64,000 bases of DNA from NCBI GenBank assembly GCA_040006935.1, contig JBDTVZ010000003.1, positions 1,102 through 65,101 of the forward strand, in the 5' to 3' direction. The notes beneath the pieces were generated by a model, which worked only from the letters and a program-made list of their open reading frames with translations, did no database searches and was not told where the DNA came from. Numbering within the stretch: position 1 is the stretch's first letter; the number at the start of each line of letters is the position of its first letter. Shown piece after piece: positions 1 through 64,000 of the stretch. The translations under genes and the position numbers were made by a program. The stretch is from Candidatus Dojkabacteria bacterium. Its GTDB lineage: Bacteria; Patescibacteriota; Dojkabacteria; J137.

Positions 1-310
1 GCAAATCCTTAGTAATGCTCTCTACCTCTTTCGTTTGCTCTTTTTTATTCTCATCATTCTTAGCTTTTGATTTATTATCTTTCTTTCTCTTCAATATTTC
101 ATCATTAGTCCAGTCCAGGTCAGACCAACCCATTTCTCCGAAACCATTATCTTGAACCCAGTCTGTTGAATCTTCTGCAAATCTTCTCGCATTTTTAGCA
201 AGACTCTTTAACTTCTTAGAATTTTTTTTGAAATCAACAAGAAGAAAAAACAACAATCCTCCTGAGAGAATGACAGCTAAAACTAAAAGGAAATTAATTA
301 ACTTTTTCAT
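1..310 (-). CDS. hypothetical membrane protein (3' end runs off window)
   Basis: Minus-strand ATG (rc of 308-310) opens a frame with no stop before position 1. N-terminus MKKLINFLLVLAVILSGGLLFFLL is a TM/signal-like helix followed by a Lys/Asp/Glu-rich region. Absent from the ORF track because it is open at the window edge. Confidence 0.4.
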   Translation of the reverse strand, partial: MKKLINFLLVLAVILSGGLLFFLLVDFKKNSKKLKSLAKNARRFAEDSTDWVQDNGFGEMGWSDLDWTNDEILKRKKDNKSKAKNDENKKEQTKEVESITKDL

Positions 311-324
311 ATTTATTTTATAAA

Positions 325-624
325 TTATTTTGCTTCGTCCTCCTCCTCAGTTTCTTCTGTAGGATTTATAACAACGTCTCCTGCGTTTTCTTTTTCTTCT
401 ACAAGCCTTCCATCAACTTCATCTAAATCAGAAGAAGTTTCAAGAGGATTATCTGAAGGAGAATCAGGAGTTAAAGTTTCTTCATCAGTATCATCTTCTA
501 AAAGAGCATCTTGACCTATACCTTCATCGAGCTCAGAATCAACAGGGTTAACATCATCGCTTTGAGTGTCGTCAGAAAAATCATCTCCTGCACTCACTGG
601 TTTTATTTCATCTTCATCATTCAT
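325..624 (-). CDS. hypothetical highly acidic low-complexity protein
   Basis: 99-aa ORF dominated by D/E/S/T. Packed between polA and the edge ORF on the same strand. No recognisable domain. Confidence 0.3.
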   Translation of the reverse strand: MNDEDEIKPVSAGDDFSDDTQSDDVNPVDSELDEGIGQDALLEDDTDEETLTPDSPSDNPLETSSDLDEVDGRLVEEKENAGDVVINPTEETEEEDEAK

Positions 625-682
625 TTTTATTTAATTAAAAATTAAAAGATAGTCAATTAAAAGAAATTTTTTTTAATTCTTA

Positions 683-3316
683 TTATATTGATATCTTTTC
701 AAGACTTCCCCATCTTTTCCCTATGCTAGCTTCTACTTTATAGGTCACTCCGAGGTCGTATGCGTTACACATTACATCATAGACTTTTTTATAGAATTCG
801 GCAACATTTTTGTCATTAATTGATGACCCTTTTATCTCGAACAAGAATTCATCGTGTATTTGCAGTAACAGTTTAGCATTATATTCGGACATGATGTCCG
901 ATAATTTACTCATCGCTATTTTCATAATATCCGCAGCTGTTCCTTGAATTATAAAATTAAACAATTCTCTTTCCGCAGCTGCTCTTAAATTTCTATTATT
1001 CGATTTAATCATATCACTGTATCTTCTTCGCCCCAAAGATGTTTCTGTATAGCCTGTCTTTGTTGCTTCAGCTAAGACTTTATCCATAAAACTTTTTACA
1101 TTAGAATATTTTTCAAAATACTTTGTTATAAACATCGAAGCTACTTCTCGAGGAATCCTCATTCGCTCAGATAATCCAAAAGATGATATTCCATAGATAA
1201 TGCTGAAGTTAATTGTTTTTCCCTGGTCTCTTTGTTCTTGTGTAACTGAATTTATGTCTATTTCAAAAATCTCGGATGCGGTTAACTTATGAACATCTTG
1301 ATTATTATTGAAACTTTCAACCATGGCTTCTTCCCCTGATAATGCAGCTAAGATTCTTAGCTCTTGTTGAGAATAATCGAAAGATAGGAACACTGAATCT
1401 TCTGGAGCAACAAATGCATCTCTAATATTAATATCTCTCACTAAGCCTTTCGGAATATTTTGCAAGTTAGGGTTCTTCGATGAGAACCTGCCGCTAATAG
1501 CTCCAAGTTGATCAAACACGCCATGAACTCTCGAGGAGTCTAGCTCAATATATTCTGGGAGAGGTTTTAAATAAGTAGAAAGTATTTTGTCTAACTCTCT
1601 ATATTCTAGAATAAACTCGACAACAGGGTCTTGACCACTTAGGTAGTTTAAAGATCTCTCATCGGTTGAGTAACTTCCTGACTTTGTTTTCCTTCCGCCT
1701 GTTAAAGCTTTTTCTACAAAAAGCATTTCTCCTACTTGTTTAGGTGAATTTATATTAAATTCATGTCCAACACTTTTGTATATAGCTTGTTTTACAGACT
1801 CTTTTATTGCTTCGAAATTGGACACGTCCTCGTTGAGAAGTTTGGTGTCGAGCTGAATTCCTGCTCTTTCCATCTCACAAACTACAGGTAAAACTAAATG
1901 TTCTAAATTAATAACACCTTTCATTTCACTTCCTTCTTCTAATTTTTCCCCTAATTTTTCTGAAAGATTTTTAATAGAAACTAAATCTTTTAAGAGATCC
2001 GACGCATACTCTCCCCCTAGAAAATGCATTGTTTGACTTAATCCATAGCTAGATTTACCTCCAGATAGTATTACGGAATATATTCCTAGATCTTTAAAAC
2101 TAGAAAAATCTATATAAATATCTCTGTTATGAGATGAATGAATTAATTTTTTTAAATCATATGTTAAAACATCCTTATCCTTAATATTTTCTAAGAAAGA
2201 TTTTAATTGTTCAGAACTAACTGAGTATATTAAATCAGAAGACTCTGTTGTGTAATATAACTTTACCAAATTCCAATGCAGTGGACTTTCGTTAATATTT
2301 TCGTATTCTCCTAACAAATAGATCTTCTCACCTTTTACATCCTTTCCATTCCAGGTTAAGCACTCCGGTTCTATTTGCTCATCAAATAAATTTGGTGCTA
2401 ATTGAGATTGAACAGCCTCTTCTTTTACAGTATATATTTTTGAGAACTTCTCTAACTTTCCTAAAAGAGTTCTAAATTGAAGATCATTAAATAGCTTCTT
2501 TACCCTATCTAGGTTTATGTTTTCAAATTTAGAATGTTCTAAATCGAAAACAACTGGGACTGCACGATTTACTGTTGCCAAACTCTTGGACATCATTGCT
2601 ATTTCGTGATTTTCAGCTAATTTAATTTTATACCTTTCCTTAACTTGATCAATATTCTTGTACACCTCTTCTAGCGATCCGAATTGATTTATCAATTCTA
2701 CAGCACCCTTAGGTCCAATTCCCTTAACTCCAGGAATATTGTCCGAAGCATCCCCAGCAATTGATTTGTAGTCCGGAACCTGGACAGGAGTAATGCCTAA
2801 CTTTTCAACAACATCTTTTGCTTCAAATAACCTGGATTCTGAAAATCTTCTTCCTGCTAAATATACAGAAGTATCATCGTCGACCAACTGGAATAAATCC
2901 TGGTCCCCAGTTACGACTATTGTTTTAGCCCACTTGCCCGAATAGCTGTGATCGATTGTTGCAATAATATCATCCGCTTCTATTCCGTCAATTTTTAACA
3001 AAGGAATGTCAAAGGTTTTTAAAACTTCCTCTATTCTAGGGAATTGAGAAGTCATCATATCGTCAGCAGAATCTCTATTGGATTTGTAAAAGGAATAATC
3101 CGCTTCTCTAACCGTTGGACCTTTTGAGTCCATTACAGCAATTACATTTGTTGGTTTAAATTTCATTAGGACATCCAGCACTAAACTTGTGTAACCATAA
3201 ACTGCATTTACTGGTTCGCCTGTTGAAGTAGTTAAAGAAGGTGGAAAGGCAAAATATGCTCTATAAATAAGAGCGTGAGAATCGATTATTAAAAGGGTTT
3301 TATCTGTATTGGACAT
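683..3316 (-). CDS. polA: DNA polymerase I
   Basis: 877 aa. N-terminal 5'-3' exonuclease region (LLIIDSHALIYRAYFA, GIGPKGA). C-terminal family A polymerase motifs (RRxxK...NFxxxYG, QIHDEF). Confidence 0.9.
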   Translation of the reverse strand: MSNTDKTLLIIDSHALIYRAYFAFPPSLTTSTGEPVNAVYGYTSLVLDVLMKFKPTNVIAVMDSKGPTVREADYSFYKSNRDSADDMMTSQFPRIEEVLKTFDIPLLKIDGIEADDIIATIDHSYSGKWAKTIVVTGDQDLFQLVDDDTSVYLAGRRFSESRLFEAKDVVEKLGITPVQVPDYKSIAGDASDNIPGVKGIGPKGAVELINQFGSLEEVYKNIDQVKERYKIKLAENHEIAMMSKSLATVNRAVPVVFDLEHSKFENINLDRVKKLFNDLQFRTLLGKLEKFSKIYTVKEEAVQSQLAPNLFDEQIEPECLTWNGKDVKGEKIYLLGEYENINESPLHWNLVKLYYTTESSDLIYSVSSEQLKSFLENIKDKDVLTYDLKKLIHSSHNRDIYIDFSSFKDLGIYSVILSGGKSSYGLSQTMHFLGGEYASDLLKDLVSIKNLSEKLGEKLEEGSEMKGVINLEHLVLPVVCEMERAGIQLDTKLLNEDVSNFEAIKESVKQAIYKSVGHEFNINSPKQVGEMLFVEKALTGGRKTKSGSYSTDERSLNYLSGQDPVVEFILEYRELDKILSTYLKPLPEYIELDSSRVHGVFDQLGAISGRFSSKNPNLQNIPKGLVRDINIRDAFVAPEDSVFLSFDYSQQELRILAALSGEEAMVESFNNNQDVHKLTASEIFEIDINSVTQEQRDQGKTINFSIIYGISSFGLSERMRIPREVASMFITKYFEKYSNVKSFMDKVLAEATKTGYTETSLGRRRYSDMIKSNNRNLRAAAERELFNFIIQGTAADIMKIAMSKLSDIMSEYNAKLLLQIHDEFLFEIKGSSINDKNVAEFYKKVYDVMCNAYDLGVTYKVEASIGKRWGSLEKISI

Positions 3317-3336
3317 GATCGAATTATAGCAAGTTA

Positions 3337-3951
3337 TTAACTTTCTGTTACCAACATTTTTAAGATTTCATCTTGCGGTGGAATTAAATTGTTATCGACC
3401 ATATGTTTTATATAGCCATGCATTGCCTGCCTGTAAACTGGGTTCCTCAAATGTTTGAGTAACGGTTCAAAAAATATCTCGGGAATTTGTTCTAAGACCG
3501 ATAAGATATCTGCCAAACTATGCCATTCCCATCTGCCCATCTTATCTTTCTCATTCTCTGGGACAGGATAAAAGGGTTGAGGATCATGTACGAACGAAAT
3601 TTGTGGAGACATAGCATAAACATCATCAACTATAATTTCATCTACAAGATAGATTAAATCAATTTTATCTCTTGCTGAAATTCCTGATTCTTCCAATGTT
3701 TCTCTTTCTATTGTATCTACTATTGTTTTATCACTTGGATCTCTCTTACCACCAGTTACTTGTAAGCCTCCTCTTAGTCCAAATCTTTCACTTAGGAGAA
3801 TTTGCAATTTACCAGATCCAGGTGCTGCGCATAAGATAGTTTCTGTGCCACCAGGAATACATCTCTCCGGCAATCTCCGCAGTTGATCATCTTCATATGA
3901 TCTAATTTCTTGCTTTACAGTAGCAGGGCCTAAATCGATTAACGGTGCCAT
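3337..3951 (-). CDS. Nudix hydrolase
   Basis: Nudix box GGKRDPSDKTIVDTIERETLEESGI, matching Gx5Ex7REUxEExGU. Confidence 0.7.
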   Translation of the reverse strand: MAPLIDLGPATVKQEIRSYEDDQLRRLPERCIPGGTETILCAAPGSGKLQILLSERFGLRGGLQVTGGKRDPSDKTIVDTIERETLEESGISARDKIDLIYLVDEIIVDDVYAMSPQISFVHDPQPFYPVPENEKDKMGRWEWHSLADILSVLEQIPEIFFEPLLKHLRNPVYRQAMHGYIKHMVDNNLIPPQDEILKMLVTES

Positions 3952-4017
3952 AATTGAAGTTTAAATTTAATGGCTAATGATAGTTCGAGATAATACAATA
4001 GTAAGGATATTACTCTT

Positions 4018-4503
4018 TCAATGCCTTTCATATCCAATTTTCCAGATTTCATTTAACCTCTTCATCATATCTGGATTATTCTCATATATTTTAAAGAGAA
4101 CATTTCTAAAAATTTCCCTGAGACTAGCTGCACGAGGCACAGTACCATGTTTCTGAAATTCGCCGTTCAATCCATGCCAACCTAAACCCATAGAAAGATC
4201 TTGCGACTTGTTATTTCCAGTTAAATATAGATCAATAATCCTTATATTTTCTGCCATTACATTCACAACTCTACTTAGAGGTCGTGCAGTGCCGTCAGAG
4301 TACAAGATCATAAATTCTCTACCATTTTCAGATTTGAATGATTCTACTAATCCCCCCAACTTATCTAACATTTCTTCCGGAGTTTTAAATAGTTCTTTAT
4401 CCAAAAATTCCGAAAGAATAGATCCATCTTCTTTAGCATTTGAAATGCCATTATTCTTGTTGTCAGATAAATCATCCATATTAAAACAAAACTTCAAATT
4501 CAT
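4018..4503 (-). CDS. hypothetical protein
   Basis: 161-aa ORF with no recognisable motif. The real start is probably the internal Met (MDDLSD), which would avoid overlap with ftsH. Confidence 0.35.
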   Translation of the reverse strand: MNLKFCFNMDDLSDNKNNGISNAKEDGSILSEFLDKELFKTPEEMLDKLGGLVESFKSENGREFMILYSDGTARPLSRVVNVMAENIRIIDLYLTGNNKSQDLSMGLGWHGLNGEFQKHGTVPRAASLREIFRNVLFKIYENNPDMMKRLNEIWKIGYERH

Positions 4504-6859
4504 CTTTATTCAAAACTTCTTTCTCAAGAAGTTCTGTTGCTACCTTATCTAATTTATCTCTATGTTCTGTCAAAACTTGTACTGCTCTTTTATATGCTTC
4601 TCCTACAATTGCTCGCACTTCTACATCAATCTCTTCAGAAGTTTTTTCTGAATATTCCTTAGTATTACTATAAGCGTATCCTAGATATTCGTTTTCCTCA
4701 AAGTTTCCGTACTGAACCAATCCGAGCTTTTCGGACATTCCAAATTTTTGAATCATTCTTCTAGCTACTGCTGTTGCCTTTTCTATATCATTAGACGCTC
4801 CGGTTGAAACATCAGCAAGCGCAACTTCTTCTGCAGCTCTACCTCCCAAACTAACTGTGATATCAGCTAAAAGCTTTCTTTTGGACATTATATATTCATC
4901 ATTTTCTGGTAAGAACATTGTTACCCCTCCGCTTGAACCTCGAGAAGTTATAGAAATCTTATCCACTGGAGTAGACTCTGGTGTATATTTTGCAACTACA
5001 GCATGTCCTGCCTCATGATAAGCAACAAGTTTTAATTCATTATCTGTCCTTTTTCTTGATTTTTTAGCGGGGCCAAGAATCACTTTAGTTACAGCTTCCT
5101 CAATATCGTCTATTGCGATTTTCTTTTTATTTTCTTTTGCAGCAATAATTGCAGATTCGTTCATAATGTTCTCAAGATCTGCTCCTGTAAATCCTACCGT
5201 TCTTTTTGCAATCTTTTCTAAATCAACAGTTTCATCTAATGGCTTGTTTTTACTATGAACCATTAAAATTTCCTTTCTTCCTTGCATGTCTGGAAGTTCG
5301 ATTCTAATTTGCCTATCAAATCTCCCTGGCCTTAAAATAGCTGGGTCTAATACATCTGGTCTATTTGTTGCAGCAAGTACAATTACGTTAACATTTTTTT
5401 CAAACCCATCCATTTCTACAAGAATTTGATTTAATGTTTGTTCAGTATTTCCAGATTGAATTTTTGTGCCTCTTTTTCGAGCTACGGCATCAATTTCATC
5501 TATAAATATTAGAGAAGGTGCAGCTTTTTTAGCTTTGTCGAATAAATCTCTAACTCTAGAAGCTCCTGCTCCAACTAACATCTCTTCAAATTCAGAACCC
5601 GAAGTATGAAAGAATGGAACGCCAGCTTCACCAGCAATTGCTCTGGCAAGTAAAGTTTTACCTGTTCCTGGAGGACCAACCATAAGTATTCCCTTTGGAA
5701 TTCGAGCTCCTAACTTTCTAAATTTCGATGGTGTTTTTAAGAAATCTACAACTTCATTAAGTTCATCTCTTGCTTCATCAATTCCCGCAACATCCTTGAA
5801 AGTAGTATCTGTTTTAGATCCAAAAAACATTTTTGCTTTACTCTGGCCAAATTGCATTATTCCCATTCCACCGCCTCCCTGCATGCTTCTGTAAAGCATT
5901 ACAGCAATTACAACAAATCCTACTAACGTTAAAATTGTAAGGACATCGTTTAAACCTATTCCTTGAGGAATATTTGCAGAAACTATTTCAAAGTTATCGT
6001 CTGAGATTTTAATTCCTTCTTGTTGCAAAAGAGTTGTAAACGAAGAAATTACTGGAGTCCAATCTAAAAATGCTTTTTGAACTTTATCAGTGCTTATTTT
6101 AGCGATAACGACATTATCTAAATCATAAACTGCGCTTATTTGATTATTAGTTATTCTATCGTTTAAGCTAGACGCCGATATATCTATTGACGCGAATCTT
6201 ATTTTACTCACATTTATTCCTAGTATTGAAAGATCTATTCCTTTATCATCAAGTTTTTGTAGAAATGCTTTTTCATTTGTTCCTTGTACTAATACATCTT
6301 TTTGATTGAAACCTCTTAAACCTAGTAAATAATTATCTCCAATTACTACCTCACTTACAGTTCCATTACCCCTATTCAAAAAGGTTCTAATCTGAGTAAT
6401 TAGGTCTTGATTAGTTAGTATTCCAACAAATGAATCTAAATCCATAGTCTCGAAAGAACTATTTTGAGTACTAGATACTTTTACACTCTCATTACTATTT
6501 AATGAAACTTGGGACTTATCAGTTGAGACTTCTACATAAGTTTTACCAACTGCTTGAACCTTCCCATCGTTTTGAACCACAAGCTGTGAGTACTTATTTT
6601 CTTTTATTCCGGCTACAAGCGTATTTAAATTAATTTTCCCAGTTGCAACATCTCTATTTACGAATTGAAAAAGAAAGAAAAGAATCAAGAGTGTAGTTAC
6701 AATTAGAATTATTGGGTTAATCTGAAAAGAAAAGATTCGTGGACCTTTCTTTTTATTGTTTAGTTGCACTATTTTTTTTGCAATATCGTCAGTGAATTGA
6801 TCTAGATCTTTTCTTGAGTTTTCTTTATTTTTTTGTGGTTCTTGTGGATTTTCATTCAT
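4481..6859 (-). CDS. ftsH: ATP-dependent zinc metalloprotease FtsH
   Basis: Two TM segments. AAA+ Walker A GPPGTGKT and SRH region. Zn motif HEAGHAVVA. An unusually long extracytoplasmic domain of roughly 250 aa lies between TM1 and TM2. Confidence 0.9.
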
Positions 6860-6944
6860 AGATTTATTGTAGCATTCAAAGATAATAGATTACAGATTGA
6901 GAATTTAATAATTATACTCTATCGGGAAGCAGGATTTCCTCAAC

Positions 6945-7035
6945 TTCGCAGGATAAACTTCGTACCGACCTCGGGCTTACCTGCCTGCGTGGCTGCGCCA
7001 GCAGTCAGGCAGGTGAGTCCCACGTTTTCTAAAAT
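6945..7035 (-). repeat. partial tRNA-Met duplicate (anticodon arm to degenerate T-arm) with a 34-nt hairpin insert in the anticodon loop
   Basis: Read on the minus strand: ...CGTGGGACTCA[34 nt]TAAGCCCGAGGTCGGTACGAAG... The genuine tRNA 18 nt away reads CGCGGGACTCATAAGCCCGAGGTCGGCAGTTCGA. The insert CCTGCCTGCGTGGCTGCGCCAGCAGTCAGGCAGG (6980-7013) is an imperfect palindrome with an 8-bp outer stem. Confidence 0.6.
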
Positions 7036-7047
7036 TATTAATGATAA

Positions 7048-7121
7048 TATCAGAGGGCAGGATCGAACTGCCGACCTCGGGCTTATGAGTCCCGCGCTCT
7101 AACCAACTGAGCTACTCTGAT
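7048..7121 (-). tRNA. tRNA-Met (anticodon CAT); elongator Met or Ile2(LAU) type not distinguishable
   Basis: Manual cloverleaf: acceptor ATCAGAG/CTCTGAT with discriminator A, D-arm GCTC/GAGC, anticodon loop CTCATAA, T-arm GGCAG-TTCGATC-CTGCC. 74 nt. There is an A31:G39 mismatch in the anticodon stem. Confidence 0.75.
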
Positions 7122-7212
7122 GCTGTCTCGATTTTAGCAAAAAAGTTCTATTCTTGCTAACTGAATATTCTCCACTCTTACGTTATAATTAGGCAATATT
7201 TAAATAAATCTT

Positions 7213-7992
7213 ATGACTAACGGAATTGATATCTCTGAATTTCAAGGTGATGTGAATTTTGATCTGTTGAATACGCAAATTGATTTTATTTTCATTAGGT
7301 GTTCTTTTGGTGTAGGTTACATGGATAATAAATTCGAGAGGAATCGCAACGAATCAAGAAGAGTTGGTATTTCTAGAGGGTTCTATCATTATGCCTATCC
7401 TCAATACAATAGTCCAGAAGAAGAAGCTAATTATTTTTGTTCTGTTCTAAGCGACTTGGAGAAAGACGAGTTAGTGGCTCTGGATTTTGAAGAACAATGG
7501 AGTGGCGATAAAGTTAACTGGTGTTTAAGATTTTTAAATAGAGTTCACGAAGTTTATGGATTTAAACCCTTACTTTATACAAACTTAGATAAGATTTATT
7601 CTGCAGAATGGACTGCAGTTGTAAATGCGGACTATGGATTATGGCTAGCTACCTGGGATGGGAATAATTCGATAGCACCCTCTACTCCCTGGCCTTTTGT
7701 TGCTTTTAAACAATATAGTTCAACGGGGAGCATAAGTGGCATTGAAGGCAATGTTGATTTTGATGTGTTTTTTGGTGATAAAAATTCATTAAAAAAATAT
7801 GGGTATCAACCTCCTATCAATATTCCTGATCCAATTGAAGATAATCATAATCCTCCAATTAATATACACATCCCTGTTTCAAATCCCATTGAGAATAAGG
7901 AACCAGCCTTTGTTATTGATAAAACTGACCCAACAGACTTGCTTAAAGTTTTTAGAGATCTTCTAAATAAATTCCTAACAATGTTTAGATGA
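7213..7992 (+). CDS. glycoside hydrolase family 25 muramidase (phage-endolysin-like, no signal peptide)
   Basis: GH25 motifs GIDISEFQG, FIFIRCSFG, GFYHYAYP, LDFE, LYTNL and FKQYSSTGSISGIEGNVDFDVFFG. No N-terminal signal peptide. Pro-rich C-terminal tail. Confidence 0.8.
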   Translation: MTNGIDISEFQGDVNFDLLNTQIDFIFIRCSFGVGYMDNKFERNRNESRRVGISRGFYHYAYPQYNSPEEEANYFCSVLSDLEKDELVALDFEEQWSGDKVNWCLRFLNRVHEVYGFKPLLYTNLDKIYSAEWTAVVNADYGLWLATWDGNNSIAPSTPWPFVAFKQYSSTGSISGIEGNVDFDVFFGDKNSLKKYGYQPPINIPDPIEDNHNPPINIHIPVSNPIENKEPAFVIDKTDPTDLLKVFRDLLNKFLTMFR

Positions 7993-8019
7993 GACCATTT
8001 TGTTAAATCAAAAAGCCCC

Positions 8020-8095
8020 TATTTCCGTTGATCTTCAGGTTACCTGCCTGCGTGGCTGCGCCAGCAGTCAGGCAGGTGAGCCTGACTCCAAGTCC
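8020..8095 (-). repeat. partial tRNA-fMet duplicate with the same 34-nt hairpin inserted in the anticodon loop
   Basis: Minus strand reads ...GGAGTCAGGCTCA[34 nt]TAACCTGAAGATCAACGGAAATAGGGGCTTTTT... The genuine tRNA-fMet reads GTCAGGCTCATAACCTGAAGGTCATCCGTTCGAATCGG...AAAGCCCCTATA. The insert at 8043-8076 is identical to that at 6980-7013. The duplicate even includes part of the tRNA's downstream terminator. Confidence 0.6.
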
Positions 8096-8129
8096 CTAAT
8101 GAATCTTTTCCTATAGCTGGCTTTAGACT

Positions 8130-8327
8130 TTAATCTTTTTCAAACTTCAATGCTTCGATTTCATTTTCAAATACTTTGTAACCTAAAAGCTTTAATGGCA
8201 GAAATCTTTTTGTAGTTTTAACTTTTCCCTTTTGGTGATACTGAAGCCTCTGCTCCATATTAGAAGTAAAACCATAATAATGAAATTTACTAACTTTCTC
8301 AGATAGAAGGCAATATACAAAAAACAT
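8130..8327 (-). CDS. small GIY-YIG nuclease family protein (UPF0213/YhbQ-like)
   Basis: MFFVYCLLSEKVSKFHYYGFTSNMEQRLQYHQKGKVKTTKRF...ENEIEALKFEKD matches the GIY-YIG single-domain family (YVYILxSxxxxxxYIGxTxNLxRRLxEHNxGxxxxTK). The track ORF extends to 8438 over the terminator and tRNA, so the start was trimmed to the internal Met. Confidence 0.7.
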   Translation of the reverse strand: MFFVYCLLSEKVSKFHYYGFTSNMEQRLQYHQKGKVKTTKRFLPLKLLGYKVFENEIEALKFEKD

Positions 8328-8340
8328 AATGAAGAATTTA

Positions 8341-8377
8341 TTATAATAAAAAGCCCCTATAAACGTATAGGGGCTTT

Positions 8378-8378
<1 letters not shown>
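8341..8378 (-). terminator. intrinsic terminator immediately 3' of tRNA-fMet
   Basis: 9-bp perfect stem GCCCCTATA/TATAGGGGC with a 4-nt loop (8353-8374). On the minus strand it follows tRNA-CCA-AAA and is followed by TTTTTATTATAA. An A-run and T-run flank it on both strands, so it may work bidirectionally. Confidence 0.7.
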
Positions 8379-8452
<74 letters not shown>

Positions 8453-8506
8453 ATAGCGAAATGATTATATCAGATTTTCGGTGTTATTATCAATGTATTG
8501 AGAATT

Positions 8507-8642
8507 CCCTCTCCTTTCAAGGAGAGGGCTAGGGTGAGGTCATACCGCACCGAAAACTCGTAATAGTTTTTGTGCGGTCCTTATTAGTTTTGCAAATTGA
8601 ATGAGATTACTTCCTCGTCTGTAACTCCTGGCAATGACACCG
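8507..8642 (+). repeat. structured intergenic repeat, copy A (H1 hairpin + GGGTGAGGTC...stem...GGTCC core + AATGAGATT...GCAATGACACC tail)
   Basis: H1 is CCCTCTCC-TTTCAA-GGAGAGGG. The core is GGGTGAGGTCAT-ACCGCAC-CG-AAAACT-CGTAAT-AGTTTT-T-GTGCGGT-CCTTATT. The tail is TTTGCAAATTGAATGAGATT...GGCAATGACACC. Copy B at 40036-40178 is collinear. Confidence 0.65.
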
Positions 8643-8675
8643 AAGTTTATGAGACCCCTCTTTTAATTGTTTTTT

Positions 8676-9086
8676 TTACATTAAAAGTTTAACCCACCAA
8701 TCTGTGTAATCTTTTTTCAAACCTAAATCTAATAATTCCTTTTGCTCATCTAAATAGACAGGCTTTTCTTTTGTTTGGAAAAGTCTTTCATTATCGGAAG
8801 CATAATTTGAGGTTTCTCTAAGTATCAATTTCCTATATTCATCTGACGATACAAAGGTATTCTCCTTCTGTAAATCATCATTTTTTGCAGTAATTTCATC
8901 TAAACTTACCTTCTCGCTTAAAAAAGTTTCGTAATTAGATTTTCCATTTGTTATTACCCTGATTATGTTCACACCCATAATGAAACTTAATGTGAGCATA
9001 AAAATAGTTAAAGGAACTCCTTCAATTACTATTGAATTCTTATAGGATACTATTTGTTTTTTGATATATTTGTAAAGCTTTCTCAT
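8676..9086 (-). CDS. hypothetical membrane protein (N-terminal TM, short coiled coil; FtsB/DivIC-like architecture)
   Basis: 136-aa ORF. TM helix LTIFMLTLSFIMGVNIIRVI followed by a predicted coiled segment (DDLQKEN). No firm family match. Confidence 0.4.
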   Translation of the reverse strand: MRKLYKYIKKQIVSYKNSIVIEGVPLTIFMLTLSFIMGVNIIRVITNGKSNYETFLSEKVSLDEITAKNDDLQKENTFVSSDEYRKLILRETSNYASDNERLFQTKEKPVYLDEQKELLDLGLKKDYTDWWVKLLM

Positions 9087-9162
9087 ATAGGTTAATTGCT
9101 TGATTGACCCTTCAAACTCACTGTGATAACATCCTCTGGTAACTAAGTATAATGTATACTAC

Positions 9163-10014
9163 ATGAATAATGAAGATTTAATCAATAAATTTATTGAATA
9201 TTTAAAACGAAAGGGTAGGTCCGAATCCACTCTCATCGCTTATAAGGCCGACATAATCCAGCTTAGTCATAGTTCGACTAAAAATTTAATTAATTCCGGC
9301 GAAACTGAGATAAATAGTTTCTTAAAAAGACTTAAGGAAAATACAGGATTAACTCCTAAAACAATTTCTAGAAAATTGAACAGTATTAAAACTTTCTATA
9401 AATTTCTAGAGCTTAAGAATTTGGTAAATTCCAACCCTACCAAGGAATTACATCACCCTAAATTTATTAATGCTAAACCTAAATTCTTAAATAAAGATCA
9501 ATATCAAAGATTAAAGGATTCTGCTAAAGCGAGTCCAAAGAATTTTATGATGTTGGAACTTATGCTTCAAACAGGAATGAGAATTAGTGAAGTTTCGAAT
9601 TTAAAGATTAAGGATGTTGACTTAAATCGAGCTCATCCAAGAGTTGAAATTCGTGATAATAAAATAGTAACAAGACAAATTCCTTTAAATGACAAAATCT
9701 TTTTTGAACTAAAAGATTATATTTCTAGTATTGGCAAATCTGATTATGTGTTTACTACTAAGAATAATAAACCTATTGAGGTTCGGAATATTAGAGCTGC
9801 TTTAGATAGAGTGTTCTTGAAAGTAAAGTTACAACAGTACTGTGTTAATGATCTTAGAAATACCTTCATTGTAACGCAACTATCAAATGGCATGAAAATG
9901 TCTGCTTTAGCTAAGATTGTAGGCCATAAAAGCCCTACCGCAACAGAAAGGTACGTAGATATCTTATCTAGGAAGTATAAAGACAGAGGGATAGAGAGTC
10001 TATGCGAGTTATAA
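9163..10014 (+). CDS. tyrosine-type site-specific recombinase/integrase (XerC/XerD family)
   Basis: 283 aa. N-terminal core-binding (SAM-like) domain. C-terminal catalytic region with R...LRNTF...GHKSPTATERYVD (H-x-x-R ... Y). The gene ends 29 nt from the 3' end of tRNA-Ile. Confidence 0.8.
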   Translation: MNNEDLINKFIEYLKRKGRSESTLIAYKADIIQLSHSSTKNLINSGETEINSFLKRLKENTGLTPKTISRKLNSIKTFYKFLELKNLVNSNPTKELHHPKFINAKPKFLNKDQYQRLKDSAKASPKNFMMLELMLQTGMRISEVSNLKIKDVDLNRAHPRVEIRDNKIVTRQIPLNDKIFFELKDYISSIGKSDYVFTTKNNKPIEVRNIRAALDRVFLKVKLQQYCVNDLRNTFIVTQLSNGMKMSALAKIVGHKSPTATERYVDILSRKYKDRGIESLCEL

Positions 10015-10042
10015 AATCTCCTTTGTTAGATTGATGATACAA

Positions 10043-10116
10043 TAGGCCTTCGCGGACTCGAACCGCGGACCCCAGCTTTATAAGAACTGTGCTCTAACCA
10101 GCTGAGCTAAAGGCCT
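10043..10116 (-). tRNA. tRNA-Ile (anticodon TAT/UAU)
   Basis: AGGCCTT-TA-GCTC-AGCTGGTTA-GAGC-A-CAGTT-CTTATAA-AGCTG-GGGTC-CGCGG-TTCGAGT-CCGCG-AAGGCCT-A. Canonical 74-nt cloverleaf with UAU in the anticodon position. Confidence 0.8.
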
Positions 10117-10170
10117 ATGAATGAGTAATGAGAGTATAGCAAAATCTTCTTTACGATACCAGATTGAGAG

Positions 10171-11274
10171 TCAAATCTCCTTCAATAAGTTGTTAGTTCT
10201 ACGGACTGACCCTTCACCCTTTGAATAAACCACAGGGTATCCTACTTCTGTATGATAGTCTGTATTACCAACGGAAATACCTCCTCGAATATTTAACATG
10301 GGAGCATCATTACCTATAAAAGTTGTTGTTTGGGGAGTATCTCCAATTTGTATACTTTCAATTCCATCTGTATTTATTCCATATCGGTCGTAGACCGATA
10401 TGATGTAGTCATTAACTAGATCTCTACAAGCTCTCTTATTAACGGAAACATCAACAATATCAATATTAGGTCTACTTGCAGAACCAGCAAAATAAATTCC
10501 CCAAGTTTGAGTTAGGATTCTGAATGCTTGTAGTAGAGTCATCCTATCTATAACTAATACACCTGTTACTTCCAACCACTCATCCTGAAGTGCTTTATTT
10601 TCAAGTATAAGGTTAAAATCTAAGCCAAAATTAACTCTTGTACCCATTGCAGAAATTAATGCAAAATCTCCGATTTTATATTGAGCTTCTGCTATATTTG
10701 TAGGTTCAAAAAATTTATCACCACCTATCCATTGTGGAGTTAAGGTTACTAGTTCTTCTCGAGTTTCCTTAGCTGTAGTTGCTCTTAGAAGATCAGATAC
10801 ATCAGTATCGGAAACATTTTCCCAGAACGATATTGGCAATAAAGTACTATTAATGAATTCTGCTTCAGTAGAAAATAAATCCCAAGAATTTGCTCCGTTA
10901 CAATTAGACATAACAAATATTAAAGGGGTTCTGCCGTCTCTGCAAAGTAATCTTCCAGCTGTATCATAAGATAGTTCCCCTGCTCTCTCTAAAATCTTTT
11001 TTCTAATGTGTTCACCTAGTACAAATGCCGATTTATCTCGCGCTGTGATTATCGAAATTGCTTCTCCATTCAAAGCATCCTCAATTAGGAGTTGAATATT
11101 CTCATTGTCTAAGTCACTTTGTTGAGTTTCATCAAAGCGAAAATCACCATCATACGTAACTCCATGCTCGCTCACAGTATGATCATAATCAAAATGCTTT
11201 ACTCTTGCTCTTGGAATTATAACCTCACGTAATTCCTTCACAACACCATCGACTGGTGAATAAAAATTCGACAT
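10171..11274 (-). CDS. hypothetical protein
   Basis: 367-aa ORF, good coding length, no TM and no recognisable motif. Last gene of the long minus-strand string. Confidence 0.45.
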   Translation of the reverse strand: MSNFYSPVDGVVKELREVIIPRARVKHFDYDHTVSEHGVTYDGDFRFDETQQSDLDNENIQLLIEDALNGEAISIITARDKSAFVLGEHIRKKILERAGELSYDTAGRLLCRDGRTPLIFVMSNCNGANSWDLFSTEAEFINSTLLPISFWENVSDTDVSDLLRATTAKETREELVTLTPQWIGGDKFFEPTNIAEAQYKIGDFALISAMGTRVNFGLDFNLILENKALQDEWLEVTGVLVIDRMTLLQAFRILTQTWGIYFAGSASRPNIDIVDVSVNKRACRDLVNDYIISVYDRYGINTDGIESIQIGDTPQTTTFIGNDAPMLNIRGGISVGNTDYHTEVGYPVVYSKGEGSVRRTNNLLKEI

Positions 11275-11335
11275 AAGATTTGTAATGAATAAAAAGTTGG
11301 GGAATTATATCATCCAGGAAGGATATTGCGCAATC

Positions 11336-11450
11336 AAGGCAGGCAGGGGGTGAGGTCCTACCTCCCCGAAAGCACGTTCTCTGCTTGGGAGGTCCATATT
11401 AGATTTGCTTTTCGAATCCCAAGGGACGCAGATCTGCGTAGCCTACACTA
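11336..11450 (+). repeat. structured intergenic repeat, copy E (core + short tail; H1 absent)
   Basis: AAGGCAGGCAGGGGGTGAGGTCCT-ACCTCCC-CGAAAGCACGTTCTCTGCTT-GGGAGGT-CCATATTAGATTTGC... The enclosing stem ACCTCCC/GGGAGGT covaries with ACCGCAC/GTGCGGT in copies A-C. Confidence 0.55.
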
Positions 11451-11477
11451 CACTCCTCTTTTTAATTTTTAATTGTT

Positions 11478-13931
11478 CTAAAACCCCGGGAATCCTCCTC
11501 CAAACATTCCTCCTGGTTTCTTTTCCTCAGTCTTTTCTTTTATGAAAGTTCCTCTTAATTTAATCTCATTCTCAATTAAGTTCTTATCTTTACCGTATTT
11601 CAATCTTGAGATTTGTCTTATTATATCTGGTAAATTTGGATCTGGGCTTGGATCAATCATATCGTATGGAGATTCTCCATACCAAGATCTCACTGTAAAT
11701 GTTGGAGTTGGTTTTCCATCAACTTGAATTTTTGTAAATGCTGTTCCGTTTTCGATTTGTTGTAAATCATTTTCTTCAAAATTTCCGTCTAAAACTTTTC
11801 GAAGGAAAGGCGCATCCTCTTCTCCTATTCTGAATATTGCTTTATTACCAACGTTACCAAAAACAGCATCTCTAATTTTATTATCACCTCCAGTTCTTGT
11901 TAACTGTCCTAAGAACTGGTGAGCAATTGTAAGTCCTAATTTGTACTTTCTGGCCTCAGATAAGATAATTTGAATTCCGTCTGTTAAGAAGTTCTGAAAC
12001 TCGTCGATGTATAAGTAGAAAGGAATTCTATCTTTTTCTGGAATTTCGTCTCTTTCCAAAGCTGCAACTAGAATTTTACCGATTAAAATCATTCCTAGAA
12101 GGTTTGCATTCATATCTCCTATTCTACCTTTTGAAAGCTTTGCGATAAGAATTTTCTTCTTATCCATAATATCTCTAAAGTCTATTGTAGAATTTTGTTG
12201 GGCAACAATTGGTCTTAAATATGCGTTTGTTAAGAATGGTGCAAGTTTAGAAACCACATACGGCACAACATTTTTAAGAGATGCCTCTCCTCCAGCTGCT
12301 TCTGCCTGTTTTCTCCAGAAGTCGATGACCTCTTGGTCTTTACACTTCCCTAATTTATAGTTTCTATAACCATCATCTGCAAAGATTTTTGGGATTTCTA
12401 ATAAAGTTGAACCTGACTCTACATCATCTGTTAAAAGCATAATTCCATATCTGAAATATTGCTCAAACATTGGACCTCCAGTTACTTTAAGGTTGTACAA
12501 AGTATCGAAAATATTCAACATTTCGTTTGTTACTAAGGTTCTCTGCTCTGGATTCCTAAACTCCAACATATTCAAACCTACTGGTCTTTCTAAGTCTGAT
12601 GGATCGAATATTACAACATCTTCAACTCGCTCTGGTGGAACTTGAGCCAAGATTTTTTCTGCATCGCTTCCGTGAGGGTCAATGAATGCACAACCATGCC
12701 CCATCTTAATATCTCTAATCATCATTCCTCCCATAAATCCAGATTTACCCGAACCTGTTTGTCCGATGATGTAGAAATGCCTTAAACGTGCATCTGGTTT
12801 TAGAAAAATTTCTTTTTCCTGTCCTCTAAAGGAATTTTTCCCAACATACATAAAATCCGTATCAAAATGACTAGTAGCGAAATCAGGGGCTGGAGCTTTC
12901 TTTGATAAAAGCCATTTGATGTGAGGGGCTTGAACATTTTTATTTGGATAGTGAAAAACCGTTGCAAGTTCTGCAGTATTCAAAATCATTGAGCCTCTAG
13001 GGATTCTGTAAATGAAGTCACTAGATATGGTTTTTACTACATCACCTTTTAATTTTTTAAATTTATTTCCTCCGATTTTACCGTATTGATCAAACGAACT
13101 CATAATATTCGTTAGGTGTGATTCTCCTGAGAATTTATCTGGAGAAACTACAACGACTCTAATATCAGCATGGAAACCATTTTTATCTGCTTTCTTTTCA
13201 ATAAGTTGTAAAGTTTCGTCTGGGACTTTTTGTTTCGGTGTTACAGCTGGCTTACCTTCTGCAGCTTCTTTTGGTTTTGCATCATCCCTAATTTTTTTAA
13301 CATAATCCTTAGAGTTTTTAATCCATTCCCCGCCTGCTGGTGAAATGACCAATTGAAGTGCGGCTGCTTCTCCATCACCTAACTTACTGAAAATGTCTGT
13401 GATTATAGCCATAGTATCCACTGGAAGCTCCTCGTAAGTTTGTATGGGAATTTTAGTATCTTTATCGAGCCCTATTGCTGCGTAGGTGACCTTTGCATGG
13501 TCCGGGAATAAGTTATACTCCTTAACTCTTGTAATCTCCGCTGTAGGATATGCTCCATTAATCTGCCTGTCTATTACGGACGCAATTTTTTTAGGACAAA
13601 CAACATAAAATCTAATACTCTCTTTAAATGCTACAACTTCAAAACTTACAAAAGTTCGAGCACCTATAAATGCTTTAATTCCTGTTAAGCTTTCGCTAAA
13701 GCCAAGAAGACCGAGGAACATTTGCTCCGCTGCCTTGATTTCGACATCGTTTGTTTTAGGTAATCGAATTTCGTAAAACACAAGGTTCAAAGATTTTCTC
13801 ATTAGAACAGCTTCTTTGAAATCTTGCAGAAGTCGTCTGAAAACAAATACAAGCACTACAAAAACTAAAATTGCTAAAGCAAATCCGGTAATGAGAATTA
13901 GAAATGTGTTTTGAGTGTTGTTATCCAACAT
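11478..13931 (-). CDS. VirB4/TrbE/CagE-family type IV secretion ATPase
   Basis: 817 aa. N-terminal TM helix, then an N-terminal domain of about 390 aa. Walker A IIGQTGSGKSG, Walker B LYIDEF. ARKYKLGLTIAHQ region typical of the VirB4/TraC family. Confidence 0.8.
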   Translation of the reverse strand: MLDNNTQNTFLILITGFALAILVFVVLVFVFRRLLQDFKEAVLMRKSLNLVFYEIRLPKTNDVEIKAAEQMFLGLLGFSESLTGIKAFIGARTFVSFEVVAFKESIRFYVVCPKKIASVIDRQINGAYPTAEITRVKEYNLFPDHAKVTYAAIGLDKDTKIPIQTYEELPVDTMAIITDIFSKLGDGEAAALQLVISPAGGEWIKNSKDYVKKIRDDAKPKEAAEGKPAVTPKQKVPDETLQLIEKKADKNGFHADIRVVVVSPDKFSGESHLTNIMSSFDQYGKIGGNKFKKLKGDVVKTISSDFIYRIPRGSMILNTAELATVFHYPNKNVQAPHIKWLLSKKAPAPDFATSHFDTDFMYVGKNSFRGQEKEIFLKPDARLRHFYIIGQTGSGKSGFMGGMMIRDIKMGHGCAFIDPHGSDAEKILAQVPPERVEDVVIFDPSDLERPVGLNMLEFRNPEQRTLVTNEMLNIFDTLYNLKVTGGPMFEQYFRYGIMLLTDDVESGSTLLEIPKIFADDGYRNYKLGKCKDQEVIDFWRKQAEAAGGEASLKNVVPYVVSKLAPFLTNAYLRPIVAQQNSTIDFRDIMDKKKILIAKLSKGRIGDMNANLLGMILIGKILVAALERDEIPEKDRIPFYLYIDEFQNFLTDGIQIILSEARKYKLGLTIAHQFLGQLTRTGGDNKIRDAVFGNVGNKAIFRIGEEDAPFLRKVLDGNFEENDLQQIENGTAFTKIQVDGKPTPTFTVRSWYGESPYDMIDPSPDPNLPDIIRQISRLKYGKDKNLIENEIKLRGTFIKEKTEEKKPGGMFGGGFPGF

Positions 13932-13950
13932 AATAATTTATAATTGAATA

Positions 13951-14511
13951 TTACTTTTCTGCCAATTCTTTAATAAACTTATCCCATAGAACGCTTAGCC
14001 ACCTTTCGGAGGATTTATCATCTTTCTGTGCATTGGCTGCTATGAATTTTTGAGCTTTATTAACATCTGTAGGATCAAAAACTTTAGGATAAAACCCATC
14101 TCCAAAAGGAATATCAATTTTAGGTTCTATAACAGCTTGCTTAGGAGCAATGTTTCTTACTGCTAAATCAGAGGGGGCAGCAGGAGTTGAAACTTCTTTT
14201 GATTTTTCAACTTGCTTTTCTATTTCAAATTTTTTTTCTAAATTAGCATCAAGTTGCTTAAAAGAACTATCTGGCATTGCAGGCATCACTGGCATTGATT
14301 CTACTCCACTCGATGCTTTAGATGGGTCTATCAATTTTGTTTTTACGAAGTTATAAGCTACGTTCAAAAGGACAACTTGACCATTAGGTGCAATTACCAA
14401 AGGTTCTTTAGTTTCGCTAAGTCCAAAAAATTTAAATTCAAATTTTTCAACAGTCTTTAAAATTTCTAAGATTTTTGGATCTGTTATAGATTGAAGTGCA
14501 GTTTGATTCAT
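13951..14511 (-). CDS. hypothetical protein
   Basis: 186-aa ORF directly downstream of the virB4-like gene. No motif recognised. Confidence 0.4.
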   Translation of the reverse strand: MNQTALQSITDPKILEILKTVEKFEFKFFGLSETKEPLVIAPNGQVVLLNVAYNFVKTKLIDPSKASSGVESMPVMPAMPDSSFKQLDANLEKKFEIEKQVEKSKEVSTPAAPSDLAVRNIAPKQAVIEPKIDIPFGDGFYPKVFDPTDVNKAQKFIAANAQKDDKSSERWLSVLWDKFIKELAEK

Positions 14512-14563
14512 AAGTCGTAAATACTTTAAAACAAATACATTCTATCATCTATTTATGATTATT

Positions 14564-15016
14564 TTATCTATATTTTTTCATATCTTGCTCTATGATTCTC
14601 TTCTGTTCTCTCTCTTTTATCTTTTGTCTTTTTTCGTATTTCTTTTTACCTTTTACTAATCCAATTTCTAATTTAATTAAACCTCTGTCATTTGTATATA
14701 CTTGAAGAGGAACAACTGTGGTCCCAGCTGTTTTTAAATTTTCAATTAATTTTCTAATTTGATTTTTTTGAAGCAATAACTTTCTCTCCCTCAGTTCCAA
14801 AAGTTTATCTTGGATGAAAGAAGAAGCTAAAAGTCCAATTCTAGAACCCATTAGAAATAATTCACCATTTCTCTCTCTTATAAAAGCATTTGTAATATTT
14901 GAATTCCCGTTTTTTAAAGATTTAACTTCCCAACCAAATAAAACTATTCCAGCTTCAATCTTATCGATAACCTCATAGTTAAAGTATGCTTTTTTGTTAT
15001 TAATCAGAATTTTCAT
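14564..15016 (-). CDS. smpB: SsrA-binding protein
   Basis: KKAYFNYEVIDKIEAGIVLFGWEVKSL...LLLQK...VPLQVYTNDRGLIKLEIGLVKGKKKYEKR matches SmpB. Start trimmed to the internal Met (MKILINNKK). Confidence 0.85.
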   Translation of the reverse strand: MKILINNKKAYFNYEVIDKIEAGIVLFGWEVKSLKNGNSNITNAFIRERNGELFLMGSRIGLLASSFIQDKLLELRERKLLLQKNQIRKLIENLKTAGTTVVPLQVYTNDRGLIKLEIGLVKGKKKYEKRQKIKEREQKRIIEQDMKKYR

Positions 15017-15087
15017 ATTAGGATTATACAGCCAATACAAAAAAAACTGCACATTTCTGTGCAGTTTAACTTCATTTTATATTTCAA

Positions 15088-15828
15088 TTATCTTCTTAAT
15101 GATTCACTCGTACTGATAATAGATTGTAACTGAGAGACGATATCTTCTAGCTTCCCTCTTTCGAAATCACTTAAATTTTCTCTATTCTCTTCAATTGCAT
15201 TTTCTAAAAAATTAAGAGCATTTTCAACATAAGCCATATGCTTAATAACACCAAACCTACCACTATTCATCTCAATAAGTGATTGTATCCTCCTATCAAA
15301 AACAGCTTTTCTACCAAACATATTCAGAAGGTCTTGATTAGAATCTCCTGTTAAATTCTCAACTTCTCTTATATCTGATGCTTCAGCACCAAATTCATTT
15401 GAATATGAAGCTTTCTTTTCATCAAAAAATTCTTTTGCCCTATCACTTCCTGCAAAGAAACCTTGAGTAAAAAGAGGCGTAAGTAAAATTGCAGATGTAT
15501 CGACCACCACCTCGCTTAAAGTGTCATTTGAATTACGAATAATACTTTGCATCTCTAACTGAAGAGTATCTAATTTTTCATTAAAGTCTTGCACAGCTGT
15601 ATTTAGACTAATCACCCTTGAATCAAACAAATCTGGATTCATTGAATCATCATAAGGCATAAATTCTTGACTTAAGACTCCCATTAAAACAACTGATTTT
15701 TGATAAGCTTTATAGAGCTGTACCAATTGCTCATCTGGAGTACCTTCAAGATTCTCAAATTTTCTTATTAAAACTCCCGCTTCTTCTAAAGTTGGGCTTC
15801 TTAACGACTCTTCTACTGGCAAATTCAT
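15088..15828 (-). CDS. hypothetical protein
   Basis: 246-aa ORF with no TM and no recognised motif. Confidence 0.4.
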   Translation of the reverse strand: MNLPVEESLRSPTLEEAGVLIRKFENLEGTPDEQLVQLYKAYQKSVVLMGVLSQEFMPYDDSMNPDLFDSRVISLNTAVQDFNEKLDTLQLEMQSIIRNSNDTLSEVVVDTSAILLTPLFTQGFFAGSDRAKEFFDEKKASYSNEFGAEASDIREVENLTGDSNQDLLNMFGRKAVFDRRIQSLIEMNSGRFGVIKHMAYVENALNFLENAIEENRENLSDFERGKLEDIVSQLQSIISTSESLRR

Positions 15829-15880
15829 AAGGTAAATTTATAAATAATTAATTGATATTATAGCATTTCACCTTAGTGTC

Positions 15881-18397
15881 TTACAAATCCAATCTAATTA
15901 CTTTAGTCCCATCTAGTACATAAATTGCACTTTCAGATTGGACTACAACAACTTCATCCAAGTCACTGAAGGTTGTCGAATCACTTCCTCTATAATCGTA
16001 TTGTTTAACGAAGTTTATTTTTGCATCGTCAGAATCATCATATTTGAATAATAGAACTCTTCTATTAACCGGATCTCCGACTACAAGATTATTATCTGCA
16101 ACATCTATTGAACTGGCACCTTTTAATGCCTCAAAGTCTGTGTTTAGTAAATTAGTAAATGAGTCAGCAGTCAAAGTATTATCTCCTCCAGCTAAGTATC
16201 TTTTAATTCCTTGAGTTTTTATTAATACCCAAATATCTCTTGGAACGGAAATATCCAAGGCATTTGCAAAATCTGGATCATCTTTCCAATCTGTTTCTGG
16301 ATCTGTTGAAGGTGCTGCTCCTCCAGCAACATAGCCATCATCTTGTGCATTTCTTCTAAATATTTGCCTACTTGTTTGTCTAACTTCGTATAAAGCATTG
16401 TTACCATCATATAGAGCTGCCTCCATTGGCTTTCCTACGCTTGCTGGTGTAAGACCTGCAAATCTTTTTAATGTTGGATCTCCTCCAATGCTAAATTTAC
16501 CTACTGAGCTAGTAGCATCATTATCGTAAAAGATAATATCCCCATCTACATTCCTCACCAATAAGAAAGGTTGTGTTAATCCAGTTGCATATGCTTGTGG
16601 TTGAGCATTAAGGGCATTTGAAGCTACTTTGTAAACAACTCCCCTGGCAGAATCGCTTATGTAAAGATTTCCATTAGAATATACAATGTCCGAAAGTGTA
16701 GCATCCGGGAAATTCTTACCTACATCTGTAACTATCTTTGGGTCTATAACTGCAGTAACTAGCAGAAGATCATCCTGTCTGGACTGAACTTGTTTAGATA
16801 AGTTGTCTAACTCTGTAGTAAATAACCCGGCTCTTTGTTGTAATGAAATATCACTTGTAAGCTTTTGTAATTCATTCAAAAGTAGAGTTTTTTTCTCTTG
16901 ACCTTCGTTTTTAGCCTGAAGAATTTGTGGGGTCAAAGTATCTAAACGATTTCTTAGGTTTGTTAGTTGAGTACTGGCAGTATTAATTTTTTCTTGTTTT
17001 TGCCTAGCATCATCTGCATTTTTTATTCCAACATAAATTAATACAAGTAATACGACGACGACAACTGCCAAAATAATTCGATTTCTCCTTCTTCTTTTAG
17101 CTTTTACCACTCTATCTCTCCTATCATCCGTGCCTATAATCTCTCGTTTAAATAGTTCTAATAATTGATCTAGAACGGATTTAATTCTACTACCAATGTT
17201 TTTTAAGATTTTTGCATATGTTTTATTATTACTCTTTAAAGCTGGCACTACTTTATTTTGAAAAATACTTGAGGCTTTATTTTTAGCTAAATTAGCTTTA
17301 TTAGCTATATTTGTCATTGTTGTAGCTTCTTTAACAACTTCATAATTATTCTCATCGTCTTCAAGAACATAGTTAGTAAACTTCTTATCTTCCATAGGTT
17401 CAAGATCATCTTGGATAGTGAATGTTTCACTCTGAGAAGTTATTCCTTGTGGTTGTCGAAAATTTTTAACTTTTGTAAAAGCTTGTGAAACTAAGGCTGA
17501 AGATTTGATTTTCAGATTACTACCTACTTCCTTTACTTTATTTAAATACTTTGTTGCAGTATTTTCAGGAGCTACATAAATACTTTCATCTTGTTCGGGT
17601 TGAATCGTTGCCGCAGGCGATATATCTTCTTCCACTAAGTGATCTAGGCTTTTATCTACTTTTGGGAGTTGAGCTTCTGCATCTTCAATTGTTTCAACTG
17701 TAAGTTCTTTATCTACCATTGCGGTCTCTTCCTTTGGCATTTCTGTTTGTGGAATAAACCACTCTGCTTTTTCATCTGCTAATATTAAGAATGCAGCTCC
17801 TGTTATGGTTTCTAATTCTTTTAATTTAGAAATATTAAGTTCTTCTAATGTTTCTTGAATAATAAACTCGCCTTTTTCTATAGATTTTGAAGTACCTAAA
17901 CACAGTCTATCTTCCTCTTTTAACTCAACACTTCCAGTTTTAAAGAACCCGAGCATATTAGAATCTACTAGGCCTTTAGAAAGCTCTACAAACTTATTTG
18001 CTCTTTTAATAAAAATCTTGCTCTCGCCTACAACGGCTAGATAAGCAATATTATTTTCGACTACTACAATTGCCATTTCTATGTCTAAACCCTCTTCCGA
18101 AAGACTAGGCTCACGAGACAAAACGTACTCCATCTTGGATTTCATTTTCCAGACAGAATCTTCTAATTTCTCAATATTATCTGTAAATTCTTTTTTTGGA
18201 TTAAAGTAAGTGCCTTGAAGCTCATCTAGAAGAATTTTAGCTATATTCTCAAGACTATATTCGTCTTTCTCTACTGCTATTCTCACTGTTACGAACATTT
18301 CTGCATTAGAAGAGGTATCGTCAGGTCTATATCCATAGACGCCAGACCACTCATTCTCTTTCAATTTTCCAATAAGGTATTCTGCTTTTAATGTCAT
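15881..18397 (-). CDS. large single-pass membrane protein with extracytoplasmic repeat (NHL/beta-propeller-like) C-terminal domain
   Basis: 838 aa. Central TM helix RIILAVVVVVLLVLIYVGI preceded by a basic stretch (KAKRRRRNR). Coiled-coil region after the TM. C-terminal segments such as NGNLYISDSARGVVYKV and NNLVVGDPVNRRVLLFK look like NHL-type repeats. The N-terminal cytoplasmic domain is unassigned. Confidence 0.5.
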   Translation of the reverse strand: MTLKAEYLIGKLKENEWSGVYGYRPDDTSSNAEMFVTVRIAVEKDEYSLENIAKILLDELQGTYFNPKKEFTDNIEKLEDSVWKMKSKMEYVLSREPSLSEEGLDIEMAIVVVENNIAYLAVVGESKIFIKRANKFVELSKGLVDSNMLGFFKTGSVELKEEDRLCLGTSKSIEKGEFIIQETLEELNISKLKELETITGAAFLILADEKAEWFIPQTEMPKEETAMVDKELTVETIEDAEAQLPKVDKSLDHLVEEDISPAATIQPEQDESIYVAPENTATKYLNKVKEVGSNLKIKSSALVSQAFTKVKNFRQPQGITSQSETFTIQDDLEPMEDKKFTNYVLEDDENNYEVVKEATTMTNIANKANLAKNKASSIFQNKVVPALKSNNKTYAKILKNIGSRIKSVLDQLLELFKREIIGTDDRRDRVVKAKRRRRNRIILAVVVVVLLVLIYVGIKNADDARQKQEKINTASTQLTNLRNRLDTLTPQILQAKNEGQEKKTLLLNELQKLTSDISLQQRAGLFTTELDNLSKQVQSRQDDLLLVTAVIDPKIVTDVGKNFPDATLSDIVYSNGNLYISDSARGVVYKVASNALNAQPQAYATGLTQPFLLVRNVDGDIIFYDNDATSSVGKFSIGGDPTLKRFAGLTPASVGKPMEAALYDGNNALYEVRQTSRQIFRRNAQDDGYVAGGAAPSTDPETDWKDDPDFANALDISVPRDIWVLIKTQGIKRYLAGGDNTLTADSFTNLLNTDFEALKGASSIDVADNNLVVGDPVNRRVLLFKYDDSDDAKINFVKQYDYRGSDSTTFSDLDEVVVVQSESAIYVLDGTKVIRLDL

Positions 18398-18475
18398 GCA
18401 ATAGTGCTAAAAATAGGTACGCTTATACAGTATATAATCATTATCCTTCAATTTGAAGTAGTATTTAAAAAGTTT

Positions 18476-18718
18476 TTATCCAATCGGAAGTATTATTATA
18501 AAAATCAACACACTGGCCAGAACGATAGTGTACACCAAGGCTACAAAATTCAGAAAGAATTTATCCGGTGTTTTTATAATATTATTCATCCTCAACATTT
18601 GCCTGACTAATATTAAACCGGCGAGTAAGTGGACAAGTGCAAATACTATTGCAGCTATACGGACTATTTGGATTGCGGAAGAATTAAAATTAAGCTCCAT
18701 CTCTAAAAGTTCTAGCAA
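18476..18718 (-). CDS. possible small two-TM membrane protein
   Basis: 80-aa ORF with two hydrophobic helices, sitting in the gap between the 838-aa and PH-domain genes. It overlaps the 3' end of the upstream gene. Weak support. Confidence 0.25.
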   Translation of the reverse strand: MLELLEMELNFNSSAIQIVRIAAIVFALVHLLAGLILVRQMLRMNNIIKTPDKFFLNFVALVYTIVLASVLIFIIILPIG

Positions 18719-19364
18719 TTCTTGCTAGGTCTGAAATAATATCTCTAACTCTTGTAGGGTTAGCAATAAAGAAAAAATGAATTGTACCGTTACTATTTTC
18801 TGTTGTTATATCTACATTACCATAATTAAAGAAACTTGAAAGTACTCCAGGTGAATTTTGTTTTACACTTTCAATATTTTCTAAAGGAATTTCGTCTACA
18901 GAATAAGATGCGAAAGTTTTTAGATTAAAGTCCAATACCCTCTCATTTGTAACTATATATGTGTCGAAATACCAGTCAATGAAGTTTTTAAATGCGTTTG
19001 TAAATATGAATGAATAATATGCAAGTATAATTACAATGTAGAGCCTTAAACTTAACTCAGGGAGTAAAGGACTGAAAATGTTAAATACGACTGCAAATAT
19101 TATTGGAATTAAAGAATAGAAGATCGTCGAAACAATCCAACCAAAATTCCTTAACCAATGCCTCCTTGCTAAAATATAAATTCTTTCGTCAGGGTTTTGA
19201 CCATCAAATTTTGCTAAAGGTTTTAATTGAATGCTACTAAATCCCCAGCCTTTTTTTTGAGGTACAACACTTTCCATTTCTTGCCTCAAAGCTTGTTTCA
19301 TTTGAGCTCTAAGACTAGTTCTGTCTTCTGAAGAGAAAGTGGATGTTGTAGGTATGTTTGACAT
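18690..19364 (-). CDS. bacterial PH-domain (YdbS/YdbT-like, bPH_2) membrane protein
   Basis: Two TM helices, then a membrane-flanked PH-like region (YIVTNERVLDFNLKTFASYSVDEIPLENIESVKQ). Its start overlaps the stop of the upstream gene (ATGA). Confidence 0.5.
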   Translation of the reverse strand: MSNIPTTSTFSSEDRTSLRAQMKQALRQEMESVVPQKKGWGFSSIQLKPLAKFDGQNPDERIYILARRHWLRNFGWIVSTIFYSLIPIIFAVVFNIFSPLLPELSLRLYIVIILAYYSFIFTNAFKNFIDWYFDTYIVTNERVLDFNLKTFASYSVDEIPLENIESVKQNSPGVLSSFFNYGNVDITTENSNGTIHFFFIANPTRVRDIISDLARIARTFRDGA

Positions 19365-21115
19365 TACTGGACTTCTAAATAAAATGTTTGACTATAAATA
19401 TAATCATATGTTCCCATATCCGATGCCCAAGAGTTCCAAAGGTTTTTAAACCACCAACCTCCTAAAGATCTTGAACCTCCATTTGGCCCTGTAAACCAAA
19501 CTTTTTTAACTCTTTGAGATGGATCTCTTTCAAATGAAATTGATGAGATACTACCTCCGATATCACTGATTATAGAATTTAAATAAGACTTTGTCGAATT
19601 GTCGTAATAGTTTGTTGAAGCATTGTATAAAATCATACTTTTTACTCCATCCAAGTTATGCTGATTTGTTGTTGCTTGCCAATATGTATAATAAGTTGCT
19701 GTTGCTAAACCTGTATCATTTACTGATCTTAAATAAGGCAGAGCTGCTCCATCACCTTGTAAGTTCTGAAATATTGTATCGTTATTTGCAGTACCATTCC
19801 CTTGGCTATTATCTGCTGAGTAAAGTGCTTGAATTATAGAACCTCCGTAAGTTAATACTTGACCTCTAGTCTCATCCGCTGCCCATTGAGCATAATGTGT
19901 ACCATTATAAACTTGAGATCTCGCATCTGAATGGAGGAATCCAGCATTATAAATACCATAAGTTCTAAATGCTACAGCTTGTGCCTTAATAGCCTCTTCG
20001 GGCCAACAGCTCCAACCAGATCCATTATCTAAAGCATATTTAGCAGGATTTTGATTTACTTGGTCTTGGTTTCCGCAAGCTCGTCCAGGAACTTCGCCCT
20101 CGCCTGCAACATAATCTTCAATGTTGATAGAACCATATCCTTCAACATTCACAGCACTATTCTCGTAACCACCGACTACATTAACTCCTGTGTAATAGAA
20201 TCTAAGTATATCTTGATATCCATAGCCTCTCGAACCCATCCCATGTGCTCCCCATTGGCTCATTCCAACTCCGTGACCTTGATATAAATCTCTACCTTGG
20301 CTTCTAAATATAAATCCGCCATTTACTGGAATAGAAGGAGTTACTTGTGGCGGTGGATTGGCAAGGATTTGATCTTCCCTTTGCCTTGCTGCTTGTTGTG
20401 CTGCTTCTAATCCATCAATATTCTGTTGAATATTTTGAATTGATGCACCCAGACTATTAGCTTCTGCACTTCCTGAAGCTAATGCACCATTGTAATACGC
20501 AATACGATCTTCTAATTCTTTTTTCTTACTGGCAAGAGTTACTTTTAAATCTTCTAATTCTTTTATTTTACTATCGTAACTATCTATATCTGTAGAGAGT
20601 TTTTTTAAGTCAGATGCTATTGAAAAAATATTTCTTTGCTGTGCACCTGTTAGACTACTTGAATATTGCTCTATTTTTTTATAATCGAATTCTGTATTTA
20701 TAAATTGACCTAAGTCTAATCTGTTACCGCGCCAATCCATATAGGAAGTCTTCAGTGTTTCCTGTTGATCTATTTGCCTTTGCTGCCTTTCTAATTCTTT
20801 AAGTTTTTTACCTTGCTTAGCCACATCAAGCTCAAGTGTTTTTGCTTTAATTTCGGACTCATTTTGTTCTAACTCTGCCTGTAATTTAGGTAATTCTCCA
20901 GTAGTGGCATCAATAGTTGCTTGATAGTCCTTAAGCGTACTTTGAAGTTGGGCTAAATCATTTTGTGACTGAGTTAGTTGTTCTTGTTGTGCTGCAATAT
21001 CGTCTGCAATTTCCTGCGAAGTTTGTGCAAACGAAATAGGACTGATTGCAAATATGGTAATTGCGAAGAAAGCTCCTACAATAGTCACTTTTGTTTTAAT
21101 ATTTCTAATTTTCAT
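19364..21115 (-). CDS. SpoIID/LytB-domain cell-wall remodelling protein with N-terminal signal peptide and long coiled coil
   Basis: C-terminal YQGHGVGMSQWGAHGMGSRGYGYQDILRFYYTGVNV matches the SpoIID/LytB signature (GHGVGMSQxGA...IL..YY.G). N-terminal TM/signal, then a coiled coil of about 200 aa. Confidence 0.7.
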   Translation of the reverse strand: MKIRNIKTKVTIVGAFFAITIFAISPISFAQTSQEIADDIAAQQEQLTQSQNDLAQLQSTLKDYQATIDATTGELPKLQAELEQNESEIKAKTLELDVAKQGKKLKELERQQRQIDQQETLKTSYMDWRGNRLDLGQFINTEFDYKKIEQYSSSLTGAQQRNIFSIASDLKKLSTDIDSYDSKIKELEDLKVTLASKKKELEDRIAYYNGALASGSAEANSLGASIQNIQQNIDGLEAAQQAARQREDQILANPPPQVTPSIPVNGGFIFRSQGRDLYQGHGVGMSQWGAHGMGSRGYGYQDILRFYYTGVNVVGGYENSAVNVEGYGSINIEDYVAGEGEVPGRACGNQDQVNQNPAKYALDNGSGWSCWPEEAIKAQAVAFRTYGIYNAGFLHSDARSQVYNGTHYAQWAADETRGQVLTYGGSIIQALYSADNSQGNGTANNDTIFQNLQGDGAALPYLRSVNDTGLATATYYTYWQATTNQHNLDGVKSMILYNASTNYYDNSTKSYLNSIISDIGGSISSISFERDPSQRVKKVWFTGPNGGSRSLGGWWFKNLWNSWASDMGTYDYIYSQTFYLEVQ

Positions 21116-22638
21116 TATGCAAAATTTATTAAAAGAACTTGTCGAGATTGCATTAAATTATTTACAAAATCTAAGATTTCCTGAACAAAGTTACAATTTA
21201 CAATTAAAATTGGTAATAGGTTAGTATTTACATTTACTGACCCACTCTCTCTACCCATTTGTTCTAAAATTTGTGCTTCTAACTCTGGCTTCATTTTACC
21301 TTCTAAACTAAATTCTATATTTTCTTTTTCTATTTTTAAGATATCAACTTCCCTTCTCTTTTTATAATATTCTTCTGTATTAATGCTTTTTGATTCGATC
21401 TCTTTCAATTTAGAATCTGTGTCTATTTGTTCTTTTAAAAGTTTTGTCTTTCCCTCAGATAACTGTGTCAAATTCTTATCTCCTAGTCGTGTGTTCATTG
21501 TTGTTTCGATAAGAGATAACTCACCTTGCAATGCGTTTACCCATGCTGTGTTTAGAATCAACCTATTTTCATCTAAATCCATTTTAGGTGATAGTTGATT
21601 GTTCGAATCAACATCTACATCATCATTGGTAAACCTACCTTCATATCTATTAGCATACCTATTGATGTTCACTAGCAACATCAATACTAGCAAAGTTACA
21701 GCACTAAATAATCCTATAAATAATTGTACCAGTTGAAGTGTAATTATAAAAAATAGTAATGAAAATATACATTGCAGAACTACAAGTGCAACCATCCATT
21801 TTGCTATGAATAAAGGCATCTCTGGGCCTTCTTCTTCTATGTTTCTACCTGGAGTTTTTTTTACAGTTCGAAGATTTGAAGCTAACATTTGTGATCTGCT
21901 TTCTTTTATTTTTTCAACTTTTTGTGAGATTGTTGAGTCCGTTGTAATATTATTAAATTTTGTTAGCTCTTGTTTAATTCTATTCTGAGATTCTATAAGC
22001 ATATTTACCGACGAGAGTTTATCGTCGATAGCTTTCACTTCACGATCTATTCGTTCTTTATCTTTTTTAATTTCTTCTTTATTTTTCTTCTCATTTTGAT
22101 AAGAACTCACCTCAACTTCCATATTCTTTATCTTGACGCTTACTTCTCTATATCTAACTAACTTATCTGATTCTTCCTTGGAAAGTCCCTGTGAAGCTTG
22201 AGTTACAAGGGCTTCTATATTCCCGTCAGGTGAATTATTGATAGGTAAAAATTTTGAAGTTAATTCAGCTAAATTTGTAATTCCTGCTTTATTACAATCG
22301 AGGATTATTTCTTTCCAGGATTCATTATTAATATTCAAACCTGTTTTTTCTGAAAGGATTTGATAGATATTCCCAGGAGTTTCGATACTATTTACAAGAA
22401 TTTTCAGGGTTTTTGTTTGATAGTCCTTTACAAGAGTAATTTTTTCATTTAGTAATTGCATTTCTATTTCCGATGTTTGAATTGTATTGGTTTCTGGGAA
22501 ATTAGTTAGCGAAATTAAATCATTAACTAAAAAAACTAACTTAGAAGATGGAGATAATGTATTTCGAAAATCAATTTCAAAAGTCTCTGATTGTGTTATG
22601 ACTACTCTATATTTTGATATAGACAAAGAATAAGTCAC
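21115..22638 (-). CDS. hypothetical coiled-coil membrane protein
   Basis: 507 aa. Central hydrophobic segment (LFIAKWMVALVVLQCIFSLLFFIITLQLVQLFIGLFSAVTLLVLMLLV). Flanking K/E-rich coiled-coil regions. Its stop overlaps the downstream start. Confidence 0.5.
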   Translation of the reverse strand: MTYSLSISKYRVVITQSETFEIDFRNTLSPSSKLVFLVNDLISLTNFPETNTIQTSEIEMQLLNEKITLVKDYQTKTLKILVNSIETPGNIYQILSEKTGLNINNESWKEIILDCNKAGITNLAELTSKFLPINNSPDGNIEALVTQASQGLSKEESDKLVRYREVSVKIKNMEVEVSSYQNEKKNKEEIKKDKERIDREVKAIDDKLSSVNMLIESQNRIKQELTKFNNITTDSTISQKVEKIKESRSQMLASNLRTVKKTPGRNIEEEGPEMPLFIAKWMVALVVLQCIFSLLFFIITLQLVQLFIGLFSAVTLLVLMLLVNINRYANRYEGRFTNDDVDVDSNNQLSPKMDLDENRLILNTAWVNALQGELSLIETTMNTRLGDKNLTQLSEGKTKLLKEQIDTDSKLKEIESKSINTEEYYKKRREVDILKIEKENIEFSLEGKMKPELEAQILEQMGRESGSVNVNTNLLPILIVNCNFVQEILDFVNNLMQSRQVLLINFA

Positions 22639-22733
22639 CCTATTTTAATTATAATAGTTAAAGTGCATATATATTCTACCGCAATGAAAGTATTGATGCT
22701 AGTAGTTCGTTAAGAAGATAGTCAATTTTTATA

Positions 22734-23486
22734 TTATTCGTTAGAGATTCTTTCTAATTTCCAAATATTGTTCTCACATCTGAAGATATAAGTCTTTGTG
22801 GCTGTTGTGCAGGTCTGAGGATCACCATTTGTTGGACAAGCAAGTCCTGTTAAGCTTCCAATGGAAGAGCTAGATAAGCTTGTTCTTGTCAAATCATCGC
22901 ATGAAGCGAACTGTGATCCATTTGGATCTGTACATAAATCGGTGAAGAAAAATTGGAAACCAATTCCAATGTTATTACCTCCAGTTAAACCTTGATAGCA
23001 TTTGACTTGATTATTTACTCCAAGAAGTTTGAATATCGTAACTAGTATTGGAACAGCAAGGAAAACCAACATAAATCCAATAATATAATTAAGAATTCTC
23101 TTTCTAATTTCTGTAATTTTAGTTACATCTCCTCTTGAGATTAAGTATTGATAACCCAGGTAAACTAGTAATAGGAACGAAAATGTGGCAACTATTGCCC
23201 ATATTGCATACACTACTCTAACAAAAAGGACTTCCAACTCCTGGAGTGCGGGTGGTTTTAAAACAGCCTTTATCCTAACTCCATCTTCATCAATACAATA
23301 AAACTCTCCTTGTGCAGAATCAAATTGAACTGTTGCAGAAATCAATGTTCCGTCTTGTTTAAAACATTGATAGCTACTGGCATTGTTCCCGGAAAAAGGG
23401 GCTTCCTGTATTTGTGCTTTTACTACAGGCGATATGAGTGCGAATAGAACAAAAAATGCTACTGAAGTCAGTATAGACTTTCTCAT
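22734..23486 (-). CDS. pilin-like two-TM protein paralog 1 (signal peptide, Cys-rich N- and C-terminal ectodomains)
   Basis: Signal peptide. TM - LISRGDVTKITEIRKRILNYIIGFMLVF - TM core shared with the five downstream paralogs. Cys-rich C-terminal tail. Confidence 0.5.
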   Translation of the reverse strand: MRKSILTSVAFFVLFALISPVVKAQIQEAPFSGNNASSYQCFKQDGTLISATVQFDSAQGEFYCIDEDGVRIKAVLKPPALQELEVLFVRVVYAIWAIVATFSFLLLVYLGYQYLISRGDVTKITEIRKRILNYIIGFMLVFLAVPILVTIFKLLGVNNQVKCYQGLTGGNNIGIGFQFFFTDLCTDPNGSQFASCDDLTRTSLSSSSIGSLTGLACPTNGDPQTCTTATKTYIFRCENNIWKLERISNE

Positions 23487-23968
23487 AGGTTAGGCTTGAC
23501 TGTATTTGGAATAACGTTATTGATTTCGTTTAAATCTCCTCCAACACTTGCGTTAAAGAATGCAAGGATAATAACTATTCCAATAATACCAATGAACAAA
23601 GCAGCTATACCTATAAATACAGATTTAATAGCTTTTTGTGCTTCTTGAATTTTTGTATCGTCACCTTCACTCCTAATGTATTTGATTGCAGCTCTTATAA
23701 TTATGTAAATTGAAACTACAATAATACCAATGAAGATTAATTGTAATGCTAATCTTACTAGGGAAACTCCTGCTCCAACAGCAACCGATCCGTCAACTTG
23801 ATCTCCGCACAATGTACCTGCTCCAAAGCCTAGGTTTTGAATAAATGGAAATATTGTACAAATCAAATTCTGTGCATGGACTGGCATTGCAAACAATATA
23901 TTATTTAAACTGAACAATGAAAATACTAATGTTGAGATTGCAAATATTTTCTTTGAGATATCTTTCAT
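23483..23968 (-). CDS. pilin-like two-TM protein paralog 2
   Basis: Signal peptide. TM1 - IRSEGDDTKIQEAQKAIKSVFIGIAALF - TM2. 4-nt overlap with the upstream gene. Confidence 0.55.
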   Translation of the reverse strand: MKDISKKIFAISTLVFSLFSLNNILFAMPVHAQNLICTIFPFIQNLGFGAGTLCGDQVDGSVAVGAGVSLVRLALQLIFIGIIVVSIYIIIRAAIKYIRSEGDDTKIQEAQKAIKSVFIGIAALFIGIIGIVIILAFFNASVGGDLNEINNVIPNTVKPNL

Positions 23969-24034
23969 GAATTGTTAATTAAAATATACTTTTATTTATA
24001 TTATAAGAATTATCCTGTCAATGTCAAAAAGAAT

Positions 24035-24403
24035 TTACAAAGGAATGGTTACTCCTGGAGGAACAATGGGAGTTGTATTAATAATTCCCCCTGCTCCAAA
24101 GAATGCTATGACCACTACAAGTCCGATTAATCCAACGAATATGAGCACTATTCCAATAAATACGCCCTTAACCATTGAATATCCTTCTTGTATTTTAGTA
24201 GGATCCCCTTCACTTCTGACAATCTTTAGAACAGCTTTAACTACAATGACAATTCCATAAATAATAATAATGGCAAATATAGAAGCCATACCTATTCTTA
24301 ATAAACCTCCAATACTTGTAAAATTCCAAAAAGGTGAGTTTAGAAATTGAGTACAACCTAATAATCCACATCCAGTTTGATTATCGAAAAACATTCTACT
24401 CAA
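24035..24403 (-). CDS. pilin-like two-TM protein paralog 3
   Basis: TM1 - VRSEGDPTKIQEGYSMVKGVFIGIVLIF - TM2, with a Gly-rich C-terminus. Confidence 0.55.
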   Translation of the reverse strand: MSRMFFDNQTGCGLLGCTQFLNSPFWNFTSIGGLLRIGMASIFAIIIIYGIVIVVKAVLKIVRSEGDPTKIQEGYSMVKGVFIGIVLIFVGLIGLVVVIAFFGAGGIINTTPIVPPGVTIPL

Positions 24404-24469
24404 TTAAAAATTATAAATTAAGAATTATAAGAAGGACTAAAATTCTAGAACCTTTATAATCCCTCATTT

Positions 24470-25009
24470 TTAATTTTGTGAGCTTAAACCGCAAACCTGA
24501 GAAGCAAACGTGGTAGGGTCTTCTCCAGCCGGTGCATTAAAATATGCTTTGAAATAATATTCATACTCTGTATTTGGGCAGCCACTGAACATTTTAGGCC
24601 AATTGAAAATACTACCTATTCCTAATACAAATCCAATTACTGTTAATAATATTGGTATTAAAAAAGTTAAAGCTACGCCAACTAAGCTTGCCTGGATCTT
24701 TTTGTACGACTCTGATAATTTTTCAGGATCTCCTTCACTCCTTACTGCATCTAATCCTGCAAGAAGAATTCTAACAATCCATAGAATTATAACTAAAATG
24801 ATAATTACACTCCCAGCAAATGTGATCCAAGAAAGTACAGTGAAGTACTGGGGATTTATAGAACCAAAAACTGGGAAGAAAGGAATTATAATCGGGTCTA
24901 TATTTAATTTATTACCGGTGATATCTAACGCCTGTGCGTGAAGAACTAAAGGTGAGAAAATAGACAATGAGCCTAAAATTGTTAAGAGCGTTTTCTTTAA
25001 ATTTTTCAT
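24470..25009 (-). CDS. pilin-like two-TM protein paralog 4
   Basis: Signal peptide. TM1 - VRSEGDPEKLSESYKKIQASLVGVALTFL - TM2. C-terminal tail with two Cys. Confidence 0.55.
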   Translation of the reverse strand: MKNLKKTLLTILGSLSIFSPLVLHAQALDITGNKLNIDPIIIPFFPVFGSINPQYFTVLSWITFAGSVIIILVIILWIVRILLAGLDAVRSEGDPEKLSESYKKIQASLVGVALTFLIPILLTVIGFVLGIGSIFNWPKMFSGCPNTEYEYYFKAYFNAPAGEDPTTFASQVCGLSSQN

Positions 25010-25011
25010 TT

Positions 25012-25641
25012 TTAAGTTATAACAATTTCTGTACCTGTATTGGTAACATTAAGATCATTCAAATTCCCAATTCCTAATACTGTTGCTACAAATTGGATTA
25101 TAAATATAAATGACCAAGCAAGTATAAACCCAATTATTAAATTTACAATCTCCTTGTTTATTTTTGAAATATCATCACTTGAAGTTACTCCTGGTCTAAT
25201 TACTGCACCAAGATAAGCTCCTCGAGCTAAAGCATATATTGAAACTATTCCTAAGAAAGTTGATATTATTGCATTAATTAATGAAGGTATGCTTCCAGAT
25301 GAGAATGAAAATTTTGTTCCAAAAATATTAAAGGATCGAATTAAGCTTGCATCCCCAGGATCTATTGTCCCGATTGTACCCCCTCCATTACATTTATTAG
25401 AGCAACAAATTGTTTGTGGATTTAGGAATTTCGCATTTGAACATGAAAAATCGGGAACGTAGCAATTTGTATCGTTTTGGGATTTACAAGCAGTTGGACA
25501 TGCATCTGGTATTCCAAAGGGTGCCTGGCAACCAGCGGGGAATCCTGAATCTGCATTGATTTTATTTACGGATTCGAAGGATAATAGCGCAAAGAAAAAT
25601 ATGCTTAACAAAAGAATACTTTTTGAATATCTTTTAATCAT
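25012..25641 (-). CDS. pilin-like two-TM protein paralog 5 (Cys-rich N-terminal ectodomain)
   Basis: Signal peptide. Roughly 80-aa Cys-rich region (CQAPFGIPDACPTACKSQNDTNCYVPDFSCSNAKFLNPQTICCSNKC). TM1 - IRPGVTSSDDISKINKEIVNLIIGFILA - TM2. Confidence 0.5.
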   Translation of the reverse strand: MIKRYSKSILLLSIFFFALLSFESVNKINADSGFPAGCQAPFGIPDACPTACKSQNDTNCYVPDFSCSNAKFLNPQTICCSNKCNGGGTIGTIDPGDASLIRSFNIFGTKFSFSSGSIPSLINAIISTFLGIVSIYALARGAYLGAVIRPGVTSSDDISKINKEIVNLIIGFILAWSFIFIIQFVATVLGIGNLNDLNVTNTGTEIVIT

Positions 25642-25650
25642 ATTTATTAA

Positions 25651-25959
25651 TTAACCTCCAGATAAACCTAATCCTTGTACTCCTATTAATCCTGCTACAA
25701 AATTTACAATTGTTGGTGCAAGAACTGCCAATACAAAACCAATTATTGCAGCAATGATGATTTTTCTCGCACTCGAAACTTGCTCTGCATTGTCTCTAGC
25801 AGTTAAATACTGAAAAGCTCCAAATAAAAGCATTGCTGCAAATGTTAATAAGAACACAGGGACAACTAATCTTGTAATGGCGTTAATAATATCTTCTAAA
25901 TTATTGAATACAGTGGGGTTTGGGATTTGAAAAGCTTTTCCACTATTAGTTACGTCCAT
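25651..25959 (-). CDS. pilin-like two-TM protein paralog 6
   Basis: 102 aa. TM1 - LTARDNAEQVSSARKIIIAAIIGFVLAV - TM2. Most diverged member of the array. Confidence 0.5.
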   Translation of the reverse strand: MDVTNSGKAFQIPNPTVFNNLEDIINAITRLVVPVFLLTFAAMLLFGAFQYLTARDNAEQVSSARKIIIAAIIGFVLAVLAPTIVNFVAGLIGVQGLGLSGG

Positions 25960-25982
25960 ATTATTTTATTAAAATCTAGATT

Positions 25983-28571
25983 CTATTTAATTTCTTTAAC
26001 TTCAAGTCCACTAAAGTAAACATCGTTTCCTGATTTTAGTCTACCTTGAATTATTAAGTTTGCCAATATATCTTCAATGTTATCTTGCACAACTCTCTTT
26101 AATTCTCGGGCACCATAGATTGGATTGTACGCAAGTGCTGAAAGTTCTTCCAAAGTTTTTTCATCCCAGAATACAGACATACCTTTTGTTTCAAGGTTAC
26201 GATCCAATGCTTTTAGATTAATTTCAACAACCTCTTTGATCTCTTCTTGATTTAAGGACTTAAACATAATTAATTTATCAAATCTGTTTAAGAATTCGAT
26301 TCTGAACTCCTTTCGAAGAATTGGTGCGGTTTCTTTAAGGACTTCATTATATTTTTCCCCCCTCTCAATTAATTCTGCAATTTGTTCGGATGCGGCATTG
26401 GATGTCATTATTATGATTGTATTTGTGAAATCTACTTTTCTACTCATGCCATCAGTTATCGATCCTTCATCTAGTACTTGAAGGAATAAATCTAGAACTT
26501 TTTTATTAGCCTTTTCAATTTCGTCTAACAGAATTAGTGAATATGGTTTTAATTTAACAGCATCCGTTAGATAGCCTCCCACAAAATTACCACCATTATC
26601 AGTATAACCAATAAGCCTATTCAAGTTTGACTCTTCTTGGTATTCGGACATATCTATTCGAATCATTAAGTTTGAGCTACCATAATAAACGTCCGCTAGA
26701 GTTTTTGCGGACTCGGTTTTCCCCACTCCTGTTGGACCATAAAATAAGAAACTCGCTACCGGTTTTTGCTTGAAGCCACTAAGTCCTGACCTTGCTCTTC
26801 TGATTGCCATAGCGATACTTTTAATCGCATCGTCTTGACCCACGACTCCTTCATGCATGGTATCTTCCAGCTTCATTAATCGTTCGGATTCTCCTTGATC
26901 CACTGTTCCTATATTTATTCCCACTTTACTAGAGATTAATTGCTCTGCGATTTGATTATTTAGGTAATTAAGCCCTTGGCTTTTTGCTAATAGTATTGCT
27001 TCCTCTAAAAGATCGATACCCTTATCTGGCATTGATCTTTCGGCTTCAAATCTAGGAGCGAATTCAACTATTTTTTTAATTGCACTTACCTGAACTTTAA
27101 TTCCATATTTATTTTCTAGCTTATCTAATTCGTCTACTAGGATTTGCTGAGAAAGATAACTTGAAGGTTCTTTAATTTCGACAACTTCGAAAAGAGATGC
27201 GAGAGACTTTATGGGTTTAATGTATTTATTGTAAATTGTAAGGTTACTTGTCGCTATTAACCTTAATTTAAGCGCATCAATAGCATTAACTAACAGATTT
27301 ACTACTTCCATCCGACCTTCTTCTCGTATTGACATTACTTGTCCTATCTCTTCTAAAACTAGGATAATATTTCCTGAATTTTTTACTTCCTCTAAGCATT
27401 TTTGAATTATTGCTTTGAAACTATCTATAGAGCCTGCTTTAGTTAAAACCTTATTAAGATCAATGGTAATTAATCTCGAATCCTGAAGGCTGGCTGGAAC
27501 ATCCTCTACGCTCATTTTTGTAGCAAGATACTTTACAAGAGTGGTTTTACCAACGCCAGGTTCTCCAAGTAATAGACATGCCGCTCCTGAACCTTTTTGA
27601 AGAATTCTTAGAAAGTTAGATATTTCGATTTCACGTCCTATCGAAGTTGTAAATTCACCTTTGGCAGATCTCGCAGTTAGGTCCTCTGAGTAAATATCCA
27701 AAGTTGGGGTAGCACGAGAAGTATATGACCGGTTGATAGGGCCTGTGGGTTTAAGTTTAGAAATAATTTTCCATCTTTTGTAATAATTTTCTTTTCTTAA
27801 TTCGTTTTTTTGCCAAACTTCAAGTGAATTAATGTCTAATTCGTTTACTCCAAAGCTTAATAAAGCACTTTTTAAAACTCCTCTACATAAAACAAAGAAC
27901 ATTGTTACCACATCGATTTTGTCTCCTCCTAAAAATATTGCTTCTTGAGTACTAGCTACTAAAAGACCAATATAATTGGAAGTGAAAGTGCAATCAATCG
28001 TTTGCAAATACGACATGGATTTCTGAATTATATTTGAAGAATTTACCCCTAATCTTTTCTCAATCAGTTCCCGAAGATTTGAATGATTTAATACATACGA
28101 AATGAAAATTTTAAGAAAGTCTTTTTCAGATTCAAAGTATAAGTTATCTAAAACAGTTAAAAGTTCCACGGTCAAAAATTCATTTATAATCAGTCCATTT
28201 CTTTTTCCTTTAGTTGCCCTATCCAACTCTTTTGGTAAGTTTGTAATTCGATCAGAATCGAGAAATTCTTCTCTATTTCGTTTAAGGAAGAGTCCATAAA
28301 GCCCTACTGGCATTGCCATATAAGCTAAGAGATATTCAAAAGAGCTGGGGAATAAATAACCTTGTAAATCGAATCCAGTAAAAAATATTGTTATAAAAAG
28401 ACTAGATAAAATAATTAATATAGCTAAAACAACAAGTGCGTTACCAAAACTTTTTTCAATAGTAATTTTATTCTTTAGCCCCCCTCTATCTTTAAATAAA
28501 TGAGATAAATCTATCCGGACATCTACCCCATTAACTGTTCCTATTTTTTGAGTTCCTCTTAATATTTTCAT
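25983..28571 (-). CDS. Clp/Hsp100-family double AAA+ ATPase (ClpC/ClpB-like) with N-terminal transmembrane extension
   Basis: N-terminal region of about 100 aa with two hydrophobic helices. Clp_N-like repeats follow. D1 Walker A LLLGEPGVGKTTL preceded by DLTARSAKGEFTTSIGREIEI. D2 FLFYGPTGVGKTE...RLIGYTDNGGNFVGGYLTDAV...LLDEIEKA. Confidence 0.75.
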   Translation of the reverse strand: MKILRGTQKIGTVNGVDVRIDLSHLFKDRGGLKNKITIEKSFGNALVVLAILIILSSLFITIFFTGFDLQGYLFPSSFEYLLAYMAMPVGLYGLFLKRNREEFLDSDRITNLPKELDRATKGKRNGLIINEFLTVELLTVLDNLYFESEKDFLKIFISYVLNHSNLRELIEKRLGVNSSNIIQKSMSYLQTIDCTFTSNYIGLLVASTQEAIFLGGDKIDVVTMFFVLCRGVLKSALLSFGVNELDINSLEVWQKNELRKENYYKRWKIISKLKPTGPINRSYTSRATPTLDIYSEDLTARSAKGEFTTSIGREIEISNFLRILQKGSGAACLLLGEPGVGKTTLVKYLATKMSVEDVPASLQDSRLITIDLNKVLTKAGSIDSFKAIIQKCLEEVKNSGNIILVLEEIGQVMSIREEGRMEVVNLLVNAIDALKLRLIATSNLTIYNKYIKPIKSLASLFEVVEIKEPSSYLSQQILVDELDKLENKYGIKVQVSAIKKIVEFAPRFEAERSMPDKGIDLLEEAILLAKSQGLNYLNNQIAEQLISSKVGINIGTVDQGESERLMKLEDTMHEGVVGQDDAIKSIAMAIRRARSGLSGFKQKPVASFLFYGPTGVGKTESAKTLADVYYGSSNLMIRIDMSEYQEESNLNRLIGYTDNGGNFVGGYLTDAVKLKPYSLILLDEIEKANKKVLDLFLQVLDEGSITDGMSRKVDFTNTIIIMTSNAASEQIAELIERGEKYNEVLKETAPILRKEFRIEFLNRFDKLIMFKSLNQEEIKEVVEINLKALDRNLETKGMSVFWDEKTLEELSALAYNPIYGARELKRVVQDNIEDILANLIIQGRLKSGNDVYFSGLEVKEIK

Positions 28572-28897
28572 ATTTGAAATCTCAGAAAGTTAATAATTTG
28601 CAATGGAAGGATCAAAGGAAGTGAAAATAGGAAGATAAATATTAATACATTCGGAACAATAAAAATAAAACTAACTACACTACCACTTGCAATCCACCAT
28701 AACCTGATTATTATTCCTAAAAATTTCCCCAGGGATGAACTATCTTGATATAAAGGTTTTCCAAAATTCTTGGCATTAGGCAATGCATTGGTTACATTGA
28801 GTAGATAAGAAAAACGAAGCGTAACATGATCTCGAAAGAAACCAAGAACAAAAATTTGATAGTACCAAACAAAGAAATTTAGAATATATTCTTTCAT
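28568..28897 (-). CDS. small polytopic membrane protein (translationally coupled to the Clp-like gene)
   Basis: 109-aa hydrophobic ORF. Its stop overlaps the start of the Clp-like gene by 4 nt. First gene of the long minus-strand string. Confidence 0.45.
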   Translation of the reverse strand: MKEYILNFFVWYYQIFVLGFFRDHVTLRFSYLLNVTNALPNAKNFGKPLYQDSSSLGKFLGIIIRLWWIASGSVVSFIFIVPNVLIFIFLFSLPLILPLQIINFLRFQI

Positions 28898-29014
28898 TTA
28901 TAGAGTTTATTAATACGTCAATTGTACAGGAAATTCTTATGCTTTTGTATACACTACAATCCTTTACAGAATTTACTGAGAAAGGTATAATTCGGCTTAT
29001 ATTACATACTGATA

Positions 29015-29500
29015 ATGGAAATAAGAATTTTAGATAATATACTATTTGATGATTATAATGTTACAGAATTTACTGATAATCTTCAGTTGAACTTAGATAC
29101 CTTAAGCAAATTTCTTCCATTTAAAGGATTTAACAATCACGAAAGCACTTTATTAAACGCGCTCGCAAGTCTCTTACATAATTCTCACATACCTTTAAGC
29201 TCCTTAGGCCTAAGGAGTAATCCATTTACTGACCATATGAACTTTATAGGATTTATTCTAAACGATTCTATACAAGCAAGCGTTGAGTCTAATGAAGAAG
29301 CACAGGAGTTATTTTTCAAAATATTTAGAGATATCCGACAGTTCTTCACATTCATTGCTAAACATCCAGAAAGTAAACTTACAGAGGAACAACTAAACAT
29401 TGTTACCGGATTAATCCTAAAACCACTTAAAGAAATGGCAAAATTATTAGAAATTGATTCCGAAAGACCTTTACCTGATATAGCTGAAAATCAAGAATAA
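29015..29500 (+). CDS. hypothetical protein
   Basis: 161-aa ORF, divergent from the cluster. No motif recognised. Confidence 0.4.
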   Translation: MEIRILDNILFDDYNVTEFTDNLQLNLDTLSKFLPFKGFNNHESTLLNALASLLHNSHIPLSSLGLRSNPFTDHMNFIGFILNDSIQASVESNEEAQELFFKIFRDIRQFFTFIAKHPESKLTEEQLNIVTGLILKPLKEMAKLLEIDSERPLPDIAENQE

Positions 29501-29568
29501 AAAAGAGTCCCAATCTCTCAGGACCCTCTTCTCGTAACTCATTCACACATAATCTAAACCTCTCTAAT

Positions 29569-31218
<1,650 letters not shown>

Positions 31219-31243
31219 TTAAAAGATTTCAATTTAAGAAAAA

Positions 31244-31549
31244 TTACGCTTGAACAGCAATTATGTCAGATTCCTTCATTATTAAATAATTTTCACCGTC
31301 GATCTCTACTTCTTCCGGGGTGTATTTTTTAAAGAAAACTAAATCGCCAACCTTTACATTAAAGTGAATCACTTCTCCTTTATCATTAAGCCTTCCTGTT
31401 CCAAGTGCTGCTACTTCTCCTTTCTGTGGTCTTTCGCCCTTATTTGAGCTTTGAATTATTAAACCAGAGGCAGTAGTCTCTTCTTCTTTAGTTGGACGAA
31501 CAAGGATATACTCTCCTATTGGCTTTATTTTTAATGTCGATTTTGCCAT
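31244..31549 (-). CDS. groES: co-chaperonin GroES
   Basis: 101 aa. IKPIGEYILVRP...ASGLII mobile loop. Immediately upstream of groEL. Confidence 0.9.
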   Translation of the reverse strand: MAKSTLKIKPIGEYILVRPTKEEETTASGLIIQSSNKGERPQKGEVAALGTGRLNDKGEVIHFNVKVGDLVFFKKYTPEEVEIDGENYLIMKESDIIAVQA

Positions 31550-31573
31550 AGGTAAATATTTAATAAGTAAGAT

Positions 31574-31600
31574 TTAGCAGTTATAATAAACAGCTGCCAA
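31574..31600. promoter_or_regulatory. CIRCE-like inverted repeat upstream of groES
   Basis: TTAGCAGTT-N9-AGCTGCCAA has 9-nt arms (7/9 complementary) and a 9-nt spacer. The CIRCE consensus is TTAGCACTC-N9-GAGTGCTAA, so the left arm matches 7/9 and the right arm is more diverged. Confidence 0.4.
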
Positions 31601-31639
31601 GAATGTTAACAATTCCAATAAATTTCTGTCAAGGGATAG

Positions 31640-33685
31640 CTAATTTATCTTTATACTTACTCGCGAAGAGACTGAGGGAATTCTCTGTAAAAATTCTGGC
31701 ACAAATCCTGGAGTAAAATAAATTTTATAATCCTGTAAGTCACTAACATTATCAAAGTATTTTCTAGCATCGCTAAGGCTCTGCCCTTGAATATTGGATC
31801 TTATTTCTTCTTCTGTCACTCTGAGTCCAACTGATCCTTGAGATGAAATCGATAATGTATAACCTGTAGAATTCTTCTCAACTTTTTCTACTACTGGAAG
31901 TTTCAAATTATCTATTACAACCTGCGAACCACTTACAGGTAATTGATCATTTTGAATAAGGAACTCCCCTGCTTTTCTTAGATCATCATTTTTTACAGCA
32001 TAACCTGTAACTGACATTTCTACACTTAGGTTAAATGTTTTGTCTGATGGCGCCTCTGCACCTACAACGGGAGTTGAAGTAACACTTGTTTCCTTATACT
32101 CTATTGTCTCTGGAATTAGCATAGATCCAGCTGGGATTATATTCCTTAGTTTATTCTCAGCTTGTTTTTTAAGTTCTTCTATTTTATCAGCTTTTAATTT
32201 ATCAACATTATCTTGTGATACAACAATTATCGGTGTCGATGTTCCACCTTCAATTGCCCTTACCCTAGTTCCTCTAACATCACCTACATTGTATCCTTCT
32301 ATCACAAATCTAGTACTTGGATCACTTGATGCTACATTATATTCTGCACCTACATCGGTTGCTTCGATTGGAACATCCTGTACATAAAATGCATTTGTGA
32401 CTCCTCCAGAACCAACTGTTGCGGGTTCCAACGTAACTGCTTGAGTAAGAATATATACTTTACCAGAAGCTTCAGAAGTTGCTTTTGTACCCACGGGAAG
32501 ATTAATTGTTTGTTGAACTCTAATATTATAGATATCTAAGAAGCCTTTAGCTTTATCTCCTTTTTTACCGTCTCCAGTTGCTTGCCCAGTCCAAGATGAA
32601 CTTACTTTTTCTACTAATAATACCTGCGCTGGGATTTGAATTGGAGTTGTAGAACTATTAACTTCTGTTATGTTTGGATTTGTATCTACTTGCCCGGCAA
32701 TTGGAATTTCCTGAGATTTAAATCTTACTCTAACGTCTACGCTTGAGAATTCAAAAATTATCAAATACAAAAGGACAATTATTACCACTCCAGCAATACC
32801 ACCTCCAATCATCATTAGCTTTCTTTTTTTTGCTCGTGCTAAAGAAGTTTCTGGAGACTCATCTAAAGAAACTCTTCTATTTCTAGAAAATAGTTTAGAA
32901 AAGAAACTAGAAATACCGCTTTCGGAATTTACAACTCTTGTAAAATCCTTTCCAGTAAATTTAGTTCTTGGCGATGCATTTATAACTCTTTCTGTATTTT
33001 GCATAGTATTTAATTCTTCATTTTCTGAATTAGCCTTTATTTTAGCATAATCCTGGGTATTCTTATTAAATTTGCTTATGTCTCCTCCGCTCATCATTTC
33101 AATTCCATCCAAATCAATCACCTTTGCTTCGACCCTAGGTTTCTGATAAGTTTCTACTGCCTCTTCTTCTACAGGATTTTCTTGTACATCATCATTTTTA
33201 TATTCTTCTGTTTCTTCTACTGTATTAAGTTTATCACCTTTTTGGACATCTTGCTCAATATTTAAATTTTGAGTGTCCGAAATATTTTCTTCTACAATTG
33301 AATCTTCTTTCTCAGTTGAATCTGCAACTGTTGTACTTAGTTCTTTTTTCTTAGCAAGAAGTTTTTCGAGAAAAGTATCCATTCTATTTTTTGCAACTGC
33401 CCAGGATTCACCAGTAATTTGGCTAACTTTAGATGCAACCACAAACCCTACTTTCTCTGCTATATATATTCCGTAAGAATCCTCTGTTACAACTATTGAA
33501 GCTTTTCTAAGCTTAGCCACTTCTTTAAACAAAATTTTAATACTTATTGGACTACTAAGAATTAAAGCTCCTTGAGGAATAATAAAAACTACCTTAGTTT
33601 TATCTGAAGCCAATACCCTATCAATAACGAAAGTTATTTCTTCCTTCTGGTCTATAAATATTTTTTCTGCTGTTAGTATTGACAT
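31640..33685 (-). CDS. hypothetical single-pass membrane protein (large cytoplasmic N-domain, roughly 370-aa extracytoplasmic C-domain)
   Basis: 681 aa. TM helix MMIGGGIAGVVIIVLLYLIIF around residue 300. No family recognised. Confidence 0.45.
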   Translation of the reverse strand: MSILTAEKIFIDQKEEITFVIDRVLASDKTKVVFIIPQGALILSSPISIKILFKEVAKLRKASIVVTEDSYGIYIAEKVGFVVASKVSQITGESWAVAKNRMDTFLEKLLAKKKELSTTVADSTEKEDSIVEENISDTQNLNIEQDVQKGDKLNTVEETEEYKNDDVQENPVEEEAVETYQKPRVEAKVIDLDGIEMMSGGDISKFNKNTQDYAKIKANSENEELNTMQNTERVINASPRTKFTGKDFTRVVNSESGISSFFSKLFSRNRRVSLDESPETSLARAKKRKLMMIGGGIAGVVIIVLLYLIIFEFSSVDVRVRFKSQEIPIAGQVDTNPNITEVNSSTTPIQIPAQVLLVEKVSSSWTGQATGDGKKGDKAKGFLDIYNIRVQQTINLPVGTKATSEASGKVYILTQAVTLEPATVGSGGVTNAFYVQDVPIEATDVGAEYNVASSDPSTRFVIEGYNVGDVRGTRVRAIEGGTSTPIIVVSQDNVDKLKADKIEELKKQAENKLRNIIPAGSMLIPETIEYKETSVTSTPVVGAEAPSDKTFNLSVEMSVTGYAVKNDDLRKAGEFLIQNDQLPVSGSQVVIDNLKLPVVEKVEKNSTGYTLSISSQGSVGLRVTEEEIRSNIQGQSLSDARKYFDNVSDLQDYKIYFTPGFVPEFLQRIPSVSSRVSIKIN

Positions 33686-33704
33686 ATTTATTTAGTTTTA
33701 TAAC

Positions 33705-33735
33705 GGGATTGCTTCGCTTCGCTCGCAATGACACC
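33705..33735 (+). repeat. tail-module copy of the structured repeat (GGGATTGC...GCAATGACACC hairpin)
   Basis: GGGATTGCTTCGCTTCGCTCGCAATGACACC has ATTGC/GCAAT stem arms as in the tails of copies A and B. Confidence 0.5.
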
Positions 33736-33756
33736 TTTGAGATTCTCTCTTAGTTA

Positions 33757-34980
33757 TTAATTGTCTAGTATCATTCTCGCTAGTGCCAACGGTGCTACAT
33801 CTATAGGCATTGTTGCAGTTTTAGTTTTATCTGTAACATTACGTATTGCATTAGGAAAAATGAAATTTACTTTTGGATATTTTTTAAAGTTTAAACTTTG
33901 CATCCAAGGATAAGATATTAATTCCTCTTGTATTTGTGGAAGTAATGCTCCTCCTCCGCATAAGTAAATATTTGGTGGATACTCATTAACATCTTCAAAT
34001 TCTTCTAATGCAACTTCTACTCCACTTGCCCATATTTTAATATCATTTTCAAATGCTCTTCTTATTTCTGTACTTTCTGTATTTGTTAGTTTACCATCAA
34101 TGAATTTTAATTTTTTATCTTCGGCATCTTCGTAAGATAACCCTTTTTCCTTTTCTATTCTTCGTGAGAATACTCTCCCTCCAATTGCAAACATTTTTGT
34201 ACCCACAATATCTCCATTTTTTACAATAGCTACGTCAGTAGTCCCTCCTCCAATATCAATAATAATTCCGTTTGCATCATTTCGTCGCATGTCGTTCATT
34301 CCCATTGAAACGGCATAAGGTTCTACAACAATTTTTAATATATTTACTTTCAAAAGTCTTGCTATTTGATTTATTGTATCGATATGGACTCTTGGTGCGA
34401 ATGTTGAGAAAACTCGGTAAACTAATTCCGAACCTTTATAACCTAAAGCATTTAATACTCTTACACCATCTATGTAAACACTATTAATATAACTATCAAT
34501 TTCTACAAGTTGCTTGGAAGGAATTCCTAGCTCCTCAGATAAGTCTTCCTTTGTACTTTCAAATGTATGTTTCTTAACTTTTTGAATTATCTGTTCAATT
34601 TCCTTCTCAGTAATTTCAGTATCTGGACTTTCTCTTTCTACATTTACTAATATGTTTACTCCTTGGACAGATTCACCTGCAATTCCAATTATCATATCCT
34701 TAGGAAGTGCATAATCTCCTTCAAAATATTCTTTTGCCATTCCAATAGCTTCGCCAATTGATTTATCTAAAGCATCAACAACTTCTGTAATATCTAAAAC
34801 GAAAGCTGCATACATTGCACTACTTTTTTGTTTTACTCTGGTATAACCAATAATATTTACTTCTTTCTCTTCAACTATAAAAACTGCACACTTTATATAT
34901 TCTGTTCCAATATCGACCGAAAGGTAGCTTGGTTTTTTAGAAGAGTTCTGAGTTTTTACTTTTTTAAAACGTTCAAACAA
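33757..34980 (-). CDS. actin-fold ATPase, FtsA/PilM-like
   Basis: VDIGTEYIKCAVF and IIIDIGGGTTDVAIV phosphate-binding motifs, plus FAIGGRVFSRRI. 407 aa. No ftsZ is adjacent in this window. Confidence 0.55.
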   Translation of the reverse strand: MFERFKKVKTQNSSKKPSYLSVDIGTEYIKCAVFIVEEKEVNIIGYTRVKQKSSAMYAAFVLDITEVVDALDKSIGEAIGMAKEYFEGDYALPKDMIIGIAGESVQGVNILVNVERESPDTEITEKEIEQIIQKVKKHTFESTKEDLSEELGIPSKQLVEIDSYINSVYIDGVRVLNALGYKGSELVYRVFSTFAPRVHIDTINQIARLLKVNILKIVVEPYAVSMGMNDMRRNDANGIIIDIGGGTTDVAIVKNGDIVGTKMFAIGGRVFSRRIEKEKGLSYEDAEDKKLKFIDGKLTNTESTEIRRAFENDIKIWASGVEVALEEFEDVNEYPPNIYLCGGGALLPQIQEELISYPWMQSLNFKKYPKVNFIFPNAIRNVTDKTKTATMPIDVAPLALARMILDN

Positions 34981-35168
34981 TGGAATTTAAAGTAACAGTT
35001 AATCCTGAATAACTAAAGTTTCGAACTGGGATTACGCCCTACTATAATATACCAAATCTTCTTTATAATCAAAGTGTTTGAAAGTGTTTGTTAATTTGCA
35101 ATAATAATATCATAGTGATATACTAGCCGTATTTGATAACCCTAATTACATTTTAATTTCGAGTATAC

Positions 35169-35738
35169 ATGAAAATTCTAGCTACAGTTCCAGAAGTGTC
35201 GAACGACAAGATTTTAAAAACTTTTTTGGAAGCTGTAAAGATCTTAAAGAAACAAGGTCACAACGTAACCGAAATTAAAGCTGATAATTCAAAAAAATCC
35301 GCAGATTTAGCAAAAGCTTTTAATCAAATTGATAAATATATTAAAGATACTGATATTTTAATTACTGATGTAACTAACGCAGATAGCAAAGTTGGCTACG
35401 AAGTTGCAAGAGCATTGGATGAAAAGAAAGTTGTAATTGCTTTAGAAGAAGAAAAATCTAAAAATCAGTTTGTTGTTATACATGGGAATAAAAATAGACA
35501 AATTGTACATGCAAAATACAATGCAAAAAACATAGAAACAGTAATCGCAGATGTAGTAAAAGAAGCTTCCAGTAGATTAGACTCAAAATTCATTCTTATC
35601 ATCTCTCCGGAAATGGATAGGTATTTGAACTGGGCTTCAAAAGTTAAGAGAACACATAAAGCTCAAGTTGTAAGAACTGCTCTTGAGGCTTTAATTAAGA
35701 AAGATAAAGAATACAAAGATTACGTACAAGGAGAATAA
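35169..35738 (+). CDS. hypothetical protein
   Basis: 189-aa ORF. No secure family assignment. Confidence 0.4.
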   Translation: MKILATVPEVSNDKILKTFLEAVKILKKQGHNVTEIKADNSKKSADLAKAFNQIDKYIKDTDILITDVTNADSKVGYEVARALDEKKVVIALEEEKSKNQFVVIHGNKNRQIVHAKYNAKNIETVIADVVKEASSRLDSKFILIISPEMDRYLNWASKVKRTHKAQVVRTALEALIKKDKEYKDYVQGE

Positions 35739-35873
35739 TAAAATGAAGAAATGCTATTCTAATTTCTTCTGAATTGCCGCCAAGATTTTTCTAAGCTCTT
35801 TTATTTTTTACTGTACTCTTCGAATTCATTATTTTCTATATAATCACTATCCTTCAGTAAGTTAATCCAGAGG

Positions 35874-36077
35874 TCACTCTCTATGAGTTCTTTGTATGCT
35901 ATCTGCATCTTTAGATATACTACCTTGAGCTTCATAAATATTACCTCCTACAGAAGTACCACTTCTTAAAAGTTGTTTACTTAAAACAAATTCTTTCTTG
36001 GAAATAAGAGATTTATATAAAATGACAATTTCAAGCGAAAATTTATATGATTTATCTAGAATAGTGTTTTGTTTCAC
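35874..36077 (-). pseudogene. four-helix-bundle protein (TIGR02436-like) C-terminally truncated fragment
   Basis: EFVLSKQLLRSGTSVGGNIYEAQGSISKDADSIQRTHRE* matches the central FxLSxQLxRSxxSIGANIxEA motif of this family, then diverges and stops about 50 aa early. Confidence 0.5.
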
Positions 36078-36155
36078 CCCAGTATTTTCCTAGAAGTGGT
36101 GAGAATTAGCAATGTGTCGCAATACAAATTAGGGAAATTTCTTCATTCCTTCATT

Positions 36156-37358
36156 TTAGGAGTAGACTCCAATATCATCTGGAATAAATTGTCTAAAGTT
36201 ATCTTTTGTTATTCGGACACCTTTAACCAACCCCTGGACTATTTGCAGGGCTACTTTTCTAGCTAATTCGGTCAAAGTTCTTTCTAACTGCCTAACTCCT
36301 GCGTCAAATCCTAAAGGTCTAATTACTAAAGGCCAAACATCATCATCAAATGCAAGTTGATCCTCCTGCATGCCGGTTGCTTCCCTTACTTTTGGTAGAA
36401 GGTAATTTTTTGCAATCATCATCTTGTCATTGTCCGTATAACTCCCAAACCTAATTACTTCAAGCCTATCCAGAAGAGCCGCAGAAATTCCTCCGAGATT
36501 ATTAGCAGTACAAATAAACATTGCTTTGGATAAATCTACAGGATAATCTACATACTTATCCATGAAAGTCGAGTTCTGCTCAGGGTCTAAGATTTCTAGT
36601 AAAGCAGCCATAACGTCCGCTTTAGTTCCTCCAGAACTTGATATCTTTTCTATTTCGTCTAATAGAATCAAAGGGTTCATACTTTCTGTTCGAACCAAAG
36701 ACTTTATGATCTGACCGGGCTCTGCATTTAGTTGACCTCTTACAATACCTCTAATCTCTGTTACAGAGCTCAAACCTCCAAGAGAGATTCTCATAAATTT
36801 CCTATTTAATGCCAAAGCCATGGCCTTAGCAATCGATGTTTTACCAACTCCTTGGATACCTACAAAACAAAGTATTGGTGCGTGAGATGAATTTCCCTGC
36901 AATCTAGACATTTCATCAGAAGAATCTCCAACAGCACTCTCTGCTACTTTCCCTTGCTGGTTTTGAAGCTTTGTAACGGCTAAATATTCCATTACTCTAT
37001 TCTTCACTGGCTCAAGTCCATAATTATATTTATCTAAAACCGCTTTTGCATTTACTAAGTCCAAAGTTTCTTCTTGATATTTACCAAATGGAATTTGACT
37101 TACCCAATTGATATATTCTGATACTGGTTCAAACTCTTGAGAATAACCTCCTGTTTGAGCCATTTTTACAAGTCTGAATATCATTCCTTCTGCCTTTTCT
37201 TTGAGTCCAGTAGGCATTTGTGATACCTCTATTTTCTTCTTTAAAGCATCTATTTCGACGTTTAAATCCAACACTGCTGATGATGATGCGACTGGCGTTA
37301 CTGTTGGCTGCTGAGGAGCTGGTGTTACTGGTTGTGGATTTGAATTTACTGGTTCCAT
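36156..37358 (-). CDS. Lon-like AAA+ ATPase module lacking the protease domain
   Basis: LKEKAEGMIFRLVKM...YINWVSQIPFGKYQ...YGLEPVKNRVMEYLAV is the Lon middle region. Walker A GIQGVGKTSIAKAMA. RISLGGLSSVTEIRG, ALLEILDPEQNSTFMDKY, ICTANN and LLDRLEVIRFGSYT follow. The ORF stops at ...FIPDDIGVYS, exactly where the Ser-Lys protease domain should begin. Confidence 0.7.
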   Translation of the reverse strand: MEPVNSNPQPVTPAPQQPTVTPVASSSAVLDLNVEIDALKKKIEVSQMPTGLKEKAEGMIFRLVKMAQTGGYSQEFEPVSEYINWVSQIPFGKYQEETLDLVNAKAVLDKYNYGLEPVKNRVMEYLAVTKLQNQQGKVAESAVGDSSDEMSRLQGNSSHAPILCFVGIQGVGKTSIAKAMALALNRKFMRISLGGLSSVTEIRGIVRGQLNAEPGQIIKSLVRTESMNPLILLDEIEKISSSGGTKADVMAALLEILDPEQNSTFMDKYVDYPVDLSKAMFICTANNLGGISAALLDRLEVIRFGSYTDNDKMMIAKNYLLPKVREATGMQEDQLAFDDDVWPLVIRPLGFDAGVRQLERTLTELARKVALQIVQGLVKGVRITKDNFRQFIPDDIGVYS

Positions 37359-37518
37359 TTATTTATTTAAATACACTCTATTCTCAAGAATTAGCAGAGA
37401 TTTGTCAAGGATTACCTCACCCTGCCTCTTTAAGATATCTCTAAAATTTGAAATCTGCGGGCAGGTTAAAAAGAGGAGGGGGAATAAAAAAAGAGCCCTG
37501 TTTCCAGGACTCCTTTCA

Positions 37519-37563
37519 ATTATTAATGAGATTGCCTTGCCTTTCAGGCTCGGAATGACACAT
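37519..37563 (+). repeat. tail-module copy of the structured repeat
   Basis: AATTATTAATGAGATTGCCTTGCCTTTCAGGCTCGGAATGACACATTAC, compared with the copy B tail TAATTAATGAGATTGCTTCG...TCGCAATGACACC. Confidence 0.45.
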
Positions 37564-37567
37564 TACA

Positions 37568-38242
37568 CTATTTCTTCTCTTCTGCTTCAGGTGTCACGAC
37601 AGCTTCACCTTCTGCAGGGACTACAGGAATTGGATTTCCGTCTGCATCTAATTGAGGTTCAACTACTGCAATTTCTTCAACAATTTCCTTTTGAGGAGCT
37701 GCAATGTTTACAATGGCTGCGTTCTCACCAACACTAGAATCAAATTCTACACCTTCCGGAAGTTTCAAATCTCCAATATTTACTGCATCTCCAATGCTCT
37801 CCAGTTTAGAAAGATCAACATCTAAATGATCTGGTAAATCTTTTGGTAAACAATGTAGAGCAACAGAATCCATTATTGTGATTAAGAATCCAACATTTAA
37901 TTTAACTGCTGGAGCTTCTCCAAGGAAGTGAATAGGAACTTCTACTGTGATCTTACTTTCTTCATCAATCTGATAAAAACTTACTTCTAAAAGCTTGTCG
38001 GATACTGGTTCAGTAGCATAGCTCTTAACAAGAACCTTAGATGGTTTTGAACCCTCTACTTCTAAGTCAAAGAATTTGTTAAAGCCAACGTCTTTGAATA
38101 CTTTAGAAAATTCTTTTTTATCAATTTGAATACTTTCTGATTTTTTCTTTGGACCATATACTGATGCAGGAACAATTCCCTTTTCTCTCAAAGTCTTTAC
38201 CTTTCGTCCAGATATTTCTCTTTTTTGTGCTGTTAGCTTCAT
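37568..38242 (-). CDS. rplY: 50S ribosomal protein L25 / general stress protein Ctc
   Basis: N-terminal LTAQKREISGRKVKTLREKGIVPASVYG and the following beta-barrel region match L25/Ctc. Acidic C-terminal tail. Confidence 0.8.
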   Translation of the reverse strand: MKLTAQKREISGRKVKTLREKGIVPASVYGPKKKSESIQIDKKEFSKVFKDVGFNKFFDLEVEGSKPSKVLVKSYATEPVSDKLLEVSFYQIDEESKITVEVPIHFLGEAPAVKLNVGFLITIMDSVALHCLPKDLPDHLDVDLSKLESIGDAVNIGDLKLPEGVEFDSSVGENAAIVNIAAPQKEIVEEIAVVEPQLDADGNPIPVVPAEGEAVVTPEAEEKK

Positions 38243-38332
38243 AGTTTTGAATTTAAATTATATGCCAAATGCGGAGAATTATACTATAAACATAATCAGA
38301 TATACAAATGGAATTAAGTGTATTAAGACTTC

Positions 38333-39190
38333 TTATTCACTCTTTTTCAATTCTTTCTCCATATTTATTAGATTAATTCTATTCACATACAGCTGCTGCA
38401 ATACTCCAAAAGTACCTTGTGCAATCCAGTATATGCTTAATCCTATCGGGAATCCCCAAGCCCCGAATATTAATAATGCTGGGAATAAAATCATAGTCTG
38501 TTGAGTTGTTTGAGTTACAATATTGCTAAAATCGTCTGGAGAATTTGGATCTTTTTTCTTTTCTGTCTTCTTTTTTGTATCCTTAGAATATTTTTCTCTC
38601 AATTCTTTCATCTGTGCTTGACCTTTAAAACTCAACTTCATAGAAGCATATTGGATAACTCCAGCAAGTACTACAAATATTACATACGGAAGGATGACTA
38701 ATAGATTATCGAATCCTATACTACTCCCAGTTTTACTTAAATCTACAATTCCAAAAAAAGATGAATTGAATGTGTAATTATCTGCAAACCTAGGGATGAA
38801 ACTGTAAGCTAAATTATTAAAACTAGAAGCTCCTTGGCTGAAAATATCTCGAATAACGTGATCTATATTGATGAATAGTATTAACTGAATTATTAAAGGA
38901 AGGCAACCACCCAAAAGTGCTGGCATGTATTCAGAATTAGCTTTCATCAGTTCTTCATTTTGCTTTTGCTTATCGTTCTTATACTTTTCTTTAATCTCTT
39001 TCATCTTATCGTTTGCCTCCATATTTTTCCCTAACATTTGAGACTGTCTTACAATCACAGGAAACATTATCAGTTTTGATATTAATGCTATTGCAATAAT
39101 TGATAAGCCTAAATTCTCTGAGAAAAATCTATAGAAGACTACAATTAGATTATAAATTGGCTGGTAGAAGAAAATTGTAAAAATGTCCAC
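38333..39190 (-). CDS. yidC: membrane protein insertase YidC (short form)
   Basis: 285-aa polytopic protein with a conserved YidC/Oxa1 core (hydrophilic helix followed by 5 TM). Its C-terminus is basic, K-rich. Confidence 0.75.
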   Translation of the reverse strand: MDIFTIFFYQPIYNLIVVFYRFFSENLGLSIIAIALISKLIMFPVIVRQSQMLGKNMEANDKMKEIKEKYKNDKQKQNEELMKANSEYMPALLGGCLPLIIQLILFINIDHVIRDIFSQGASSFNNLAYSFIPRFADNYTFNSSFFGIVDLSKTGSSIGFDNLLVILPYVIFVVLAGVIQYASMKLSFKGQAQMKELREKYSKDTKKKTEKKKDPNSPDDFSNIVTQTTQQTMILFPALLIFGAWGFPIGLSIYWIAQGTFGVLQQLYVNRINLINMEKELKKSE

Positions 39191-39394
39191 AAGGTATTAA
39201 GTAATCTATAAATAAATGACTCCCTATGATAGCACAAGCAGTTATATTGAATTACAGAAACTCTAAATCCTAAGTTCTAAATTTCAAACTCTAATATTCA
39301 AATGTTCTAAGTTTTGGATTTGAGTATTAGAATTTTTGAGATTATTTGTTTAGGATTTAGTGTTTAGAATTTAGAACTTAAATAAAAAAGCCAC

Positions 39395-39432
39395 CACGAA
39401 CGTGTGATGGCCTTTTGGTGGAGATGACCGGT
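39395..39432 (-). terminator. intrinsic terminator (minus-strand reading)
   Basis: Hairpin GCCATCACACGTTCGTGGTGGC (7/8-bp stem). On the minus strand it is followed by TTTTTTATTT. It lies between the upstream ORF-free region (and comF) and the yidC promoter region. Confidence 0.5.
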
Positions 39433-39997
39433 TACCCGGTGTCCATGTAAACTTCAAATAACACAGCTTTACATACTTAGTACATTTGGATACATAAGCT
39501 CATAAAAATATACAAAAACAAGCTTAAGAATCTCCCCTATCTTAATTTCAAAACTAAAAGATTAAAGGGTTTTGAAAAGCATTCTAACTTTGGGACGCTT
39601 ACAGTTCTCATTAGAAGGAAGAAATTGTAAACGGCAGTCCTACTTGTTGTTTCGGTCTGCTCTTATATTTTAGGCAAATGCATAATTCACATTTCCCAAA
39701 GGAGCAGTGAGTAAATTCTTTACAAAAGATACAAGATTTGAAATTGGTTTGACGTTTAGGTCAAGTTTGCCCGAAGGCAAGTTAAATTTTTTTTAACGAA
39801 GATTCTTAACTAAACTTCGGTATGCTATGAAATTTTTAATCTACTGTCGAGAAAACATCCCCCTTAAAAAGTCTTCCGTTCTGAGTTTCCAGTCTTGAGA
39901 AACTACTTAAGGTGAACGATTTCAGACATGTTAATTATACCATAGAATAACAATTTTGACGACACTACTCTCCGGCTCTTATTTCGACCAGGCCGCG

Positions 39998-40178
39998 TTA
40001 CCTGCCTGCGTGCGCAGTCAGGCACGGCAGCCTAATCAGAATGCTCCCTCTCCTTTTAAGGAGAGGGTTGGGGTGAGGTCATACCGCACGGAAATCACAA
40101 GACCGCTTGTGTGCGGTCCCTATAGATTTGCTAATTAATGAGATTGCTTCGAAAACTTCGTCTCCTCGCAATGACACC
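39998..40178 (+). repeat. composite repeat, copy B: diverged 34-nt-hairpin homolog + H1 + covarying core + tail
   Basis: TTA-CCTGCCTGCGTGCGCAGTCAGGCACGGCAGC (diverged form of the 6980-7013 hairpin). H1 CCCTCTCC-TTTTAA-GGAGAGGG. Core GGGGTGAGGTCAT-ACCGCAC-GGAAAT-CACAAG-ACCG-CTTGTG-T-GTGCGGT-CCCTAT. Tail TAATTAATGAGATTGCTTCGAAAACTTCGTCTCCTCGCAATGACACC. Confidence 0.65.
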
Positions 40179-40197
40179 AAGAACATTGAGACTTCTT

Positions 40198-40896
40198 TTA
40201 ATTATTTATTCCTCCCGACTTCGCAAAGGTATACCCATAGACTCTTTGGACTCCATTCTCCTTAAGAACTTTTGCACACTCATTTAAAGTACTTCCCGTA
40301 GTATAAACATCGTCAACTAGAATTACTGAACTTGTGGAATACACATGCTGAAGATCTTGATCAATTGCGAAGATTCCTTTTAGGTTAGAACGTCGTTTTT
40401 CACCACTCAGATCTGCTTGCGCAGAAACATCTTTAGTCCTTTTTAATAAGTTGATTGTCTTAAAATCAATATATTTTGAGATCTCGTTACAAATTACCTC
40501 TGACTGATTAAATCCTCTTTTATTCTTTTTCTTTCTAGTTAAAGGTATTGGAACAAGAATTGAATGCTCATCAAGGCTAAAGAGCCTAATGAACTTGGAC
40601 ATTTTCTGTCCGATAAATTTGAAATTATTATAGTAAAAAGAGTATTTACCCTGCATAATGAGCTCTTTGACTCCTTCGTTATAGCTCACCATGAATATAT
40701 GACCATCTAAAAATGTTTGATCCTTACATTCATCATGGATAAAACCTCTTTTTACCTTGGAATTACAAACACAGCAATATGTATTCCAATTTACAAATAT
40801 TTTATCTCTAATGCAGCGGGTGCATAAGGACACTCCTACTCTATTACACATTAGGCAATAACTTGGTATCAAAGTATTTATAATTGGATTAAACAT
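40198..40896 (-). CDS. comF: ComF family protein (phosphoribosyltransferase domain)
   Basis: N-terminal Cys4 zinc ribbon (CLMCNRV...CTRC). C-terminal PRTase motif ILVDDVYTTGSTLNE. Confidence 0.75.
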   Translation of the reverse strand: MFNPIINTLIPSYCLMCNRVGVSLCTRCIRDKIFVNWNTYCCVCNSKVKRGFIHDECKDQTFLDGHIFMVSYNEGVKELIMQGKYSFYYNNFKFIGQKMSKFIRLFSLDEHSILVPIPLTRKKKNKRGFNQSEVICNEISKYIDFKTINLLKRTKDVSAQADLSGEKRRSNLKGIFAIDQDLQHVYSTSSVILVDDVYTTGSTLNECAKVLKENGVQRVYGYTFAKSGGINN

Positions 40897-40948
40897 AAAA
40901 TACTATATTGGTAAATAGTTATAAATATTAACATTTTGGGTTAAAATT

Positions 40949-41362
40949 ATGAATATGAAAATACTATCAATAGATTATGGAACTAAAAGAGTTGGTTTAG
41001 CTATCTCAGACGAGACACTAACTTTTGCACATAGATTGGATCCGATAAAAAATTATAAAGATGAAAAAACTTTAATAGGAGATTTAGCTAACTTATCTAT
41101 AAAATACGCGGTTAGCCTAATAGTTTTAGGGGTTCCCCTTGGTGTTGAAGAAAAGGATACAGAAATGTCAAAAAAGATAAATTTGTTTGCACAAAAGCTG
41201 GAAACCATTAATGGGATTAGCGTGAAAACTGTTAACGAAACTTATACAACCAGGCAGGCATATTCTAATTTAGGTAAAAATAAAGGTAAAAAATCTATTG
41301 ATAGCGAATCTGCTAGAATACTTCTACAAGAGTACTTGGATGATAAAAAATTAAGAAATTAA
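40949..41362 (+). CDS. ruvX: Holliday-junction-resolvase-like pre-16S rRNA nuclease YqgF/RuvX
   Basis: ILSIDYGTKRVGLAISD matches the YqgF N-terminal motif (GxDxGxKRIGxAxSD). 137 aa. Confidence 0.8.
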   Translation: MNMKILSIDYGTKRVGLAISDETLTFAHRLDPIKNYKDEKTLIGDLANLSIKYAVSLIVLGVPLGVEEKDTEMSKKINLFAQKLETINGISVKTVNETYTTRQAYSNLGKNKGKKSIDSESARILLQEYLDDKKLRN

Positions 41363-41390
41363 ATAATTTTAACTAACTTATCTATAAACT

Positions 41391-42479
41391 ATGGATTCAA
41401 AAATACAAAAAAAGAAAAGTCACTTTCAAACATGTTTTCTAGTCATAGTCTTATTAATAGTCTTAGTACTTTTAGCTGGATTCCTTGCAGTAAATTTCTA
41501 TAATAACGCAATATACTCCCCTGCTTCGGACTCCAGTGAGCTTGTTAGCCTAAAGGTTTCTGAAGGAGACACTTTAACTTCAATAGCAAAAACGCTGGAA
41601 GATAAAGGGTTAATAAAGAATTCGGAAATTTTGAAAATATATTTGAGATTAAATAGCACTTCCCCCAATATTAAAGCTGGGAATTACTCTATTCCTAAAA
41701 ATAAAACTGCCATTGAAATTATAGAGATACTTGAGGATGGCGTTCTAAAGCCTGGAGTAAGAGTAACAATAAAAGAAGGCTCTATGGATGTAGAAATAGG
41801 GCAGAAAATTACATCTTCCCTGGGAACTGATGCTTTATTTAATGTCGCTGAATTTAGAGATATAGTTGTAAACCCAGATAGTTATACATTTTCTGTTGAT
41901 GTACAAACATTCCTAAATACCTATAAACCAAGTGGAAAGCCATTGGAAGGATTCTTTTACCCGGATACTTACGAGTTTGCTGGAGACCAAACAACTCTAC
42001 AGATTGTAGATAGAATGGTGCAGAATTTTATTGTTAAAGTTAATGATAATATTAACTTAAATAATTTGAATTTAAATCAAAGCGAAGTCACTACTCTATA
42101 CGATGCTTTAAAACTCGCCTCTATAATTGAAAAAGAAGCTGGGAAAGATTCCGACAGAAAAGATATTTCGAGCGTTTTTCACAACCGAATACAAAACGAT
42201 ATCCCCCTAGAGTCTGATGTTACAGTCAATTACGTAACGGGCCAAAATAGCGATTATGTATCCATAAGCGACACCCATGTAGACTCACCATATAATACAT
42301 ATCAAAACCTAGGATTAACTCCTACACCTATCAATAACCCCCGAATTGAGTCTATTGTGGCGGCACTTTACCCAACACAAACTGACTACTTCTACTTTCT
42401 GTATTATGATGGAACAACATATTTCTCAAAAACTTTTGAGGAACATCAACAGAAAGCGTGTCAATATAGGGGTTGTTAG
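41391..42479 (+). CDS. mltG: endolytic murein transglycosylase MltG (YceG family)
   Basis: N-terminal TM. YceG-like core (NYSIPKNKTAIEIIEIL, ASIIEKEAG, YNTYQNLGLTPTPI). Confidence 0.8.
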   Translation: MDSKIQKKKSHFQTCFLVIVLLIVLVLLAGFLAVNFYNNAIYSPASDSSELVSLKVSEGDTLTSIAKTLEDKGLIKNSEILKIYLRLNSTSPNIKAGNYSIPKNKTAIEIIEILEDGVLKPGVRVTIKEGSMDVEIGQKITSSLGTDALFNVAEFRDIVVNPDSYTFSVDVQTFLNTYKPSGKPLEGFFYPDTYEFAGDQTTLQIVDRMVQNFIVKVNDNINLNNLNLNQSEVTTLYDALKLASIIEKEAGKDSDRKDISSVFHNRIQNDIPLESDVTVNYVTGQNSDYVSISDTHVDSPYNTYQNLGLTPTPINNPRIESIVAALYPTQTDYFYFLYYDGTTYFSKTFEEHQQKACQYRGC

Positions 42480-42511
42480 TGTAGAATATATCTGAATTTA
42501 ATCAGAATTTT

Positions 42512-42862
42512 ATGCATAAACTAAACCCACGGGATCTTCCAGAAATGAAGATTGTGGATATAACACTACCTAGAGCTATTGCGATTTTAGTAAGCGTTAC
42601 TCTATTCTTTGCATTGCCTGTAGTGGGAATAACTTATTACCAAGCTCATCCTGCGCCACAGGAGACTGAGACGGTTAGTACTTCTCAAAATATTGAACCT
42701 AAAGTGGCTGGAGCTAGTACAGAAGCAACAAATCCGGGTCTAATTTTCGGAATAGATATGAACTCAGAGCAAGGATTGTTACTTATGATAGGTGTAATAA
42801 TGATAGGAATTTCATTTATACTGGTAATATTCTTCTTACTTGAGAGTCAGAAGAAGGGTTAA
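42512..42862 (+). CDS. hypothetical membrane protein
   Basis: 116 aa with two hydrophobic helices. No family recognised. Confidence 0.35.
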   Translation: MHKLNPRDLPEMKIVDITLPRAIAILVSVTLFFALPVVGITYYQAHPAPQETETVSTSQNIEPKVAGASTEATNPGLIFGIDMNSEQGLLLMIGVIMIGISFILVIFFLLESQKKG

Positions 42863-42882
42863 CCCTCTGCTATAATTACTCC

Positions 42883-43311
42883 ATGCAAATCAAGTCCATT
42901 CATCCTGTTAAAAAATCTAAAGAGACTTTACTTCCTTTTTATCTTGAATCTATAAAAGCTGGATTTCCCTCTCCCGCGGATGATTTTATAGATAAGAAAC
43001 TAGATCTAAATGAATATTTAGTTAAACATCCTGTGGCAACATTTTTTGTGAGAGTTTCGGGAGATTCTATGATAAATGCTGGCATACATACAGGTGATAT
43101 TTTGGTTGTAGATAAAGCATTGGATGCAAAAGATAAGAATATTGTTGTTGCTGTGATAAATGGCGAACTGACTGTAAAAAGACTCCGTATGAAAGACGGG
43201 AAGGTAGCATTAATGCCCGAGAATTCAAACTATAAGCCGATTATTATAACTTCGGAAGATAACTTCTCTATTTGGGGAGTTGTAACAAATGTAATTCATA
43301 ATTTAATCTAA
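42883..43311 (+). CDS. UmuD-like S24 peptidase (LexA-family autopeptidase fold without HTH)
   Basis: VSGDSM (catalytic Ser) and ...VKRL (catalytic Lys). At 142 aa it is too short for a LexA HTH domain. Confidence 0.7.
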   Translation: MQIKSIHPVKKSKETLLPFYLESIKAGFPSPADDFIDKKLDLNEYLVKHPVATFFVRVSGDSMINAGIHTGDILVVDKALDAKDKNIVVAVINGELTVKRLRMKDGKVALMPENSNYKPIIITSEDNFSIWGVVTNVIHNLI

Positions 43312-43333
43312 ATCCCTACCTAAGAACTCCTAA

Positions 43334-43436
43334 CCCTCCCCTTAATTTAAGGGGAGGTGTCCGCCTTATGCGGACGGTGGGGTTAATACCGCACCAGAAT
43401 CACACGAATGTTTGTGCGGTCCTTATTTGAGTTCTT
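43334..43436 (+). repeat. structured intergenic repeat, copy C (H1 + extra hairpin + core; no tail)
   Basis: CCTCCCC-TTAATTTAA-GGGGAGG; extra hairpin GTCCGCCTTATGCGGAC; then GGTGGGGTTAAT-ACCGCAC-CAGAATCACACGAATGTTT-GTGCGGT-CCTTATT. Lies between convergent genes. Confidence 0.6.
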
Positions 43437-43668
43437 GTAATTTTTCCTGGATATATGGTTCTGACCAATACGATAGTGCAGTTTGAAGATCATCCTTAGC
43501 TTTTTCTTTATTACCACTCTCAAGTTCAGATATAGCTAGATTGTAATATGTTCTAGCTTGAGTTTTGGGAACTCCAACAGCGAAAAAATATGCAAAGAAT
43601 ATTCCAGCAGTTATTATAGAAGCGAATATAACGTAGAAAGTGTTTTTGAAAATACTCTTAAATTTCAT
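43423..43668 (-). CDS. hypothetical small membrane protein
   Basis: 81 aa. N-terminal TM, TPR-like C-terminal helix pair. Its 3' end overlaps repeat copy C. Confidence 0.3.
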   Translation of the reverse strand: MKFKSIFKNTFYVIFASIITAGIFFAYFFAVGVPKTQARTYYNLAISELESGNKEKAKDDLQTALSYWSEPYIQEKLQELK

Positions 43669-44869
43669 CCAGAGCTTCCTTATTCAAGTAGTTAGTTTTA
43701 TATATATCTAGCAAGGTGAATAATATAACGATTATTAGTGGTCCGTAGAATATTCCAAAGAATCCGAATATTCCTATTCCCCCGATTACACTGAGGATCG
43801 TTACTAATGGATGAAGGTTTACGTCTTCTTTAATTAGCCTTGGTCTTAATATAGAATCTACAACGTTAATCATTATTCCACTGTAAACGATTATAAATAT
43901 TCCAGCTATGACCCCTGCTGGTGATTGGTTTACAAAACCTTGGATAATCATTATTGCTCCAATTGGTGCCCAAACTAATCCCGATCCTATTGGAATTATT
44001 GAGAGGATAAGCATAATGATCCACAGTAATACTGGTGCCCCTACTCCAAGAAAAATCATCGGAATTATTACCACTGTGGCTTGTGCAATTGCGACTATAA
44101 AACTTCCATTAATTACACTTTTTAATGTATTTATAAACTTTCTATAAATAATTTCATCATATTTAGCATCTAACGGAGAGAATTTTGCCACAATCCTTGG
44201 TAATTTCTCATATGCTGGGAACATATAAACTAAACAAAGAATAAGAATAAATATACTAAAAAGTATCCCTCCTCCTATAGAAATTAAGTCTTTTAATATT
44301 GGAAGTAGTTGATTAGATAGAAAATCGGATTGACGAACTCCAGCAATAAGAGTTTGCAAGTCCAGCTTAGAAATATTATCTGAGAAATTATTTATATAGG
44401 TAACAGCTTGATCAATTGAATCCTTAAATCCTTTAAAACTATCCAGATTATCTAAGATTCCTGTAGATCGAATTACGTTTTGAACTTCGTTAATGCTAAA
44501 TACAACTATCAAAACGATTGGAACTATAAATAAGACTAGTACTAAAATAATAGATAATGTTGTAGATAGTCCATTACTCTTTGTCTTATCCTTTATGAAC
44601 GCGTATATGGGATGGAAAAGTTGAACAATAATCAAACTTAATATTAATACATTAAAGAAGGGAGAAAAAACGTTAAATGCTAAACTCGCAAACAATATTA
44701 GTGCAAATAGAAGCATTAAATCTTTAGCTTTCAAGGAACTAAGTTGCTTCATTTGGGAGTAAATAAGAAAAATACTAAATAAGCATAGCATTTTGATAAC
44801 TACTATGACAATAAATTTATCCAGCTCTAGCTTGAAATTTTGGAGTCTACTGGTATAATCAACGTGCAT
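43658..44869 (-). CDS. AI-2E family transporter (PerM-like permease)
   Basis: Polytopic membrane protein, 8 TM, with AI-2E-like layout. The true start is probably an internal Met, because the annotated start abuts tRNA-Asn. Confidence 0.7.
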   Translation of the reverse strand: MHVDYTSRLQNFKLELDKFIVIVVIKMLCLFSIFLIYSQMKQLSSLKAKDLMLLFALILFASLAFNVFSPFFNVLILSLIIVQLFHPIYAFIKDKTKSNGLSTTLSIILVLVLFIVPIVLIVVFSINEVQNVIRSTGILDNLDSFKGFKDSIDQAVTYINNFSDNISKLDLQTLIAGVRQSDFLSNQLLPILKDLISIGGGILFSIFILILCLVYMFPAYEKLPRIVAKFSPLDAKYDEIIYRKFINTLKSVINGSFIVAIAQATVVIIPMIFLGVGAPVLLWIIMLILSIIPIGSGLVWAPIGAIMIIQGFVNQSPAGVIAGIFIIVYSGIMINVVDSILRPRLIKEDVNLHPLVTILSVIGGIGIFGFFGIFYGPLIIVILFTLLDIYKTNYLNKEALDEI

Positions 44870-44941
44870 TCCTCCTTAGCTCAATGGTAGAGCAATCGAC
44901 TGTTAATCGGTGTGTTGAAGGTTCGAGTCCTTCAGGGGGAG
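44870..44941 (+). tRNA. tRNA-Asn (GTT)
   Basis: TCCTCCT-TA-GCTC-AATGGTA-GAGC-A-ATCGA-CTGTTAA-TCGGT-GTGT-TGAAGG-TTCGAGT-CCTTCA-GGGGGA-G cloverleaf with anticodon GTT. Confidence 0.8.
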
Positions 44942-45039
44942 TTCTTAACCTGAATTCTCAATTCTTTACCTTATACTTAATTCTAAGAATTTAGATTAAG
45001 AATTAGGTAGTACCACTCTCCTATAAATCTAACAAGTCT

Positions 45040-45105
45040 AATGGTGGATTCCGCCTAGGCGGATTAATCGGTGTGTTGTCCGTTTCCTCCAGGGGCGGAC
45101 TTCTA
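45040..45105 (+). repeat. degenerate duplicate of the tRNA-Asn 3' half, beginning in the anticodon loop
   Basis: GGCGGATTAATCGGTGTGTTGTCCGTTTCCTCCAGGGGCGGAC, compared with the genuine tRNA TGTTAATCGGTGTGTTGAAGGTTCGAGTCCTTCAGGGGGAG. The 15-nt block TTAATCGGTGTGTTG is identical. It lies about 100 nt downstream of the tRNA in the same orientation. Confidence 0.55.
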
Positions 45106-45285
45106 GCAGCACTTAAAGGGGAGTTTTTTATTTCTTCAATATTAGCGTAAAAGTTGTAGGAACCTCATAACCCAAAATACCCAACTCTCTTGATTGTTTC
45201 CCAATGTTCTCATTTAATTGAATAATCTTGAATCCAGCTTCCACCGAACTATTTATATATTCTTGAAAAGTAAATGTCGGATGCT

Positions 45286-45798
45286 TTACGGTAATACCAC
45301 TACCACCCCCGCTAAAGGGAATTCTACGATTTCTTTTACATCATATCTTTTTGATTTCTTTCTAAAGAATCCTACTAAAGGATGAGCATCTCTAAAACAA
45401 AAATATCCTCCTTTTCTTAGAGAGGCATGCACTCTCTTCATTAATAGTTCAAGGTTATTAGTATAATGGATAGAGCACATTCCAAATACAAGATCATATG
45501 AGGCTTTTTTTGACTGAAATTCATCAATATTAGCAAGCTCAATCTTTGTTCTGGAATCATTAACTATTTCTCTGAATTTATCAAGCATCTCTTCAGAATT
45601 ATCAATCCCCTTGTAATTTTTTATATTTGAATACTTATTTAAAAAGTATTTTGCATCTATACCACTACCATATTCCAGTACATCGATTTCCTTATCTTCT
45701 AAATTTAGGATTTTTATAAAGTCATCCTTAGCAGCTGCGGAGTTACCCAACATATGTTGATGATATCCTGAAATTATATCTGAGTATTGAGTCTTCAT
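45286..45798 (-). CDS. class I SAM-dependent methyltransferase
   Basis: Motif I VLEYGSGID. Post-I acidic residue. Motif II/III region DLVFGMCSIHY...LRKGGYFCF. Confidence 0.6.
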   Translation of the reverse strand: MKTQYSDIISGYHQHMLGNSAAAKDDFIKILNLEDKEIDVLEYGSGIDAKYFLNKYSNIKNYKGIDNSEEMLDKFREIVNDSRTKIELANIDEFQSKKASYDLVFGMCSIHYTNNLELLMKRVHASLRKGGYFCFRDAHPLVGFFRKKSKRYDVKEIVEFPLAGVVVVLP

Positions 45799-45931
45799 AT
45801 TTGAATATTACCACAACCACTCTCCTATATTATTTTTTTTTGACATAGATTTTTAACTTTTGTATCCTCAAGAGGATTTAAAAATTTTTATGGAAAATAA
45901 ATTAATCTCAAATAACAAACTATAACTACTC

Positions 45932-45957
45932 TAAGAGCCGAAAGGCTCTTTTTTTTA
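45932..45957 (+). terminator. intrinsic terminator-like hairpin with T8 tail
   Basis: AAGAGCC-GAAA-GGCTCTTTTTTTT. It is oriented for a plus-strand transcript, yet it lies upstream of the next plus-strand CDS. Confidence 0.45.
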
Positions 45958-45999
45958 TTATGAAATAACAAGATTTATCTTATTTTTTAATTAAAAGAT

Positions 46000-47103
46000 A
46001 TGGCTCTAGATATACAAAAAAAATTCGGAGATCAAATAAATGAATTTATCGAGCAAGGTGTTGCAGTGGCTGTTCCCACATTAGCTGAAATTGACCCTAA
46101 GGGACATATAAGTGAAGAAGTTTTAAGTCGACTCGTGATAGCCATAGAAGTAGGAAACCCCAAGGAATGGATGTCAGAATATTTGGATAATGAAATTGAA
46201 TTCCCTATTGATACTTTTCCCCCTGAATTCCAGGAGTTTTACAGAGGATTTTCTGAAAGAGAACTTGCGGAAATTAAAGCATGTACTTCCTTAATGACCC
46301 AAATAGCAAATGTGAGCAGATTATCAAACGAAGACTTTCAGAGGGCAAATCCAGAAATTATTGCTAAATTTAAAACTCTGTATAAATTGGCAGAAATGAG
46401 AATTATGTACTTTATCAAAAATAAGATAAAAGATTTAATTAATGAGGGACTGCCAGAGGGTGAAAGTAAAGATCCTAAAAAGGTTTTAAATCTATTTGCT
46501 CTACGAGGGGCGAAGGTATTCGAAAATCAATATAACTTTGGAGTTTCGAAAGAAGTTGAAATGAAGAGAATCCCTCTACTAGATGGGAGTTACGTAGTGG
46601 GGGTTGGTCCAGAATTTCAGCAATTGCTAGATATGCCTTTAGAGGAAAAAGCCATGGTCGAAGATGTTATATTACCAGACGATTGTATTTCTACAGGTAT
46701 GAGTGAAGGAGCACTTGTAAAATTATTAAAAATGGCAGGATTTAATCCTAAAAGAATTATTATTCCTGCAACTGTTGCAGTTAGAGGTGGATTGGCGTAT
46801 ATAGCAAAAATTGTTAAAGAAACATTTCCTGACTGTACACTTTCACTTCCAGCGGGGGAACCCTGCTCTTCTGTAAATGATTTAATGTACTTAATGGTAA
46901 AGAAGTTATTTAAAGTAGGAGATATGGGATTTTTTAATTACGTAGCCTCTAATGAGGATTTAGCAAATGTTCCTACTGGTGAAACCCCAATGAATACGAA
47001 TATGGATCTTGTGAAGCTAGCATTTTATGTTACGGATCCAGAGGGGCTATTACGTTATCTTGAACACGTAACTAATCAGCTATTCTCCACAACTGAAGCT
47101 TAA
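46000..47103 (+). CDS. phosphoribosyltransferase-domain protein with N-terminal extension
   Basis: C-terminal half has a type I PRTase PRPP-binding motif (VEDVILPDDCISTGMS), preceded by VVGVGPEF. The N-terminal region of about 180 aa is unassigned. Confidence 0.5.
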   Translation: MALDIQKKFGDQINEFIEQGVAVAVPTLAEIDPKGHISEEVLSRLVIAIEVGNPKEWMSEYLDNEIEFPIDTFPPEFQEFYRGFSERELAEIKACTSLMTQIANVSRLSNEDFQRANPEIIAKFKTLYKLAEMRIMYFIKNKIKDLINEGLPEGESKDPKKVLNLFALRGAKVFENQYNFGVSKEVEMKRIPLLDGSYVVGVGPEFQQLLDMPLEEKAMVEDVILPDDCISTGMSEGALVKLLKMAGFNPKRIIIPATVAVRGGLAYIAKIVKETFPDCTLSLPAGEPCSSVNDLMYLMVKKLFKVGDMGFFNYVASNEDLANVPTGETPMNTNMDLVKLAFYVTDPEGLLRYLEHVTNQLFSTTEA

Positions 47104-47112
47104 ATAAAATAC

Positions 47113-47140
47113 GGCGAGTTTATCTCGAGATAAACTCGCC
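47113..47140. terminator. bidirectional terminator between convergent genes (perfect 14-bp palindrome)
   Basis: GGCGAGTTTATCTC|GAGATAAACTCGCC. Overlaps the stop codon of the minus-strand methyltransferase. Confidence 0.55.
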
Positions 47141-48016
47141 TAGAATATGAACTCCTTGTTTTAATCTCCCATTAATACGTAAACCTAAATTTAATTCTTT
47201 GTTTAATTCAAGACTATATTGAGATAAAAGCTCCTTCCATTCCGACCATTTATAATATTGACCCGTCCAAGGCATATGTGGATTTTTTACATTAATTATC
47301 CAGTCATTTGCAATAATAAATTCCCACCTCTGCTCTGTTGTTAAATCGTAAAACCTTTTTGTAAATTCTTTATCTGTTTGGATATTAATTTTCTGATTTC
47401 CCGAGCACAGAGAATCAATATCAACTTGATCCACAAAGGTTTCTTCCCACAAAATTAACCTTCCGCCTTTGTTTAGAGCCTGCTTACAGTTTTGAAGCAT
47501 TCTTTTAATAGCATCTAAGTTTTCAAAGTGATGAAACACAAATTGAATGTTTATTAAATCTACAGAATTACTTTCTATTGGAAATTCTGATGCATCTGGA
47601 TCTGTTTGATAGTAAACACATTTATCAGGCTTTAAGAACACACCTTTTTGAGGAATAATATCTATTCCAATGAACTTTTCGATATTACTGTATTTAGTTG
47701 ATAGGTAATTGATTGTATCTAATTTGTTCGCACCTACATCAAGGTAAGTCTTTACGTTTGAATAATCAAATAAGTCTATAGAATTTGCTTCTGTGATTTT
47801 ATTTGTAACAAGCTGTTTTGCATTTTGGAACTTTTGATCTATTACTTGCCTCTTTTCATCCAAACTCCCTTTCCTATCTCTCGCCTCCCAGGACATATCA
47901 ACAATTCCCTGACCAATAGATTCGTCTATACCGGACTGAGCAAAGTTAGCTTTAAAAAAATCCGTTAGTAGATTTTTAACTTGTTGTGTATGCCAAATTT
48001 TTAGTGGATCGATCAT
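47120..48016 (-). CDS. class I SAM-dependent methyltransferase
   Basis: Motif I LDVGANKLD, FIGIDI, and LNKGGRLILWEE. Confidence 0.55.
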   Translation of the reverse strand: MIDPLKIWHTQQVKNLLTDFFKANFAQSGIDESIGQGIVDMSWEARDRKGSLDEKRQVIDQKFQNAKQLVTNKITEANSIDLFDYSNVKTYLDVGANKLDTINYLSTKYSNIEKFIGIDIIPQKGVFLKPDKCVYYQTDPDASEFPIESNSVDLINIQFVFHHFENLDAIKRMLQNCKQALNKGGRLILWEETFVDQVDIDSLCSGNQKINIQTDKEFTKRFYDLTTEQRWEFIIANDWIINVKNPHMPWTGQYYKWSEWKELLSQYSLELNKELNLGLRINGRLKQGVHILGEFISR

Positions 48017-48029
48017 TTGTAAATATAAT

Positions 48030-48410
48030 TTATAATTTACTAAACATCTGGATTATGTTTCCATCAAGGTCTTTTGCGGTAAGAACTCTGAGATCACCTG
48101 TTGGAGAATCATGAGGTTCTGCGATAAATTCTACCCCTCTCTCTTTCAACGTCTCATAAATTTTATCGACATCGTCGACAAAATAAGAAATCATTAATCT
48201 GTAGGGTTCCTTAGTTTTACCTTTAACTTCGGAATGATAGCCTATCCATAAATACATATCGTTTGATGGATCAATTTCAAAAGCGATTGCTTTATCTTCA
48301 GGAATATCGACTTCTAGAACTTGTTTTAAATTAAATTTCTCCTTGTACCAATTTGCAAGGGACTTATAATCCTCACTCCAAATTGTAAAACCTTCGAACT
48401 TTTTTAACAT
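48030..48410 (-). CDS. VOC-family (glyoxalase/bleomycin-resistance fold) protein
   Basis: 126 aa with the beta-alpha-beta-beta-beta duplicated module typical of VOC proteins (IAFEIDPSND...HSEVKG ... GNIIQMFS). Confidence 0.55.
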   Translation of the reverse strand: MLKKFEGFTIWSEDYKSLANWYKEKFNLKQVLEVDIPEDKAIAFEIDPSNDMYLWIGYHSEVKGKTKEPYRLMISYFVDDVDKIYETLKERGVEFIAEPHDSPTGDLRVLTAKDLDGNIIQMFSKL

Positions 48411-48452
48411 AAGGATGATGTAAAAAATAAATACTGTGATTTTAAATTTATA

Positions 48453-49733
48453 TTAAATTTTCACCTCTAACAATTCTCCCCACTCAGTCGTGAAACGATT
48501 ACTAATTCTATTCTTTCGACCTCGCCAACTTTGTTTTATACCGGTTGCTGCCACCTTAATTACTTCTCTTCCCCACTCATTATTTACTTCATCTACTGCT
48601 TCCATTAAACCCTCTCTCTCCTCTTCGTTCTGTTTATTATCTAAAGTCATTTGAGCATAACCTATTTTAGGAATAATTCCTGTTAGCAATACCCCTGCTT
48701 TTCTATACTTAAGATTAGGTTGATATAGCTGTCGTAGTGTTTTTTTCGCAGCCTTAATAAGTGTCGGTGTGTAGTCGGATGGTGCATCCAAAGTAGCTCC
48801 TAAAAAATCAAACTTATATCTCTTTTCTTCCTTATCAATATCTCCTGCTGATTTAATACTAACACCAACATAGCTGGCCATCGAACCTTGCCCTCTAAGC
48901 TTTTCCCCTGCAATAGACATAAAAGTTGCCACAGCCTCTTCAAGCTCTTCTAAGGACACAACATTCTTACCAAAAGATCTGGAACTAATCACACTTTTTC
49001 TAGCTACATGGTGATCCATTTCCACACAATTCACTCCATTAATTTCTAGGTACGTTCTCTCTCCACCTACTCCCAACTTTGCCTTAACAAGTAGTCTATC
49101 CATCTTTTTAAAATCGTAGACACTGTAAACACCTGAGTAGTTTAATTTTAAAGAATATTTACGTCCTATTCCCCAAGTATCTTCCACTTCAATGTTAGAA
49201 AGCAATTCCTTGTTTTCTTGCTCTGAATGAATCCAGAAAACTCCTTGTGTGGCTATATAATTCTTCTTCGCAACCTTATTCCCTAATTTTGCCAAAGTCT
49301 TAGTTTCGGAAATACCAATAGAAGTTGGGATTCCCACCTCTTTCTGTATTCTTTTAACTATTGCCTTACAATATTCCTCAACGTTGTCTGTTTTAACAAA
49401 TTCTAAGTTTAAAAACGCCTCGTCTATTGAGTAGACTTCAATATCGGGAGAATATTCTTTTAAAATCATCATCACTCTTTTAGAGATATCTCCATAAAGC
49501 GTAAAATTAGAAGAAAAAACATACATATCGTACCTATCTATCAAATGTTGCCACATGTGAATCGGCGCTCCCATTGGAATCCCTAAAGCTTTAGCTTCGT
49601 TGGAACGCGCAATAATACAACCATCATTATTTGAAAGTATAACTACTGGTTTTCCATTTAATTTAGGATTAAAAATCCTTTCGCAGGAAGCATAAAAGTT
49701 GTTGCAGTCCAAAAGGGCGTAAAGTTTACTCAT
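48453..49733 (-). CDS. Y-family DNA polymerase (UmuC/DinB-like)
   Basis: ALLDCNNFYASCERIFNP...GKPVVILSNNDGCIIARSNEAKALGI, plus palm, fingers and little-finger regions. 426 aa. Confidence 0.85.
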   Translation of the reverse strand: MSKLYALLDCNNFYASCERIFNPKLNGKPVVILSNNDGCIIARSNEAKALGIPMGAPIHMWQHLIDRYDMYVFSSNFTLYGDISKRVMMILKEYSPDIEVYSIDEAFLNLEFVKTDNVEEYCKAIVKRIQKEVGIPTSIGISETKTLAKLGNKVAKKNYIATQGVFWIHSEQENKELLSNIEVEDTWGIGRKYSLKLNYSGVYSVYDFKKMDRLLVKAKLGVGGERTYLEINGVNCVEMDHHVARKSVISSRSFGKNVVSLEELEEAVATFMSIAGEKLRGQGSMASYVGVSIKSAGDIDKEEKRYKFDFLGATLDAPSDYTPTLIKAAKKTLRQLYQPNLKYRKAGVLLTGIIPKIGYAQMTLDNKQNEEEREGLMEAVDEVNNEWGREVIKVAATGIKQSWRGRKNRISNRFTTEWGELLEVKI

Positions 49734-49771
49734 ACTAAGATTTTAGCAGAAGGACTTTGAATTGTGACAGA

Positions 49772-50185
49772 CTATCTAAACTTTGATTCTGGATAAAAAT
49801 CTTTTTCGTGTTCCTTTGGAATCTTTAGATGCGTATGCTTAATCGCACAACTGTAAACCTCAGTTTGAATTCCTACTCCCTTTGCCCAGGCAAATATTCC
49901 GTTTACGTATTCACAATAGAAGCAATCAATCTTTTGTAACCAATTTAGTCTTTTTAAATCCCACCTTTCAAAAGAAATGTAGTCAGATTTTTTAACCATT
50001 GGAATGTCGTTTATCTTAAAGTATATAAACTGATAAATTGTTAACCAAACATCCAGTAGAACTACAGGAATCACGACAGAGTAAATCGCAATGCTAGAAA
50101 AAGGAACTAAGAATGGATTCGCTTTTATTCTTTTACCTTCTTGAATAATTAATGCTGGTGTTTCTTTTTCGTAATATTCGGGCAT
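49772..50185 (-). CDS. hypothetical membrane protein
   Basis: 137 aa. One TM plus a CxxC-containing soluble part (CFYCEY). Confidence 0.35.
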   Translation of the reverse strand: MPEYYEKETPALIIQEGKRIKANPFLVPFSSIAIYSVVIPVVLLDVWLTIYQFIYFKINDIPMVKKSDYISFERWDLKRLNWLQKIDCFYCEYVNGIFAWAKGVGIQTEVYSCAIKHTHLKIPKEHEKDFYPESKFR

Positions 50186-50206
50186 AAAAATAGATTTAAA
50201 ATATTA

Positions 50207-50638
50207 TTAATTATTTTCTAAATATTTTTCAATTAACTCAATATGTTCAAAATCTTTAGGTCTGCCCATAGCTTTTTTCCACTTGATTAAATTTTCTAAA
50301 TTTACATACCTGATACTATCAAAAATATCTGCAGAATCTATCAATTCATCAATGTCCCAATACCCCGGAACCCAACTATTGAATATCTCTATCGAGCCTT
50401 CATTCAGTTCAATTACTTTTCCATCTCCTTGACTTGGCTTCTCAGGCGTGCCTAATTCTAATGCTTTTTCCCATGCTGTTCCTCTGGCTACTATATCCAG
50501 ATCGTGACCTAAATCTTTAATTCCTCTAGGATACATTGGGCCACTGCCAAATACTGCGAAATCTTCAGAAGGTAAATTTAATTCTTTTAGAGACTCTAGA
50601 AGCTTCTCTCCTGTTATTCTTTTCGAATCCTTATTCAT
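50207..50638 (-). CDS. nucleotidyltransferase-fold protein
   Basis: FGSGPMYPRGIKDLGHDLDIV fits the Pol-beta-superfamily motif GS-x(9-13)-DhD. Confidence 0.4.
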   Translation of the reverse strand: MNKDSKRITGEKLLESLKELNLPSEDFAVFGSGPMYPRGIKDLGHDLDIVARGTAWEKALELGTPEKPSQGDGKVIELNEGSIEIFNSWVPGYWDIDELIDSADIFDSIRYVNLENLIKWKKAMGRPKDFEHIELIEKYLENN

Positions 50639-50639
50639 A

Positions 50640-51584
50640 TTATTCTGCTAAAAATAAATAATCTGATGCAGACCTCCTCTGCTTACCTTCTAGTTGAACT
50701 TCTAATAATTCTAAAGATCCATTCCTTAAATTTAAGAACAGGGATTTCCCTTCTCTTTCTATCTTAATCTTATCTAATGAATCGTTAACCATTGACCGTA
50801 AACCGCAAACCTTTGCGTGAAAGATCTTCAAAACTTTACCATCTTTTAACTTCACCCATGCAACCGGCCAAGGGTAAAATGCTCTCACCATTCTTTCGGC
50901 TAATTTCGCATCAGTTTCAAATGTAATCTCTGCTTTATCTTTGGAAATATCATCTTTATAGCAATAAGTTGCTTTTGAATGATCCTGCTCTACTGCTTGG
51001 ATTTTACCTTCAGTCCATGATCTTAAATCTTCTTCTAAATGATCAACTGCTAGCTGTGATAATCTAGACATCAATGTTTCTGTAGTCTCATCACTCGCAA
51101 CTAGTAACCCGTAACTAGTAACTACATCTCCTTCATCCATCTTCTCTGCCATCTTTTGAATAGTTACGCCAGTTTCTGTGAATCCTTGAAGGATTGCCAT
51201 TGGAACTGGAACCGCTCCTCTTAGCAATGGAAGTAGAGATCCATGAATGTTCAAACAAGAGTATTTAGGACTATCGATAATATTATTCGGAATGATTTGA
51301 CCATACGCTGCGACGATAATTAATTCTGGCTGAAATTTTTCTAACAATTCTTCAGATATTTGCCTAATTTTAATTGGCTTTAATATTTCGAATTCTGAAT
51401 TTTGAGTTTTTACAAACTCTCCTACTGGTGTTGGAGTCAGTTCTTGTTTTCTTCCGACAGGTTTATCTGGTTGAGTAACAACAGCAGCTAGATCTATAAA
51501 ATCTATTTCACGAAGTTTTTGTAATACTGGAACAGCAAACTCACCAGATCCAATAAAGATTGTTTTTATTTTATTCATATTCAC
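50640..51584 (-). CDS. fmt: methionyl-tRNA formyltransferase
   Basis: N-terminal formyltransferase domain (IFIGSGEFAVPVLQKL, NIHGSLLP) and C-terminal Fmt domain. 314 aa. Confidence 0.85.
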   Translation of the reverse strand: MNMNKIKTIFIGSGEFAVPVLQKLREIDFIDLAAVVTQPDKPVGRKQELTPTPVGEFVKTQNSEFEILKPIKIRQISEELLEKFQPELIIVAAYGQIIPNNIIDSPKYSCLNIHGSLLPLLRGAVPVPMAILQGFTETGVTIQKMAEKMDEGDVVTSYGLLVASDETTETLMSRLSQLAVDHLEEDLRSWTEGKIQAVEQDHSKATYCYKDDISKDKAEITFETDAKLAERMVRAFYPWPVAWVKLKDGKVLKIFHAKVCGLRSMVNDSLDKIKIEREGKSLFLNLRNGSLELLEVQLEGKQRRSASDYLFLAE

Positions 51585-51630
51585 AATTATAGCTTTGTTT
51601 GCTTTTCAAGCCAAGGATATTGATATGTGA

Positions 51631-51712
51631 ACTCTCCTCCTCTTTTAAGAGGAGGTCGGGAGGAGTTAATACCGCCCCGAAATCACTCTTTTCTTTGGGC
51701 GGTCCTTTTTGG
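51631..51712 (+). repeat. structured intergenic repeat, copy D (H1 + core with compensatory stem; no tail)
   Basis: CTCCTCCTC-TTTTAA-GAGGAGG(TCGGGAGGAG) then TTAAT-ACCGCCC-CGAAATCACTCTTTTCTTT-GGGCGGT-CCTTTTT. A further hairpin CCCCTCTTACAAAGAGGGG follows at 51731-51749. Confidence 0.55.
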
Positions 51713-51835
51713 TGTCCATAACTCCCCTAACCCCTCTTACAAAGAGGGGAATAGTTATACCGTCGATTTCTATTGTGGATCTGCATAAATAAATGTAAAA
51801 TACAGATTGAATTTATCTGATTAAAAATTCAAAAT

Positions 51836-54811
51836 ATGTACAACAAGCCAAACCCCAAGCAAAAGTTTTTCGAATTGGAACAAGAACTCTTAAAATTCTG
51901 GAAGGATAAGGACATTCTAAACAGGTCTATCCAACAAAGAAGTGAAGAGAATCTAAAAACGTTTTACGATGGTCCTATTACTGCAAACGGAAATCCTCAT
52001 AGTGGACACGCGTTAACTTTCTCATTAAAAGACATTATTCCTAGATACTGGTCCATGAAAGGATTTAGAGTTTCTAGAAGTTTAGGTTGGGATTGCCAAG
52101 GATTGCCTGTTGAATACGAAGTTGAAAAGAATCTAGGATTTAAAGAAAAGAAAGATATTGAAAAATATGGAATTGCAAAGTTCAATGACCTTTGTAGAGA
52201 ACTTGTAACAGTAAATCGAAATAAGATTGTTGATTTAGAAGAATTGATGGGTAGACTTACAAACTCAGAAGAAGAGTACGCAACAATGGATAAAAATTAT
52301 ATTGAATCTGTTTGGTGGTCTTTAAAAGAACTTTATACAAAAGGTTTACTTTATGAAGGATTTAAGGTTGTACCTTACTCAACAAGAGCTGGTACTACTC
52401 TATCTAATGCAGAAGTTGCACTAGGTGGTTACAAATCTATGAAGGATCCTGCTATAACTGTTGAATTTCCGTTAGTTGAAGATGACAAAATAGTTCTACT
52501 TGCTTGGACTACTACTCCATGGACAATACCTGGAAATTTAGGATTAGCTGTAGGAAGCAAAATTGAATATGTAAAAGTAACCTTAGAAGATTCTGATAAG
52601 AATTATGTTCTTGCTAAAGATTTAGTTGAGAAAGTATTTAAGGATAAAGCTTATAAAATAGTTGGAAGTGTTGATATTAAGGATTTACTTGGGAAAGAAT
52701 ATACTCCTCCATTCGATTATTATGTTGGAAGAGACAATGTTCATAAAATTTACGAAGGTGGACATGTAACTACAGATTCCGGAACTGGAATTGTTCATTT
52801 AGCACCTTATGGAGCTGAAGATAATGAAATATTTCAGAAAGTTGGAATTCAAAGTTTTGATTATTTAAATGATCAAGGAGACTTTACGACAGAAATCCCT
52901 GACTACTCAGGAAAGTTCTACAAACAAGCAAATCCGTTGATCGTTGAAAATCTTACATCAAAAGGAGTACTTTTTGACTACGAAGAATACGAACACGAGA
53001 TGCCAATGTGTTGGAGAACTAATACTCCTTTAATATACAAGCCTATCAAGTCTTGGTATGTTGCAATGAGTACTTTGAGAAAAGAATTAGTTGATAATAA
53101 CAACAAGATTAATTGGAATCCTAAACATGTTAAAGATGGACGATTTGGGAATTGGCTTTCTGAAATTAAAGATTGGGGAATTTCTAGATCAAGATATTGG
53201 GGAACTCCTCTACCTATTTGGAAATCTGAAAGTGGGAAAGTAATGATATTAGGTTCTTATGAAGAACTTGAAAAATTATCTGGAGTAAAAGTTGATGATC
53301 CTCACAGACCTTACATTGATGATATTGAATTTGATTTCGATGGAGAACATTACAAAAGAATTTTAGATGTTCTGGATGTTTGGTACGATTCCGGATCTAT
53401 GCCCTTTGCTAGATTTCACTATCCATTCGAAAATAAAGAGAAGTTTAAAAAGAAATTTCCTGCTCAATATATTGCAGAAGGTGTAGATCAAACTAGAGGT
53501 TGGTTTTACTCTCTTCATGCGATTTCTACCGCTCTATTTGAAAGAGAAGCTTATCAGAATGTGATCGTTAACGGAACTATTCTTGATGATCATGGTGCAA
53601 AATTAAGTAAGAGTAAGAAAAATTATATTGATCCAGATTTATTAGTAAAGGAGTTTGGTGCAGACACTTTAAGAATTAATTTCTTTAGTTCACCAATTGC
53701 ATCTGGTGAAGACGCTTCTATTACTCAAAAGACTTTAAAGTTAATAACTCAAGAGTATATACTTCCAATCTGGAATATATTCTCATACTTAACAACATAC
53801 GCAAATATTCACGAATGGCATCCTAATGAGCAGTTAGCTTACAATGGACGAAATGTAACCTCGGATACACATCCATGGGATCATATTCCATTTGATAACA
53901 TGACTAATAGCGTTGATGCTTGGATAATTTTGAGATTACAAAATACAATTTTAGAAGTAACAACGGCTTTAGATAATTACGAAATACAAAAAGCAATGCG
54001 TCCTTTGAGAGCATTCTTTGAAGATATTTCTAAATGGTACATTAGATCAAATAGAGATAGATTTGCAGAAGGTGATCCATCTACAATCAATACTCTATTC
54101 TATGTATTTGTAGAAGCATTAAAATTACTTTCACCATTTGCTCCATTTATTACTGAAGGTATTTATAGAGAATTAGTTGTTAGTGAAATAGAATCTCTGC
54201 CAGAATCTATTCATTTAACTGACTACCCTGTTTACGATAAAGCATTTACAGAAAACTATAGTGCTTTAGAATATGAGATGGAATTTGTTAGAAGGGTTTG
54301 CGAAATGGGACATGAGCTTAGAGTTTCAAATGGTTTAAAAGTAAGACAACCTTTAGAGAAATTAGTAATACAAACAGATAACGAGAAAGTTGCGATAGTC
54401 ACAGATTGGATGAGAGATTTAATTATGAAAGAATTAAATGTTCTATCAGTAGAAGATACAATCCATTTTGCTGCAAGCACTACTCTTAAAACTTCTGAAG
54501 ATGCTAATTTGAAAATTAAGATTGGTTTAGAAACTCAAATCACACCAGAATTAAAAGAAAAAGGAACAGTACGGGAAATAATAAGAACAATTCAAGCCAC
54601 AAGAAAATCTGAGAATTTTCAAATGGGTGATAAAGTAAAGATTCTATATTATACTGAGAACATAGATTTAAAAAATATAATAGAAAAAAACAAAGATTTA
54701 ATATTTGAAGCTACAAACACTGTTTCCATTGAATTCAATGAGAGTTTAGAATCCCCTACAGAAACTAAAATTGAAGACAGTGTTCTAAAGCTCACACTCG
54801 AAAATGTTTAA
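51836..54811 (+). CDS. ileS: isoleucyl-tRNA synthetase
   Basis: 991 aa. HIGH-type motif PHSGHAL. KMSKS-type KLSKSKKN. Conserved editing (CP1) domain. Confidence 0.95.
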   Translation: MYNKPNPKQKFFELEQELLKFWKDKDILNRSIQQRSEENLKTFYDGPITANGNPHSGHALTFSLKDIIPRYWSMKGFRVSRSLGWDCQGLPVEYEVEKNLGFKEKKDIEKYGIAKFNDLCRELVTVNRNKIVDLEELMGRLTNSEEEYATMDKNYIESVWWSLKELYTKGLLYEGFKVVPYSTRAGTTLSNAEVALGGYKSMKDPAITVEFPLVEDDKIVLLAWTTTPWTIPGNLGLAVGSKIEYVKVTLEDSDKNYVLAKDLVEKVFKDKAYKIVGSVDIKDLLGKEYTPPFDYYVGRDNVHKIYEGGHVTTDSGTGIVHLAPYGAEDNEIFQKVGIQSFDYLNDQGDFTTEIPDYSGKFYKQANPLIVENLTSKGVLFDYEEYEHEMPMCWRTNTPLIYKPIKSWYVAMSTLRKELVDNNNKINWNPKHVKDGRFGNWLSEIKDWGISRSRYWGTPLPIWKSESGKVMILGSYEELEKLSGVKVDDPHRPYIDDIEFDFDGEHYKRILDVLDVWYDSGSMPFARFHYPFENKEKFKKKFPAQYIAEGVDQTRGWFYSLHAISTALFEREAYQNVIVNGTILDDHGAKLSKSKKNYIDPDLLVKEFGADTLRINFFSSPIASGEDASITQKTLKLITQEYILPIWNIFSYLTTYANIHEWHPNEQLAYNGRNVTSDTHPWDHIPFDNMTNSVDAWIILRLQNTILEVTTALDNYEIQKAMRPLRAFFEDISKWYIRSNRDRFAEGDPSTINTLFYVFVEALKLLSPFAPFITEGIYRELVVSEIESLPESIHLTDYPVYDKAFTENYSALEYEMEFVRRVCEMGHELRVSNGLKVRQPLEKLVIQTDNEKVAIVTDWMRDLIMKELNVLSVEDTIHFAASTTLKTSEDANLKIKIGLETQITPELKEKGTVREIIRTIQATRKSENFQMGDKVKILYYTENIDLKNIIEKNKDLIFEATNTVSIEFNESLESPTETKIEDSVLKLTLENV

Positions 54812-55436
54812 TGACTTAAGAAAAAATTTAAAGGAAAGAAACTTTGGAGCTTATATTCCACTCTTCATCGCGGACTTTTTACAGAGCGTTGTTATTGCGA
54901 TTGCAATTTGTATTGCTGTATATGTTTTTATTGCTACTCCAAATCAAATAGACGGGGAATCGATGGAGCCTAATTTTACGAATAGTGAAATTATTATAAC
55001 TAACAAATTAACTGAATGGCTTGGTTCTTCGGACTTTGGTAAAAATGCTGGGTTAGACTATCAAAGAGGAGATGTGGTTGTTTTCCAAAAACCAGGTAAC
55101 GAGGACTTTATTAAAAGAATTATTGGAATCCCAGGAGATAAAGTAGCAATAAAAGACGGTTATGTTTATCTAAATGGGAAGAAAGTTATAGAAAGTTATT
55201 TACAACCCTCTACTTTTACTCGAGGTGGAAATTTTATAGAAGAAGGTGCAGTGGAAAGAGAAATACCCGTTGGTAAATATTTTGTATTAGGAGATAATCG
55301 AAATAATAGTCACGATTCAAGATTTTTAGATATTGGATTTATAAACCGAGATTGGCTTAAAGGGAAAGTAATATTACGTTACTGGCCAATCAATAAATTT
55401 GGTATAGTCAGTCAAGGAGAACTACAATTCAATTAA
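54804..55436 (+). CDS. lepB: signal peptidase I
   Basis: N-terminal TM. S26 box B GESMEP (catalytic Ser). Box D/E GDNRNNSHDSRF. Confidence 0.85.
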   Translation: MFNDLRKNLKERNFGAYIPLFIADFLQSVVIAIAICIAVYVFIATPNQIDGESMEPNFTNSEIIITNKLTEWLGSSDFGKNAGLDYQRGDVVVFQKPGNEDFIKRIIGIPGDKVAIKDGYVYLNGKKVIESYLQPSTFTRGGNFIEEGAVEREIPVGKYFVLGDNRNNSHDSRFLDIGFINRDWLKGKVILRYWPINKFGIVSQGELQFN

Positions 55437-55508
55437 AATTTAAAAATTAAAAGAGAATCTCGGTTTATTTTATTCTTCTCTTAATTTTTAATTGATTTCT
55501 TTTAATTT

Positions 55509-56333
55509 ATGATATTAGCTGTAACAAATCAAAAAGGAGGAGTTGGAAAAACTACTACAGTATTGAACTTAGGAGTTTATCTTGCTGTAAAAGGACAAAA
55601 AACCCTTTTAGTTGATATTGATCCCCAGTCTAATCTAACTTCCGGGCTAGGTGTTAAAGGAGATTTACAAAATAAAGAGAATATTACTAACCAGGAGCCG
55701 AAAACTATTTACGATGTCCTTGTAAATAAAGAACCTGCAGAGAGTGCAGTTTTGAAAACTAGAATTAAAAATTTAGATATTATTCCCTGTACAATTGAAT
55801 TAGCTGGAGCAGAAGTTGAACTTGTTGGATCTTTGTCTAGAGAAAGTATATTAAAAAAAGCTATAGAAAATGTTTCTAAGAATTATGATTTTGTAATTAT
55901 CGACTGCCCTCCTTCACTAGGATTACTGACTATAAACGGACTTGTAGCTGCAAATAACGTACTTATACCTGTTCAATCAGAGTATTACGCTCTTGAAGGT
56001 TTAGGACAGCTTATAAACACTGTAAAGCTTATTAAAAACAACTTAAATTCTTCAATGGATGTTGGTGGAGTTATTTTAACAATGTACGATCCAAGAACTA
56101 ACTTAAGTAAAGATGTTGCTGGAGAAACTCAGAATTTTTTTGGAGATAAAGTATTTAAATCTGTCGTACCCAGAAATATTAAGCTATCTGAAGCACCCTC
56201 TCATGGGCTCTCAATCTACGAATACGCTCCTAACTCCTCCGGCGCACAAGCATACGAGCAACTTGCAACTGAAGTAATTAAAAGATTTACCAGGGAAGGA
56301 TTGGTAAGACCAATGCTTACAAAAGCTGGTTGA
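55509..56333 (+). CDS. parA: chromosome partitioning ATPase ParA/Soj
   Basis: Deviant Walker A AVTNQKGGVGKTTT. The full ParA fold is present. Confidence 0.9.
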   Translation: MILAVTNQKGGVGKTTTVLNLGVYLAVKGQKTLLVDIDPQSNLTSGLGVKGDLQNKENITNQEPKTIYDVLVNKEPAESAVLKTRIKNLDIIPCTIELAGAEVELVGSLSRESILKKAIENVSKNYDFVIIDCPPSLGLLTINGLVAANNVLIPVQSEYYALEGLGQLINTVKLIKNNLNSSMDVGGVILTMYDPRTNLSKDVAGETQNFFGDKVFKSVVPRNIKLSEAPSHGLSIYEYAPNSSGAQAYEQLATEVIKRFTREGLVRPMLTKAG

Positions 56334-56406
56334 TAAACTTTGCAATTTGTGGAAAGATAGAATGAATTAACAACTTCCAAATTGCAAACAAGACTGTATT
56401 ATAAGT

Positions 56407-57303
56407 TTGGGAATTGAAAATTATAATATTGAAAATTTTAATAATATGAACAGTAAGAAAAGCTCAGGTTTAGGAAGAGGTTTATCCGCATTAATAAGCC
56501 AACAAGCAGTACCCGAACTATCCCAAGGATTTATTCCCAATTTACCAATTGATTTAATAGTCCCAAATCCTTACCAACCAAGAATAGAAATAAAGCCAGA
56601 ATCGCTTATGGAATTGGCAGATTCTATTCGAGAACATGGAGTAATTGAACCACTTTTAGTAACTAAGAATGATGGTAAGTATGAATTAATTGCAGGAGAA
56701 AGAAGATGGAGATCGTCAAAATTAGCCGGATTAGAAACAGTTCCTGTTGTTGTAAAGGAATCATCTCCTCAGGAAATGCTTGAACTTGCAATTGTAGAAA
56801 ACGTACAAAGAGCAGATTTGAATCCTTTAGAAGAAGCTTTAGCATTCGAACAATTAGTAAAGGCATTTAATATGTCTCACGAGATTATTTCTAAAAGAAT
56901 TGGACTTTCAAGGCCAGCCATTGCAAATAAGATAAGACTATTAGCTCTTCCAGATGAAATTAAAAAAGCATTATTAGAAGAAAAAGTATCAGAAGGACAC
57001 GCAAGAGCTTTGTTAGGTTTGAACTCTACAGAAACAATGATTGCAGCTTACAAAATTACTATCCGAGACCACCTCTCTGTTCGTGCTGTAGAAGAATTAG
57101 TTAGAAGATTAAACAAAGGAAAAAAATTAAAACAACGAAAGGATATGAGAATTGTAGATGACAAAACTACAGAACTTGAAACTAATTTAAAACAAAAATT
57201 TGGACAAACAGTTAGTCTATCCCGATCTCAAAAAGGAGGGAAAATCGTTATCCCTTTCAATAATGATGAGGAGTTGGATAAGATAATCACAGAACTTCTA
57301 TAA
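56407..57303 (+). CDS. parB: chromosome partitioning protein ParB/Spo0J
   Basis: ParB box GERRWRS, HTH region, C-terminal dimerisation segment. Confidence 0.9.
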   Translation: MGIENYNIENFNNMNSKKSSGLGRGLSALISQQAVPELSQGFIPNLPIDLIVPNPYQPRIEIKPESLMELADSIREHGVIEPLLVTKNDGKYELIAGERRWRSSKLAGLETVPVVVKESSPQEMLELAIVENVQRADLNPLEEALAFEQLVKAFNMSHEIISKRIGLSRPAIANKIRLLALPDEIKKALLEEKVSEGHARALLGLNSTETMIAAYKITIRDHLSVRAVEELVRRLNKGKKLKQRKDMRIVDDKTTELETNLKQKFGQTVSLSRSQKGGKIVIPFNNDEELDKIITELL

Positions 57304-57380
57304 AGATACTCAACCAGTAACCCGTAACTCGCAACCATTAACGATTTGGTGCTATAATTTGTCCATCTAAACTAACACTT

Positions 57381-58577
57381 ATGGCTCGAATTCTTGTTTC
57401 TGCTGCTCATACGCTTGAAAGTCCTGGTGCAATAAATGGCGACCTAAGAGAAGCAGATTTAACTCGAAATATCTTAAAGAAAGTTATTCCTCACCTAGAA
57501 AAAACAGGTGTGGAATTTAAAGCTGTACCATTGGACCTTCCTCTACTCCAAAGGATTGATTGGATTAATGAAACAGGGTTTAGCGAAGCCAGTGGAGATA
57601 TCTTCTTAGAAATTCATATTAACGATGGCAACAAAAGAGGTATCGAAGCTTGGTTTAAAGGCTCAGGTTCTGAAGATAATAAATCGCAAAAGCTTGCTAC
57701 AAAAGTTGCTGATGAGGTTTGTAAAAAAACAAATTATCAAAACCAAGGAACTAAAAGTGAATTTGACCATGATTTAGGGAGTTTACTTATTCTAAATCAA
57801 ATAAATCCAACCGGCGTAGCGATTGAGTTCTTATATATCGATAATGAAGAAGATATTAAAATCTTAAAAGATGATGCTAAGCTCGACGAACTCGCAAAAC
57901 TCATTGCAGATAGCATGGCAGACTTTGCAAAGAATGATAAGACTAAACCAGCTGAAACTACAACAGAAACAAAGGTAAAATCTCCCCTCTTCCCAATGAA
58001 TGATAAGCCAATGACAACCCCTCCGTCTGCTTTATCAGGTGGTTTTGGAAGTGGATTTCCATCTATGGGAGCAACACCAAGCAGTCCTGCTTCCAAAACC
58101 AATACTCTGATGGATAGAGGTGAAAGAACAGAAATGATTAAAAAAATTTATAAAAAGATCTTAGGGAAAGAGCCTAATCAAAATGATCTAAACTTCAATC
58201 TTAATACAGCAGTTTCGGAAGAAGATTTAACTAAAAAACTTTTGGAGTCTAAAGAATTTGAAGAAATGGTAAAAGATGCAGCAGAAGCTAAGGAATTGAG
58301 AACTAAAGCAACTAAAGCCGAATCTGAGCTCGCCACCATTTCCGGAAGTATTGCAGATATGAAAGATATGGCTGCGGGGTTAAATAGGCTATTAGAACAG
58401 AAAAATAAGTATATAGGACAACTCCACGGCGAATTAGAAAGAAATAATTTAATAAAAAAAGGAGAAAGGTTTAACTCTGGAACTCGAAAAATCTCCAACG
58501 AGGCAAAAAAACTTGAAGGACAAGCATCTCTTAAGTCCACACTCATAAAAATTTTAATGAAAGTTTTTGATGTCTAA
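57381..58577 (+). CDS. N-acetylmuramoyl-L-alanine amidase (Amidase_3 domain) with C-terminal coiled coil
   Basis: ILVSAAHTLESPGA...E (the GHGG-type region), DIFLEIHIND (the SIHAN-type region), and LLILNQINPTGVAIEFLYIDNEEDIKIL match the Amidase_3 layout. Confidence 0.55.
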   Translation: MARILVSAAHTLESPGAINGDLREADLTRNILKKVIPHLEKTGVEFKAVPLDLPLLQRIDWINETGFSEASGDIFLEIHINDGNKRGIEAWFKGSGSEDNKSQKLATKVADEVCKKTNYQNQGTKSEFDHDLGSLLILNQINPTGVAIEFLYIDNEEDIKILKDDAKLDELAKLIADSMADFAKNDKTKPAETTTETKVKSPLFPMNDKPMTTPPSALSGGFGSGFPSMGATPSSPASKTNTLMDRGERTEMIKKIYKKILGKEPNQNDLNFNLNTAVSEEDLTKKLLESKEFEEMVKDAAEAKELRTKATKAESELATISGSIADMKDMAAGLNRLLEQKNKYIGQLHGELERNNLIKKGERFNSGTRKISNEAKKLEGQASLKSTLIKILMKVFDV

Positions 58578-58792
58578 TATGTTATAATTTTGTAATCTTT
58601 TTAGGAGATTGATTATCTTTAAATAGCAAGAAAATTGAAAGAATTTAACTACAAAAATTTAAAAGCAAAAGTTACTAATTTAATTGAATTAGATAGCTCT
58701 GCATTACCTATTTTAGGTTAATTTTGTATATAAATTCAGAATTCTTCGAGATAACTTCCCCTAAGTAGACATATAAATTTTAAAGTTTTGTT

Positions 58793-60367
58793 ATGGATAT
58801 ATCATTTATTTTAGTGGCAGTTCTTCTTATTGCTGCAATTGCAGGGATAGGTTTTGCTGTAGTACTCTACTCTCAGCTAAGTAGTCTTAAAAAGACAAAA
58901 GAAGAAGAGATTAATAATTTAGTCAATAAATCTAAAGAAGTAAAACAACTTTCTGAGGAAGAAGCTATCGAAAAAGCAAGCCGAAAAGCAAAAGAAATGC
59001 TTACAGAAGCGGAGAGAAAAGCTTTGGATATTGAAACTAAAGCACAGGAAAATTTGAGACTTGCGAGAAATCAATTAAAAGATCAGGAAAGAATTCTTGA
59101 AGAAAGAGAAAGAAAGTTAGTAGAAAGAAACACTACTCTAGACATGCGTAACGATCAAGCAGATAAAAAAGAGCAGGAAATTGAAGCAATTAAAAAAGAC
59201 ATTGCAACAAAGCGTGAAGAACTTGCAATTAAACTTCAAGAAGTTGCTAAATTAACTCGAATAGAAGCAGAAACTCAGTTAAAGCAAGAGGTTGAGAAAG
59301 ATCTTCAAGATTGGGCTGCTAAAAAAATTAGAGAATCTGAAGCTATGATCTCTCAAAAATCTGATGAAGCTGCTAAAACTATCCTTGTGGAAGTTATGGC
59401 TAACGCTGCTACAGATTATGTTGCAGAAACAACTACAACTACTGTAACAATCGATGATGAGACTATGAAAAGTAAGATCATTGGTAAGCAAGGTAGAAAT
59501 ATTAGAACTTTTGAAAAGCTTACTGGCGTTGATTTAATTGTAGACGAAACTCCAAATCAAGTTACAATTTCTTGTTTTGATCCAATTCGAAGAGAAGTTG
59601 CTGCATTAACATTGCAAAAATTACTATCTGATGGGAGAGTTCATCCAGGATCTATTGAAGAAACTGTAGAGAAAGTTAAAAAAGAACTTTTGAAAGTGAT
59701 TAAAAAGACCGGAGACGATATGGCATATGAAACTGGATTTAATAATCTACCAAACGAAATTATTATGCTTTTGGGAAGATTTAAATACAGATTTAGTTAT
59801 GGACAGAACTTAGTAAAACATACGCTAGAAATGGTAAAAATTGGAGAAGCTTTAGCTAAAGAATTAGGTGCAAATGTACAAACTACAAAGTTAGCTTGTT
59901 TACTACACGACATCGGTAAAGTGGCTCCAGAAGAAGGAAAACAACATCACCACATCTCTTCTGAGCTTGCTAGAAAGTATTTCCCTAACGACGAGAGATT
60001 GGCTAACGCAATAGAAGCACATCACTTTGATATTGATGCAAAATATGTTGAAGCAGAAATTGTAAGAATTGCAGATGCAATTTCCGGAGCAAGACCAGGA
60101 GCAAGAGTTGAAAATTACGAGGACTATATAAAAAGAATTAGAGCATTGGAAGACATCGCAAATAAGCATAAAGGAGTTAAAGAATCCTTTGCTATCTACG
60201 CTGGAAGAGAGATTAGAGTTATTGTTAAACCAGACGAAGCATCTGATGAAGATGTGAAAGTAATGTCATTTAAAATTGCTAAGGAAATTGAGGAAACTCA
60301 AAATTACCCTGGAGTAATTAAGGTGACAGTGATTAGAGAGACGAGAAGTATTGTTGAGGCGAAGTAA
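58793..60367 (+). CDS. rny: ribonuclease Y
   Basis: N-terminal TM. Long coiled coil. KH domain (IIGKQGRNIRTFEKLTGVDLIVDETP). HD domain (LLHDIGK...HH). Confidence 0.9.
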   Translation: MDISFILVAVLLIAAIAGIGFAVVLYSQLSSLKKTKEEEINNLVNKSKEVKQLSEEEAIEKASRKAKEMLTEAERKALDIETKAQENLRLARNQLKDQERILEERERKLVERNTTLDMRNDQADKKEQEIEAIKKDIATKREELAIKLQEVAKLTRIEAETQLKQEVEKDLQDWAAKKIRESEAMISQKSDEAAKTILVEVMANAATDYVAETTTTTVTIDDETMKSKIIGKQGRNIRTFEKLTGVDLIVDETPNQVTISCFDPIRREVAALTLQKLLSDGRVHPGSIEETVEKVKKELLKVIKKTGDDMAYETGFNNLPNEIIMLLGRFKYRFSYGQNLVKHTLEMVKIGEALAKELGANVQTTKLACLLHDIGKVAPEEGKQHHHISSELARKYFPNDERLANAIEAHHFDIDAKYVEAEIVRIADAISGARPGARVENYEDYIKRIRALEDIANKHKGVKESFAIYAGREIRVIVKPDEASDEDVKVMSFKIAKEIEETQNYPGVIKVTVIRETRSIVEAK

Positions 60368-60370
60368 TTA

Positions 60371-60442
60371 GAATTCTGCGCGAGCCAAAGGTGAGCGCAT
60401 AGAATTCTGTTATCCTGATCCGCCCTTTGGCGGAGATGGATC
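60371..60442 (+). terminator. tandem hairpins downstream of rny
   Basis: GAATTCTGCGC-gagccaaaggtga-GCGCAtAGAATTC (11-bp stem with a 2-nt bulge, 60371-60407). It is followed by GATCCGCC-cttt-GGCGGAgATGGATC. Confidence 0.55.
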
Positions 60443-60521
60443 TTAGAATGATATCGGGACCTCAAACTACTCTACTAATAAAATTAAATATTCTGTAAAG
60501 AAATATACTATCATTATTGGA

Positions 60522-61133
60522 ATGAGTGTTGACAAAAATATACAAAAAACAAAGATCTGCCCTTTTTGTTCAGAAGAAATAAAATTAGATGCTGTAAAGT
60601 GCAGGTATTGCGGCGAGTTTCTGAATAAAGAGTTAAAAAAAAGTGAAAGAATAAATCCAGAGGAAAATCTCCCTATAAAAAAAGATAGACAAAGTTTAAA
60701 CGGCATTTTTGCTGCGATATTTGTAATTATTATGATAGGTTTTCCTTCATTCCTTGGATTAGGCGGAATTATACCAAGCATGGTAGCAGGAATTTTTGCA
60801 GGATTATGGGTATGGGTCATAGATAAATTACCTGGTATGCAATGGCAGAAAGTACTGATTCTTATTTTAACGATCTCCTTAACCTATGGGTTAACCACAG
60901 TCCTATTGAATAATACTAACTTATTTCAACAAATAAATATTTCGAAAGGAGATAATAAATTAAATGATTGCCTCGATACTGCTAAAAATCAATATCGATT
61001 GAACTGGGATAAGCAATGTAGTGATACAAATCAAAATGATTCCTGTAAGTTACCTACAGCAACTGCACAATTACTTGAAGATAGGCTAAATAGTGGTAAA
61101 CAAGAATGCTATTATAAATTTGGAAGCAAATAA
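60522..61133 (+). CDS. hypothetical zinc-ribbon membrane protein
   Basis: N-terminal CPFC...CRYCGE zinc ribbon, then three TM helices and a Cys-containing C-terminal domain. Confidence 0.45.
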   Translation: MSVDKNIQKTKICPFCSEEIKLDAVKCRYCGEFLNKELKKSERINPEENLPIKKDRQSLNGIFAAIFVIIMIGFPSFLGLGGIIPSMVAGIFAGLWVWVIDKLPGMQWQKVLILILTISLTYGLTTVLLNNTNLFQQINISKGDNKLNDCLDTAKNQYRLNWDKQCSDTNQNDSCKLPTATAQLLEDRLNSGKQECYYKFGSK

Positions 61134-61380
61134 ATTATACTCCACATAAGGACCAGGCCGCCCAAAGATACACGACGAACGTAGCGAGGAGATGTAGATT
61201 TGCGCCTACTTGGTGTTACAGCCTATTACTTTTTTATGTCATTTCGAGCGATCCGCCCTGGGCGGAGAGTCGAGAAATCTTTAACCACCTTACCGAATTG
61301 ACTGGACAGTGGTTACAGATTTCTCCATTCGTCGCTTGAGCTCCTCAGTCGAAATGACACAAAACCCTAATCTGAAATGC

Positions 61381-61845
61381 TCAATACCCTTTCGGAGGAT
61401 ATGTTCTTTGTCCAAAGTATTCAATATTAAGTCCCTCTACTTCCTTTAAAATTCTCTCCGTTTCATTCTTAACGAATTCTGCGTCTGCTCCTAATCCTTC
61501 AAGAACAAACTCTACTGTTTTATCCACGTTATTCTTAAATTTCTTATTAATGTCTTTCCATTTTATATCTTTGAGTAGCTCTATCATTTTAGGATCGTAA
61601 GAAATTTTTCCTTTCATCATTAAAACTGAAATCATTGGATAACTTAACTGACCTACATAAAAGGCACTATTATCGTTCGACATCATAGCAGTAAAGTCAT
61701 CATTCCAAGTTACAGTATAGAATTTACCCTTTGAAGAAGAATACATTTTAGCTTCGTTTTTATCTGGGGAGATTTCTATTCGTTTATCTGCAATTGCACC
61801 TAAAGCTTCGTATACTTTTGAAATGTGAGGTTTTGACCAGTTCAT
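61381..61845 (-). CDS. hypothetical protein
   Basis: 154-aa ORF. No motif recognised. Confidence 0.4.
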   Translation of the reverse strand: MNWSKPHISKVYEALGAIADKRIEISPDKNEAKMYSSSKGKFYTVTWNDDFTAMMSNDNSAFYVGQLSYPMISVLMMKGKISYDPKMIELLKDIKWKDINKKFKNNVDKTVEFVLEGLGADAEFVKNETERILKEVEGLNIEYFGQRTYPPKGY

Positions 61846-61855
61846 TTAAAGAGGT

Positions 61856-62980
61856 TTAAATAAAATCTCTTTTCATAGTTTCTACCCAACCCTTGACTTC
61901 ATCTCTTATAGAAATTCCTGTTGCCCAATTTAGTTCTGTGCTATCCAAAGTTTTTTCAAATCTAACTTGCTCATCTTTATTATCGTCAATGATGTCATGA
62001 AGTCTCTGCACCTCCATAACTTCGATTAAAGATTGTATATAATCTCTAACTTGCTCAGTAAAAGAATTAATCCTCCATTGCTTTAACTGGTTAGAGAACA
62101 CAACATTATCTAGATTCTTAATAAGCTGTTCATAAAAATAGCTTAATACTTTCTTTATAAGATCATCTCCTTCGGGTTCGTTAGATGGATCATTTGAAAC
62201 TCTTATCTCAAAAGGAAACATTCCCTTCGCTTCTGCAACAGTAAAATTTGCCTTTAAGGCTTTCTCTTTATCGTCTAAAAGAGACTTTTCCAGTACAGCC
62301 TTCGGATTCTCAACAAATCCTCTTTCTGTGAAATTAGAATCTAATTTTGATTTATTTTTATAATAATCTTCAATCAAATCGATTATATTACTGATTCTTT
62401 CCTCTATATTGCCAAAATTAAGCTTCTTAGACATTAATTGTTGGCTTTTTAATAATTCTAAGTGACTTGCTAACTCATTCTCAGTAAAAATTGTGTAGTG
62501 TTTAGTATCACCTTCTGCTAAAGAAGAGACTCTATCCTCCTTCTCTAGATCATCAGGTACAAGAATTGTCCCGCTCTCGAGACTTTTTATAATCTTCTCA
62601 AAAGATTCAGTTGCTGTTTTCATTTCCCTATAGCCCTCTTCGTTAATATAATATTCTAGACAAATTAGTAAAACCTCTAGAGCTTTATCATAATTTTCGT
62701 CATAGTTTTCACTTAGGATAGAATCTTTTAAAGACTTTATTAGTAAGGAAAAAGTATTTCTATGAAATAAGCTTTCATCGTCTGGGTCTACTGAGGTAAG
62801 TATATTGTGAATTTGATTGTGATCGTCTCTAAATAGTATCGAGAGATTATATTCATACATCTCCATTAATTTTGCTAAAGATGTCGATAAGACCGAAGCT
62901 TCTCTTCTCCTTTCTATTCCTCTTGGATCATTAGCTGGTTTATTTAGCGCTGTGTTAATAGCATCATCCCAAATAGACAT
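61856..62980 (-). CDS. hypothetical protein
   Basis: 374-aa ORF, K/E-rich, predicted helical. No motif recognised. Confidence 0.4.
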   Translation of the reverse strand: MSIWDDAINTALNKPANDPRGIERRREASVLSTSLAKLMEMYEYNLSILFRDDHNQIHNILTSVDPDDESLFHRNTFSLLIKSLKDSILSENYDENYDKALEVLLICLEYYINEEGYREMKTATESFEKIIKSLESGTILVPDDLEKEDRVSSLAEGDTKHYTIFTENELASHLELLKSQQLMSKKLNFGNIEERISNIIDLIEDYYKNKSKLDSNFTERGFVENPKAVLEKSLLDDKEKALKANFTVAEAKGMFPFEIRVSNDPSNEPEGDDLIKKVLSYFYEQLIKNLDNVVFSNQLKQWRINSFTEQVRDYIQSLIEVMEVQRLHDIIDDNKDEQVRFEKTLDSTELNWATGISIRDEVKGWVETMKRDFI

Positions 62981-63054
62981 ATGACAAAAGATAATAAATA
63001 GATTATTGTTAATATATCACTCTTCCCTCTTCGTTAATCATAAAATTAAAGGTT

Positions 63055-63651
63055 TTAATTAAACATCTCAACTATATTTTTATCACCCTTCTCTAATACA
63101 ACTGACCAAGCATCGAAGTAATCTTTATCTATATTCTTTGTATTTTCTATATCTGCCAAGAAATCCTCATCTGTAAATACATCTTTGTAAACAAGACTAT
63201 GGATTGCATGAACAGGAATATGAACATACGTTTTCTTTGCGATATCACCTAAAGATTCTAAATAGTTTTTTAAATTCATCATTTTTCCCCAACTATTATC
63301 TACTAAAATATTATGAATTATTTCGTGGGTTAATACGTTTATCCAAGACCTTAAGGTTTTATCCTGCATCTTGTTCAACCATACAGACATTGTTAGTGGT
63401 GATGAGAACGGGACAGCTTTCCCAACCAGATAGACAATAATTTTTTCTGATTTCCATTCTAAACCAGACTGTTTAGAAATACTTTCTAATATCTTTGCTC
63501 CGTTATTTTTCCAATACGTCTCGGCCTCCTCTATTCTTCCGAAAATATCCTGCTTGCTTGGGTAGTTTGAATCTAACTTTAGCAGCTTAAAGTATTCTAG
63601 CCAATGTTTATCATAAACATCTGAGTATTTAAATTCAATTACTGGTGTCAT
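63055..63651 (-). CDS. hypothetical HExxH-motif protein (putative zinc-dependent hydrolase)
   Basis: LTHEIIHNIL contains HExxH. Start trimmed to the internal Met (MTPVIEFKY) to avoid overlap with the upstream gene. Confidence 0.35.
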   Translation of the reverse strand: MTPVIEFKYSDVYDKHWLEYFKLLKLDSNYPSKQDIFGRIEEAETYWKNNGAKILESISKQSGLEWKSEKIIVYLVGKAVPFSSPLTMSVWLNKMQDKTLRSWINVLTHEIIHNILVDNSWGKMMNLKNYLESLGDIAKKTYVHIPVHAIHSLVYKDVFTDEDFLADIENTKNIDKDYFDAWSVVLEKGDKNIVEMFN

Positions 63652-63655
63652 TCCT

Positions 63656-64000
63656 TTATTGTTTATAAATAACTTTTCCCTCCGCAATCGCACTTTCTAA
63701 GAAGCCTTCTCCTTCCTCATTAACCATAAAGTCAAACTCTTGTGGAGTATAAACTAAAGGCTCTAAAATTGGCTCTCCTCCCTTTGTTAAATCTCGAACA
63801 TAAGTAAGCCTATCAATAAATCCTAATGTTGTTTCTCCAATTATCAAAACATCCATCGTGCTTGTTCTAGGATTGATATTATCTCTAGCAAAGCTTCCGA
63901 ATAAAATAATCTTTTCCACTTTAATCTTATCTGCCACTTTTAATGTAGCAACAATATTATCAATACGTCCTAATACTTCTTCTTCAGTAAAGTAGAAATC
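63656..64000 (-). CDS. nucleotidyltransferase-domain protein (MNT-like; 5' end outside window)
   Basis: ILFGSFARDNIN...MDVLII fits the minimal nucleotidyltransferase motif (GSxAR...DxD). The reading frame stays open upstream to position 64000 (...EEVLGRIDNIVATLKVADKIKVEK), so the true start lies beyond the window. Confidence 0.6.
   Translation of the reverse strand, partial: DFYFTEEEVLGRIDNIVATLKVADKIKVEKIILFGSFARDNINPRTSTMDVLIIGETTLGFIDRLTYVRDLTKGGEPILEPLVYTPQEFDFMVNEEGEGFLESAIAEGKVIYKQ

Follow-up and report, generated by a model that had tools for sequence, protein, structure and literature searches.

Six consecutive genes of a Candidatus Dojkabacteria genome are, on the evidence of profile comparisons, paralogous members of the Patescibacteria PF18895 family ("VirB2-like pilins"), and comparison across related loci identifies them as a fixed, vertically inherited set of six specialised paralogs, not diversifying cassettes. 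We consider it probable, with some reserve, that each gene supplies its own specialised subunit to a pilus-like surface structure linked to a T4SS. Patescibacteria form a vast radiation of epibiotic bacteria, most of which are uncultured. Tandem PF18895 arrays in these ultra-small organisms are already described, and the present locus is a new example that adds little new in kind; its contribution is a Dojkabacteria array made of six co-inherited, differentiated subunits instead of a variable cassette.

The six co-directional open reading frames occupy positions 22734-25959 on the minus strand of the window (the whole 64-kb stretch analysed, part of a 213.5-kb contig), exactly the span given in the first-pass annotation. 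From p1 to p6 they are p1 (25651-25959, 102 aa), p2 (25012-25641, 209 aa), p3 (24470-25009, 179 aa), p4 (24035-24403, 122 aa from a TTG start, with an ATG three codons in), p5 (23483-23968, 161 aa), and p6 (22734-23486, 250 aa); NCBI lists p4 as a 119-aa protein starting from the ATG at 24394 (P0001, ABI721_04005). The intergenic gaps in the same order are 9, 2, 66, 66, and -4 nt, the last being an overlap of p5 and p6, and gaps of this size suggest co-transcription of the six genes. The 66-nt gap upstream of p5 contains TTGACA-16-TATAAT at 24000-24027 (minus strand), a perfect sigma-70-type consensus and the sole 12/12 match in 21000-29600. An identical 12/12 site lies upstream of the p5 ortholog in locus L005 and is absent from more distant loci; as a consensus match, the site is a possible internal promoter for p5-p6.

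The six genes belong to one paralogous family. HMMs built from five cores recovered the sixth at E values of 7e-8 to 4e-13, and of 1.8e-14 for p3 (6.6e-8 for p2 and 7.8e-11 for p4); no other ORF of ≥60 aa in the window, 95 in all, was recovered by these leave-one-out HMMs at E≤10. The paralog cores are 22-44% identical, with p4 and p5 sharing 44%. The curated gathering threshold of Pfam PF18895 (T4SS_pilin), 26.6 bits, was passed by p1 (47.7 bits, E 1.6e-12) and by p6 (33.4 bits), which NCBI already names "pilin" in this Candidatus Dojkabacteria MAG; p2, p3, and p5 scored below it at 16.7, 18.7, and 17.7 bits. PF18895 was nevertheless matched by 18 of 26 p5 orthologs (best E 6.8e-7), and p1 orthologs aligned with p5 orthologs in hhalign at a Prob of 92% (E 6e-7). 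No Pfam match was obtained for p4, which is tied to the family solely via its paralogs. The top NCBIfam match of p1 was NF045849 (Mbov_0395 pilin-like; 32.2 bits, E 6e-8, residues 5-79 of 80), and p6 scored 16.4 bits; both scores are under the 40-bit cut-off and suggest that the two proteins are distant relatives of that family and not members.

All six products are membrane hairpins: TM1, a loop, and TM2 follow a Sec-type signal peptide, or a short N-tail in the case of p1 and p4. This is the PF18895-type architecture, with its short charged loop and a core of ~70 residues. Hydropathy analysis found two strong hydrophobic segments with a charged loop between them in all six proteins and an additional N-terminal signal-peptide-like segment in p2, p3, p5, and p6. 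Cleavage sites of the signal peptidase I type (A-x-A↓Q) can be read directly from the sequence of signal peptides. Lysine and arginine number 3-6 in the loops and 0-2 in the 15-residue outer flanks; by the positive-inside rule, this supports a topology in which the K/R-rich loop is cytoplasmic and both termini are outside. AlphaFold2 predicted a long helical hairpin, with helices at 60-99 and 104-142 in p5 and at 80-116 and 121-154 in p6. The inter-helix motif reads VRSEGDPEKLSES in p3, VRSEGDPTKIQEG in p4, IRSEGDDTKIQEA in p5, and LISRGDVTKITEI in p6 and is degenerate in p1 (LTARDNAEQVSSA) and p2. These results bear out the first-pass annotation in its description of six tandem paralogs sharing an inter-helix motif, with loops as quoted there, and of two-TM hairpins with the variable parts facing outward. 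It had regarded the motif as unassignable to a described family; the motif is instead a version, specific to Dojkabacteria, of the loop [ST]-x-G-[DN]-x-x-K that is conserved in PF18895.

Around this core the paralogs differ. The shortest and most canonical is p1, which lacks cysteine and has the loop LTARDNAEQVSSARK; its signal peptide is absent in this subclade and present in p1 orthologs of other Dojkabacteria. In p2, a signal peptide is followed by an N-terminal ectodomain of ~85 aa with 8 Cys (6-12 in its orthologs) and a hairpin core at 110-196. After its signal peptide and hairpin core (50-136), p3 carries a C-terminal tail of ~40 aa with 2 Cys. The locus's p4 has no signal peptide, contains two cysteines, and carries CGLLGC at its N-terminus. 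The signal peptide of p5 is cleaved between VHA and QNLIC, and the mature protein has two invariant Cys and a hairpin at 60-142 with the loop IRSEGDDTKIQEAQKAIKS; YIRSEG...KAIK is invariant across the p5 ortholog alignment (A3). A signal peptide, a small beta N-domain with 2 Cys, a hairpin at 80-154 (loop LISRGDVTKITE), and a Cys-rich C-terminal domain of ~90 aa with a further 6 Cys make up p6, whose AlphaFold2 model has a pLDDT of 76; C41, C64, C163, C185, C217, C226, and C237 are invariant in its 36 orthologs. With 8 Cys each, p2 and p6 fit the first-pass remark that two of the proteins are Cys-rich.

The order of the six genes, the pattern of their lengths, and the pattern of their cysteines are repeated in 12 nonredundant Dojkabacteria loci. 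Arrays of 6-10 genes were found in every locus long enough to hold one, 23 of the 27 related loci being full or near full. Ortholog identity is 43-63% in the cores (highest in p6, 0.63, followed by p5, 0.59) and 18-38% in the ectodomains; ectodomain dN is only ~2 times core dN, and dN/dS is ~0.1-0.3. The ectodomains had been called hypervariable and the subunits interchangeable. The first description applies between paralogs, where the differences are complete, and fails between orthologs, where every ectodomain can be aligned and its cysteines are kept; the second does not fit an array whose same six members recur under such dN/dS values. Because they are inherited vertically with their cysteines under purifying selection, the ectodomains are neither hypervariable nor interchangeable.

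The genomic neighborhood is conserved as well. A gene for a membrane-anchored, ClpB/Hsp100-like double AAA+ protein (25983-28571, minus strand, 862 aa; AAA_2, AAA, and ClpB_D2-small domains; TM segments at 36-70) ends 23 nt upstream of p1, belongs to a GroES-GroEL-ClpB chaperone block, and has the same position in loci L001 and L003. Downstream lies a minus-strand block (11478-22638), annotated with Pfam and NCBIfam and syntenic in L001 and L003. It encodes a TM/coiled-coil protein (21115-22638, 507 aa), a SpoIID/LytB-domain protein (19364-21115, 583 aa), a bPH membrane protein (18690-19364), a bitopic protein without a Walker A motif (15881-18397, 838 aa), a 246-aa protein, SmpB, a 186-aa protein, and, ~9 kb from the array, a T4CP/VirD4-like ATPase (11478-13931, 817 aa) whose orthologs carry PF26449, PF10412, PF02534, and PF12696. 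Pfam and NCBIfam searches of the 64 kb recognised no virB4, virB6, or virB3, although very divergent components are possible; the only relative is this ATPase, and none of the Patescibacteria T4SS cluster genes (virB4, VirB3/PrgI, VirB6/PrgH, TrsD) stands beside the array. A recombinase gene (9163-10014) is located 12 kb from the array, beside tRNA genes.

The link to a T4SS is drawn because of the Patescibacteria literature, VirB4-positive Dojkabacteria, and the conserved T4CP-like ATPase. PF18895 proteins lie inside T4SS clusters in Saccharimonadia and many other classes, 1135 of 1948 assemblies have pilins close to virB4 and ~40% have them away from it, and at least two Dojkabacteria assemblies are marked "Yes" for VirB4 in Table S1 (PMC12102498). 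In Southlakia epibionticum, the single genetically tractable Patescibacteria species, the run of predicted pilin genes within the T4SS cluster is essential, as are the T4SS genes (PMC10633639). In the assembly that we favor, the membrane would serve as a reservoir from which hairpins are taken and set next to one another in a single heteromeric surface structure resembling a pilus or conduit, a process that T4SS ATPases of the genome probably drive; the loops would line its interior, and the N- and C-terminal ectodomains particular to each paralog would be displayed outside. Side-by-side packing is proposed because the unit is also known elsewhere in covalently fused form, with 2-10 hairpins per protein and exactly six in several; one fused protein, which translates with code 11, is encoded within an array of pilin genes. 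Candidate bulk subunits would be p1, which is short and has no ectodomain, and p5, which is highly conserved; the Cys-rich p2 and p6, with ectodomains that are probably disulfide stabilised, would be candidate contact or adhesin subunits for the host cell.

Against a pilus stand the lack of virB4, virB6, and virB3 in the window, the lack of VirB2 similarity, and the fact that no filament has been seen; covalently fused proteins of 6-10 hairpins also sit badly with a classical helical pilus built from one subunit, and their existence constrains any assembly model. The strongest alternative, which we regard as clearly less probable than a T4SS-associated structure, is a hetero-oligomer that is embedded in the membrane and independent of a T4SS, for instance a ring, channel, or scaffold of six subunits. 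It would anchor small surface domains held by disulfide bonds and would never leave the membrane as a filament, "pilin" being then only a topological analogy. Undetectable homology to VirB2 and a window without virB4 fit this reading, as do the conserved synteny that sets the array between chaperone and cell-envelope genes (SpoIID-like, bPH), the constancy of the number six, and the fused chains, whose 6-10 hairpins amount to 12-20 TM helices each and look more like polytopic membrane proteins. It accounts poorly for the presence of the family inside T4SS clusters and near virB4 (PMC12102498), for its essentiality together with T4SS genes (PMC10633639), and for predicted helices of ~35-40 residues, longer than a bilayer span requires.

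A related proposal, which we hold to be rather improbable, is that the PF18895 hairpins arose independently in monoderm ultra-small bacteria and are not homologues of VirB2. They would form an obligate six-subunit (or multiple-of-hairpin) heteromeric assembly, its stoichiometry being set either by an array of six genes, as in Southlakia and at this locus, or by a 6-10-hairpin fusion. If true, the host surface would be read by the differentiated Cys-rich ectodomains of a new kind of surface conduit or contact organelle. Fold comparison with solved conjugative pilin structures gave no clear match, and a PDB sequence search gave no matches. PF04956 (TrbC/VirB2) was approached by p1 only, at 14.0 bits (E 0.06) under a cut-off of 27.9, and hhalign of alignments A2, A3, and A6 with eight annotated VirB2/TrbC sequences gave Prob values of 0.2-0.3%, small profiles limiting its sensitivity. 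The first-pass comparison to VirB2/TrbC-type pilins agrees with the family's existing classification (PF18895; NCBI; PMC12102498, PMC10633639, PMC12857230); the sequence searches did not bear out homology itself.

A variation system, in which interchangeable major subunits are expressed singly or exchanged so as to change surface specificity or evade recognition, we judge very unlikely. It would suit ectodomains that are wholly different between paralogs, the separate promoter-like site upstream of p5, and the analogy drawn in the literature with tandem VirB2 genes of Bartonella and Anaplasma (PMC12102498). The six positions, however, are kept across the class as one-to-one orthologs with their Cys patterns under purifying selection, the intergenic gaps suggest co-transcription, and the tight packing leaves little room for silent cassettes, the recombinase being 12 kb away. 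Holins, other phage or mobile-element membrane proteins, and type IV or Flp-type pilins are effectively refuted: a superficial likeness to class II holins in small size, two TM segments, and a charged loop, and one weak PHROG "membrane protein" match of p3 (E 0.0018), are outweighed by the lack of any holin PHROG match among the six, a housekeeping chromosomal context conserved across a bacterial class with no lysis-cassette or prophage setting, signal peptidase I-type rather than prepilin-peptidase sites, two TM helices instead of the single N-terminal hydrophobic helix of type IV/Flp pilins, and the lack of Flp, TadE (both raised in the first-pass annotation), or N-methylation matches in Pfam.

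The closest known systems are the Patescibacteria arrays; published work counts 441 of them, each with 2-11 genes for VirB2-like pilins (PMC12102498). The S. epibionticum ML1 array and the TM7x "Sec secreted array" share with the Dojkabacteria genes the Pfam family, the phylum, and the signal peptide followed by a two-TM hairpin (PMC12102498, PMC10633639, PMC12857230), and published arrays likewise consist of tandem divergent paralogs (mean identity 25%; cores 22-44% here). The S. epibionticum array has six structurally conserved, sequence-divergent VirB2-like pilins, for which a pilus is treated as a possibility only, no filament having yet been seen for the PF18895 family (PMC12857230); the two arrays are alike in number and family. 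The S. epibionticum pilins sit beside T4SS genes in the cluster SEML1_0006-0019, whereas the Dojkabacteria array lies outside a recognisable T4SS cluster, following the GroES-GroEL-ClpB-like block and preceding SpoIID-like and uncharacterised envelope proteins. Four of the six Dojkabacteria genes also fall under both the Pfam cut-off and the published criterion (i-E<0.001); because such genes of the RSEGD subfamily escape standard PF18895 thresholds, published array-size counts are probably underestimates.

More distant systems offer partial parallels. Genuine VirB2/TrbC proteins (T-pilus, pKM101, RP4) resemble the array products in that a signal peptide is removed ahead of a Q and in having a pair of hydrophobic helices, a short basic loop, a small core, and termini that are both outside. 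The array products differ in their large, paralog-specific, Cys-rich ectodomains and monoderm host, and their filament formation is putative; genuine virB2 sits between virB1 and virB3, whereas the array has no adjacent virB1-virB11. The Mbov_0395 family (NF045849) of Mycoplasma ICEs likewise belongs to a monoderm T4SS and is a small protein with two TM segments, present as a single gene in a mobile element in contrast to the chromosomal array described here. Tandem VirB2 paralogs of Bartonella, Anaplasma, and Rickettsia are similar in comprising several divergent pilins with a proposed diversification of surface contact (PMC12102498). Those are bona fide VirB2 proteins of eukaryote pathogens, thought to vary for immune evasion, whereas the Dojkabacteria six are stably inherited under purifying selection.

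The window is AT-rich and gene-dense (GC content, ~33%), and its minus strand carries six consecutive open reading frames (ORFs) at 22734-25959, here named p1 to p6 from the most upstream (locus tags ABI721_03995-04020 of a 213.5-kb contig). They are located at 25651-25959, 25012-25641, 24470-25009, 24035-24403, 23483-23968, and 22734-23486, encode 102, 209, 179, 122, 161, and 250 aa, and are separated by 9, 2, 66, 66, and -4 nt, respectively. All six products contain a charged loop between two strongly hydrophobic segments, which together form the core, and p2, p3, p5, and p6 begin with a signal-peptide-like segment. The loop reads V/I-R-S-E-G-D-x-x-K-I/L-Q/S-E in p3, p4, and p5 and L-I-S-R-G-D-V-T-K-I-T-E in p6; the motif is degenerate in p1 and p2. 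Outside the hairpin, p2 and p6 have 8 cysteines each; p3, p4, and p5 have 2 apiece, and p1 has 0. Core identity between paralogs is 22-44%. In leave-one-out searches, HMMs built from five cores recovered the sixth with E values of 7e-8 to 4e-13 and retrieved none of the other 95 window ORFs of at least 60 aa; the similarity is thus genuine, not an accident of hydrophobic composition. The six related genes reported in the first-pass annotation are thus confirmed, and every loop sequence quoted there was found in the p1-p6 products.

The loops contain 3 to 6 Lys/Arg residues versus 0 to 2 in the 15 residues outside each transmembrane (TM) segment. Together with the signal peptides, this distribution supports the topology proposed at first pass, with both termini outside and the loop inside, and that structural reading was largely correct. 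AlphaFold2 models of p5 and p6 were produced with ortholog alignments as input. In p5 (pLDDT 70), helices are predicted at 60-99 and 104-142; the p6 model (pLDDT 76) combines a confidently predicted small beta N-domain (39-76) and the hairpin (80-116/121-154) with a Cys-rich linker of poor prediction quality and a beta unit at the C terminus (223-249). No signal peptide is present on p1 or p4, either here or in the two nearest relatives (loci L005 and L012); elsewhere in Dojkabacteria, orthologs of both start with a typical signal peptide that ends in A-Q. Both proteins have lost it in the source subclade, which implies that their short N-tail is translocated without one.

The array members very probably belong to PF18895 (T4SS_pilin), the Pfam family of VirB2-like pilins of Patescibacteria. 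The curated cut-off of 26.6 bits is passed by p1 (47.7 bits) and p6 (33.4 bits); p2, p3, and p5 match below it, and p4 has no match. The name of p6 at NCBI is "pilin." The group with the RSEGD loop is tied to the canonical PF18895 group by an hhalign-type profile-profile match between p1 orthologs and p5 orthologs (Prob 92%, E 6e-7) and by PF18895 matches in 18 of 26 p5 orthologs. The RSEGD motif is a clade-specific version of the loop [ST]-x-G-[DN]-x-x-K shared across the family. Beyond Pfam, the best named relative of p1 is the Mycoplasma ICE "Mbov_0395 pilin-like conjugal transfer protein," with a score below its cut-off.

A HMMER search with the six-core profile, run in full over 1.84 billion representative proteins, matched 25,541 clusters at E<=1e-3. 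The top matches were single polypeptides with 2 to 10 tandem hairpins, several with exactly six, in continuous, repeat-like sequences. One of these, P0196 (552 aa, six hairpins), is encoded at 1777-3435 of locus L036 within an array of single pilin genes, and its reading frame is consistent with the standard bacterial code (code 11); P0197-P0200, P0212, and P0255 are further tandem-hairpin polypeptides. Covalent fusion implies that adjacent hairpins lie side by side with alternating topology, a constraint that every assembly model has to meet. No mention of fused multi-hairpin pilin polypeptides was found in the accessible text of the literature on Patescibacteria pilins.

We propose that the hairpins would be inserted into the membrane by Sec/YidC (a YidC gene is present at 38333-39190), that signal peptidase I would cut before Gln, and that the p2 and p6 ectodomains, the parts outside the core, would form disulfides. 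All six products would then co-assemble into a single surface structure resembling a pilus or conduit, with p2 and p6 as putative contact subunits and p1 and/or p5 as candidate bulk subunits, p1 because of its minimal form and p5 because its core is highly conserved among orthologs (0.59, second to 0.63 in p6) and only p5 is preceded by a perfect sigma-70 consensus. This site, TTGACA-16-TATAAT at 24000-24027 on the minus strand, falls in the 66 nt that separate p4 from p5; it is a consensus match, the sole perfect (12/12) one in 21000-29600. The p5 ortholog in L005 is preceded by an identical site, which is missing in more distant loci. Terminator and promoter scans of the locus otherwise remained mostly at background level. 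By analogy with VirB2/VirB4, type IV secretion system (T4SS) ATPases would pull the hairpins from the membrane. We consider such a T4SS-dependent surface structure modestly probable.

The main alternative, a membrane hetero-oligomer independent of a T4SS, is doubtful. No VirB4, VirB3, or VirB6 is recognizable in the 64-kb window, so the T4SS link of the array rests on family membership and literature and not on its neighborhood. A VirB4 ATPase may be encoded elsewhere in the genome, as two Dojkabacteria assemblies are VirB4 positive in the available part of Table S1 of Quinonero-Coronel et al. 2025 (PMC12102498). Two neighbors were rejected as VirB4: an 838-aa bitopic protein (15881-18397, minus strand), which has no P-loop and whose C-terminal part gives weak, chance-level matches to the LRP6 beta-propeller, and an 817-aa ATPase (11478-13931, minus strand), which is T4CP/VirD4-like. 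The latter lies ~9 kb from the array in fixed synteny and contains Walker A and B motifs, TraG-D_C, and DUF87, with PF26449, PF10412, PF02534, and PF12696 in its orthologs. It consists of an N-terminal TM segment, a ~350-aa DUF8128 domain, and a VirD4/TraG-type P-loop domain and is unusually conserved (55-89% identity across Dojkabacteria, Doudnabacteria, and related groups).

The surrounding gene order is conserved. Upstream are genes for an FtsA/PilM-like protein, a ~700-aa protein, GroES, GroEL, a small TM protein (here 109 aa; 28568-28897, minus strand), and a ClpB-like AAA+ protein; the six pilins are followed by genes for a ~500-aa TM/coiled-coil protein, a SpoIID/LytB-domain protein, a bPH membrane protein, the bitopic protein (~840 aa), SmpB, and the ATPase (~817 aa). 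The ClpB/Hsp100-like double-AAA+ protein (25983-28571, minus strand) is membrane anchored; its gene overlaps that of the 109-aa protein by 4 nt and ends 23 nt upstream of p1. Its usual N-domain is replaced by a ~300-aa N-terminal region with TM segments at residues 36-70. The position of this gene is also kept in other Dojkabacteria (L001 and L003), and the gene may be no more than a part of the GroES-GroEL chaperone block. Downstream of the array are three large conserved envelope proteins: the bitopic protein, a 507-aa coiled-coil protein whose TM helices lie in the middle of the chain (21115-22638, minus strand), and a 583-aa coiled-coil protein (19364-21115, minus strand) whose SpoIID/LytB peptidoglycan-remodeling domain makes it a possible VirB1 analogue. 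The SmpB gene of this block (14564-15052, minus strand) and a tmRNA gene (39416-39862, minus strand; Rfam RF00023, 51.5 bits) are both in the window, 24 kb apart. At 7048-10117, two tRNA-Met genes and a tRNA-Ile gene (anticodon TAT) are interleaved with GH25 lysozyme (7213-7992, plus strand) and tyrosine recombinase (9163-10014, plus strand) genes, possibly an integration hotspot or remnant. A tRNA-Ile with a UAU anticodon is uncommon among bacteria.

Related arrays were compared through p5 orthologs at 23 loci from GTDB species genomes and four from assemblies. In 12 nonredundant Dojkabacteria loci, the six positions and their length pattern are unchanged (~100-160, 200-290, 175-200, 115-175, 145-200, and 245-300 aa), and arrays in more distant genomes have 6 to 10 genes. 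Ortholog identity per position is 43-63% in the core and 18-38% in the outer parts, the number of cysteines is conserved position by position, and seven cysteines are invariant in p6 orthologs. The core-versus-ectodomain comparison suggested at first pass was run against L005 and L012: ectodomain dN is about twice that of the core (0.37 versus 0.16 and 0.46 versus 0.20), and dN/dS is ~0.1-0.3 with no sign of positive selection; given saturated dS (1-4 or undefined), the usable outputs are the dN ratio and this absence. The ectodomains called hypervariable at first pass do differ between paralogs and are conserved between orthologs, which indicates a fixed set of six specialized subunits. Interchangeable subunits of an antigenic-variation type, as the first-pass annotation had envisaged, would fit the differences between paralogs; the fixed six-position arrays, the cysteine and ectodomain conservation at each position, and dN/dS argue against them and make that reading improbable. 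The array thus encodes six paralogous hairpins with outside termini and a basic cytoplasmic loop, inherited together and with outer domains under purifying selection. That these two-TM proteins are holins or Flp pilins is highly improbable; the former was rejected by a PHROGs search, and the latter (Flp/type IV pilins) by Pfam and direct reading of the sequence.

Genuine VirB2/TrbC proteins were represented by an alignment of eight annotated genes, each flanked by virB1 and virB3 on an MPF_T plasmid; the underlying VirB2 query is 99% identical to annotated virB2 genes. hhalign found no similarity between this alignment and the six cores, p5 orthologs, or p1 orthologs (Prob 0.2-0.3%), PF04956 reached at most 14 bits, in p1 alone, and PDB sequence searches with the six-protein and p1-ortholog profiles returned chance TM matches only (such as phospholamban, opioid receptors, and PsbW). 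The VirB2/TrbC resemblance noted at first pass thus holds for topology; these searches do not support membership of p1 to p6 in the VirB2/TrbC family, and a fold this simple is uninformative. According to the available text of Quinonero-Coronel et al. 2025, PF18895 and related profiles were searched against 3,035 Patescibacteria genomes. This yielded VirB2-like pilins in 1,948 VirB4-positive assemblies, in 1,135 of these near virB4, and 441 arrays of 2 to 11 pilin genes whose mean identity is 25%, most notably in Microgenomatia and Saccharimonadia (PMC12102498). Epibiotic growth of Southlakia epibionticum requires a predicted pilin gene series within its T4SS cluster (Wang et al. 2023, PMC10633639); a 2025 review describes these as six VirB2-like, sequence-divergent, structurally conserved pilins and regards a pilus as an intriguing possibility (PMC12857230). 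The family and the tandem-array phenomenon are therefore already described, and the p1-p6 array is a new, somewhat atypical member, located away from virB4 and with four of its six genes underdetected by PF18895.

Follow-up and report, generated by a model that had tools for sequence, protein, structure and literature searches.

In the 64-kb stretch of DNA analyzed here (the window), which is part of a 213-kb contig from a Candidatus Dojkabacteria genome, two adjacent genes on the minus strand encode a 109-aa membrane protein and an 862-aa ATPase of the Clp/Hsp100 type with two AAA+ modules (Table 1). The stop codon of the 109-aa ORF and the start codon of the ATPase gene share 4 nt (ATGA). 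Six pilin genes lie downstream, the first beginning 23 nt past the ATPase stop codon, and no terminator-like site was found in this gap by a consensus scan. The remainder of a conserved T4SS-like block beyond the pilin genes codes for a 507-aa unknown protein, a SpoIID-domain protein (583 aa), a bPH protein, two unknowns of 838 and 246 aa, SmpB, a 186-aa unknown, and an 817-aa VirB4/VirD4-like ATPase. The window also contains a gene for a separate FtsH (4481 to 6859). No match to the CIRCE heat-shock operator was present within the window, so this search gave no hint of regulation, and the window ORFs scanned, which lie in its first 37.4 kb, included no T6SS families.

Table 1. Features of the gene pair and its surroundings in the window
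Feature	Position	Strand	Basis or remark
Membrane partner gene, 109 aa	28568..28897	-	ORF calls, comparison of loci, AF2
Clp/Hsp100-type double AAA+ ATPase, membrane-anchored (predicted), whole gene, 862 aa	25983..28571	-	Pfam/NCBIfam, alignments
N-terminal beta-hairpin, aa 7-21	28509..28553	-	AF2 model, relatives
TM helix 1, aa ~44-66	28374..28442	-	Kyte-Doolittle, conservation, AF2
TM helix 2, aa ~77-96	28284..28343	-	Conservation, AF2
All-alpha domain, Clp_N-like fold, aa 112-272	27756..28238	-	AF2, Foldseek; Pfam in relatives
D1 AAA+ module, aa ~290-530	26982..27704	-	Pfam, alignments
D2 AAA+ module and D2-small, aa ~560-851	26019..26894	-	Pfam, alignments
Six VirB2-like T4SS pilin genes	22734..25959	-	Pfam PF18895, synteny
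Pilin ORF	25651..25959	-	PF18895 47.7 bits, over gathering score
Pilin array ORF	25012..25641	-	PF18895 below cut-off
Pilin array ORF	24470..25009	-	PF18895 below cut-off
Pilin array ORF	24035..24403	-	No PF18895 match at E <= 0.01
Pilin array ORF	23483..23968	-	PF18895 below cut-off
Pilin ORF	22734..23486	-	PF18895 33.4 bits, over gathering score
Terminator-like hairpin just 3' of groEL, between groESL and the gene pair	29499..29532	-	Consensus scan only
Promoter-like site 5' of the 109-aa ORF, 10/12 consensus positions	29052..29079	-	Consensus scan only, weak
Rest of the conserved T4SS-like block	11478..22638	-	Pfam/NCBIfam, synteny

The initial annotation had described an N-terminal extension of the ATPase with two hydrophobic helices, and this description was borne out. 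Its length, its start, and the two hydrophobic segments are shared by 21 orthologs (41-72% identity), whose first 100 residues align in register with G30, L96, and R98 invariant. The order of beta-hairpin, two-helix membrane hairpin, and a diverged domain of predicted Clp_N fold is likewise kept in these orthologs. In the AF2 model of the ATPase (pLDDT 86), a helical hairpin precedes an alpha domain; one helix spans aa 32-65 with a pLDDT of >90, and TM2 forms the second arm of the hairpin. TM1 is strongly hydrophobic (Kyte-Doolittle value 3.04). TM2 is less so and lies under the hydropathy cut-off of 1.6, yet it is conserved and directly followed by the invariant L96 and R98. We assigned the topology from hydropathy, the positive-inside rule, and the AF2 model rather than with a dedicated predictor. 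By the positive-inside rule, the beta-hairpin is predicted to be cytoplasmic; in relatives, a CxxCxGxG zinc ribbon is located immediately N-terminal of the equivalent segment.

The 'Clp_N-like repeats' of the initial annotation were not recovered at the sequence level, as neither Pfam nor a PDB profile search matched Clp_N in aa 112-272, but they found support in the predicted fold and in relatives. This block was modeled with a pLDDT of about 88-95, and its best Foldseek matches were the Hsp100/HSP101 N-domains 4irf, 4iod, and 7tfm. For 4irf and 4iod the probability was 0.93-0.99 and the TM score 0.54-0.60, but the E value was about 0.3; for 7tfm the probability was 0.77. At the equivalent position of the relatives P0199, P0180, and P0228, Pfam Clp_N scored above its cut-off.

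Pfam placed AAA at residues 333-452 (86.6 bits), AAA_lid_9 at 475-528 (32.3 bits), AAA_2 at 603-766 (174 bits), and ClpB_D2-small at 773-851 (69.5 bits). All four domains exceeded their cut-offs, so the protein has two AAA+ modules, the second of the AAA_2 type and followed by D2-small. Both D1 and D2 had been called intact; both modules can indeed be recognized, but the catalytic motifs are complete in D2 alone. In alignments with Thermus thermophilus ClpB and Staphylococcus aureus ClpC, Walker A, Walker B, sensor 1, the arginine finger, and sensor 2 of D2 are all intact. D1 retains its Walker A motif (GEPGVGKT) and reads EE in Walker B where DE is expected; its arginine fingers and pore-loop tyrosine are absent in the alignments to ClpB, ClpC, and family sequences. 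With this set of motifs, the D1 ring probably binds nucleotide without hydrolyzing it. Across 76 family sequences, all D2 motifs are invariant and D1 is degenerate. The D1 pore-loop position reads SIDSFKA compared to KYRGEFE in ClpB, and the D2 pore loop is GNFVGG in place of GYVG. The D2 pore-loop aromatic is a phenylalanine in 17 of the 21 Dojkabacteria orthologs (F-[VI]-G-G loop), and there is none in other Patescibacteria. Since the D1 pore tyrosines are missing and those of D2 only loosely replaced, processive threading is not assured.

The M-domain of ClpB (roughly 115 aa), which couples ClpB/Hsp104 to DnaK, is absent, as the alignment to 1qvr skips ClpB residues 390 to 504. The ClpP-docking loop [ILV]-G-[FL] after D2 sensor 1 was found in none of the 76 family sequences; the loop region is gapless against ClpB and gapped where ClpC carries ..RFAGFGG... 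Judged by these motifs, the ATPase is not equipped for cooperation with either ClpP or DnaK. Public records name the protein 'ATP-dependent Clp protease ATP-binding subunit' or ClpC, a designation that is misleading because the docking loop is missing.

The 109-aa partner belongs to no Pfam family, and a Foldseek search with its AF2 model (pLDDT 93.9) revealed no meaningful structural neighbors in the PDB. Its sequence contains the motif P48-L-[FY]-x-D52-x-S54-x-x-G57, after which comes a hydrophobic helix of 54 residues. In the comparison of loci, the label Dojkabacteria-type refers to a grouping by synteny and by similarity over the full length, and not to a verified taxonomic assignment; many of the records are titled 'uncultured Candidatus Saccharibacteria'. 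The proposed translational coupling of the partner to the ATPase agrees with these loci: the partner gene is directly upstream in 44/44 cases, and the spacing is a 4-nt overlap in 21 of 48 pairs and between -8 and +1 nt in 32 of 48. At other loci, the partner is fused to the ATPase N-terminus (L006, L062, L066, L067, L070, L071, L079, P0154, P0156, and others), and at the distant locus L057 it is separate from the ATPase gene but overlaps it. The two genes are translationally coupled here and form one polypeptide in other Patescibacteria, and the pair is kept, split or fused, across ultra-small Patescibacteria. An exhaustive search with a partner-domain profile returned 45,949 matches, all Clp-like ATPases; this number is no count of the partner domain and is uninformative on it, because the whole of the fused protein P0052 (838 positions) had been drawn into the profile. 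The partner sequences taken from this search were about 30 of 150 listed representatives, aligning from residue ~2-12.

In a neighbor-joining tree of the D2 module, with ClpB and ClpC as the only references, the family was split from canonical ClpB and ClpC in 200/200 bootstraps. In the homolog search, bit scores fell from 676 to 391 past the last ortholog. The module is therefore a Patescibacteria family apart from the canonical ClpB and ClpC sequences compared. As a signature, which is proposed here and does not represent a curated family, we suggest a partner domain immediately upstream or fused, with F-x-W-[WY]-Y ... P-[LMW]-[FYW]-x-D ... G-[RK] and a hydrophobic helix, together with an ATPase that has a membrane helix before the N-domain and neither M-domain nor ClpP loop; the present locus shows all of these. 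A homolog search with the fused N-terminus from Daviesbacteria yielded only fragments at contig ends and one added context, identical to that of L006.

Our best explanation, held with about even confidence, is that the module docks at the membrane and, independently of ClpP, remodels membrane proteins or extracts them; in Dojkabacteria, pilins would be likely local clients. The ATPase would assemble as a hexamer, which its own hairpin together with the partner protein would tether to the membrane on the cytoplasmic side. Clp rings thread substrate from the N-domain side toward D2; because the anchor is N-terminal, the N-domain/D1 entry face would be expected to point toward the bilayer and the D2 motor ring into the cytosol. 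Such a membrane-facing entry side is what a pilin extractor would need. ATP hydrolysis by D2 would then pull on or remodel proteins in, or emerging from, the membrane, which would be released and not fed to a protease. In Dojkabacteria, the module is probably on one transcript with the array of two-helix VirB2-like pilins, which would be its likeliest clients at this locus, to be either extracted from the membrane pool or subjected to quality control. This pilin link would be lineage-specific and not the defining role of the family.

The gathering score of PF18895 (T4SS_pilin) is 26.6 bits; three of the array members under this cut-off score 16.7-18.7 bits, and all six ORFs have homologs in the same order at other loci. 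On this domain evidence, the six ORFs are predicted to be T4SS/VirB2-type pilins and not type IV pili, the VirB2 naming based on PF18895 following PMC12102498. As the initial annotation had noted for this locus, the ATPase is placed beside putative pilin genes: T4SS_pilin-domain genes directly follow it at 44 of 48 Dojkabacteria-type loci with downstream sequence, with gaps down to -20 nt and overlapping stop and start codons at several of them. Adjacency alone is weak evidence, because in Dojkabacteria a block of roughly 30 kb, including groES-groEL and smpB, is syntenic throughout. It is, however, kept at four loci where the groEL linkage is lost (L015, L024, L040, and L056). The ATPase gene also stands at the 5' end of the conserved block ending in the VirB4/VirD4-like ATPase, and a membrane-facing entry side would suit two-helix membrane clients. 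These observations would fit a dedicated pilus factor that extracts, delivers, or disassembles VirB2-like pilins, as ClpV recycles the T6SS sheath. We nevertheless consider this role, which the initial annotation had favored, unlikely. VirB4 is the pilin dislocase in studied T4SSs, and at two Dojkabacteria-type loci a UvrD-type helicase-nuclease is inserted between ATPase and pilins. In a 2025 survey of T4SS clusters in Patescibacteria, neither Clp nor AAA proteins are listed among the components. At 28 loci of other Patescibacteria, a custom HMM and Pfam applied to 137 flanking ORFs detected no pilin gene (0/28) within about 4.5-10 kb. Since the module also occurs without nearby pilin genes, its conserved core function is probably not pilin-specific.

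The genes on the other side would fit a role in general proteostasis, the module being a membrane-tethered, ClpB-like disaggregase or unfoldase of the lineage in a chaperone cluster with GroES-GroEL. In most Dojkabacteria loci, groES-groEL is located just upstream, in many at a distance of about 100 nt; moreover, D2 is closest to ClpB, the ClpP loop is missing as in ClpB, and the family is widespread whatever its neighbors. Among the 120 matches listed, no canonical ClpB or ClpC was labeled Patescibacteria, which is weak evidence in the same direction. Against this stand the absent M-domain, the lost pore-loop tyrosines, and the conserved membrane hairpin with its dedicated partner, which is hard to square with a cytosolic disaggregase. 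In addition, a terminator-like hairpin lies between groEL and the module, the slot between them varies among loci, and the window contains no CIRCE element. A general chaperone function thus appears improbable to us.

In other Patescibacteria, the neighbors are cell-envelope or housekeeping genes, the former including PMT_2 and GT1 glycosyltransferases, an epimerase, LytR-CpsA-Psr, MurD, and MreC/PBP2, and one family member (P0248) is fused to a MraY/WecA-type Glycos_transf_4 domain. Together with the degenerate D1 and the aromatic pore loops lost across the family, this is compatible with a Torsin-like scaffold or regulator, in which ATP turnover by D2 would regulate or assemble an envelope complex without translocating polypeptides. 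We regard this as quite unlikely, as D2 possesses the full hydrolysis apparatus including its own arginine finger and the F-[VI]-G-G loop is kept in Dojkabacteria; furthermore, the envelope neighborhoods were seen in a small number of related lineages, so that common descent could account for them, and the fusion is a single case. A ClpA/ClpC-like unfoldase for ClpP-dependent degradation at the membrane would agree with a ClpP-like 199-aa gene just upstream of the module (L001/L014) and with the alignment of the ClpA model in a single stretch, but the latter is due to the missing M-domain, that gene occurs in one genome only, the docking loop is absent, the region is gapless against ClpB, and the ClpA model stays far below its cut-off, so that partnership with ClpP is largely refuted and very improbable. 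Nothing was found in favor of an artefactual start with a soluble ClpC-like product initiated at a downstream methionine (codons 85 and 87), and this possibility is practically negligible in view of the N-terminal conservation, the confident model, the recurrent 4-nt overlap, and the longer N-termini of the same design in relatives.

A large part of bacterial diversity belongs to the Patescibacteria, yet most of the membrane machinery conserved in them has no assigned function. The module described here adds a conserved partner subunit, encoded by its own coupled gene or present as a fused domain, of what is predicted to be a membrane-integrated Hsp100. For the AAA+ field, a ring whose D1 is presumably silent and whose aromatic pore loops are weak or lost may serve as a natural test case, and for the Patescibacteria field the module is a concrete candidate for handling the essential, unexplained VirB2-like pilin arrays. 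A bolder idea, which we put forward only tentatively and consider rather doubtful, is that Patescibacteria possess their own Hsp100 class, a membrane-built ring with a small membrane subunit, a silent D1, and a D2 without the classical tyrosine grips. It might act as a general membrane-protein dislocase or insertion-release motor, which in Dojkabacteria, for example, would provide VirB2-like pilins to the essential T4SS of the epibiont or recycle them, and it might replace the presumably missing ClpB/ClpC.

To our knowledge, a membrane-integrated two-ring Clp/Hsp100 has not been described in bacteria, and a literature search for such a protein with a partner subunit found nothing; a Saccharibacteria Tn-seq paper makes no mention of a membrane-Clp module. 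The ATPase shares with ClpB/Hsp104 the N-domain fold (as predicted), the two AAA+ rings, and the lack of a ClpP loop, and its D2 and D2-small are closest to ClpB, 1qvr being the best PDB match. In contrast to ClpB, it is predicted to be membrane-anchored with a dedicated membrane partner, it lacks the coiled-coil M-domain and the pore-loop tyrosines, and its D1 is degenerate; the ClpB equivalog TIGR03346 was not reached (474.7 bits, cut-off 1232.1). The layout of putative N-domain, D1, and D2 resembles that of ClpA, ClpC, and ClpE, and as in ClpA there is no long M-domain, the ClpA model aligning from residue 129 to 851. Unlike these proteins, the ATPase is presumably held in the membrane, has no IGL/VGF ClpP-docking loop and no conserved clpP neighbor, and does not reach the ClpA equivalog TIGR02639 (411.5 bits, cut-off 993.15).

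With ClpV/TssH, it has in common that a Clp-family ATPase uncoupled from ClpP is encoded inside a secretion-system gene block. The analogy drawn in the initial annotation found no specific support beyond this: no T6SS genes were seen among the window ORFs scanned, the ClpV equivalog TIGR03345 was not reached (398.2 bits, cut-off 884.95), ClpV is soluble and binds the sheath protein via its N-domain whereas the present ATPase is predicted to be membrane-integrated, and members of the present family are also found where no secretion genes are close by. Plasmodium HSP101 of PTEX is similarly a ClpB-type, ClpP-independent ring that acts at a membrane with dedicated membrane proteins, and in structure aa 112-272 match its N-domain best, at the level of fold only (about 14% identity). 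However, HSP101 is not membrane-integrated, keeps canonical pore loops and the M-domain, and pushes substrates into a pore, whereas the present ATPase is expected to take entry from the membrane side. FtsH and Msp1/ATAD1 belong to the classical AAA proteins, with a single ring and aromatic pore loops, FtsH having a protease domain in addition, and differ in this respect from the two-ring Clp/Hsp100 found here. They share with it the N-terminal membrane anchor, which would set the entry face of the ring against the bilayer, and pulling proteins out of the membrane is the job that we propose for the present ATPase.

The ATPase, a Clp/Hsp100-type protein with two AAA+ modules (D1 and D2), is encoded together with a small membrane protein (the partner), whose ORF overlaps the start of the ATPase ORF by 4 nt (ATGA). 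In a database search the ATPase was 100% identical to an NCBI protein record of a Candidatus Dojkabacteria MAG whose only name is "ATP-dependent Clp protease ATP-binding subunit." Pfam domains were assigned to residues 333-452 (AAA), 475-528 (AAA_lid_9), 603-766 (AAA_2), and 773-851 (ClpB_D2-small), and no Clp_N match was obtained. The NCBIfam models of ClpB, ClpA, ClpV, ClpK, and ClpG all matched, but all far under their curated cut-offs (ClpB, 475 bits with a cut-off of 1232; ClpA, 411 and 993; ClpV, 398 and 885); the ClpA model covered residues 129-851 as a single unbroken alignment. The database search returned 22 full-length relatives (42-100% identity, 839-908 aa), beyond which the score fell from 676 to 391 bits, onto ordinary ClpB and ClpC proteins.

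Coordinates of the gene pair and of features around it in the window
Feature	Position	Strand	Length	Remark
Partner ORF	28568..28897	minus	109 aa
ATPase ORF	25983..28571	minus	862 aa
Variable slot between groEL and partner	28898..29568			plus-strand 161-aa ORF inside, no homolog in 86 loci
Pilin-like array	22734..25959	minus		six ORFs
Consensus promoter	24000..24027	minus		TTGACA-16-TATAAT
Coiled-coil and SpoIID/LytB protein	19364..21115	minus	583 aa	right after the pilin array, conserved there
Lon ATPase module only	36156..37358	minus	400 aa	NCBIfam lon model positions 255-567; Pfam AAA and Lon_lid
smpB	14564..15052	minus
tmRNA gene	39416..39862	minus
tRNA-Ile/integrase/GH25 lysozyme region	10042..10117, 9163..10014, 7213..7992	minus, plus, plus

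The initial annotation had described an N-terminal extension with two hydrophobic helices. In an alignment of 21 of the full-length relatives, the start of the ATPase, TM1 (residues ~44-66), and TM2 (residues ~77-96) were in register. TM1 is strongly hydrophobic (Kyte-Doolittle 3.04), while TM2 is weaker, lying below the threshold of 1.6, with the residues L96 and R98 directly after it being invariant in the 21 relatives. An AlphaFold2 model of residues 1-300 based on this alignment (pLDDT 86, pTM 0.77) comprised a beta-hairpin (7-21), a long helix (32-65), a return helix (78-96), and a compact all-alpha domain (112-272). The aligned start and helices and the confident model show that the extension is real and refute an artefactual N-terminus with the true start downstream. 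Because nine Lys or Arg residues occur within the first 43 residues, the helical hairpin would fit an N-in orientation with the ATPase part in the cytoplasm. A profile of residues 1-300 gave no sequence match among solved structures. By probability, the best structural matches to the model in Foldseek were Hsp100 N-domains, namely Plasmodium HSP101 (4irf/4iod; probability 0.93-0.99, TM-score 0.54-0.60 on the target) and Leishmania Hsp100 (7tfm; probability 0.77), the E-values being weak (~0.3). At the equivalent position, relatives from other Patescibacteria scored above the Pfam cut-off for Clp_N of 20.7 bits (P0199, 32.4; P0180, 30.9; P0228, 25.3). The annotated Clp_N-like repeats therefore probably hold at the level of the fold, although Pfam does not detect them in the ATPase itself.

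The partner was found immediately upstream of the ATPase in all 44 species-representative Dojkabacteria-type loci of GTDB genomes with upstream sequence; for many loci the assigned taxon name is a placeholder. Upstream of a 47%-identical ATPase ortholog, a partner with 45% identity had been missed by the gene caller and was detected by tblastn. The identical 4-nt overlap was present in 21 of 48 pairs, and in 32 of the 48 the junction lay between -8 and +1 nt. The Daviesbacteria protein P0052 begins with ~100 residues that align colinearly to the 109-aa partner (PLFHDSSIVGRVLSVIFRLFRI versus PLYQDSSSLGKFLGIIIRLWWI; pairwise BLAST E-value 1e-5, full-length alignment). A partner HMM matched within the ATPase, at its N-terminus, in the related loci L006, L062, L066, L067, L070, L071, and L079, and a separate upstream ORF in L051, L057, L061, and L064, with the same 4-nt overlap in L057; many further fused forms were recognized by visual inspection. 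These results support the annotated translational coupling. Since the gene pair of one lineage is a single fused protein in others, the comparison provides strong evidence for a physical association of partner and ATPase. The partner matched no Pfam family, and no informative structural neighbor was found for its very confident AlphaFold2 model (pLDDT 93.9), in which the hydrophobic helix of 54 residues is compatible with differing numbers of membrane passes. On a metagenome contig (L087, 904..3334), three ORFs encode a 109-aa partner, a 357-aa piece, and a 299-aa D2-only piece, representing a truly split ATPase or, alternatively, a copy that is frameshifted or decayed.

The pilin-like genes next to the ATPase belong to PF18895. 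This family was used to call VirB2-like pilins in Patescibacteria in a 2025 survey of type IV secretion systems (T4SS), which reported arrays of 2-11 genes and mentioned no Clp or AAA protein (PMC12102498). Several of the paralogs in the window share an inter-helix loop motif, V/I-R-S-E-G-D-x-x-K-I/L, and are otherwise very divergent; a perfect 12/12 sigma-70 consensus promoter lies just upstream of the fifth gene. Proteins of 380-700 aa ending in the pilin domain are present in some genomes. Downstream sequence was available for 48 Dojkabacteria-type loci, and in 44 of them the ATPase is followed by pilin-like genes; among the other four, three extend for ~1.4 kb or less downstream, and L051 has ~3.5 kb without a pilin match. 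The gap was at most 133 nt in 28 of 47 loci, a set including loci from additional contig look-ups, and some genes overlap by 4-20 nt. In most remaining loci the product of the intervening gene is large and itself has PF18895 at its C-terminus, a UvrD/PD-(D/E)XK helicase gene being inserted only in L005 and L046. The link is kept in L015, L024, L040, and L056 although groEL is no longer adjacent. A role dedicated to pilins, as initially proposed, agrees with this linkage, but the whole ~30-kb block is syntenic in the Dojkabacteria-type class, and no recurrent pilin genes were found in 28 loci of other Patescibacteria (pilin HMM; Pfam on 137 flanking ORFs). Flanking genes at these loci encode PMT_2 and GT1 glycosyltransferases, an epimerase, DUF4012, LytR-CpsA-Psr, MurD, and an MFS transporter; in Daviesbacteria the neighbors are mreB-mreC-pbp2-dprA. 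The synteny, the pilin-free loci, and these other neighbors count against a putative pilin-specific function.

On the minus strand of the window, the gene order is a Lon-type AAA module, an FtsA/PilM-like gene, a 681-aa unknown, groES, groEL, the variable slot, the partner, the ATPase, six pilin-like genes, a 507-aa unknown, the SpoIID-domain protein, a bPH protein, 838-aa and 246-aa unknowns, smpB, a 186-aa unknown, and an 817-aa VirB4/VirD4-like ATPase. A consensus scan indicated a terminator-like hairpin behind groEL and no such site in the 23 nt that separate the first pilin gene from the ATPase. Elsewhere, the variable slot holds a ClpP-like gene in one genome (L001, 9104..9703) and a VirB4/VirD4-like ATPase gene in another (L013, 6693..9056), and in many loci it measures only ~100 nt. 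The Lon-type protein lacks a protease domain, and its position is conserved in other Dojkabacteria loci. The SpoIID protein combines a long coiled-coil N-terminal half (weak SMC/Rad50-like matches) with a SpoIID/LytB peptidoglycan-remodelling domain and is a candidate for opening the cell wall in the T4SS-like system. smpB lies within the conserved T4SS-like block, ~25 kb from the tmRNA gene. A tRNA-Ile gene (anticodon TAT) adjoins a XerC/phage-type integrase gene, two tRNA-Met genes, and a GH25 lysozyme gene, and this region may represent the border of an integrated element.

Some relatives from other Patescibacteria (P0187, P0199, P0204, P0243, and others) have a second N-terminal design, in which two CxxCxGxG motifs in a zinc-ribbon or DnaJ-like segment (weak DnaJ zinc-finger matches) precede two membrane helices, followed by Clp_N, D1, and D2. 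L057 (9041..11809) combines this design with a separate partner gene. The segment right behind the zinc ribbon appears to be the counterpart of the beta-hairpin in Dojkabacteria. In a neighbor-joining tree built on the D2 module with ClpB and ClpC for comparison (42 sequences, 286 columns), all 200 of 200 bootstraps split the Patescibacteria members from the canonical ClpB and ClpC sequences taken together, and the Dojkabacteria were monophyletic in 156 of 200. The 1231-aa protein P0248 is fused C-terminally to Glycos_transf_4, an MraY/WecA-type membrane enzyme (97.9 bits); this fusion and the glycosyltransferase, LytR-CpsA-Psr, MurD, or MreC/PBP2 neighbors hint at a cell-envelope connection.

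Catalytic motifs were compared by residue-level alignments to Thermus thermophilus ClpB and Staphylococcus aureus ClpC and in a family alignment of 76 sequences. D1 and D2 had both been annotated as intact, which applies to D2 (GPTGVGKT, LLDEIEKA, TSN, R-x-EFLNRFD, GAR) but not to D1. There, Walker A is retained, Walker B reads E-E instead of D-E (EE, ED, DD, DN, EH, or EN across the family), S-L replaces the R-R arginine fingers of ClpB, and S its pore-loop Tyr; many non-Dojkabacteria members carry K, Q, or R for the Walker A Thr. The M-domain (~115 residues in ClpB) is absent in the alignment to T. thermophilus ClpB, which together with the membrane anchor makes a tethered general chaperone unlikely, despite the neighboring groESL genes. 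The D2 pore loop in Dojkabacteria is GNF[VI]GG, with F in 17, L in 3, and V in 1 of 21 sequences at the F position; in other Patescibacteria it is without an aromatic residue (e.g., PPGQPG or PPGHRG) or shortened. The aromatic loss weakens any claim of classical threading and favors a non-threading regulator of envelope machinery, a reading that we still regard as quite improbable. ClpP-coupled degradation is effectively excluded, as the check for a ClpP-docking loop in D2 found none in the ClpB and ClpC alignments or the 76 family sequences, the segment after sensor 1 being gapless against ClpB with a gap opposite ..RFAGFGG.. of ClpC.

From the architecture and partnership of the two proteins we infer, as the simplest reading, that the ATPase docks at the membrane and remodels or extracts membrane proteins. 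A literature search with partial journal coverage returned no account of the present family or of any bacterial Clp/Hsp100 protein that is integrated into the membrane. VirB2-like pilins, small membrane proteins with two helices, have to exit the bilayer to polymerize, and in Dojkabacteria the pilins, likely co-transcribed with the ATPase, would be obvious candidate clients; family-wide, the clients must be more general. D2 would serve as the sole motor, and because a ClpP loop is lacking, the ATPase would release its products without degradation. To our knowledge, the N-domain/D1 face is the substrate entry side in all Clp/Hsp100 rings studied, and the N-terminal anchor of the ATPase would set this entry face against the membrane.
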